DNA of 32,000 bases from Pyrobaculum aerophilum str. IM2 (GCF_000007225.1 NC_003364.1:2190001-2222000), one strand, 5' to 3'. Shown: positions 1-32,000, numbered from the stretch's first letter. Notes: generated by a model not told the origin, from the letters alone. Numbers and translations: made by a program.

Positions 1-452
1 TCATCGCGAAAAACGCCATACAGCCCCACTTCGGGAGAATAGGCCTTGAGCTTATAGACGTGAGGTTTGAGGGACTGGACGTGACAGACCCTGTTTGGAG
101 AGACAGGCTGTTTTACATCAGAGCCACCGGCGTAAACCCCGCCGAGTATTTACGCATGGAGACTGTGCAAAAAGCGGCGGCGGAGCTGGGGAAAAGCCCC
201 GGCGCCGCGGCTGGGACCGGAATTGTTTTAATCCCGCCGTTGCTCTGGCCGCAACAACAGCCGCAGCCAAGCGCACAGCCTCAACAGCAACAAGGCGGCG
301 TGGTGTGCCCTCAATGCGGCTATGTAAACCCGCCGGGGGCCAAGTTCTGTATAAATTGCGGTTATATGCTGGGGAAGAAGTGCCCCCAGTGCGGCCACGT
401 CAACCCACCTGACGCGAAGTTCTGTATGAACTGCGGGGCTAAATTGCCGTGA
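1..452 (+). CDS. SPFH/band-7-like protein, C-terminal part ending in a double zinc ribbon (5' end outside window)
   Basis: The frame of listed ORF 60..452 has no stop back to nt 3, so the CDS probably starts left of the window. '..GRIGLELIDVRFEGLDVTDP' resembles the last strands of an SPFH domain (family call from memory: SPFH plus C-terminal Zn ribbon, COG4260-type). A Q/P-rich linker follows. There are two CPQCG...KFCxNCG zinc-ribbon units. Confidence 0.55.
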   Translation, partial: IAKNAIQPHFGRIGLELIDVRFEGLDVTDPVWRDRLFYIRATGVNPAEYLRMETVQKAAAELGKSPGAAAGTGIVLIPPLLWPQQQPQPSAQPQQQQGGVVCPQCGYVNPPGAKFCINCGYMLGKKCPQCGHVNPPDAKFCMNCGAKLP

Positions 453-745
453 CGCCGGGGGAGACAGCCGCCGCAATAGCCGCCTTGGCTGTTGGGATTT
501 ATTTAATTCTGGCGTCCGCGGGGCTGGTGCAAATAGCAATTAATCAGTTAATAGGCTTGGCAGTTGGCGCATTCGGCGTGGCGTATATCGCGGCGGGCAG
601 GACGAGGGAGTCGGCCTTTTGGGGCGGCGTGTTGGCCATACTGGGAGTTGCGATGGCCGCAGGCTGGGGAGCCTCCCCGTTGTTTGTAGTCGGCGTAGTC
701 CTCGTCTTCATTTCCCTTTTCGCCCTATTGGCAAGTAGGCGGTAA
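449..745 (+). CDS. small integral membrane protein (about 3 TM segments)
   Basis: GTG start overlaps the upstream stop (GTGA at 449-452), suggesting translational coupling. The 98-aa product is almost entirely hydrophobic and Gly/Ala-rich. Confidence 0.55.
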   Translation: MTPGETAAAIAALAVGIYLILASAGLVQIAINQLIGLAVGAFGVAYIAAGRTRESAFWGGVLAILGVAMAAGWGASPLFVVGVVLVFISLFALLASRR

Positions 746-774
746 GGCTAATTAGGTCGGGCTATTCCCCCTCC

Positions 775-1695
775 ATGCCTCTATATTTGGCCGTTGGAGG
801 GGGCGGAGACGTTGTGATGGCCGCGGCACTGGCGGGGGAGGAGGCCGTGGGGCAGATACCCTGGGAGAGGTACGTGGTTGACCCAGAGCCCGGCCCCGTG
901 CCTCCTCCCTCGTTGCGGGAGGTGTTAGATCTGGGAAATGGGCTTTATTTGGCGACGCCCAGGAGCTTCGCGGAGAGAGGGGGGAGGCTTTTTAAAACCC
1001 AGGGCATGTGCGTTGCTGAGGCGTTGCAAAAATCCGTCTACTTGGTGGATCCGTACAGAAGGCCTAGCGAATTGGCGAAGGCGCTTGTCCGTTTTGATAA
1101 AATTATTGGCGTTGACGTTGGCGGCGACGTCTTGGGGGTTGGGTGTGAGGAGTCTCTAAGGAGCCCGCTGGCAGACGCCTACGGACTCGCCGTCTTGGCT
1201 AAGGCGAGTGAACTCGGCGTGGAGGCCGAGCTGTGGGTGATGTCGCCTGGGGCAGATGGCGAGTTAAGCCTAGAGTACTTAATTCGCAGAGTCGCAGAGG
1301 CGGCGAGGGAGGGCGGCCTACTGGGGACTGTGGGGCTTGACAGTAAGCAAGTTGAAGTTTTGGAAAAACTAGTAAAGCGCTGTGTGACTGAGGCCTCCGC
1401 CGTTGCCGTGAGGGCCTTCAAGGGGGAGTACGGCCCGGCCCACATACGGGGAGGCGCCAGGCTCGTGGAAATAGGGGCTTGCGCGTTGATCGGCTTTAAA
1501 TTCAGCCCAAAGGCCCTCTTAAAGTTAAACAAAGCGGCGCGTTTAATTTACGAAAGCGACGCGCCTATTGACAAGGCGGCTGACTTGCTTATAGAAAACG
1601 GAATTCCCACAGAGCTCCATTTAGAGCAGTTATTGGCTAAGGGCCTCGACATATACGCGGCCTTAGAGGAGTTGAAAAAGAAGAAGAGTTGTTAG
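775..1695 (+). CDS. conserved hypothetical protein with N-terminal GGGGD motif (DUF1152-like, recalled from memory)
   Basis: 306-aa ORF with normal composition. A/T box ctaattagg (747-755) lies about 24 nt upstream of the ATG. 'LAVGGGGDVVMAA' N-terminus. Confidence 0.6.
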   Translation: MPLYLAVGGGGDVVMAAALAGEEAVGQIPWERYVVDPEPGPVPPPSLREVLDLGNGLYLATPRSFAERGGRLFKTQGMCVAEALQKSVYLVDPYRRPSELAKALVRFDKIIGVDVGGDVLGVGCEESLRSPLADAYGLAVLAKASELGVEAELWVMSPGADGELSLEYLIRRVAEAAREGGLLGTVGLDSKQVEVLEKLVKRCVTEASAVAVRAFKGEYGPAHIRGGARLVEIGACALIGFKFSPKALLKLNKAARLIYESDAPIDKAADLLIENGIPTELHLEQLLAKGLDIYAALEELKKKKSC

Positions 1696-2483
1696 GCGCT
1701 TGCCCTTTGGGCCGCCTTTGCCTCCGTGAGTAATAGCTTGTAACGAGTGGAGTTATAGGCGCTTATAGACACGGCCGAGGAGTCGACGATGAGTTTAATT
1801 GTGAGCACTTGGCCGTATAAAGTGACGTTGAGGTAAACATTCGCTGAGGTCGTGAGGGGGACTCCGCCAGCTTCACAGACAACAGCTGTGAAGACCCCGG
1901 TGCCATTGACGGAGAGATCGCTTAGTATTTGAGAGAGGGTCTCTGGGCTTATTCTCCCCCTCTCCTCATAGAGAGTCCCCGCCTGTCCCAAGTGGCTACA
2001 ACTGCCCTTTTCCGCCCGGGAATCTCCCTTGAGGTTGAGAAAAGAGGTGTAATTAGCAGGGCCCGACTCAGCTTGGCACTGTCCAGAGGCGCAAGTGACC
2101 ACGTACACAGTCCTCCCCTCCGTGGCGGCTTTGTAAGTAATCTCGACGGGGCCTTGGGGCGGTATGTTTAAAACCAGCTTCCCAAAACTATAATTGCCGT
2201 ACTCCCCCACGCCCTCGACCGTCCACCCGCTCATTTTTAACGCAATGTCGCCTATATATACAGTAATGACGTGGGAGTAGTTAATTTCATAGCTTTTAAT
2301 CGCAGGTGTTTCCGCGGCCGTCGGCATGGCAGTGCTTGTATTTAAAACGGCTGGGGGTTTCGTCTCAGCGGGCGAGGGAGTGGGAGGAGGCGGAGGGGGC
2401 TGTGCTTGATTGCCAGCCGTGATTACGAAGTAGGCGAGCGCGCCTGCAATGAGGATTAATAAGGCGATCACTCCTTTTTTCAT
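1692..2483 (-). CDS. N-terminally anchored extracellular protein with Pro-rich stalk and multiple N-glycosylation sequons
   Basis: MKKGVIALLILIAGALAYFVI signal/anchor, then a PPPPPPTPSP linker. Sequons NTS, NYS, NYT, NGT, NVT, NST. TATA-like atttaaac (minus sense) about 24 nt upstream of ATG 2483. Confidence 0.65.
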   Translation of the reverse strand: MKKGVIALLILIAGALAYFVITAGNQAQPPPPPPTPSPAETKPPAVLNTSTAMPTAAETPAIKSYEINYSHVITVYIGDIALKMSGWTVEGVGEYGNYSFGKLVLNIPPQGPVEITYKAATEGRTVYVVTCASGQCQAESGPANYTSFLNLKGDSRAEKGSCSHLGQAGTLYEERGRISPETLSQILSDLSVNGTGVFTAVVCEAGGVPLTTSANVYLNVTLYGQVLTIKLIVDSSAVSISAYNSTRYKLLLTEAKAAQRASA

Positions 2484-2512
2484 ATGGCATTGCTTTTCGA
2501 TGTTTAAATCAG

Positions 2513-3355
2513 TTACAGTTTGTACTGCGCCTCGTATCTCCCCGTCCGCGACGCGGCGAATGCCAAAAGCCTCACCGCTGCGCCGAGACCCGCCAAGGCC
2601 CCTCCCAATGCCCCGATTTGTGGGTAGAGCCCTAGGTAGTGCGCCGTCAACGCCCCAACAGCCGCCGTGGCGAGTAGAGAGCCTGCGGCGAGTCCCAAGC
2701 CCCCAGCGCGGCCGCGCCGGGAAATGGGGTATTCCATATAGAACACAGACCCCTCAGCGGCGTCTACCACAGCCTTGTAGTTGCGACCCCGGTAGAGGTA
2801 GGAGAGATTCCACAGGGGGTAGTAGACAATACCTTCAAAACTCCACCTCACAGTAACTTTAGTCTTGAAGACAGAGGCGTAGGCGTGGGCCTCCTCCAAT
2901 ACGTCGTTGAGACTGCGGAACGCCTCCTCTGGGCTTAAATCCGGCGAGTGAAACACGCCTATTCTCTCCAGCGACGGCTTAAACGGCGCTCTCCACCTGG
3001 CGGGGAAGACGTAGTTTCTAGGCAGTTTCACGGGCGGGTTAGACATAGCCAGAGCCGAGGCGTACGTCTCCAGCTCTTCCAGAGGCTGGAAGGTAATGTG
3101 GTAAAGGTACAGGGGGAGGAAGTGGAGGTCGGCCCCAGAGGGAGACGCTTGGGGCAAGTCCTCTGGGGAGCCAAAGGGGCGGAAATTAAGCGCTTTTTTA
3201 AACGCCGTGGTCTTGTCCACAGAGGGCTTGAAGATGTACACGTTTTCAAAAGTCCTGCCCTCTGAGATCACAGTGCCGCAGTAGGGACATACGTAAAACC
3301 CCCTCCCCGGCGGCGCCTCGTACTTTGCGCCGCAGAAGGGGCACTGGATAATCAT
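2513..3355 (-). CDS. zinc-ribbon membrane protein, paralog B (N-terminal CxxC..CxxC, C-terminal Gly-rich TM pair)
   Basis: Start moved from 3625 to the internal ATG at 3355, which forms an ATGA overlap with the stop of the upstream gene. The product begins MIIQCPFCG..YVCPYCG. It shares blocks with 3352..4353. The 90 upstream codons of the track ORF are Cys/Arg/Gly junk overlapping that gene. Confidence 0.7.
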   Translation of the reverse strand: MIIQCPFCGAKYEAPPGRGFYVCPYCGTVISEGRTFENVYIFKPSVDKTTAFKKALNFRPFGSPEDLPQASPSGADLHFLPLYLYHITFQPLEELETYASALAMSNPPVKLPRNYVFPARWRAPFKPSLERIGVFHSPDLSPEEAFRSLNDVLEEAHAYASVFKTKVTVRWSFEGIVYYPLWNLSYLYRGRNYKAVVDAAEGSVFYMEYPISRRGRAGGLGLAAGSLLATAAVGALTAHYLGLYPQIGALGGALAGLGAAVRLLAFAASRTGRYEAQYKL

Positions 3356-4353
3356 GCCTCCACTCTCCTGGGCTTGAGCAAATTGCCTGCCAGCGCATAA
3401 GTCACAATGCCCCCCAAGGCGGTGGCAACCCCGCCGGCAATTAAATCGTACATTAAAGCGGTGGACAGAAGGCCTCCAAGCCCCCCGCCTATTAAAGCAA
3501 TGGCGGCCATGACAAGCGCCTTGTTCTCGGGAAAAGAGGGCTCCTCCGCCAATACCACAGCCCCGTCCCACCCCGCCACGTAGTAGTTGTAGTAAGAGCC
3601 TCTGTATAAATACGGGACAACCCACATGGGGAGGTACGTGAGTGGCGAAGCCTCCAGCCTCTCCACTACGTAGTCCACGGCCTTGTCTTGCACATAGGCG
3701 GTTGCGGTGAAAACGCCCACGGCCTCTCTGGCCTTTTCAGAGGCGTCGCTGTCCACTTTTGCCAGCAGGCGCGGCACCACTGCCCTCACCGCCTTTGCCT
3801 TAGCCCTCTCAGGGGTCAACTCGCCGGCTAGAAAGGAAGTTGAGACCGAGGGGCTTGTGGCCACTTCAGAGAGGGGTTTCGGCTCCGGCGCCGTCTTGAA
3901 GAAGTGATCTACGAGTTTGTCCACGGAGAGGCCCCAGGCGGCCCTCCGGGAAATTACGGCCACTACGTCTGCGTAGTTCACCGAGCCCGACACTCTAACC
4001 ACCTTAGTCACAGTCCTCATTTGGGGTTGCCCCCTTACGTACACCGTGCGGGTATACGTCACCGCCACAGTGGCGTCGTAATACGCCCTAAGCCTAACGT
4101 CGATAAAATAAAAGGGCAGGTACACGAGGTCGGCGCTGGCGAAGTTTATCTCCGAGAGCCTCCTGCCCAAGTTGAAATCCCGCCGAGTCCTATCCACTGC
4201 CTTTCTTAATATTTCAGAGCTTGAAAGCGTGGGGACGGCGAGGATTTTAGAGGGATTGCCCGCTATAAAATTAGGAGCCCCGCAGTATTTACACACGACT
4301 ACAACAGACTCCGGTGTAACGTCCAGCGGCGCGCCGCAGTAAGAACACTTCAC
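3352..4353 (-). CDS. zinc-ribbon membrane protein, paralog A
   Basis: GTG start at 4353 with cttatttata (rc of 4371-4380) about 22 nt upstream. MKCSYCG..VCKYCG ribbon, a central soluble region, and a C-terminal GGGLGG / AGGVATALGG TM hairpin. Confidence 0.75.
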   Translation of the reverse strand: MKCSYCGAPLDVTPESVVVVCKYCGAPNFIAGNPSKILAVPTLSSSEILRKAVDRTRRDFNLGRRLSEINFASADLVYLPFYFIDVRLRAYYDATVAVTYTRTVYVRGQPQMRTVTKVVRVSGSVNYADVVAVISRRAAWGLSVDKLVDHFFKTAPEPKPLSEVATSPSVSTSFLAGELTPERAKAKAVRAVVPRLLAKVDSDASEKAREAVGVFTATAYVQDKAVDYVVERLEASPLTYLPMWVVPYLYRGSYYNYYVAGWDGAVVLAEEPSFPENKALVMAAIALIGGGLGGLLSTALMYDLIAGGVATALGGIVTYALAGNLLKPRRVEA

Positions 4354-4504
4354 AAAAAGAGTAAAGGATGTATAAATAAGTGGCGCGGCGAGACTGGGGA
4401 AAGGGGCTGTATCTTTTCCAACACAACTGGCTGGCGGGGGTTAGGTATTCGCCGGCAAAGCGGCGTTGAGAACTATTTTAAATATAAGTGTTGCAGGCGG
4501 GGCG

Positions 4505-5452
4505 GTGTATGAAATAGAGATGTTTAAGTGGATTAGGGAGAAAAACGGCGTATACGACTTGGCCAGCAGTGGAGTTTTGAAATTAGAAGCTCCCCAAGCG
4601 GAGGCACCGCCGCTGGAGGAGGTTTTAATAGAGCTGTACGACATCCCCCGGCAAAACCTGGCCATCGTCTCGGGGGCCCAAGAGGGTAATTTCCTCGCCT
4701 TTCTCGCAGTTAAGCCGGAGTACGCAGTTATTACAGTGCCGGAGTATGAGCCAATTATTAAGCTCCCGTCTAGCCTGGGGGTTAGGCATGTGAAAGTCTG
4801 GGACGTGTGGGAGGCACCCATTAAGCCGGGGGGCGTGTTGATATTCTCTAATCCCAACAACCCCACGGGCCGCTACTTAGAGAAGAGGGAGTTGGCCGAG
4901 CTGGCAGACGAGGCTAGGAGGAAGGGGGCCTACTTAATTATTGACATAATTTTCTCTGACTTTGTCACAGACGACTTGAGGGGATTTCCGTTGGAGAACG
5001 TGGCGTACAGTCACAGCACGGACAAGTTCTACACTCACGACTTGAGAGCAGGGTGGGTATTCGGCGACGAGGAAATAGTGAGGCGGGTCAAATATCTAAA
5101 GGATCTGGCAAACCCGGGCCCCCGCGAGGCGGAGAGAAAAGCGGCGGCCGCCTTGTTGTCGAGAAGGGCTGAGGTGAAGAGGAGGAATTTGTCCATTATC
5201 AAGCCCAACGCCACTGCGCTGTTAACGCGCTTCCCCAACGCCTTGTATAAGCCTCACATGCCAATTGCGCTTATTCCCACTGGCTGTAACGATGCGAAAC
5301 TCGCCGAGAGGTTGCTGGCGATGGGGGTAAAGACCGTGCCGGGCCGCCTCTTCCAAGCCCCCTATTCTATTAGAGTGGGCCTCGGCGTAGAGGAGCCCCC
5401 CAGGTTTAGAGAGGCTTTGGAGATTTTAGCCCAGGGCTGGTGCCGAGCCTAA
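4505..5452 (+). CDS. class I/II PLP-dependent aminotransferase/decarboxylase (HisC/CobD-like)
   Basis: 'LIFSNPNNPTGRYL' motif and 'SHSTDKFYTHDLRAGW' (PLP-Lys region). TATA ttttaaatata (4476-4486) is about 24 nt upstream of in-frame GTG 4505. The ATG at 4520 and the TTG at 4466 (track) are alternative starts. Confidence 0.8.
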   Translation: MYEIEMFKWIREKNGVYDLASSGVLKLEAPQAEAPPLEEVLIELYDIPRQNLAIVSGAQEGNFLAFLAVKPEYAVITVPEYEPIIKLPSSLGVRHVKVWDVWEAPIKPGGVLIFSNPNNPTGRYLEKRELAELADEARRKGAYLIIDIIFSDFVTDDLRGFPLENVAYSHSTDKFYTHDLRAGWVFGDEEIVRRVKYLKDLANPGPREAERKAAAALLSRRAEVKRRNLSIIKPNATALLTRFPNALYKPHMPIALIPTGCNDAKLAERLLAMGVKTVPGRLFQAPYSIRVGLGVEEPPRFREALEILAQGWCRA

Positions 5453-6302
5453 GCCTGAGTTTACACACCGCGCAGATCACGCCGCTTGACGGCTCGCCGC
5501 AGATTTCACAACGCCTCACCTCGCCGTGTGTAGAGCGGCCGTATTTAAGGTTAAAGTCCACTATCCCTCCCAGCAGTTTTAAATCGAAGTCCGGATCTCT
5601 CCTCCGGGCGGCGTAGATCATTTCGTAAACCTCGGCGTGTGCCGCGCCGCACAAGCCGTATTCGCAACAGACTTCGCTGAAGGGAAGCCCCAGGCTCCGG
5701 CAGAGCTCTTCGTTTTCCTCCGGCCTGGCGAATATTAAAGGCCTAATGCGCGTGAGAATAAGCCCCTGCCCGTCGAGTCTCGGCAATATTTTGAAGTTCC
5801 ACTCGAAATGCCTGCCGGCCAAGTTCTTAAAATAATAGGCTAAAAAGTCGTGGGCGTGGTGCCCAGTGGCCACTTTCGTGGCGCCCAGCTCCCTCGGCAC
5901 TTTGTTTAAAAGATACCGCTTCACGGCGCCGCAGACTGAGCATATAGGCCTCCCAGTGGCCCTCGCGGCAGCCTCAATGTCGAGGTAGTCCTTGGCGTGG
6001 ACTACGTGAAGCGAAACGCCCAGGCGGTTCGCCAGCGTCTTTACCGCCTCCTCTACTCTGTCTGAAGTTTTAAAGCCGAGGTTTATATGCAACGCCTTCA
6101 CCTCTGCGTCGATTTTGGCTGAGTCGACATATTCTTTTAACAAGGCAAGCGCGGCGCAACTGTCCTTCCCCCCTGATACAGCGACATATATTACGTCTCC
6201 CATTTCCACAAGCCTATACCGCCGAATAGTTGAAAACACCCTCTTCCTATATCTGTCTAAATCAACTGGGAATGGCCTCTTTATCCTTACCTGAACACTC
6301 AC
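5406..6302 (-). CDS. PP-loop ATPase, tRNA 2-thiolation enzyme (TtuA/TtcA/NcsA family)
   Basis: 'VAVSGGKDS' PP-loop, 'CSVCGAVKR' Fe-S/Zn Cys motif, and a C-terminal CEICG..CAVC finger. GTG start at 6302. The 3' end overlaps the convergent gene by 47 nt. Confidence 0.8.
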   Translation of the reverse strand: MSVQVRIKRPFPVDLDRYRKRVFSTIRRYRLVEMGDVIYVAVSGGKDSCAALALLKEYVDSAKIDAEVKALHINLGFKTSDRVEEAVKTLANRLGVSLHVVHAKDYLDIEAAARATGRPICSVCGAVKRYLLNKVPRELGATKVATGHHAHDFLAYYFKNLAGRHFEWNFKILPRLDGQGLILTRIRPLIFARPEENEELCRSLGLPFSEVCCEYGLCGAAHAEVYEMIYAARRRDPDFDLKLLGGIVDFNLKYGRSTHGEVRRCEICGEPSSGVICAVCKLRLRLGTSPGLKSPKPL

Positions 6303-6322
6303 GGCGCTGTGGCTGTGTAACC

Positions 6323-6330
6323 ATTTAAAT
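6323..6330. promoter_or_regulatory. palindromic TATA-like element ATTTAAAT shared by divergent genes
   Basis: It is the only A/T box in the 46-nt spacer. Its centre is about 24 nt from GTG 6302 (minus) and about 22 nt from GTG 6349 (plus). Confidence 0.5.
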
Positions 6331-6348
6331 CTTCATCCTCTACCCGCT

Positions 6349-6990
6349 GTGAACGACGTGTATAAGTGCCCCGTCTGCGGCCAACTCACTGAAAGCCCCA
6401 CGCACTGCGGCGTCTCTGCTGTTAAGATTTTGGACGGGGCCATGAGGCTGAAAATCTCTAAGCTCCTCTCTCTGGCGTTGCGCCACAGCCCCTCAGTCCT
6501 CGGGCTCAGCCTCGACAAGGGCGGCTGGGCCGATGTAAAGACGGCATTAGAGGGGCTGAGGAAGGCGGGGATTAGGGCAGATTACGAGGCTTTATACGCA
6601 GTAGTGGCCCTCGACGAGAAAGGGCGCTTCGAGTTAAAAGACGGCAAAATCAGGGCGCGCTACGGCCACACAATCGACGTTGAAGTGGAATACGAAGCCG
6701 ACTCTGAGTCTAAGGTTTTGTACCACGGCACCTCCAGACACCTCTTGCCCTCAATAATGGCCCAGGGGCTCCTCCCCATGAGGAGGCGATACGTACACCT
6801 GTCCCCCGACTTCGCCACGGCTTGTCAAAACGCCAGGAGAAGGCCTCTGCCGGTGGTGATTGAAATTGACGCCGAGTGTCTGAGGGCCAGGGGGTATGTG
6901 GTGTACGCGGCCAGCGGAAAGGTGAGGCTGGCCAAGCACGTCCCGCCCGAGTGTTTAAAAAAGGTCGTGGATTGCCCTACTCCTTCTTAG
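6349..6990 (+). CDS. kptA: RNA 2'-phosphotransferase (Tpt1/KptA) with 31-aa N-terminal mini zinc ribbon
   Basis: 'ISKLLSLALRHSPSVLGLSLDKGGWADV', 'RARYGHTI', 'LYHGTS' and 'VHLS' are hallmark KptA blocks. The N-terminal extension contains YKCPVCG..THCG. Confidence 0.85.
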   Translation: MNDVYKCPVCGQLTESPTHCGVSAVKILDGAMRLKISKLLSLALRHSPSVLGLSLDKGGWADVKTALEGLRKAGIRADYEALYAVVALDEKGRFELKDGKIRARYGHTIDVEVEYEADSESKVLYHGTSRHLLPSIMAQGLLPMRRRYVHLSPDFATACQNARRRPLPVVIEIDAECLRARGYVVYAASGKVRLAKHVPPECLKKVVDCPTPS

Positions 6991-7260
6991 AGCCTCCGGC
7001 CTCCCCGGCTATTTGCCCCGACCTGTCCCCCCTCGGGCAATACCTCCCTCCTAACCTCGGGGTCCACGGCTTTTATATCTCTTAGTGTAGTTAAGTCGGC
7101 CATCCGCTTTGCTATTAACTGCCTCGGGAGCCACCTGGCCGTGGGCAAACGTGCCCACTTAAAAGAAACTCGCCAGGTGCTAAACGCAGACGCCCGGAAC
7201 TAATAAATTTGAGGCGGTACCGAGTCATGTGCTCATACTCTTAAACCTAACGGCACCCCG

Positions 7261-8082
7261 TTGCTGATCCTCTTGTTGCCAGCCGCCATAGTGGGAAATT
7301 ACTCCCTCCCAGCCCCGCCGGCGTCAGACGTCGCGGCTTTGACTCCAAGCGGGACGCCGCTTCCCACGTGGGTTATAAACGGCACTTTGTATGTACTGCA
7401 GGGGGGAGACTCTGCAATTGCTATGTACGTCCCCCGTTTTGAAAACGCCAGCGGGGTTTACACAATAACTCTACGAGGAGGCCGAGTGGTGGTACAGGCG
7501 CCGCCGGGGGTTATGATAGAGGACATCTCCCCAAGGCCCGAGAGAGTAGTAGTGAACAAGACAGGCCTCTATCTCTATTTAACCGGCGATGTAAAAGTCA
7601 CTTACTACTTCTTTACAGTAACAGTCACGCCGCCGCGCCCGCCGCCTTCTCCCACGACCCCGCCGCCGACATCTCCGCCCACAACGGCAACGCCCACTCC
7701 CTCTCCGTCTCCGCCGCCTACTGCCACTCCGACCCAGCCGCAGTCGCCCACTGTTGCGACGCCCAGCGCCTCGCCGCAACAGGGACAAGCCCTAGGGACT
7801 GAGTTGTTAATTGCCGCCGCGCTAGTCGCGGCGATTACAGCCGTTCTGCTGTTGAGGAAAAGGGGCAGGGGCAACTGTGCCGATTTAAACGAGACTGATC
7901 AAGCAATTATCAAAGCGCTAATTGACAGGGGAGGCGTCGCCGACAGGTCGGACCTCCAAGAGGCGCTGGGCCTCCCGAAAACCACTCTCCACAGACATTT
8001 ACACAAACTGGCCAAGTACGGCTATATAAAGTTGGAGCAGTTAGGCGGCAGGCAGAGAGTAGAGCTACTCAGGAAGTGCTAA
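7261..8082 (+). CDS. bitopic membrane protein: extracellular domain, P/T-rich stalk, TM, cytoplasmic winged helix-turn-helix
   Basis: TTG start with a signal-like MLILLLPAAIVG. About 55 aa of P/T/S-rich low complexity. TM LLIAAALVAAITAVLLL followed by RKRGRG. C-terminal 'ETDQAIIKALIDRGG..RSDLQEALGLPKTTLHRHLHKLAKYGYI' (MarR/ArsR-like wHTH). Confidence 0.65.
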   Translation: MLILLLPAAIVGNYSLPAPPASDVAALTPSGTPLPTWVINGTLYVLQGGDSAIAMYVPRFENASGVYTITLRGGRVVVQAPPGVMIEDISPRPERVVVNKTGLYLYLTGDVKVTYYFFTVTVTPPRPPPSPTTPPPTSPPTTATPTPSPSPPPTATPTQPQSPTVATPSASPQQGQALGTELLIAAALVAAITAVLLLRKRGRGNCADLNETDQAIIKALIDRGGVADRSDLQEALGLPKTTLHRHLHKLAKYGYIKLEQLGGRQRVELLRKC

Positions 8083-8343
8083 ACGCGAAGAGAACACCAC
8101 GCCCAGTCTTGAGGCAATTCCTCCTTGTTTGTTGTCTAGCGTGAGGACCAGGGCCCCCTCCTTGAGGCAACTGCGATGTACAACGCATGTATAGAGTTGT
8201 GCCATAACCAACTGCAATATTAAAAACGTCGGTATAGGCCGCCTCTGGCTCTATATTCCTAGAGGGATGTTAAGAGGCGAAAGGGCTTAGCAACGGCATC
8301 TTTGTCAAGCCCCCATGTGGGCCGTATTGGCTAACCATTTCAT
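8066..8343 (-). pseudogene. decayed PIN-domain (VapC-like) gene
   Basis: There is no ORF of 60 aa or more here. Minus-strand fragments in three frames read 'MKWLANTAH', 'LDKDAVAKPF', 'NIAVGYGTTLY', 'HALYIAVA' and 'LKEGALVLTLDNKQGGIASRLGVV'. Together these follow the PIN pattern (..DA.YIA.A...GA.LVT.D..). At least 2 frameshifts and stops are present. Confidence 0.35.
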
Positions 8344-8590
8344 TGGCCAATAAAACATTGAGTAATGAATGAGCTCAAGGCGTTGGAGTTCAAGGCCTCC
8401 GGGGGCTTTCAGCCTCTGCGAGAGAAAAGCGATAGTAGCTGACGCCTCGGCCGTAGCCGCCTACTTAAGCCCGCGTGGGAATAGCAGGCGAGCTGTTTCT
8501 CCCGGGCCTCCAGCCCGCGGATTTTTCCTCAAGAAACCTTTGGGTTTTCGCCCTTGGAAGACCTTATATATACGGGGCTGGATATTATTC

Positions 8591-9102
8591 GTGGAGATAA
8601 GACTTGAGTTGCCGGAAAAACTCATCAAGAGGATCGAGGAGCTTTCATTAAAAGAAGGCGGCACTGTCGAGGAGAAGGTGGCCGAGATTCTCTACCGCCA
8701 TCTTGAGGACAACGACCCTGATTTAAAAGCGGAGATCCACTTGAAGTTATGTGAGAAATATCTAAGCGAAGCTGAGCAACTGGCACAGAGGGGGGATTAC
8801 CTGCAAGCCTCTGAAAAGGCGTGGGGCGCTGCGGCGCAGTTAGTAAAGGCAGTGGCCGCCAAACGGGGAGTGGAGCTTAAGAGCCACGGCGATCTCTGGC
8901 GTTTTGTCACTAAGCTTAGGGAGGAGACGGGAGACGCCGAGGTGGGGAGGCTGTGGCATGTGGCGAACAGTTTATACGTAAATTTTACGAGGCATGGGCA
9001 ACGCCGAAGCTCGTCAGAGACGCTATTAAAGACGTCAAGACTTTCGTCGAGAAATTAAAACAGCTTTTGCTCTCCACCGGGAAGTCTGGGGCGAATGGGT
9101 AA
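8591..9102 (+). pseudogene. PaREP1-family gene with a -1 frameshift in a T run
   Basis: GTG 8591 lies 23 nt downstream of ttatatata (8564-8572). 'YLSEAEQLAQRGDYLQASEKAWGAAAQLVKAVAAKRG..SHGDLWRF..LWHVANSLYVNF' is typical PaREP1. At tttt (8983-8986) the frame breaks. The shifted frame continues 'YEAWATPKLVRDAIKDVKTFVEKLKQLL..' to TAA 9100-9102. Confidence 0.7.
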
Positions 9103-9398
9103 AGCTGGCAGTTAGCATCTTGTGGCGACTCTCGGCAAGCCCTAAACGGCCTCTTCTCGGCGCTTGTGTCGGGCTTTATCTAATGAGCCGTAGTTCGCCG
9201 AGGGTAACGCGCCGTCCGTTATTACAGCTATGCGGGCATAACGCCTGGCCTCTCACAATTAAAACGTCCCCTGAGAATAAGTTTCGGGCCGTTCCCGCGA
9301 TAAGCCCCTTTTAAGGCCAAAGGTTACTGCCCATTAAGGCAAGCCGCTGGAGAGCCCTTGGCCCCTTTTCTAAATGCGGTGAAATATGGCGAATCCGG

Positions 9399-9433
9399 GG
9401 GGTTGAAAAACCCCTTTTTCTGGAAAAAGGGCC
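9399..9433 (-). terminator. hairpins plus T-tracts downstream of the MetE-like gene
   Basis: In minus sense, right after the stop: cccttttt-ccag-aaaaaggg (8-bp stem) followed by gtttttc. A second stem aacccc/ggggtt has loop gaaa (plus-strand reading). Confidence 0.4.
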
Positions 9434-10603
9434 TTAAGCCCACCAGTATTTCTCTCTGAGTATCTTCGCGGCCTTGACCATTGCTTTGAGTTTCTCTAAG
9501 GCCGCTTGTCTCGGGAAGGCCCGGTACATGCCGGGGGCAAAGCCGCAGTCTGGATTCAGCCAAATTCTCACCGGATCTACGTATTTCACAATTCTCTCCA
9601 CGTGGGCGACTACCTCCTCAGGGGTTTCCACGCGCTTGGGATCTCGCACGTCTATAGAGCCGAGGCCTATTTCCTTGTCGCTTGGGAGGATTTTGGCGAA
9701 TTCCTCCGGGTTGCCCATCCGCGGGTGTTTATACTCAACGACGTACTGTTTTACTTTCACGTCGAAAATCTGGGGGGCTAGCCTCTCGTACCCTACTATT
9801 GGCGAGTCCTCAGTTGGCCAGCGGTCTAGGTGCATGCCTATACGCACTGATGTGCCGAATCCTTGTACTACTTCGTTTACTAAATCCACTGCCAACTGTA
9901 TCTCGTCCCTCAACCCCCTGTACTTCTGGCCGTATAGCTCAGAGGCTACTTGTTTATATCTGTCCGGCTTGTCGGGCTCGGCCTCTATTAAATCCCCCAA
10001 CATGGGCTCGTCTAGCTGAATGAACGCAACGCCGGCGTTTATAAGCCTGGAGATCTCATTGCGCAGTACTTTGACGTAGGCCTCGGCGGCGTCTTCAGGC
10101 CTGGGGTAGTAGGGCGCAGAGATCTTGGCGTGCCACGCCTCCCACATTATGAGGTATGGCGAGGGCAGAGTGACTTTCAGAGGCTTTTGCGTGACTTTTT
10201 TTGCATATTGAACTTCGTCTACTGCCAAGACGCTGTCTTCAATATACCCGGCAATTACGGGGCGCCAAAGTGTTAGAGGCGCCTTGTATTTCTTCATAAT
10301 CTCCTTGGCGCTGGGGTGTAACTCCTCCACCCTCACTATTTTAAAGCCCTTTAGCTTCTGGCCCACAAAGGCCACAAAAGACGTCCTCCTCTGCTCGCCG
10401 TCTGTAATTACGTCTAGGCCTGCCTCTTCCTGGTCTTTAATTGCCAATTTCACCGCGTCGTCGAGATATTGGGAAAAAGTCTGCCGGTCGAGCTCCCCCT
10501 TTTCGTACTTCTCAAACGCCTCTATAAGCCACGTAGGCCGCGGCCACGATCCGACTACTGATGTTATAAACGCCCTAGGCAGGGTCATTAAAAACTCGGA
10601 CAT
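9434..10603 (-). CDS. cobalamin-independent methionine synthase family protein (MetE catalytic-domain type)
   Basis: 'VVGSWPRP', 'ITDGEQRR', 'IQLDEP', 'NPDCGF' motifs. The alternative start at the ATG at 10588 (MTLPRAF..) fits the TATA spacing better. Confidence 0.85.
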   Translation of the reverse strand: MSEFLMTLPRAFITSVVGSWPRPTWLIEAFEKYEKGELDRQTFSQYLDDAVKLAIKDQEEAGLDVITDGEQRRTSFVAFVGQKLKGFKIVRVEELHPSAKEIMKKYKAPLTLWRPVIAGYIEDSVLAVDEVQYAKKVTQKPLKVTLPSPYLIMWEAWHAKISAPYYPRPEDAAEAYVKVLRNEISRLINAGVAFIQLDEPMLGDLIEAEPDKPDRYKQVASELYGQKYRGLRDEIQLAVDLVNEVVQGFGTSVRIGMHLDRWPTEDSPIVGYERLAPQIFDVKVKQYVVEYKHPRMGNPEEFAKILPSDKEIGLGSIDVRDPKRVETPEEVVAHVERIVKYVDPVRIWLNPDCGFAPGMYRAFPRQAALEKLKAMVKAAKILREKYWWA

Positions 10604-10660
10604 AACCCTTATAAAAATTTTAGGCTGAGATATTTTTAAACAAGAGCTATCCTTTCTGTT

Positions 10661-11869
10661 ATGTCCGTGGCTGGGAGAAGGCTTGACAACGTCTATCTAG
10701 TCGCGTTCTCTAGAACCGCCTTCACGAGGTTTTCGAGGAAAGAGCCTCAAAGAGACGACTTCTGGGACTTAAGGCCTGAGGAAATCGCCGCAGTGCCTGT
10801 GAGGGCGTTGTTAGAGAAAACAGGCGTGAGGCCTGAGGACGTGGAGGAGTTGCTCACGGGGACGGCGTTGCCAGTGGGGGAACAGTGGCTCTACGGCGGC
10901 AGGCACGTGGTCTTCGCCGCCAAGTTGCCGTACACAATCCCCGCCGCTCATATCGACAGGCAGTGCGCCTCGTCAATTACAACCGTGGGCTACGGCGCCA
11001 TGGAAATAGCCACTGGGATGGCCGACATCGTAATAGCGGGAGGGGTGGAGAAAATGTCCAAGACCCCCATGTATGAAAACCCGCATATAGAAATCAACCC
11101 CAAGTTCCTCACAGACGACGAATATGTAAGGCTTTACAACTTGCCCATTGGCTACGTCATGGGCCTTACCGCGGAGAGGTTGGCGGAGATCTCCGGCATT
11201 AAAAGAGAGGAAATGGACGCCTGGTCTTTAAGAAGTCATAAAAGGGCAGCCGAGGCGTACGAAAAGGGCTATTTCAAAGACGAGATAGTGCCCGTGGCTG
11301 TGGAGCGGGAGGGACAGAGGAAAATAGTTGATAGGGACCAGTCTATTAGGCCGGACACCTCGCTTGAGGCCCTCGCCAAACTCCCGCCGGCGTTTAAGCC
11401 AGACGGAGTAATTACAGCGGGCAACTCATCGCCGCTTAATTCAGGCGCCGCATATGTAATGTTGGCTTCGGGGGAGGCGGTGAAGAAATACGGCCTCCAG
11501 CCAATGGCGAAAATTAGAGCGGTGGCCTTCGCCGGAGTTCCGCCGGAGGTTATGGGGATGGGGCCCGTCCCCGCCTCGCGGAAAGCCCTTGAAAAGGCCG
11601 GCCTCACCGTGAAACAAATAGGGAGGTGGGAGATAAACGAGGCCTTTGCCGTGGTGACTCTATACGCCATTAGAGAGCTGGGCATAGACCCGGAGTTAGT
11701 GAACACCAGGGGAGGGGCAATAGCCATCGGCCACCCCCTGGGCGCCACGGGGGCGCGGATTATAGGCACACTTGCCAGACAGATGCAATTAGACGGAGTT
11801 GACTACGGCGTCGCTACGTTGTGTGTCGGCGGCGGGCAGGGAGCGGCCGTTGTTTTAGAAAGGGTATAA
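10661..11869 (+). CDS. acetyl-CoA C-acetyltransferase (thiolase)
   Basis: 'DRQCASSITT' (active-site Cys), 'NEAFA', 'GHPLGATGARI', 'CVGGGQGAA'. TATA atttttaaac (10632-10641) about 24 nt upstream. Confidence 0.9.
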   Translation: MSVAGRRLDNVYLVAFSRTAFTRFSRKEPQRDDFWDLRPEEIAAVPVRALLEKTGVRPEDVEELLTGTALPVGEQWLYGGRHVVFAAKLPYTIPAAHIDRQCASSITTVGYGAMEIATGMADIVIAGGVEKMSKTPMYENPHIEINPKFLTDDEYVRLYNLPIGYVMGLTAERLAEISGIKREEMDAWSLRSHKRAAEAYEKGYFKDEIVPVAVEREGQRKIVDRDQSIRPDTSLEALAKLPPAFKPDGVITAGNSSPLNSGAAYVMLASGEAVKKYGLQPMAKIRAVAFAGVPPEVMGMGPVPASRKALEKAGLTVKQIGRWEINEAFAVVTLYAIRELGIDPELVNTRGGAIAIGHPLGATGARIIGTLARQMQLDGVDYGVATLCVGGGQGAAVVLERV

Positions 11870-11904
11870 GAGACAGATTTATAACACACAAGTTTTTTAT
11901 CCCC

Positions 11905-13338
11905 ATGCGCTTCGTCCTTGTAGTACTGGTTTTGGCGCTTACTGTCTTTTCGGCGACAATCCTCACCCGCGCCGACCAGGCCTCAATTGACGCCGCCCTC
12001 CCCGTGTTGCAGAAATACTTCCCCGACGTGAAGCTCATACCCGCAGATCCGACGCAGTGGAGAGCGCTTATTGATAGAGGCGGCGTCGATTTCTTATGGG
12101 CGGGCGCCCCCGTTCTATACGAGGCCTTGTTAAAAGAGGGCTATCTTGCGCCTATGCCGGAGGTACAAGAGCTTAAAAACCTCCCGGACAGCGTTGGGAA
12201 TATAAGGCTAAAGAGAATAGGCCCAGACGGCAAGGTTTACTACGTGATATACGGCCTCATTGGATACGTGATAGGCTACAGCAGAGAGGCCTTGGACAAA
12301 GCCGGCGTTAAGCCAGTGTGTAGCTGGCGGGATTTGGCCTCGCTTAATTTGACAAAATACTACCTAGACACCGGCGTCAAGCCCGTAGTCCTCGCCCGGC
12401 CGACGAAGTCCACCTCTACAGCCGCTATGATGCAATTAGTCACTGAGATATACGGGTGGGAAGAGGGTTGGAAATACCTCACTTCTATGGCGGCCATCGC
12501 CCGCTTTGTTGACTCCAGCGGCGCGGTGAGGGACACTGTAAAGAGGGGGGAGGCCCTCTTCGGCCCCATGGTTGATTACTACGTCTTTATCGCAGGGCTT
12601 GACTACTGCATTCCCGCAGACGGTACTGACATCCTCTTCGATCCCATTGCGGTGCCCAGGGGGGCCAACGCCACAGTGGCAACAGTGTTGACCCGGGTAT
12701 TCCTAACTGAAATGAAGAAGAGGCTGGTGGACAGGTACATACTGCCGGGGAACCCCGCCGTGCTTGACTCCCCAGAGGTAAATCGCACTAAGGCAGCGGT
12801 GTTGAAAAACCACCTCCAAAGGCTGATGAGCGCGAAGATCATGTCCGTGCCTCCTGAGAAAAGCGCATCTTATTACTACTCCTTTATTTACTACTACGAG
12901 GCGACTCTGGTGGATTTACAAGACGTTTTGACAGACACTTGGAGCGGAATAGTGAGGGCCTACATATCGGGCCAAATCACGAGGGAGCAGTTTGAAAAAT
13001 TGTGGAGACTCCTGGGGGCCCCCGTCAACTACACAGATCCCGAGACGGGGCAGACAAGAACTTTTATATATCAGACAGCTGTGGAGATAAACGACAGAAT
13101 TGGGAGAGACGCGGCCTATAGAGATAAGGTATATCAAGCGTGGCGCGAGGCCGCGAGGGCAAAATACCAACAGGTGGGCAAGTTGCTCCAGCAGTACGTT
13201 GAGGAAAACGCGGCTAAAACCCCGGCGGCCCAGCCAGCGGCTCAGAACAACGTGCTGCCCCTCTTGGTTATTCTTGTCATTATCGCCGTGGCGGCAATTG
13301 TGATATTGGCCAGGAGAAAGACGGCACAAGCGTCTTAA
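11905..13338 (+). CDS. extracellular solute-binding protein (ABC-type, family-1-like) with C-terminal TM anchor
   Basis: Start moved to ATG 11905 (MRFVLVVLVLALTVF signal), with gatttataac about 24 nt upstream. The fold call rests on overall periplasmic-binding-protein-like sequence character only. C-terminal LPLLVILVIIAVAAIVILARRK. Confidence 0.55.
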   Translation: MRFVLVVLVLALTVFSATILTRADQASIDAALPVLQKYFPDVKLIPADPTQWRALIDRGGVDFLWAGAPVLYEALLKEGYLAPMPEVQELKNLPDSVGNIRLKRIGPDGKVYYVIYGLIGYVIGYSREALDKAGVKPVCSWRDLASLNLTKYYLDTGVKPVVLARPTKSTSTAAMMQLVTEIYGWEEGWKYLTSMAAIARFVDSSGAVRDTVKRGEALFGPMVDYYVFIAGLDYCIPADGTDILFDPIAVPRGANATVATVLTRVFLTEMKKRLVDRYILPGNPAVLDSPEVNRTKAAVLKNHLQRLMSAKIMSVPPEKSASYYYSFIYYYEATLVDLQDVLTDTWSGIVRAYISGQITREQFEKLWRLLGAPVNYTDPETGQTRTFIYQTAVEINDRIGRDAAYRDKVYQAWREAARAKYQQVGKLLQQYVEENAAKTPAAQPAAQNNVLPLLVILVIIAVAAIVILARRKTAQAS

Positions 13339-13700
13339 CGGACTCCGACGGCCAACTCCTCCAAGAGCCTTTTAATTTTCTCGACGGCATAGAGAACCTC
13401 CTCGGGCTGATAAACGCCCTCGTAAAACGCCTCTTCGTGGAGCGTTTTCATGAGATCGCTGTAAAGAGCGCGGAGATCCTCCCTGCCCAGTTCTCTTAAC
13501 ATTTTCCGCCGCTCTGCATGGCTCCTAGGCACTATCCCCGTCTGGGTTGCTATATAGGCATTGATGGTCAATACCAAGGCTAAAAAGGCCTTGTCCGCTG
13601 CGTTGCGGTATAGGAATATGTCTTTTGTCTTAAGTGCTCTTTCCAGCTCCTCTACGGCGTATTGCAGAATTTCCCTCGCCGTCTCTAATTCCGTTTTCAC
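13335..13700 (-). CDS. four-helix PaREP1/PaREP8-like (HEPN-like) protein
   Basis: GTG start with cctaataaagcc about 24 nt upstream. 'YRNAADKAFLALVLTINAYI..PRSHAERRKMLRELG..LHEEAFYEG' resembles the NAAGKAF..-type helices of the PaREP1 genes in this window. Confidence 0.55.
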   Translation of the reverse strand: MKTELETAREILQYAVEELERALKTKDIFLYRNAADKAFLALVLTINAYIATQTGIVPRSHAERRKMLRELGREDLRALYSDLMKTLHEEAFYEGVYQPEEVLYAVEKIKRLLEELAVGVR

Positions 13701-13743
13701 ATAATAGAGGATTTGTGGCTTTATTAGGATTACAGAGTGCGGG

Positions 13744-14001
13744 TTATATCCCCAGCGTGTCCAACAGCCACTTCCACTGGCTGTACGCCTCTAAAAACTT
13801 GAGACCTTCTGGCGTTATGCATATCTCACTGCCCTTATCTGTTACAAACCCCCTCTCGGCTAACGCCTTTATTATTTTAGCCATTCTATCATATGCGAGA
13901 TTAGCCTCCGTTGCTATGTGTGTGGGCTTTTTACACCCTTTAGATAGGACTTGTAAAATATCCACTACTATCTCCAGCCTACTTCGCCTTTTGCGAGCCA
14001 T
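13744..14001 (-). CDS. small winged-helix DNA-binding protein
   Basis: 85 aa. 'RSRLEIVVDILQVLSKGCKKPTHIATEANLAYDRMAKIIKALAERGFV' has a wHTH pattern. The ATG overlaps the upstream gene by 23 nt, so it is operonic. Confidence 0.6.
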   Translation of the reverse strand: MARKRRSRLEIVVDILQVLSKGCKKPTHIATEANLAYDRMAKIIKALAERGFVTDKGSEICITPEGLKFLEAYSQWKWLLDTLGI

Positions 14002-14521
14002 AAATCACGCCGAGCGTTAAAAAGACCGCTGTGAGCAGTCTAGCCACTAAGTCAAGATTTGAAAGAAGCGGGGCCACGAGGGAGAGGGCGTAGGAGATAA
14101 AGGCCAGGGAGATAAACGGCGGGTTGCGCCTCTCCAGCGATTTAATTAAAGTGACGGCGGCTATGTACAAAGAGAGTAATGCGTTTATTGGGACCAGAAT
14201 AATGACGGGCGGCAGTACGGCGTAAAATAAAGACGGCGTGACTGCCACTGCGATGGGCACAAGGGCGGCGAGGCTGAGCAGTTGTATTACCGCTCTGAAA
14301 AAGGTCTCTTGCCTTCTAATAAACTGCATGGGGGCCTCTCCAAGGAGGTTATTTAGATATATATCCACGACTGCTTCTATAATTAACGACGCGGCTAACA
14401 TTACTAAGCCGAAGGAGTATAGAGAAAGCCTCCAGTCAATTAAGCTGCGCCAAGCTTGAAAAATTTTATAGGCTACGTACAGGGCTAAGACGGCTATTAT
14501 TATATCAGGTATAAAGAGCAT
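13979..14521 (-). CDS. polytopic membrane protein (about 5 TM), function unknown
   Basis: The ATG immediately follows the permease stop (TAAATG). The 180-aa product is hydrophobic. Confidence 0.6.
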   Translation of the reverse strand: MLFIPDIIIAVLALYVAYKIFQAWRSLIDWRLSLYSFGLVMLAASLIIEAVVDIYLNNLLGEAPMQFIRRQETFFRAVIQLLSLAALVPIAVAVTPSLFYAVLPPVIILVPINALLSLYIAAVTLIKSLERRNPPFISLAFISYALSLVAPLLSNLDLVARLLTAVFLTLGVIYGSQKAK

Positions 14522-15736
14522 TTACTCATATCTCAGCGCCGACACTATATTAATTCTCCCCGCCCTATAAGCGGGGAGGAATGCCCCCATTAAGTTTATA
14601 GCCACGACTAAAGCCGCTGTAGCGGCCACTAAGAGGGGGTCGAGGACTAGGGAAGTTATGGCGAAGGCGCTTCCTTGAGGACCGGCGAAGCCCCCTGGAA
14701 AGCCCGCCCTAGGCGGTTGAGGCCCGGCGTTGCCCATGAAGGGCAAGCCGCTCTGGGAGAGGGGTATTAATAAGGCGGTTCCGACCAACACGCCAATTCC
14801 GGCGATAATCAAGGCCTCGGTGAGGAACATCAACATTACGTGTCTCTTCTTAAAGCCCAGGGCTCTTAAGATGCCTATTTCCTTTGTCCTTTGTACTACG
14901 CTTATGGACATGGTGTCGTACAGCCAGAGGGCGGTTATCACAGTGCTAACCCCCGCTATCAGCCCTAGGAACAACTGGAAAGAGGTCAAGTAGCTGTTTA
15001 TTGTTTGTAGAATTGCCTGCGGCGAGATTACGTCTACATTGGGAAAGTTCGCCCTCACGTCGTTAGAGACGGAGTCTATAAGCGAGGAGTCCTTAAGGTA
15101 CAGAACTACTACGTTATAACTAGATATGCCCGTGATTTGGCGGAAGGCGGAGAGGTCCATCACCACGCCTCTCGACGTGTCTATAAAGCCCAGCGACCCA
15201 GTGGCTAAAATGCCCGACGCTACGGCTGTTACGGACTTCCTGCCTATTATTAAAGATACTGGAGACCCCACTGCCACTCTCTGCTGTCCGGTGGAGCGGT
15301 CAAAGGCCACATAATATCCAACTAATATTAAATTTGACCCCACTACCAGCTGTCCGTCGTAAAGCGCCGTGGGCGGTAAGAGCTGTCTTAAAAGCGCGGG
15401 GTCAACGCCGTAAATAGTAACTGGAGTCTGTCCAGTAATACCGGCGACGCGCACAGAGCCCCTCGCAGTTGCAATGGGAATGGCAGTCTCAACGCCGTTT
15501 ATTGTAGACAATGTGCCCACATCGGCGTCTGTGAACTGGGCCCCAGTGACGTATATCACATTTGTCTGGAAATTAGAGGTGAAAAACCGCGTTGTGTAGT
15601 CTTTAAACGTCTGCCCTAAGAGTAGGGCGTAGCTGAGGGCCGTGAAGGCGATGACTACGCCGATAATTGCGCCAATAGTGCGGCCCTTCCTCTCCCACAG
15701 AGCGTTCCACGCAAGTCTTAGGACTTCTGAAAGCAT
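14522..15736 (-). CDS. MacB/FtsX-family ABC permease (paralog A)
   Basis: Start moved to ATG 15736 (MLSEVLRLAW aligns residue for residue with MYWEVIRLSW of paralog B). tttatataa (15757-15765) lies about 25 nt upstream. Architecture: TM1, large extracytoplasmic domain, 3 TMs. 'RTKEIGILRALGFKKRHV' and '..PAYRAGRINIVSALRYE' are FtsX-family hallmarks. Confidence 0.85.
   Translation of the reverse strand: MLSEVLRLAWNALWERKGRTIGAIIGVVIAFTALSYALLLGQTFKDYTTRFFTSNFQTNVIYVTGAQFTDADVGTLSTINGVETAIPIATARGSVRVAGITGQTPVTIYGVDPALLRQLLPPTALYDGQLVVGSNLILVGYYVAFDRSTGQQRVAVGSPVSLIIGRKSVTAVASGILATGSLGFIDTSRGVVMDLSAFRQITGISSYNVVVLYLKDSSLIDSVSNDVRANFPNVDVISPQAILQTINSYLTSFQLFLGLIAGVSTVITALWLYDTMSISVVQRTKEIGILRALGFKKRHVMLMFLTEALIIAGIGVLVGTALLIPLSQSGLPFMGNAGPQPPRAGFPGGFAGPQGSAFAITSLVLDPLLVAATAALVVAINLMGAFLPAYRAGRINIVSALRYE
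14895..14974. repeat. 80-bp inverted repeat with 2 mismatches, copy 1 (partner 28297-28376)
   Basis: A 56-nt perfect run plus flanks. It encodes LFLGLIAGVSTVITALWLYDTMSISVV in both permease paralogs. Confidence 0.85.
15599..15704. repeat. 106-bp perfect inverted repeat, copy 1 (partner 27567-27672)
   Basis: Hand alignment: the reverse complement of 15599-15704 equals 27567-27672 at all 106 positions. It encodes ..ALWERKGRTIGAIIGVVIAFTALSYALLLGQTFKD. Confidence 0.9.
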
Positions 15737-15789
15737 GAAACGCGACACGTGCTGAGTTTATATAATGAATTCACTTTAAGTGAGTATAG

Positions 15790-15799
15790 TTTTTAAATA
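15790..15799 (+). promoter_or_regulatory. TATA-like box for the surface-protein gene
   Basis: tttttaaata centred about 24 nt upstream of ATG 15818. The divergent partner box is at 15757-15765. Confidence 0.5.
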
Positions 15800-15817
15800 C
15801 GCCACGGCCGCGTGTCC

Positions 15818-17929
15818 ATGAAGTGGACAATCACGGCGTTAGTAATATCAATGGCGCTGGCGGCGCTGGCTTACAGCCAGGCAACTGTGGGCTTAACTCC
15901 TTCGGTGGATTACCTCTGGCTCGGCGCCAAGTGGAGCCAAGTGCCGAAGTACCCAGGCGATATAGGCGTCCTAACCCTTTCCTATTATCTGTCAAACCAG
16001 TATGTTGACGTCTCTGTATATATTGATCCGAAATGCCCCTACCTCACGCCTCTGGAAACCGCCAGGCTCCCGTCGGCGGGTCCCGGCGTTGTCACCGTCG
16101 CCCTTAAGGTGTCAGTCTCGGCGCTAAACGTTACGTGTCCAGTCAACGTTGTGTTCCACGCTACATATAAAGCCGCGGGTTCGTCTCTCACAGACGGAAT
16201 GGAGAAAGTGGAGTACGCCGAGATTTACATACCGCCATACCCTACGGCGGAGGTATCCGCTAGGGGTGTGGCGTATATTGGACTGCCCAGCGCAATTACG
16301 CTAATTGTCAAAAGCCCCTATTTACTCATGGCCTCGCTGTCAGTACAGGGGCAGGGGGCGCGGGTGCTCTCTCCCACGGGCCAATACGCAGTAAATAGCA
16401 CATATGCGGAAATTCCAGTTATTTTAATAGCGGATACCTACTCGGCGTCTTTGCTAGTGACTATACAAGCGAGGGATTGGCTGGGGAACCCAGTGGCGCT
16501 GACATACGCCGTTCCAGTGGCAGCGGCGCCTACGCCTCCGCCAGTGCTTTACATAAGCCCAACTACTCTATATCTCAACAAGTACAACAGAGTCAACCTC
16601 ACAATACAACTGCCAGTGGCGGCAGACGGCCTAGCCGTAGTGACCGCCTCAGGCGCCGTAATGCCTCAGTCAAGTATAACAATTCCCATTAAAAACGGCA
16701 GGGGGTCGGGGCAGGTCGAAGTTTACCCAGTGGCAAACGCGGTAGTCTTCACGGCGCAAGTCACTTATCAAACCTCCGGCGTCTCAAAAACTGACCAGAT
16801 ATCAGCCACCGTTTCTGTCCAGCAGACAGTAGGAGGAATTGCAAAGGTAGTAGTAAAGCCCTCTAGGCTTATAGCAGGCGTTACGAATAACGTCACCTTA
16901 ATTGCCTCGGCGCCCGGCCCCTTTAACGTCTCAGTAACTGTGTCAAACGCCGCAGTGGACAAGCCCCAGCCCTTTTACTTCGGCGGCGCGGACACGGCAT
17001 CGGCAAGCCTATTAATCACCCCGCTTTCAAACCAGCCAGTGACAATTGCCGTGTCTATTTACCACAGCGCCGGCGTGGATCAGTACACTATTAACCTGCC
17101 CGTGACCTCCTCCAGTATATACACAGTAATCCCAACGCCCTCTATTGTAAAGTCCGGGGGCAACCGTACAGTAATAGTGACTGTAATAAACAGCGGCGAC
17201 GTGGCCGTGCAAAAAGCCGTAGTCACCATCTCCCCCGCGTCGGGCAACGTCCTAGCCTCCACATACACCTTCCAAATAAGCCGCCTCGCCCCGCTTGACA
17301 GCGTCCAGTTGCCCATTTCCTTTATAGTCCCCGCAACATACAGCGGCACAATAGCCTTTACATACAACATAGTCTACACCACGGAGCTCGGCACTACGAG
17401 CTCCGCCCAAGGCACTTTCTACCTCCAGTCCCTCCAGACGCCGGTGGTTAATATCACCAGCGTCACTGTGGTCCCAACAGTGCCGGAGCCCAGGAGGACG
17501 TTTTATATCTCCCTAACAGTGGTCAACAAGGGCTTCGCCTCTGTGTCAAATTTACAAGTAGAGGCCAAACTGCCGCGGGGCATTAGGCCGGTGACCTCGC
17601 CGATATATTTCGCCGGCCAGCTCGACTCCCAGCAGACGGCCACAATACCCCTAAGCTTCAACGCAACTGCGCCCGGCCAGTACCAAATAGAGCTGACAAT
17701 ATCCTATACAGACCAATACGGCAATTACTACACAATTCCCTACACGGTGACGATAAACGTGGCCAATGGCACTAGATTCCTGGGCCCCGGCGGCAGGCCC
17801 ACGACTGCGCCGCAGGTCGGCGCCAGCAACTTCGGCCAGACTTGGACATACGCCGCGGCGGCTGTGGCTGTAATAATAGCGGTAATTTCAGCTCTTTACC
17901 TCACGAGGCGTAGGAAACTAAAAAGTTGA
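15818..17929 (+). CDS. large extracellular beta-rich surface protein with CARDB/COG1361-like repeats and C-terminal TM anchor
   Basis: Start at ATG 15818 (MKWTITALVISMALAALAYSQA signal). Many NxS/T sequons. Two C-terminal repeats of the type 'T..V.V.N.G.. ....V......PG.Y.I.L.ISYTD..G'. C-terminal AAAAVAVIIAVISALYLTRRRK. Confidence 0.75.
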   Translation: MKWTITALVISMALAALAYSQATVGLTPSVDYLWLGAKWSQVPKYPGDIGVLTLSYYLSNQYVDVSVYIDPKCPYLTPLETARLPSAGPGVVTVALKVSVSALNVTCPVNVVFHATYKAAGSSLTDGMEKVEYAEIYIPPYPTAEVSARGVAYIGLPSAITLIVKSPYLLMASLSVQGQGARVLSPTGQYAVNSTYAEIPVILIADTYSASLLVTIQARDWLGNPVALTYAVPVAAAPTPPPVLYISPTTLYLNKYNRVNLTIQLPVAADGLAVVTASGAVMPQSSITIPIKNGRGSGQVEVYPVANAVVFTAQVTYQTSGVSKTDQISATVSVQQTVGGIAKVVVKPSRLIAGVTNNVTLIASAPGPFNVSVTVSNAAVDKPQPFYFGGADTASASLLITPLSNQPVTIAVSIYHSAGVDQYTINLPVTSSSIYTVIPTPSIVKSGGNRTVIVTVINSGDVAVQKAVVTISPASGNVLASTYTFQISRLAPLDSVQLPISFIVPATYSGTIAFTYNIVYTTELGTTSSAQGTFYLQSLQTPVVNITSVTVVPTVPEPRRTFYISLTVVNKGFASVSNLQVEAKLPRGIRPVTSPIYFAGQLDSQQTATIPLSFNATAPGQYQIELTISYTDQYGNYYTIPYTVTINVANGTRFLGPGGRPTTAPQVGASNFGQTWTYAAAAVAVIIAVISALYLTRRRKLKS

Positions 17930-18125
17930 AAAACTCCTCAGCCTCTTCTTCAGTTAAAAACCCCACGCCTAATTTTTCCGCGAGCTCCTTGTCCCCAACC
18001 ACCACTGCGAACTTCCCCCTTATGTCAGGCACTCCGTTTTTGGCGGAGACAACCTCCAGCCCCTCTATTTTTAACTGGGCCCATTTCTGCGGAATATCTC
18101 CCTTAAATATCACGATAAGAGTCAT
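17901..18125 (-). CDS. small (74 aa) cytoplasmic protein with acidic tail, unknown function
   Basis: The internal ATG at 18125 is preceded by a strong tttttatatagg box about 22 nt upstream. Sequence MTLIVIFKGD...EEEAEEFF. The 3' end overlaps the surface-protein gene by 29 nt. Confidence 0.4.
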   Translation of the reverse strand: MTLIVIFKGDIPQKWAQLKIEGLEVVSAKNGVPDIRGKFAVVVGDKELAEKLGVGFLTEEEAEEFFNFLVSYAS

Positions 18126-18264
18126 AGTGCACAATTTGTACCTATATAAAAACATTACTGCGTAATCCCTGTTGTCCAATGTTAAAACTCGCCGGCCCGG
18201 CCTCCCCACCAATCGGGCTCGCCCTCGGCAGTCACAAAATCCTTACTTCAAAGAAGACTATAGC

Positions 18265-18597
18265 TTAAAACCATTTCTCCAGCAGTTTATAAACAACTCC
18301 GTAGCCCAGAGACATAACGCCGAAAAAGGCGATGGCGACAGCCAACGCCGTAGTGAAGTACCCGCCCTCAACCGTTACTCTGCCGCCTAGTAACAACGCC
18401 GCTATTAACAGCGACAGTAGAATTGCAGTTAAGACGCCGAAGATGACAAGGGCTTGTGTAAACGGCCCCCTGTTACGCAGAAATATCCCCACGACCACTG
18501 CCACAACGACGAACAAGGCCACGGTAAGAGGATCGGAAATTCTCAAAGCCACGGCCGCCGCGGCGGGGACGACCGCCGAAATCAGAGGCCTCAACAT
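18265..18597 (-). CDS. small membrane protein (3-4 TM)
   Basis: 110 aa, hydrophobic. gtttttattag box about 25 nt upstream of ATG 18597. Confidence 0.55.
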   Translation of the reverse strand: MLRPLISAVVPAAAAVALRISDPLTVALFVVVAVVVGIFLRNRGPFTQALVIFGVLTAILLSLLIAALLLGGRVTVEGGYFTTALAVAIAFFGVMSLGYGVVYKLLEKWF

Positions 18598-18745
18598 GCC
18601 ATTAAAAACGTCCAGCTAATAAAAACATTATACAAATCACTTGTTGAAAGCGCTTTCGGTGTAAATGAAAGAATTCCAAAAAACTCAGTACTTAAATGAA
18701 ATAATTACATTAGATACAGGAGATAATACTTCATTCATTCATTCC

Positions 18746-18756
18746 TTAAAAGCATA
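18746..18756 (+). promoter_or_regulatory. TATA-like box upstream of the small Cys-rich ORF
   Basis: ttaaaagcata centred about 23 nt upstream of ATG 18773, the same spacing as the well-supported genes. Preceded by (tcat)x3 at 18731-18742. Confidence 0.4.
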
Positions 18757-18772
18757 GGAAAGTTCAAAAAAC

Positions 18773-18961
18773 ATGGCAACGGTAGAAAAAATAAAGAGAT
18801 TAGAGAGAATGGCAAAATACGCGCCAGCGGCAGCCACACTGGCGTTAATAGGAATAAGCCAATTTGCAAACGCGATGAGTATCTCTCCTAATGAGATATG
18901 TTTTGATGGATGGTGTATTAGGATTTGTGGGCGGATAGGACCCTTTAAGATTTGCTTGTAA
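18773..18961 (+). CDS. 62-aa pre-peptide: signal-peptide-like N-terminus plus 28-aa cationic 4-Cys C-terminal region
   Basis: The ORF is open in a locally AT-rich stretch. It has a basic n-region, h-region YAPAAATLALIGISQF, an A-N-A motif, then MSISPNEICFDGWCIRICGRIGPFKICL. The promoter-like box has canonical spacing. Confidence 0.45.
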   Translation: MATVEKIKRLERMAKYAPAAATLALIGISQFANAMSISPNEICFDGWCIRICGRIGPFKICL

Positions 18962-18990
18962 CAATCTTAAAATAAGGTATATTTTTTCAC

Positions 18991-20004
18991 GTGCTTTCTA
19001 TTTACTCTGTATATGCCGAGGAGAGGAGGGGGTTAATAGTGGGGATATTCCTCACGGCCTTCCTCTCCACCCTTGCGTTGACTGCGGCATTTGCCTTTTG
19101 GGATCTCGGCGGCGCTCTGGCGGCGGATCTGAGGGATTTGTTGGGCTTGGGGCGGTACGTCATTATGTCCCAGGAGGGGGCTGGGCTGACGTGGGCCGAC
19201 GTGGCTAAGGCCGCGGCCGCCGTGTGCTCCGACAGGTCGTACGGGGTGACTTACCTCCCGCTGAAAATAGCGTATTTAAACGGCACTGAGCGCTGGGTCA
19301 CTGCCGCTTTTCTCCCGCGGTGGGCAATGGAGGGAATTGCATTGCTGGAAGTGGCGGCATCACAGGCCTTGGCCAGAGAGGGCGATATGCTATACGCCTA
19401 CATATCTGGGAAGCCCCTCCTTGTGACAGTGGCTAGGGCCCTAAGGGGCCAGATTTACGTGCCGGGCCTCTCCGCCGATTTGTATTTAGACTCAGACCTC
19501 ATCGGCGCCTCTCATTTCAACGTCATAGTTGTCGAAAAGGGGAGTTGCGGTAGTGTCGAGGATTTAAGGGCCCTCTTCCCCGGGGCTGTTGTGTTAGACA
19601 CAGACGCGCTCCTCACTGCCTTTTGGGGCCAGCTGTTAATATACTTGGCCGGTGCGGCCGTTGTGGCGGCCTCTGCCACCGCCGCAGTGGCGGCCATGAG
19701 CTACGCCTTGGCCACATCGGCGCTACAAGCCCATTGGAAAGACTTTGCCATTATGAGAGTACTCGGCATGAAGAAGCAGCAGTTATTGGCGCTGGCCGCC
19801 TTGTTGTTCTACACGCCCGCCTTGTCGGGGGTCGTCGCCGCGGCGTTTTTGGCGGGGGGAATAGAAGTTGAGGGGCTGGGGGGCATGGCCTACAGCGCAA
19901 TTAAAGCCGCGGCAGTGGTTGGCGCCTCCTCGGCGCTTCCCCTCTTCCCAGCGTTTAGAAGGCTGTACTCCATGCATCCAGTGGAGGCCTTGAGGCATGA
20001 GTAG
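18991..20004 (+). CDS. MacB/FtsX-family permease (third, divergent copy)
   Basis: GTG start. Architecture: TM1, about 170-aa outside domain, 3 TMs. 'FAIMRVLGMKKQQL' and C-terminal 'PAFRRLYSMHPVEALRHE' match the FtsX-family signatures seen in the other two copies. Confidence 0.75.
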   Translation: MLSIYSVYAEERRGLIVGIFLTAFLSTLALTAAFAFWDLGGALAADLRDLLGLGRYVIMSQEGAGLTWADVAKAAAAVCSDRSYGVTYLPLKIAYLNGTERWVTAAFLPRWAMEGIALLEVAASQALAREGDMLYAYISGKPLLVTVARALRGQIYVPGLSADLYLDSDLIGASHFNVIVVEKGSCGSVEDLRALFPGAVVLDTDALLTAFWGQLLIYLAGAAVVAASATAAVAAMSYALATSALQAHWKDFAIMRVLGMKKQQLLALAALLFYTPALSGVVAAAFLAGGIEVEGLGGMAYSAIKAAAVVGASSALPLFPAFRRLYSMHPVEALRHE

Positions 20005-21091
20005 AGCCGTTTATTCGTGGCCTGCACCGGTTTACAAGCCAGGAGAATACTTGTTAAAACTGCCTAACGTGAGGGAGTCGCCGTATCAAACGCGGGAAGA
20101 GGGCGGCTCAGTTGTCTGCACTCTCTGTCACAGGCGCTGTAGGCTGCCGCCCGGCAAGATAGGCGCATGCGGCATGAGGTTTAACCTCGGCGGTAGGCTG
20201 TACACGGCGGCTTACGGACTTTTGACAGCCGCCGAGTCTAGGCCGATGGAAATAAAGCCATTGTACCACTTCTACCCCGGGACTTCCGCTGTTACAATAA
20301 GCACGTGGGGCTGTAACTTCCCGTGTGCTTGGTGTCAAAACTGGCATTTGAGCAAGACGGCGTCGCCGGCTGGCGCCTACGTCCCGCCCGAGAGAGTTGT
20401 GGAGTGGGCCCTGGAGAACGGGGATTCAGGTGTCAACGTGAGTTTCAACGAGCCAACTCTTTTGGCTGAATACGCCGAGGAGGTCTTCAGGCTAGCCCGT
20501 GCCCGGGGCCTCCACGCCTCTATTAATACCAACGGCTACCTCACTGAGGAGGCGGTGAGGAGACTTGCCGAGGCGGGCATGGAGGGGATGAACATCGATA
20601 TTAAGGGCGGGAGGGAGACGTATAGAAGGTGGCTCGCCGCGAATTTCGACAAGTTCCTCTCCACAGCCCGCCACGCGAAGGGCATGGGAATACACGTCGA
20701 GTTTACCTACCTGGTCATCCCGGGCGTAAACGACCACGAGGCGGAAGAGGTAATTGAGGCGGTGGCCTCCTTCGGCCGGGAGACTCCTCTCCACATAACC
20801 GCCTACTACCCGGCACATAAGCTCTTCAACCCGCCCACGCCCCCGGAACTCCTCGAAGAGCTGTGGCGCAGGGCGAGGAGAGAGCTGGACTACGTCTACG
20901 TGGGCAACGTCCCGGGACACCCTGGCCAGCACACCTACTGCCCAAGGTGCGGCTACGCCGTGATAAAGAGGGCGGGAGACAGGGCTGTGAAAATAGAATT
21001 GGCACAGGGGAGGTGTCCCAAGTGCGGCTGGGAGATTCCCATTAGAGGAAAGCCGGGAAAATACGGACGGCTCTACCGCTCGTTTATATAA
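19997..21091 (+). CDS. radical SAM enzyme, PflA-like / AmmeMemoRadiSam (AmrS)-type
   Basis: The ATG overlaps the permease stop by 8 nt. 'GCNFPCAWCQNW' (CX3CX2C), N-terminal 'CTLCHRRC..GACG', 'IKPLYHFYPG', and a C-terminal CPRCG..CPKCG ribbon. Confidence 0.85.
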   Translation: MSRAVYSWPAPVYKPGEYLLKLPNVRESPYQTREEGGSVVCTLCHRRCRLPPGKIGACGMRFNLGGRLYTAAYGLLTAAESRPMEIKPLYHFYPGTSAVTISTWGCNFPCAWCQNWHLSKTASPAGAYVPPERVVEWALENGDSGVNVSFNEPTLLAEYAEEVFRLARARGLHASINTNGYLTEEAVRRLAEAGMEGMNIDIKGGRETYRRWLAANFDKFLSTARHAKGMGIHVEFTYLVIPGVNDHEAEEVIEAVASFGRETPLHITAYYPAHKLFNPPTPPELLEELWRRARRELDYVYVGNVPGHPGQHTYCPRCGYAVIKRAGDRAVKIELAQGRCPKCGWEIPIRGKPGKYGRLYRSFI

Positions 21092-21284
21092 CCCCCGCGC
21101 CGATTGAGCTAAGAGCAATAACTCTTTTTCCCCCGGAGGCGCCATATGCTTTTTTGCGGCGCTCTGATCTTACTGGCGACCCCCGGCTGCCGCTGGATGT
21201 ACAGGCAGAGCCCAATGCCCGTTGCAAACGCTTCCCAGCGCCAAATTTTATAACGTAAAAAAGGGAGTGAAGTGTAGAGCTGGA

Positions 21285-21720
21285 ATGCCCTGGCGGGAGT
21301 TGGCTAAGTATAATGAGGGGAGTTTGGCCGGGGCGAAGTACGGGGCGGGGCTAAAACCCCCGGAGGCCGGCCTTTATAAAAACGCCGCTGGATAGGCATT
21401 TCAAGCGTTTAAAGGGGCTCTAGCGGCCGGGCGCAGGGACTATAAGGCGCGTAAATACGCCGTCATCAAAAGGCTTAAAGGCGGGAAGAGGGTAGAGTAT
21501 GTAGACAGGCTTGCTATTATAACGGGGCTTCTCTTAGGAAATCGCAAGGGATCTCTCGGCGCTGGAGGAGGCAGAACTACTGCACTACGCCAACACCGCC
21601 CTCAATCTCAGCGAATTCCAATACAACGGTAGCGGCGCGCTGAGCAGGCGTGCAAGACTGAAATCCGTAGAGGAGGACGTAGCGGCGTTTGCGCGTTATG
21701 TCATTAGAAAAGGCGCCTAG
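21285..21720 (+). pseudogene. PaREP1-family pseudogene (in-frame TAG plus frameshift)
   Basis: 'LYKNAAG*AFQAFKGALAA' (TAG at 21393-21395 where the neighbour has K in NAAGKAFQAW). The frame shifts near 21540-21550 into 'ALEEAELLHYANTALNLSEFQYNGSGALS..VEEDVAAFARYVIRKGA*', which is collinear with 'ALDLHDYQYHGPDPDMALS..' of 21783..22319. Confidence 0.6.
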
Positions 21721-21782
21721 ATACCCGGCCGGCACCCCTTAGGCGCAACAAGGGGTACACAACAGACGAAGGCGAGGATGAT

Positions 21783-22319
21783 CTATAATTTGAGTGCTTT
21801 CAGTGCCCTTTCGAGTTCCTCACTCCACTGGACTCTTTGCCTCAATGCCTCAACGCGCTTAGCCAGTTCTTTCAGAAGCAACACGACGTCTCTAGCCGCC
21901 TCCTCTCTGTTGCGGTATTTGCTCAACGCCATGTCCGGGTCTGGGCCGTGGTATTGATAGTCGTGGAGATCAAGCGCCTTGTCAGTGCCGAAAGAAATGC
22001 CCCCATGTCCCACCTCCTCCAACATTTGTGACAACGCCTTTATTCTCCCAGTGGGAACTCTCGGCACTGCTGTGGATTCAAGCCAGCGCCTCTCATCCTC
22101 AGTCTTTACAACGGCCTTAAGTTTTTCTAACTCCAACCGGAGGAGAGCCGCCAAAAACGCCCGCCATGCTTGAAAAGCCTTCCCAGCGGCGTTTCTCACA
22201 AGCCCCCTCTCAAGAAACTCCAAAGCAAGACGCCCCTCCACCAGAGCCTCTAACAAACGCGCAGAGACATAGCCCTCAGTCGACGGCTTGGGAAGGGGTT
22301 TTTCAAGTAGTTTCTCCAC
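21783..22319 (-). CDS. PaREP1-family protein (intact)
   Basis: GTG start with gcataaaaataac about 24 nt upstream. 'LVRNAAGKAFQAWRAFLAALL', 'DLHDYQYHGPDPDMALSKY'. All-helical, 178 aa. Confidence 0.7.
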   Translation of the reverse strand: MEKLLEKPLPKPSTEGYVSARLLEALVEGRLALEFLERGLVRNAAGKAFQAWRAFLAALLRLELEKLKAVVKTEDERRWLESTAVPRVPTGRIKALSQMLEEVGHGGISFGTDKALDLHDYQYHGPDPDMALSKYRNREEAARDVVLLLKELAKRVEALRQRVQWSEELERALKALKL

Positions 22320-22470
22320 ATATTGATCATCGTTGTTATTTTTATGCTTAACGACCTCGACCGACAGTTAGGCGCTTCATGCTTCAAATTACCGCGTCTC
22401 TAGGCCGTAGCGGGGCGGACTCGAGCCCGTGTAGTAGTTTATTACAAGCCCTCCAATGTGCCGCCGGTTT

Positions 22471-22977
22471 TTATGGGGATTTGCAGACTGGTATTAAAGC
22501 CGGTCCGTCTAAATCGTAGTAGTAGCCCTCGACCTCTGCCCACAGCTCTCTTAGCTTTTCACACGCGATTTTCACGTTTTCCACCTCCGCCTTTCTCAAG
22601 TCCCCGCCAGCCCTCTTGACTGCCTCGTTTAACTAGGCGGCGAGAGAAGGCGGCGCCTCGCCTTTAAAGGCCAGCTCAACCGCGCCGCAACGTTTGTGTC
22701 CAATTACGTATATCTTCTTGACGCCGAGTTTTTCAACTGCGAATTTCAACGAGTCGTATACGGCGTCTGTGACCACGTTGCCTGCTATTCTCACGACGAA
22801 CATGCCGCCAATATTTGAGAGAGTCAGCAACTCGTGGGAGAGGCGAGAGTCTGAACAAGTCAAAACTGCACACCGCGGCGATTGGCGGCTGACAGTGGCC
22901 TTTATTCTCGCCAAAATGCTCTCGGCGGTTAAAGCCCCGGCTCCGTTTAATAAATTTCTAAAACCCTCGAGGCACAT
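22471..22977 (-). pseudogene. beta-class carbonic anhydrase (Cab-type) interrupted by one in-frame TAG
   Basis: 'CSDSR', 'RIAGNVV' and 'IGHKRCGAV' precede the TAG (22633-22635). The same frame continues for 54 codons, 'LNEAVKRAGGDLRKAEVENVKIACEKLRELWAEVEGYYYDLDGPALIP..', to TAA 22471-22473. This gives about 169 aa, the normal size for Cab-type enzymes. Confidence 0.75.
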
Positions 22978-23339
22978 AATTCGACGTATGTTATAGCTTA
23001 AAAGCGTTATTGCCTGGATATAGGGCCCGGACGCGGCGCGCGAACCGCCTCCTATTAAGCCAAGACTTGATGTAAGGCCTCATATCCCTCAATTACTCCG
23101 GGATGCTCATCATAACTGGCAGAGATTTAACGCGAAGTCAACATGGTGTATCCACGCCTACTATTCCACTTTAAACATAAAGCCTGTTGACTATCGCTAC
23201 TGTGGAGTTGGAAAACTGGTGAGATTTAGCTATAAGGGGGCTGTGGATAAGTGCGAGACACGGCGTTAAGACAAGACTGCCTTTACTGCGTCTTCCCGTG
23301 GCGGTAATAGAAAATTGTTTTAAAAAATGCCGTTGTGAT

Positions 23340-25166
23340 TTAGGGGTATGTCGTATGGGGCGGAATTGGCGGTATTAAGGGAGTCGGCCCGCTTGGCCTT
23401 TTAGGCGGCGGCGCTATGGGGCGCGGCTCTACAAGCCAGTTTATAAGCGTTTTGAAGAATTTGTAATTATCGCCTAGCTGAATGAAATACGGCGTAAAGC
23501 TCCTCACGGAGCCCACCGCGGTGAAGTTGCCCGTGCGCACGGCTATTGTGTACACGTCCTCGCCGTAGCCGAACATATAGGCCTTTACCCGTAGTTTGAG
23601 GCCAGAGGTTGCGGCGAAGGCAGTGGGGCTTAACAAAATAAGCCTTGAGGCGTTGAACAAAGACCCGTTGACGTGGACATACTGCCAATTGGCCGCGAAG
23701 TCGTGCGCGCCGAGTCCTGTGAAGTTGTACACTGCCCTTATGACTGTGATGTTGAAGTAAGTCAGCAGGGGGTCAAAGACTGTTGTGGCGGAATAGGGCG
23801 TTATTATAATAAATGGAGGGGCTGAAATCATCCCGCTGGCCCTCATGTCGGCGAAATACAACGCCCTAACTCCCCTGCGGGTGGCGTTGTAAACTGCCTC
23901 AGCCGCTAGGTCTGTAAACGGCACAGTGGGGTTGACAATAATCAAGCCAGTGGCGTTTTCTAATAGCTGTTGTAGAGAGAGCTCATCCCTCGCAAGCCTT
24001 AGGGCAAAGCCCCTTTCCACAAGCTCCTTTGCCAAGACCTCAAAAAAGCCCCTTGGGATTATATTGCCGTGGGAAAGATCTAATACTACATAGGGCCTGT
24101 AGGGCTTTTTCTCCTCAGGCGGCGCCGCTGGCGGCATGGGGGTGACGTTTATGGGGTGGTGGGGTATTTGTATTGCCCCGGGCCACAGGTAGAATACAGG
24201 AGGGGCGGATACGTTCATTAGGAATTGAAGCGGTATCTTGTTGCCTGAGATTAGAGGTACTACTATTCCAAACCCCGTGGCGTTGTATTTCTCATATATG
24301 TCCACAACGGTGTAGTTTTTAAGCCCCAGCTCCCTGGCCATGTCCTCAACGGCGTCCCATAGACCCCCTATTTTATCAATGAGGCCTAGCCTTAGGGCAG
24401 TCTCTGCGTTGAATATTTTCGCTGTTTCAAAGACCTCAGGATCCGCCTTAAGCCTGCCGGCCCGTCCCTTTAATACCGCGGCGACGAAATTAGCCCTTGT
24501 CTTTTCAATGTCGTTGTAAAACTCGGTGAGGTCCATGCCGTAATATTTAAACGGCCCCGTGGTGTAAATATAATCGGGCAAGTCAATGAGGTATTCGTCG
24601 GGCCATAAGAGGGCTACTACGCCAATGCTCCCCACCCAGCTAGACGGCGTAGCGTATATCCTCCCAGCCGCCACCGCCGTGTAGTAAGCCCCCGAGGCCG
24701 CCAGACCCGCCACAACTGCGTATACAGTCTTATTAAGCCCCTTGATTGTTGAGTAAAGGCGCTCTGTTGCGCCGACAGCTCCTCCAGGCGAGTTGATCAG
24801 CAGTATTACGCCGGCAGTTTTGTTGTCAAACTGCAACTTCTTGACGTATTTAATGAGGAAATCTACATAGTAATCGAAGATGGGCTGATCCACCGGCACT
24901 ATTACAATCTCCCTCTCCGCGGCAGCCCTCTTCTCCAATCTTTTTACTCTCACAGTCAGTTCCTCCAGCGTTTTGTTTATTGAAGCAAGCCTCTCAGTCA
25001 ACGAGGAGTTAAGAGTCTTAACCTCTGCCGTTATTGACGACCTCACGTCGTCGATTTTCATAGTAATAGTCCTCTCGGCGTTCAATAGCCCCCACCACAG
25101 CGCAATGCCGAGGGCCAGCGCCGCAATTGCCAACACGAGCCCGGCTAATGCCAGCGCCTTTGCCAT
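23340..25166 (-). CDS. sppA: signal peptide peptidase SppA (S49) fused to a C-terminal DUF4350/GldG-like domain and Pro-rich tail
   Basis: N-terminal TM plus coiled coil. 'LLINSPGGAV', 'GLAASGAYY' (Ser nucleophile region), 'GSIGVV'. The C-terminal half 'YVVLDLSHGN..GLIIVNPTVPFT..' and '..FFKTLINWL' resembles ABC-auxiliary/DUF4350 domains (from memory). Confidence 0.75.
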   Translation of the reverse strand: MAKALALAGLVLAIAALALGIALWWGLLNAERTITMKIDDVRSSITAEVKTLNSSLTERLASINKTLEELTVRVKRLEKRAAAEREIVIVPVDQPIFDYYVDFLIKYVKKLQFDNKTAGVILLINSPGGAVGATERLYSTIKGLNKTVYAVVAGLAASGAYYTAVAAGRIYATPSSWVGSIGVVALLWPDEYLIDLPDYIYTTGPFKYYGMDLTEFYNDIEKTRANFVAAVLKGRAGRLKADPEVFETAKIFNAETALRLGLIDKIGGLWDAVEDMARELGLKNYTVVDIYEKYNATGFGIVVPLISGNKIPLQFLMNVSAPPVFYLWPGAIQIPHHPINVTPMPPAAPPEEKKPYRPYVVLDLSHGNIIPRGFFEVLAKELVERGFALRLARDELSLQQLLENATGLIIVNPTVPFTDLAAEAVYNATRRGVRALYFADMRASGMISAPPFIIITPYSATTVFDPLLTYFNITVIRAVYNFTGLGAHDFAANWQYVHVNGSLFNASRLILLSPTAFAATSGLKLRVKAYMFGYGEDVYTIAVRTGNFTAVGSVRSFTPYFIQLGDNYKFFKTLINWLVEPRPIAPPPKRPSGPTPLIPPIPPHTTYP

Positions 25167-25194
25167 AAAATTAAAATTTAATTCACATTTATGT

Positions 25195-26106
25195 TTATTC
25201 CTCCTCCTCTTCGAATACTAAAGCTTCGGCGGGCTCTCTCTTATACAGCTCTTTTCTGCTCGCCTCCAGTAGCTCCTCCCCCACCCCCCGGAGGGATGCA
25301 TAAGTGGCTATTTCAACGCCGCGCTTCTCGGCGTATTCAAACAGCGGCGCCAATTTCTCCCGCCAGTCCCCGCTCCGCAGAGCGTGGTGGGCGACGACTA
25401 AAACGCGGGGGGCCAAGTCCACCACTTCTCTCAAATGGCGTATAGCCGCCTCTATGTCCCAGGGCAGGTAAGTAGGCGGCCCTCCCACTACGGCAATTGT
25501 GGGCCTAACCTCTTTGAGAAAGGCCACTGGCTCTGGCTCTACGGGCCCCTCCACGTCTGGAACAAAGGCCAGTCTCTCCTCGCCGTCTAAAACCGCAAAG
25601 GCCACTACTCTGCCCGTTTTAGAGCCAGCAGGGCCGTGCCAAAGGGATTGAGAAGCTTTAATTACAGTGCCTCCCACACGCCACTCGCCGCCGTCAGCAT
25701 ATATCAACTCAGCCCCGGCGTCGCCGAGGGCCTTTGAGAGGCCGTAGTGCCGCCTTCTCTGCGACCAATTTAAATCGTCGGGGCTTTTGAGAAGCACCCG
25801 CTTCCCGCCGTATATTTGTCTGTAAGTCTCTCCGTCTGTTGCCATGTAGACGCTGGGATACCACGGAGTGAAGTGGTCTCTGTGATAGTGGCTGACGGTG
25901 ATGACATCAGCCGCCGCGGCTAGTCTGAGGATTTCAGACCTAACGGCCCTGGCCCTCTCTAATTCCCTGGGGTGAGGCGGGAGGCCGAATCTACGAGGCG
26001 CCAGGGACACGCCGGCGTCAAAGAGGATGCGGACGTCGCGGGTCTCCACGTATAGACACATTGAGCGCACTCCCAGCGACTCCTCGCCCACTGGGAGTAT
26101 TTCCAT
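25195..26106 (-). CDS. metallo-beta-lactamase-fold protein (archaeal UPF0282-like)
   Basis: 'GVRSMCLYVETRDVRILFDAGVSL' and 'SHYHRDH' (HxHxDH). The ATG lies 1 nt after the upstream stop. Confidence 0.8.
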   Translation of the reverse strand: MEILPVGEESLGVRSMCLYVETRDVRILFDAGVSLAPRRFGLPPHPRELERARAVRSEILRLAAAADVITVSHYHRDHFTPWYPSVYMATDGETYRQIYGGKRVLLKSPDDLNWSQRRRHYGLSKALGDAGAELIYADGGEWRVGGTVIKASQSLWHGPAGSKTGRVVAFAVLDGEERLAFVPDVEGPVEPEPVAFLKEVRPTIAVVGGPPTYLPWDIEAAIRHLREVVDLAPRVLVVAHHALRSGDWREKLAPLFEYAEKRGVEIATYASLRGVGEELLEASRKELYKREPAEALVFEEEEE

Positions 26107-26107
26107 G

Positions 26108-26605
26108 TCACACTTTTTGCGCCAGTTTTATAAGAGCTATCAGCTTGGCGAAGTCGGCCACAAAGGGGAGGTGCCACAAGCCGATTAACACGGCGGGTAG
26201 AGTATAGGCATATGCCGCGGCCGAGGCGAGGAAGATCGCCGCCCACGTTTTGTCTGTAGAGAGCAGTTTTCTGTAGACAAAATACCCGAGCACCGGCTCG
26301 CCGAAGTAGGCAATAGCTATTACCCCAGCGCCGAGCGGCTCGCCCAGCCAGAGCATTAAGACGCCGGCGGCAGAGGCGGCAATAACCGGAGGCCCCAGGC
26401 GGGAAAACCACCGCTCTCCCAACGCCCTCTTAAAACTGAAGTATACGTAGAGGGCGATGGCCACAAGAATTGTCATTAAGACGAGCGCAGGCGGGTAGAA
26501 CACTCCGTAGTTGGCAACAGCGGGCAGTATTGCGAGTATAATCACCGCGGCTGCGATGCTTCCTAAAAGCCCGGCTTTAAGCCCGTGCACTAAATCTTTA
26601 TGCAC
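26108..26605 (-). CDS. polytopic membrane protein, unknown function
   Basis: 165 aa, 4-5 TMs. The start is uncertain: GTG 26605, or GTG 26590 which fits the ttttttaaaaac box better. Confidence 0.55.
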   Translation of the reverse strand: MHKDLVHGLKAGLLGSIAAAVIILAILPAVANYGVFYPPALVLMTILVAIALYVYFSFKRALGERWFSRLGPPVIAASAAGVLMLWLGEPLGAGVIAIAYFGEPVLGYFVYRKLLSTDKTWAAIFLASAAAYAYTLPAVLIGLWHLPFVADFAKLIALIKLAQKV

Positions 26606-26648
26606 AGTTTTTAAAAAACTTTGACCCCGCCGGCAGAGAAGGGGGGAG

Positions 26649-27491
26649 CTATTTAAAGAGGTATAAAATCGCCAGGGCGGGGAGGGCCGTGCTGTACATC
26701 ACGGCGGCGGTATAGGCGGTAAGGCGACCGGCCACGGAGGGCGGATATATCGATGCGTAGAACTGCACCGCCGACCTGGGGAATTCGTATACAGTCATAT
26801 AAACCACTCTGCCCAGCAACAGGGCGAGGAGGAGCTCCACACTCCCAATCCTCCCGGCGTGATACGCGGGGCCTGCCGCCATAATGCCGTAAGTAGGCCT
26901 GAAAGCCGCTATGGAGGCCACGGCCAAGGCCTCTGGCGAGAGGGGTAGCCAGTTAAAGGTAAACCTCACCCCCAAGTGATCCAAGAGTAAAAAAATAGCC
27001 TCGAACACCATATAACGCCAAGTCACAGAAAAGGCCTGTCTCCATATGTTCGCCCCTCTCAGCCGCTTAAGCTCGGCAGACAGCTCCGGCCACTTTGCCT
27101 TTATCCTCAAGGCGATTATAAACCCAAGCGCCGAGGATAGGTATACAATGCCTAAATAAGCCGCGCCGAGAAGGCCCAAGGACCCCAGCGCCACGGGTAT
27201 GACGCCTATGCGGAGGTGCAATAAAACAACGCGTATGGGCCAAGTGGCAAAGGTGAATTGAAGCAAGTGGGCAAAGCCCACAGCCCCGCGTCTGTAGGCA
27301 TCGGCCAGTATTACGTGGGGAGTTCTGGCCTCGGCGACGGCCAACGCCACTAATGTAGCTGGAACTCCAGTCCTCTGCGAGATGGGCTGTGCTAAGCGCT
27401 CTACTTTCCACAAGAGCCTGCTGGCTATATAGAGTCCCGCGGCTACTGAGAAAAAGACCAAGGCCCCCCTCCACAGCAAGTCAAGCCACAC
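26649..27491 (-). CDS. polytopic membrane protein, unknown function
   Basis: Start moved to GTG 27491. The first 46 codons of track ORF 26649..27629 are antisense to the permease N-terminus and cross the shared promoter. Confidence 0.55.
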   Translation of the reverse strand: MWLDLLWRGALVFFSVAAGLYIASRLLWKVERLAQPISQRTGVPATLVALAVAEARTPHVILADAYRRGAVGFAHLLQFTFATWPIRVVLLHLRIGVIPVALGSLGLLGAAYLGIVYLSSALGFIIALRIKAKWPELSAELKRLRGANIWRQAFSVTWRYMVFEAIFLLLDHLGVRFTFNWLPLSPEALAVASIAAFRPTYGIMAAGPAYHAGRIGSVELLLALLLGRVVYMTVYEFPRSAVQFYASIYPPSVAGRLTAYTAAVMYSTALPALAILYLFK

Positions 27492-27506
27492 AAGGGATCG
27501 GAAATG

Positions 27507-27518
27507 TATATTTAAAAG
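27507..27518. promoter_or_regulatory. single shared TATA-like element (tatatttaaaag) in a 43-nt divergent spacer
   Basis: Its centre is about 22 nt from GTG 27491 (minus) and about 23 nt from ATG 27535 (plus). Confidence 0.45.
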
Positions 27519-27534
27519 CGAAAATTTTACCAAT

Positions 27535-28722
27535 ATGTACTGGGAGGTAATACGCCTTTCTTGGCGCGCTCTGTGGGAGAGGAAGGGCCGCACTATTGGC
27601 GCAATTATCGGCGTAGTCATCGCCTTCACGGCCCTCAGCTACGCCCTACTCTTAGGGCAGACGTTTAAAGACGCCGTAAGTGACTACTTCACGAAAAACT
27701 TCCAGCTGGACTCCCTCTACGTCACCGGGGCCCAGTTCACAGACGCCGATGTTAACGTGTTGAGGACTATCCCAGGCGTGGCGCACGCGGTGCCCATCGC
27801 CGCGGCCAGGGGCTTGGCCAAGGCGCCGGGGCAGCAACAGCCAGTGGCGGTCACTATATACGGAGTGAGCCCGGCTTACGCGGCGTTAATAATACCGGAA
27901 ACTGCGCTTTACGAGGGGACTCTGGCGTTGGGCGGCGGTTTAGCCCTGGTTGGGTACTACGTGGCCTTTGATCGCTCTACGGGCGAGAGGAGGCTGGATC
28001 CCGGCGCCCCCCTCACTATTCAGATGGGGAGGAGGACGGCCTCTGTACAAGCCTCTGCCGTGCTGGCCTCCGGAGCAGTTGGCGTTTTGGACACCTTACG
28101 CGGCGTTGTTGTCGACATTGCGCTGTTCAGACAGCTTGTGGGATCTGATACATACAACTTCGTATTAGTCCGCGTTAAGGACACAGCGCTGTTAGAACAA
28201 GTCGCGGCGGATATACGGGCATATTTTCCAAGCGCGGACGTTATATCCCCCCTGGCTGTTTTACAGACATTTGAAAGCTTCTTCACGTCCTTTCAATTGT
28301 TCCTAGGGCTGATAGCGGGGGTTAGCACTGTGATAACCGCCCTCTGGCTGTATGACACTATGTCCATAAGCGTAGTCCACCGCACTAAAGAAATCGGCGT
28401 GATGCGCGCCCTCGGGTACAAGAGGAGGCACATAATGATCTTATTCCTCGCAGAGGCTCTGCTTATAGCCGCCATGGGAATCGCGCTTGGCGCCGCCGCC
28501 TTAATCCCTCTGGCACATGCCGGCCTCCCCACTCCTGGCCAGACTTCCTCAAGCCTAAGGCCGGCCTTCCACCCGCCCTTTGCCGTACAAAGCCTTGAGC
28601 TAAACCCAGTGATTATGGCCGCGGCGGCCGCCCTAGTGATAGCAGTGAACCTCGCAGGCGCAGTCCTGCCGGCATACAGGGCGAGCAGGATAAATATCGT
28701 CGCTGCTCTGAGATACGAATAA
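27535..28722 (+). CDS. MacB/FtsX-family ABC permease (paralog B)
   Basis: Collinear with 14522..15736, roughly 60% aa identity by eye. 'RTKEIGVMRALGYKRRHI', '..PAYRASRINIVAALRYE'. Confidence 0.85.
   Translation: MYWEVIRLSWRALWERKGRTIGAIIGVVIAFTALSYALLLGQTFKDAVSDYFTKNFQLDSLYVTGAQFTDADVNVLRTIPGVAHAVPIAAARGLAKAPGQQQPVAVTIYGVSPAYAALIIPETALYEGTLALGGGLALVGYYVAFDRSTGERRLDPGAPLTIQMGRRTASVQASAVLASGAVGVLDTLRGVVVDIALFRQLVGSDTYNFVLVRVKDTALLEQVAADIRAYFPSADVISPLAVLQTFESFFTSFQLFLGLIAGVSTVITALWLYDTMSISVVHRTKEIGVMRALGYKRRHIMILFLAEALLIAAMGIALGAAALIPLAHAGLPTPGQTSSSLRPAFHPPFAVQSLELNPVIMAAAAALVIAVNLAGAVLPAYRASRINIVAALRYE
27567..27672. repeat. 106-bp perfect inverted repeat, copy 2 (partner 15599-15704)
   Basis: See copy 1. 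Confidence 0.9.
28297..28376. repeat. 80-bp inverted repeat, copy 2 (partner 14895-14974)
   Basis: See copy 1. Confidence 0.85.
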
Positions 28723-28761
28723 AACGCGCTGTGAGGCTAAGACTGGACTCTAGCCGGCGAC

Positions 28762-29067
28762 GTGGTCGCCCCCCAGTTGGCAATAGTTGAAAAACTGGCC
28801 AAGTGGGCTGGGGAGCGGGGAAAGAGACTTGTCGTGTTTTTAGAACATTTTAAAAAGAGATCTCTCTATACGGTGGAGAAAAAATTCGCCAAATCAGCAA
28901 GAAATAGGCTTAAACGTGACCTGCGAAAGCTGTTTTATTTCGCGAAAAGTCTTACTGAGACAATCCTTTTGAAGACTGCGAGGCGTTTTACACGGAGGCC
29001 GCTGGAGAGCGTTCACATATGTGGAAATTTCGGCAGAGCCCGGCAGATACGCCGTGGGCAACCGTGA
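28762..29067 (+). CDS. hypothetical basic helical protein (doubtful; may be part of a decayed mcrB 5' region)
   Basis: ORF track only. K/R-rich and locally AT-rich, with no convincing TATA spacing. The 3' end overlaps the next reading-frame fragment. Confidence 0.25.
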   Translation: MVAPQLAIVEKLAKWAGERGKRLVVFLEHFKKRSLYTVEKKFAKSARNRLKRDLRKLFYFAKSLTETILLKTARRFTRRPLESVHICGNFGRARQIRRGQP

Positions 29068-29313
29068 AGGAGTTAAAGAGGGGGGACTGCGTCATACTTA
29101 GAGAGGCGGCGAGGCGTTTCCCGGCATCTCTAGGCGGCCGGCCCGGCCAGGAAAATAAGCAGAGAGGATAGCCACAAGCTTTTTGAGAAAATAGGCGCTG
29201 ATATAAACTATTTTAGTGAGTGGCTTTCAAAATATAAAAAATTCTATTTAGTAGAGTTGGAGGGATATTACCCATTTGAAAAGCCCGTATCGCTTGATGA
29301 CGTGATAGCCTAA
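29019..29313 (+). pseudogene. ASCH/EVE-like (PUA-superfamily) small domain, split by a frameshift
   Basis: Frame A: 'MWKFRQSPADTPWATVKELKRGDCVILRE..' stops at 29169. The +1 frame is open from 29134: '..SREDSHKLFEKIGADINYFSEWLSKYKKFYLVELEGYYPFEKPVSLDDVIA*'. The combined ~98 aa has an ASCH-like layout (GD.V ... FYV.E). This is a weak call made by eye. Confidence 0.3.
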
Positions 29314-30486
29314 TTGGGCGTAAATCCCTATGAGTTAATTACATTCGGAGACTTGCGGCTGAGGCTTGGCGCGAAATTCTTATTAGCTTGTAAAGCCGGT
29401 GACGGAATGGGCGCCAGTGCCCCGTTGGAGCGGTTTGTAGCTTTGTTAATCCTATCGGGCAAGAACGTTCTCCTCGTCGGCGCGCCGGGCGTTGGGAAGA
29501 CGGAGCTGGCGCTTAGGGCCGCGCGTTTTTTCACCTGCTGCGAGCCCGAGGTGGAGGCGGGCCGGGAGGACTTGTCGTATGAAGACTTAGTCTGGAGCTA
29601 CGCCGTGGGCCCAGACGGCAAGTTGGAGAGAAGGCTTGGCTCTCTGGGGCGCGCGGTGAAGAGGAGCTGGGAGTCATTGGCCAAGGGCGGAGGCCCCTGC
29701 CATTACGTCCTCGACGAGATTAACAGGGCGAACATCGACGTGGCCCTCGGCCGCGTCTTTACAGCCCTTGACGTTGAGCACAGGCCCAGGGTTAAGGTCT
29801 TTGAGGAGGCGGGAGTCGAGCCTCCCCTAATCCCCACGTCGCTGAGAGTCTTCGCAACTATGAACGTAGTGGACAGAGGCCAGCTTTTTAAACTCAGCTT
29901 TGCCCTCTTGCGGAGATTCGCCTACGTCTACGTGCCCCCTCCCCATAAATCTATCTCGCCGAGATTAGAAATACCCCATATCATCAAGCGCGATATTGAC
30001 TTCACCCCATACGCCGAAAGGGCGTACAAATCTCTTACAATTAACGGCGTGGGGCCCGGCGACATACCGACTATTTTAAAACTGCCCATTCCCCAGCCGG
30101 GGGAGATATTAGCCGAGGTGGACAGGCTAGGCCTAACTTCGCTTTTAAACTGGGCTCTTGAAAAAGCAGAGAGACTTGGCTTAGAGGTAGGCCCCTCTAT
30201 GATACTAGACGTGTTAAAAATCGCGGCTGTACGGGCCGCGGCGCCTAATTCGCTTAAGTTAGAAAAAGGCGCTTTTATTGACTTCGTGGCCTCTTCGCTA
30301 GTTCTGCCCTACTTCGCCTCAGCGGCCCCGAGAGTGCGCCAGAAGGCAATACTCTCCGCGAGACCCCCCGGCGAGTTGGAGGAGATGAGGAAAATAGTAA
30401 ACGAGGTGAAGGAATTTTTCGGCGAAACCTCGGCGTCCTATACCGTGGCGAGAGGCTTGCTCTATGAACTCCCGGCGGAGGTGTGA
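29314..30486 (+). CDS. mcrB: McrB-like AAA+ GTPase subunit of a type IV restriction system
   Basis: 'LLVGAPGVGKT' (Walker A), 'VLDEINRAN' (Walker B), 'ATMNVVDRG..FALLRRFAYVYV' (McrB MNxxDR / RRRF signature). The start is uncertain: TTG 29314 directly after a TAA, or ATG 29407. Confidence 0.85.
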   Translation: MGVNPYELITFGDLRLRLGAKFLLACKAGDGMGASAPLERFVALLILSGKNVLLVGAPGVGKTELALRAARFFTCCEPEVEAGREDLSYEDLVWSYAVGPDGKLERRLGSLGRAVKRSWESLAKGGGPCHYVLDEINRANIDVALGRVFTALDVEHRPRVKVFEEAGVEPPLIPTSLRVFATMNVVDRGQLFKLSFALLRRFAYVYVPPPHKSISPRLEIPHIIKRDIDFTPYAERAYKSLTINGVGPGDIPTILKLPIPQPGEILAEVDRLGLTSLLNWALEKAERLGLEVGPSMILDVLKIAAVRAAAPNSLKLEKGAFIDFVASSLVLPYFASAAPRVRQKAILSARPPGELEEMRKIVNEVKEFFGETSASYTVARGLLYELPAEV

Positions 30487-31750
30487 GTGGCGGGAAGGAG
30501 AGCTTTTTCGCTTAGATGAGAAGGCGGAGCAATGCGGCGTGGGTAAAGAGGAGTTGAGAGAGGCTATTCTCATTTTAAGAGCCGCGTTGGGAGAGCACAG
30601 CAGACTTCCCAGCGGCGTAAGGGTAGATACGCCTAGGCCTGACGTGAAGGGGGAGAAAGCCTTCGGCGGCTTTTGGGTCGGAGTGTTTGAAATCGGCGAC
30701 TTCGAAATTGTAATTAGGCCAAGAGTTGAAAAATATGGAGAGATGCTGGCGCGTATACGCCGGGCTTTGGGGGACGTCAGCTGGATATACCTAACTGCGT
30801 CGAGTATATACGCCGGCGATTCGCGTCTTGCAATTTACGGAGAAGCCTATAGGCTTTTAGGGGAGTTGTGGCTCTTGGCGAGCAGAGAGCCGCGTTTTTT
30901 AACTGAGCGGGTTGTTGGCAGGGGGTCGCGGATCGGCCTCGGGGCAACTGGCCCCTACCTCCACGGGCGGAGGCGGGTGAGGAATAGGGCGCTTGCAAAC
31001 GCAGTGGTTTTAGGCGTGAGGAGAGTGGCGGAGGCCGTGGATGAGGCGTATGAAATAGCCAAGACCTTGCCGACTGGGGTGAGGGAAGTGGTGGAGGAGT
31101 ATTTGAGTTTAATATCCCGCGGCGCTGAGGCGGTTTTAGAAGAACTAGGCGATATGGCCTTGTGGATTGACGGGGAGGATTTAGGCGGCTATTGGCACGT
31201 GGCCTCAAGGGCTGTAAAAGGCCACAGCTGGGGCCGCCTTAGGGAAGCTGTCGGCAGATATGTAATGATTCCCAGCACAAAGCTATACGAGCTCTACGTA
31301 TATGTCCTCTTTCTTGAAAACCTCGGCGCGCCATATAGAAAATGTGGCGATTTCTGTCTAGAGGTGGAAAACGCCAGGCTTTATTTCAACAAGGCGCCTC
31401 TGTCGCGGCTTGTTAAAAAACTATCTGGGAGGAGTCCCAAGCCCGACGTCACGTTTAAGCGCGGCTCTTCAATATCAATTATCGAGGCTAAGTACAGGGA
31501 GTTAAACGGCCGGGGGCTCGGGTTGCCAGACGCGGTGAGAATAGCCGCGTATCTAGGCGACGTGGCCAGAAACGGGAAGTTGAAAGCAGTAGTTACCGCG
31601 TTGTCAACGCCTCAAGGCATTGAAAACCCCGTAAGGGCGAAAATTAGCAACGGCGTTGAGGCGGCGGTGTACTACGCAGTGGTTAACCCCGACTGGGATT
31701 CAAGCGGTGAGGTGAGGAGCGCCCTTGCTTTTATAATGTCAGACCCGTAG
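30464..31750 (+). CDS. mcrC: McrC-like subunit with C-terminal PD-(D/E)xK nuclease motif
   Basis: Overlaps mcrB by 23 nt. '..KPDVTF..(8)..SIIEAKYRE' gives D...E-x-K. The size (428 aa) and the position downstream of mcrB fit. Confidence 0.7.
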   Translation: MNSRRRCEWREGELFRLDEKAEQCGVGKEELREAILILRAALGEHSRLPSGVRVDTPRPDVKGEKAFGGFWVGVFEIGDFEIVIRPRVEKYGEMLARIRRALGDVSWIYLTASSIYAGDSRLAIYGEAYRLLGELWLLASREPRFLTERVVGRGSRIGLGATGPYLHGRRRVRNRALANAVVLGVRRVAEAVDEAYEIAKTLPTGVREVVEEYLSLISRGAEAVLEELGDMALWIDGEDLGGYWHVASRAVKGHSWGRLREAVGRYVMIPSTKLYELYVYVLFLENLGAPYRKCGDFCLEVENARLYFNKAPLSRLVKKLSGRSPKPDVTFKRGSSISIIEAKYRELNGRGLGLPDAVRIAAYLGDVARNGKLKAVVTALSTPQGIENPVRAKISNGVEAAVYYAVVNPDWDSSGEVRSALAFIMSDP

Positions 31751-32000
31751 GGTATACACTCAGGCGGAGTCTTATTGTAAAAAACTACCACTGCCCTTTT
31801 AACAATCGGAGCGTATTTATCGGGAAGCCCGCGGTAAATGCCGTAGCAGAAACCGGCCTCTTGAGGATCTAAACCCCAATCCTTTAAGTAACAACTTGCT
31901 ATGGCCAGCGCGCCGAGAGTCTCGGCGTCAACTTTATCTATACATCGGCTCAGCCACATGCCCAGAGATGTGAGCATGGCCCTCTCCCCCGCTTTCCACC
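31672..32000 (-). CDS. hypothetical protein, 5' end possibly outside window
   Basis: The frame stays open to the right window edge upstream of the listed ATG 31977. The 3' end overlaps mcrC by 79 nt. No family recognised. Confidence 0.35.
   Translation of the reverse strand, partial: WKAGERAMLTSLGMWLSRCIDKVDAETLGALAIASCYLKDWGLDPQEAGFCYGIYRGLPDKYAPIVKRAVVVFYNKTPPECIPYGSDIIKARALLTSPLESQSGLTTA

Follow-up and report, generated by a model that had tools for sequence, protein, structure and literature searches.

What is the function of a 62-codon ORF that encodes an apparent secretion signal and lies between membrane protein genes, next to a radical SAM (rSAM) gene, in a hyperthermophilic archaeon? 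A sequence-only reading of the locus had proposed a RiPP-like system, in which a secreted four-cysteine peptide is matured by the rSAM enzyme and handled by an FtsX-type permease. In this study, the surrounding 32,000-nt stretch of Pyrobaculum aerophilum str. IM2 (NC_003364.1:2190001-2222000), hereafter the window, was analyzed together with homologous loci. The three ORFs lie where that reading had placed them, including the 8-nt overlap (Table 1), and the peptide sequence, its A-N-A motif and its C-x4-C-x3-C-x8-C spacing are exactly as quoted in it. The locus is a small accessory cassette of the cell envelope, present in a few Pyrobaculum-like lineages. Three genes form the conserved core and encode a divergently transcribed four-helix protein of about 110 aa, the 62-aa secreted-peptide precursor and an FtsX/MacB-type permease; an Ig-domain surface protein of about 700 aa is often linked to it.

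Table 1. Features of the cassette and its neighborhood; positions are counted from the first nucleotide of the window.
Feature	Position	Strand	Description
Canonical MacB_PCD + FtsX permease	14522..15748	-	408 aa; Pfam domains
Surface protein	15812..17929	+	705 aa; signal peptide, Ig-like domains, C-terminal membrane anchor
Predicted four-helix membrane protein	18265..18597	-	110 aa; divergent from peptide gene
TATA-like box of peptide gene	18746..18753	+	TTAAAAGC; ends 19 nt before ATG
Peptide precursor ORF	18773..18961	+	62 aa; ATG start
Predicted signal peptide	18773-18874	+	34 aa; Sec-type, ends A-N-A
Peptide core	18875-18958	+	28 aa; MSISPNEICFDGWCIRICGRIGPFKICL
Peptide-permease spacer	18962..18990	+	TATA-like box TTAAAATA and T6 run
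FtsX/MacB-type permease ORF	18991..20004	+	337 aa; GTG start; 29-nt spacer after peptide ORF
Radical SAM ORF (AmrS-type)	19997..21091	+	364 aa; ATG 8 nt inside permease ORF

P. aerophilum records call the peptide ORF only "hypothetical" or "uncharacterized" and assign it to no family. The sequence-only reading had pointed to an ORF that stays open in an AT-rich stretch. The stretch is indeed AT-rich (34.6% GC over 18598-18990, versus 54.3% for the whole window), but in Markov simulations of 393-nt regions with this composition, 8.5% have an ATG ORF reaching 62 codons or more; length alone is therefore not significant. An exhaustive profile search of a representative library of 1.84 billion proteins, complemented by locus look-ups, revealed intact homologs in five further lineages. 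P0009-P0012 were recovered at E values of 4e-13 to 4e-34, one peptide cluster contains 16 members from independent metagenomes, and peptide genes were found in loci L006 and L009-L015. All homologs have a long basic n-region, a hydrophobic core and an A/V-x-A site, followed by PNEIC-x4/5-C-x3-C-x8-C-x; M1, K6, R9, E11, P18, A34, P39, C43, C48, C52 and C61 are invariant in the alignment. Frame, length, the four cysteines and the cleavage motif are kept between lineages with permease identities of only 37-49%. Indels come in multiples of three, and each locus carries one copy. Since dN/dS never exceeds 1 (pN/pS 0-0.96), there is no direct sign of diversifying selection; within clusters, the core varies more than the conserved leader. 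The homologs in further lineages and the pN/pS values below 1 show the small ORF to be a genuine conserved gene for a signal-peptide-bearing four-Cys mini-protein, evidently under purifying selection.

By the -3/-1 rule, the sole basis for the cleavage prediction, a Sec signal and a signal-peptidase I site are predicted in all six lineages, with A or V at -3 and the invariant A34 at -1. The n-region is strongly conserved (K6, R9, E11, K15 and P18). Conservation of a 16-residue n-region is not usual for a Sec signal that is discarded and may indicate that the peptide remains as an uncleaved membrane anchor. The net cationic character that had been attributed to the core is marginal in the window (net charge +1) and is not conserved, because the lineage-E core has a pI of 6.1. 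The peptide (14 members) has no match in Pfam, NCBIfam or PDB sequences, an Rfam scan of 17800-21400 gave no match, and the family is extremely narrowly distributed, spanning only about six lineages.

The promoter spacing described earlier was found as well: the TATA-like box 19 nt before the ATG implies that the peptide transcript is predicted to be leaderless or nearly so. A TTAAAA/TTATAAA box lies 18-19 nt from the peptide ATG in L006, L009-L013 and L015, and the box is destroyed in the pseudogene lineage L002. In the spacer between the peptide and permease genes, the TATA-like box occupies 18967-18974 and the T6 run 18982-18987. The corresponding spacers of all lineages contain an oligo-T tract and a TATA-like box, and the TATA stretch is retained in L007 despite the missing peptide gene. 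The spacer likely functions as a terminator or attenuator for the peptide transcript and as a promoter for the permease.

The peptide gene invariably sits between the same two membrane protein genes. The permease follows it and the small TM gene precedes it in the window, in L001, L006 and L009-L015, and on more than 20 P. aerophilum-type contigs; at every locus, a homolog of the four-helix protein is encoded upstream of the peptide gene or what remains of it. The tight peptide-permease linkage suggested by the first reading thus holds in every lineage that carries the peptide. Between close relatives, the cassette has been lost, pseudogenized or swapped for a very divergent allele. In L002-L005 and L008, the peptide gene has an in-frame TAG and has lost its TATA box, and the permease gene has a 2-nt deletion; in L007, the peptide gene is absent, and the TM protein and the permease are present. 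The allele swap is seen in L011, a single metagenomic contig, from a close relative, that ends inside the permease gene. The window and L011 share 92.5% nucleotide identity over a 7.6-kb flank, and the proteins flanking the cassette are 92-97% identical; from about 18314, nucleotide identity drops to 40-55% across the TM gene and the peptide gene, and identity is only 41% for the TM protein, 45% for the peptide and 70% for the permease N-terminus. The L011 cassette is 79-88% identical in nucleotides to that of the co-sampled L007 and is not a copy of it. Peptide core types are also incongruent with permease similarity (19/28 residues identical for the window versus lineage E, 18/28 for L011 versus L012). 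A divergent cassette inside a conserved flank, seen here on one contig, is a pattern typical of toxin/immunity or pherotype loci.

The permease of the window falls below the Pfam cutoff for FtsX (16.7 bits, cutoff 25.5), so its family assignment needed profile-profile and fold support. Seven of eight permease homologs match Pfam FtsX (best E 3.8e-5). In hhalign, the permease matched MacB_PCD/FtsX permeases with a probability of 96.3-96.8% (E 3e-10), and the 96.8% match covers TM2, the coupling helix and TM3 as well as the last part of the extracytoplasmic domain. L010_335, a member of the permease family, also matched the 408-aa MacB-type protein of the window by blastp (E 1e-6). Two AlphaFold models were available, both of low confidence (pLDDT 56.7 for the permease and 57.9 for the other). 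The permease model orders a helix at 10-51, an alpha/beta domain at 55-203 and helices at 204-247, 262-293 and 297-327, which suggests a topology of TM1, an extracytoplasmic domain of about 165 aa, and TM2-TM4. The best 33 Foldseek PDB matches of this low-confidence model are all MacB, LolCDE, HrtBA, YbbAP, BceAB or FtsEX (5gko, 5xu1, 8g3a and 7tcg among them), with E values down to 3e-7 and low TM-scores (0.14-0.45). The Pfam matches of the homologs, hhalign and Foldseek agree, and on these comparisons the permease is a predicted divergent member of the FtsX/MacB-type (type VII ABC) family, as had been proposed. No ABC ATPase was detected anywhere in the window by tblastn or adjoining the lineage-E cassettes, and transport activity of the permease is therefore only putative. 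In L002 and L007, an ABC_tran gene (239-242 aa) is located two genes upstream. Conservation of the coupling-helix motif KDFAIMRVLGMKK suggests an ATPase partner in trans.

The 110-aa four-helix protein has no match in Pfam, NCBIfam, PADLOC or PDB sequences; it is a candidate specificity partner, either an immunity protein or a receptor. The 705-aa surface protein has Ig-like domains resembling NEW3, CARDB and DUF11, and its Pfam NPCBM_assoc score (24.3 bits) is just below threshold. A homolog (33% identity, E 2e-92) occurs in L010, L013 and L015, where its gene directly adjoins the small TM gene in an orientation that differs from the window; proteins of 679-705 aa thus recur with the cassette in two different gene orders. 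None was seen on the L006 contig, which is short. The 408-aa permease (Pfam FtsX 56.1 bits, MacB_PCD 42.6 bits) is a neighbor only in the P. aerophilum/L002/L011 group and is absent from lineage-E loci; it lies outside the conserved cassette core.

The most likely role of the cassette is a bacteriocin-like (archaeocin) toxin/immunity system for competition between Pyrobaculum strains, a putative activity to which we give somewhat less than an even chance. The precursor would cross the membrane through Sec and be cleaved after the conserved A/V-x-A site. A hydrophobic peptide of 28-30 aa would then be released, stabilized by two disulfides and formed without radical SAM chemistry. On the outer face of the membrane, the permease may act like MacB, LolCDE, BceAB or YknYZ, either extracting and releasing the cleaved hydrophobic peptide or clearing it from the producer's membrane. 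Some lineages would supply its ATPase from a neighboring gene; in the lineage of the window, the ATPase would act in trans or be absent. The co-diverging four-helix protein may provide allele-specific recognition, most likely immunity. Indirect support comes from the allelic nature of the cassette, its patterns of loss and pseudogenization, and the apparently "orphan" TM protein and permease in L007. A more far-reaching statement is offered tentatively, as we consider it rather doubtful: that the cassette encodes the first Sec-dependent, disulfide-stabilized family of archaeocins in hyperthermophilic Thermoproteota, together with a cognate immunity protein of four helices and a permease resembling MacB, and that its highly divergent alleles are exchanged between Pyrobaculum species and repeatedly lost.

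The small protein may instead serve envelope assembly or structure, as a membrane-anchored or membrane-embedded subunit or a Lol-like cargo that the permease passes to, or uses together with, the Ig-domain surface glycoprotein, with no antagonism or signaling involved. Type VII ABC permeases commonly perform extracytoplasmic mechanical work (LolCDE, FtsEX) rather than transport, and LolCDE and FtsEX are among the top fold matches; the conserved n-region, atypical for a discarded signal peptide, and the recurrent linkage of the surface protein also fit such a role. However, the cassette is dispensable, being a pseudogene in L002-type genomes and having lost the peptide in L007 with the permease kept. 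Its distribution is extremely narrow, allele divergence inside conserved flanks is unexpected for a housekeeping structural subunit, and no such surface protein was seen next to the cassette in L006. We consider this explanation unlikely, at a level that still deserves attention.

Somewhat less probable again is strain-specific signaling, in which the disulfide peptide would be a pheromone, and the four-helix protein or the extracytoplasmic domain of the permease its receptor or processing partner. By analogy, the cassette would resemble the hypervariable peptide/receptor cassettes agr, comCD and comQXP of bacteria. The divergent TM-protein and peptide allele within conserved flanks, the conserved leader with a more variable core and the incongruence between core types and permease similarity are all compatible with a pherotype, and pN/pS below 1 is expected for a ligand that must keep binding. 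Yet the cassette has no conserved gene for a kinase, a regulator or another signal-transduction component; an HTH_45 gene is limited to the P. aerophilum-type neighborhood. The loss of the peptide in L007 with its membrane genes retained suits an orphan immunity function better than an orphan receptor. To our knowledge, no peptide quorum sensing is known in Thermoproteota.

The RiPP proposal, in which the overlapping rSAM enzyme would add thioether or other crosslinks to the four-Cys peptide and the permease would export it, is now very improbable. It drew on a Cys-rich peptide and on the contiguity of the peptide, permease and rSAM genes, and the 8-nt permease-rSAM overlap is common to the window, L002 and L007. 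The enzyme itself carries CNFPCAWC (CX3CX2C), an N-terminal CTLCHRRC...C cluster and a C-terminal CPRCG...CPKCG ribbon, and over residues 30-357 of 364 it scores 218.2 bits against TIGR04337, 1.8 below the cutoff of 220; its orthologs in L002 and L007 score 237.6 and 220.2 bits. These features agree with the earlier assignment to the PflA-like/AmrS group, and, as had been noted, no AMMECR1 or Memo domain was detected in the window ORFs scanned. The enzyme resembles the AmmeMemoRadiSam family (TIGR04337) in its full-length match, Cys clusters and zinc ribbon, and differs from it in being translationally coupled to an FtsX-type permease rather than to AMMECR1/Memo genes, a coupling confined to one Pyrobaculum subclade. 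The SPASM or RRE-like domains that a maturase might have carried did not appear in Pfam and NCBIfam scans: the SPASM-type models listed match only in the radical SAM core (about 103-261, E 1e-4 to 1e-5), no RRE or other extra domain was detected, and Pfam gave Radical_SAM only.

Synteny also separates the enzyme from the peptide. The rSAM gene adjoins the permease only in the P. aerophilum/L002/L007 subclade, and its identity to the L002/L007 orthologs is 83%, compared with 62-65% and 40-50% for the permease and the TM protein, respectively. It remains intact in L002-L005 and L008 despite the peptide stop and the permease frameshift, and both it and the permease are intact in L007 without a peptide gene. 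It is not adjacent at five intact cassettes in two other lineages: aEF-2 comes after the cassette in L006, and unrelated genes follow the permease in L010, L013, L014 and L015. Loss or disruption of the small ORF beside a retained permease-rSAM pair, which the sequence-only reading had named as evidence against its proposal, was thus found in L002-type genomes and L007; it counts against the rSAM link and not against the peptide-permease pair. The alternative named there, that a housekeeping AmrS had come to lie here by chance, holds for the rSAM gene and fails for that pair. Moreover, the peptide bears a Sec-type signal with an A-x-A site and not a RiPP leader, and once exported by Sec it would be out of reach of a maturase in the cytoplasm, so that any modification would have to come first. 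Because precursor and rSAM gene fail to co-occur across homologous loci, the RiPP model is largely refuted. These results show that the enzyme, by prediction an ordinary AmrS, adjoins the cassette in one subclade only and irrespective of the peptide; we judge it a hitch-hiking neighbor outside the peptide system.

Finally, the idea that the small ORF is a chance frame in an AT-rich promoter region, or overlaps an ncRNA, with its permease adjacency meaningless, has next to no probability: the simulated lengths and the uninformative records would allow it, but it is refuted by the comparative data, namely the conserved frame, length, cysteines and cleavage motif, the indels in threes, pN/pS below 1 and the empty Rfam scan.

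The toxin/immunity interpretation may be compared with several known systems. Lactococcin 972-type loci encode a Sec-dependent bacteriocin and dedicated ABC or immunity membrane proteins. The cassette would share this logic of a Sec-dependent, unmodified peptide beside dedicated transporter/immunity genes; the Pyrobaculum peptide is far smaller and Cys-rich, and the cassette proteins gave no Pfam or NCBIfam match to lactococcin 972-type families. Likewise, lineage-E cassette proteins had no Pfam, NCBIfam or PDB-sequence match to Sec-dependent bacteriocin/SDP-type families.

Archaeocins known to us are limited to halocins in Halobacteria and sulfolobicins in Sulfolobus; some halocins are exported by Tat, and sulfolobicins are vesicle-associated. 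These are ribosomally made archaeal antagonists, and some small halocins are hydrophobic, Cys-containing and of similar size. They differ in export route, no sequence similarity to the Pyrobaculum peptide was detected, and none is known to have been described with an FtsX-type permease or in Thermoproteales. We know of no ribosomal peptide antagonism or peptide signaling in Thermoproteales, and a narrow literature search agrees. The same narrow search found no Pyrobaculum archaeocin, and PMC12408343 describes no such system. The peptide family comprises 28 aa with two predicted disulfides in hosts growing near 100 °C; if the proposal is true, a toxin/immunity (or pherotype) polymorphism operates in archaea near that temperature. 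It would also show the use of a MacB/FtsX-type permease in the archaeal envelope, possibly without a dedicated ATPase. The candidate partner genes and the natural allele, loss and pseudogene variants make the function directly testable. As the rSAM gene is predicted to encode an AmmeMemoRadiSam enzyme rather than a RiPP maturase, genome-mining calls of a RiPP cluster at this locus would be wrong, and a tempting mis-annotation is corrected.

MacAB has been implicated in enterotoxin secretion (PMC4887032). MacAB-type systems for heat-stable enterotoxin STII, and the type VII ABC peptide-resistance systems BceAB and Spr0693-0695 of S. pneumoniae (PDB 5xu1), share the permease fold family by Foldseek and handle small, often disulfide-bonded or membrane-active peptides extracytoplasmically. 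Compared with these, the Pyrobaculum permease is far more divergent (sub-threshold in Pfam FtsX), and its extracytoplasmic domain is shorter (about 165 aa); it carries no fused NBD and lacks both an adaptor and TolC.

YknWXYZ, in which a MacB-type permease and an ATPase are joined by a small protein with four TM segments and by an anchored adaptor, shields Bacillus from the disulfide-containing SDP peptide (PMC4887032). Several differences separate it from the cassette: the ATPase is missing from the window and lineage-E loci; neither the peptide nor the large protein nor the small TM protein, which is not Yip1 by Pfam, is related in sequence; the large protein is Ig-like and not a membrane-fusion protein; the candidate toxin gene lies inside the transporter cassette; and the host is an archaeon with an S-layer envelope. 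The likenesses are nonetheless extensive. In both, the small peptide is ribosomal, depends on a signal peptide and has an intramolecular disulfide (predicted in Pyrobaculum). In both, the MacB/FtsX-type permease bears an extracytoplasmic domain, and a small accessory membrane protein with several helices is present along with a membrane-anchored extracytoplasmic partner; some cassette loci (L002, L007) share the ABC ATPase as well.

All three open reading frames proposed in the sequence-only reading, for the peptide, the permease and the radical SAM enzyme, were found where and as it had described them. The peptide ORF lies in an AT-rich stretch, with a GC content of 34.6% across 18598-18990 versus 54.3% for the window. 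Its open length had been offered as a sign of coding; however, an ATG-initiated ORF of at least 62 codons occurs in 8.5% of composition-matched simulated regions, and the length alone is therefore no evidence. The P. aerophilum entry RFA95454.1, annotated as a "hypothetical protein", has the same sequence as the product, and the window-type locus architecture was found again in more than 20 public contigs. All intact lineages have a TATA-like box upstream of the peptide ATG, with 18-19 nt between the two. A short conserved motif, (G)TATTAC in the homologous loci L006 and L009-L013 and ATAATAC in the window, occurs between the divergent genes, approximately 40 nt ahead of the ATG. It may serve as a regulator site or as a promoter element of the divergent 110-aa gene. 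An Rfam scan of the locus region gave no match.

Positions of genes and other features in the window and in homologous loci
Sequence	Feature	Position	Strand	Remarks
Window	Peptide ORF	18773..18961	+	62 aa
Window	Permease-like ORF	18991..20004	+	337 aa, GTG start, 29-nt spacer after peptide ORF
Window	Radical SAM ORF	19997..21091	+	364 aa, ATG 8 nt inside permease ORF
Window	Conserved motif upstream of peptide ORF	~18727-18733		
Window	Small ORF	17901..18212	-	103 aa
Window	Canonical MacB-type permease	14522-15748		
Window	Second MacB_PCD/FtsX permease	27535-28722	+	
Window	MoxR-like AAA_5 ATPase	29314-30486	+	
Window	PaREP1-family gene	8369-9058		also has a HEPN match
Window	PaREP1-family gene	13335-13700		
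Window	PaREP1-family gene	21783-22319		
Window	Beta-carbonic anhydrase	22633-22977 and 22471-22599	-	in-frame TAG at 22633-22635
L002	Peptide pseudogene	5594-5794		
L014	TnpB/Cas12f-like gene	2436-3974		
L017	Split surface protein gene	1041-3157		565 + 155 aa

Word-indexed protein searches with the peptide, as a single sequence or a 3-sequence profile, yielded only the peptide itself and the cluster P0009, so an exhaustive HMM profile search was needed. Across 1.84 billion representatives it revealed four further clusters (P0009, P0010, P0011 and P0012; E 4e-34 to 4e-13), one of which has 16 members from independent metagenomes. All members share a 16-residue basic n-region, M-x-x-[IVL]-x-K-[IVL]-[KR]-R-[LY]-E-x-x-x-[KR]-x-[AT]-P, a hydrophobic stretch, Ala or Val at position -3, an invariant Ala at -1, and the core P-[NS]-E-I-C-x4/5-C-x3-C-x8-C-[LVIF]. 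The frame is maintained in lineages whose neighboring permeases are only 37-49% identical to that of the window, and in one lineage both leader and core have pN/pS values below 1; no positive selection on the core was seen (pN/pS 0-0.84, few sites). The family matched nothing in Pfam, NCBIfam, PADLOC or PDB sequences. Judged by sequence comparison, the 62-aa ORF is a real, conserved gene, and its family is new. The predicted window core, MSISPNEICFDGWCIRICGRIGPFKICL, has a GRAVY of 0.64 and a calculated mass of 3166.505 Da with two disulfides or 3170.536 Da when reduced.

The cores fall into two loose groupings: CIRIC-x-x-IGP-x-K-IC-L in the window and lineage E (L010, L013, L014 and L015), and C-[FYI]-[KR]-[YF]-C-[FY]-[KR]-x-x-II-[KS]-IC in L011, L006 and L012. 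Their distribution is discordant with permease similarity; the window and lineage E cores are identical at 19 of 28 residues, and the permeases are ~41% identical. The long n-region with its K/R-R pair suggested Tat export, which we infer to be unlikely because most members have KR instead of RR, an acidic residue comes next, and about 8 residues pass before the hydrophobic core begins.

The association of peptide and permease held up as a genuine conserved module. In every locus (window, L001, L006, L009-L015 and L016-L020), a single peptide gene is followed by a homolog of the 337-aa protein, and a gene for a protein of ~110-120 aa with four predicted helices lies upstream on the opposite strand. 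This synteny indicates that the small membrane protein also belongs to the module. The window permease scores below the Pfam FtsX threshold, while 7 of 8 homologs match. By hhalign, the family aligns with canonical MacB_PCD/FtsX permeases at a probability of 96.8% (E 3e-10), with the closest match in the cytoplasmic coupling helix (KDFAIMRVLGMKK versus KEIGILRALGFKK). The quality of the AlphaFold models, with pLDDT 56.7 for the permease and 57.9 for the peptide, does not allow structural conclusions. Foldseek rankings were read at the family level only. The low-confidence permease model shows the order TM1, alpha/beta domain, TM2-TM4, and MacB, LolCDE, HrtBA, YbbAP, BceAB and FtsEX account for every one of its top 33 PDB matches; a search against PDB sequences gave no match. 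The 337-aa protein belongs to the FtsX/MacB-type permeases as a divergent member.

Its extracytoplasmic domain contains an invariant cysteine, C79, and in all lineages a second cysteine near position 186 (window residues; alignment A6), which suggests a disulfide in this domain. Thiol-disulfide interplay between this pair and the four-cysteine peptide is pure speculation. Genome and metagenome collections scanned with the permease yielded no loci other than near-identical or L002-type ones. No matches came from viral contigs scanned with permease and peptide profiles, or from a PADLOC defense-system scan of the cassette proteins. A surface protein of 679-705 aa, with a signal peptide, Ig-like domains and a C-terminal anchor, is linked to the cassette in two different gene orders; the short L006 contig showed no gene for it. 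In GCA_003400145.1 (L017), the 705-aa gene is split.

The peptide gene has been inactivated or lost in some loci. In L002-L005 and L008, an in-frame TAG lies at -2 relative to the cleavage site, the TATA box is destroyed, and the permease gene carries a 2-nt deletion. The frame and all four cysteines are kept past this single TAG, which points to recent inactivation. Stop-codon read-through would be the alternative; the lost TATA box and the permease deletion argue for decay instead. In L007, the permease gene is intact. A MAFFT alignment raised the idea of a decayed peptide remnant there, but neither HMM nor blastn gave a significant match, and thus the peptide gene is simply absent.

The radical SAM gene, which the sequence-only reading had cast as the possible maturase of a RiPP system, follows a different pattern. 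It is intact in L002-L005, L008 and L007, beside a disrupted or absent peptide gene, and it is missing beside intact cassettes, where aEF-2 (L006) or unrelated, variable genes (L010, L013, L014 and L015) follow. Identity to the L002/L007 orthologs is 83% for the radical SAM enzyme, 62-65% for the permease and 40-50% for the small membrane protein. Synteny thus decides that the radical SAM gene is no part of the peptide cassette; of the earlier interpretation, the peptide-permease module stands and the RiPP component is refuted. The 8-nt overlap therefore results from a lineage-specific operon fusion that joined a widely conserved enzyme to the permease gene. TIGR04337 (AmmeMemoRadiSam) matches the whole enzyme, N-terminal cysteine cluster and C-terminal zinc ribbon included, with 218.2 bits for the window protein and 237.6 and 220.2 for orthologs (cutoff 220). 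The SPASM-type models listed matched the radical SAM core alone, and no extra domain was found. A literature search found no paper on AmmeMemoRadiSam function.

A divergent allele of the cassette was found in L011, a metagenomic contig syntenic with the window. The DNA is 92.5% identical over 7.6 kb (window 10714-18314), and flanking proteins are 92-97% identical. Starting at the 3' end of the small membrane protein gene and continuing across the peptide gene, identity is abruptly lower, at 40-55% (proteins 41% and 45% identical, respectively), with only partial recovery at the permease 5' end (70% aa). The L011 cassette is closer to the L002/L007 alleles (78-88% nt) than to the window and identical to none, which argues against a simple assembly chimera. 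A chimera with L007, from the same sample, is unlikely; shared segments are only 79-88% identical. Within clusters, peptide substitutions are concentrated in the core, and dN/dS above 1 was not found. Together with pseudogenization and peptide-only loss, the L011 divergence and the core-concentrated substitutions form the pattern of an accessory allele-specific system, for example a toxin/immunity or pherotype locus.

Many cassette loci contain no ABC ATPase gene; none was detectable in the whole window or in L011, and one lies near the cassette in L002 and L007. In these two loci, the ATPase gene encodes 239-242 aa and overlaps the 702-aa gene at its end (window equivalent 17793-18186). Approximately 390 nt in the window and L011 replace ~1 kb of L002/L007 between the 705-aa and 110-aa genes; the small ORF in this stretch is 92% identical to a 74-aa ORF of L011 and is called in L017-L019. 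The canonical MacB-type permease gene is found with the cassette only within the group of P. aerophilum, L002 and L007, as is the ABC ATPase gene. The second such permease is 62% identical to it, likewise has no adjacent ATPase gene, and is followed by the MoxR-like gene.

The downstream flank of the cassette varies among loci. Directly downstream of the radical SAM gene lies a PaREP1 gene in the window and an alpha-amylase gene in GCA_003400145.1; the TnpB/Cas12f-like gene follows the cassette in one lineage E strain. The interrupted carbonic anhydrase ORF is continuous in L016, a 99.3% identical contig with CAG (Gln) at the TAG position; the TAG is a strain-specific nonsense mutation or, possibly, a stop that is read through.

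To our knowledge, no such secreted-peptide/permease system has been described in this archaeal order; narrow literature searches turned up none, nor any paper pairing "Pyrobaculum" with "archaeocin". We infer the following mechanism. The precursor would be exported by Sec and cleaved after A/V-x-A, and the hydrophobic 28-30-aa product would form two disulfides. The FtsX-type permease would work at the membrane's outer face like other type VII ABC systems, either releasing the peptide or keeping it out of the producer's membrane. The co-diverging four-helix protein may provide allele-specific recognition, most plausibly immunity. Because the n-region is unusually conserved, it may instead stay as an uncleaved anchor.

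In sum, the cassette is best classed as a putative system in which a peptide secreted through Sec is paired with its own type VII ABC-like permease and with a candidate for an immunity partner. In function, the closest precedent is the SDP toxin, which contains a disulfide, together with the YknWXYZ transporter; the latter combines a MacB-type permease and an ATPase with a small four-TM protein and an extracytoplasmic partner that is anchored (PMC4887032). None of the cassette proteins is a sequence member of the SDP or YknWXYZ families.
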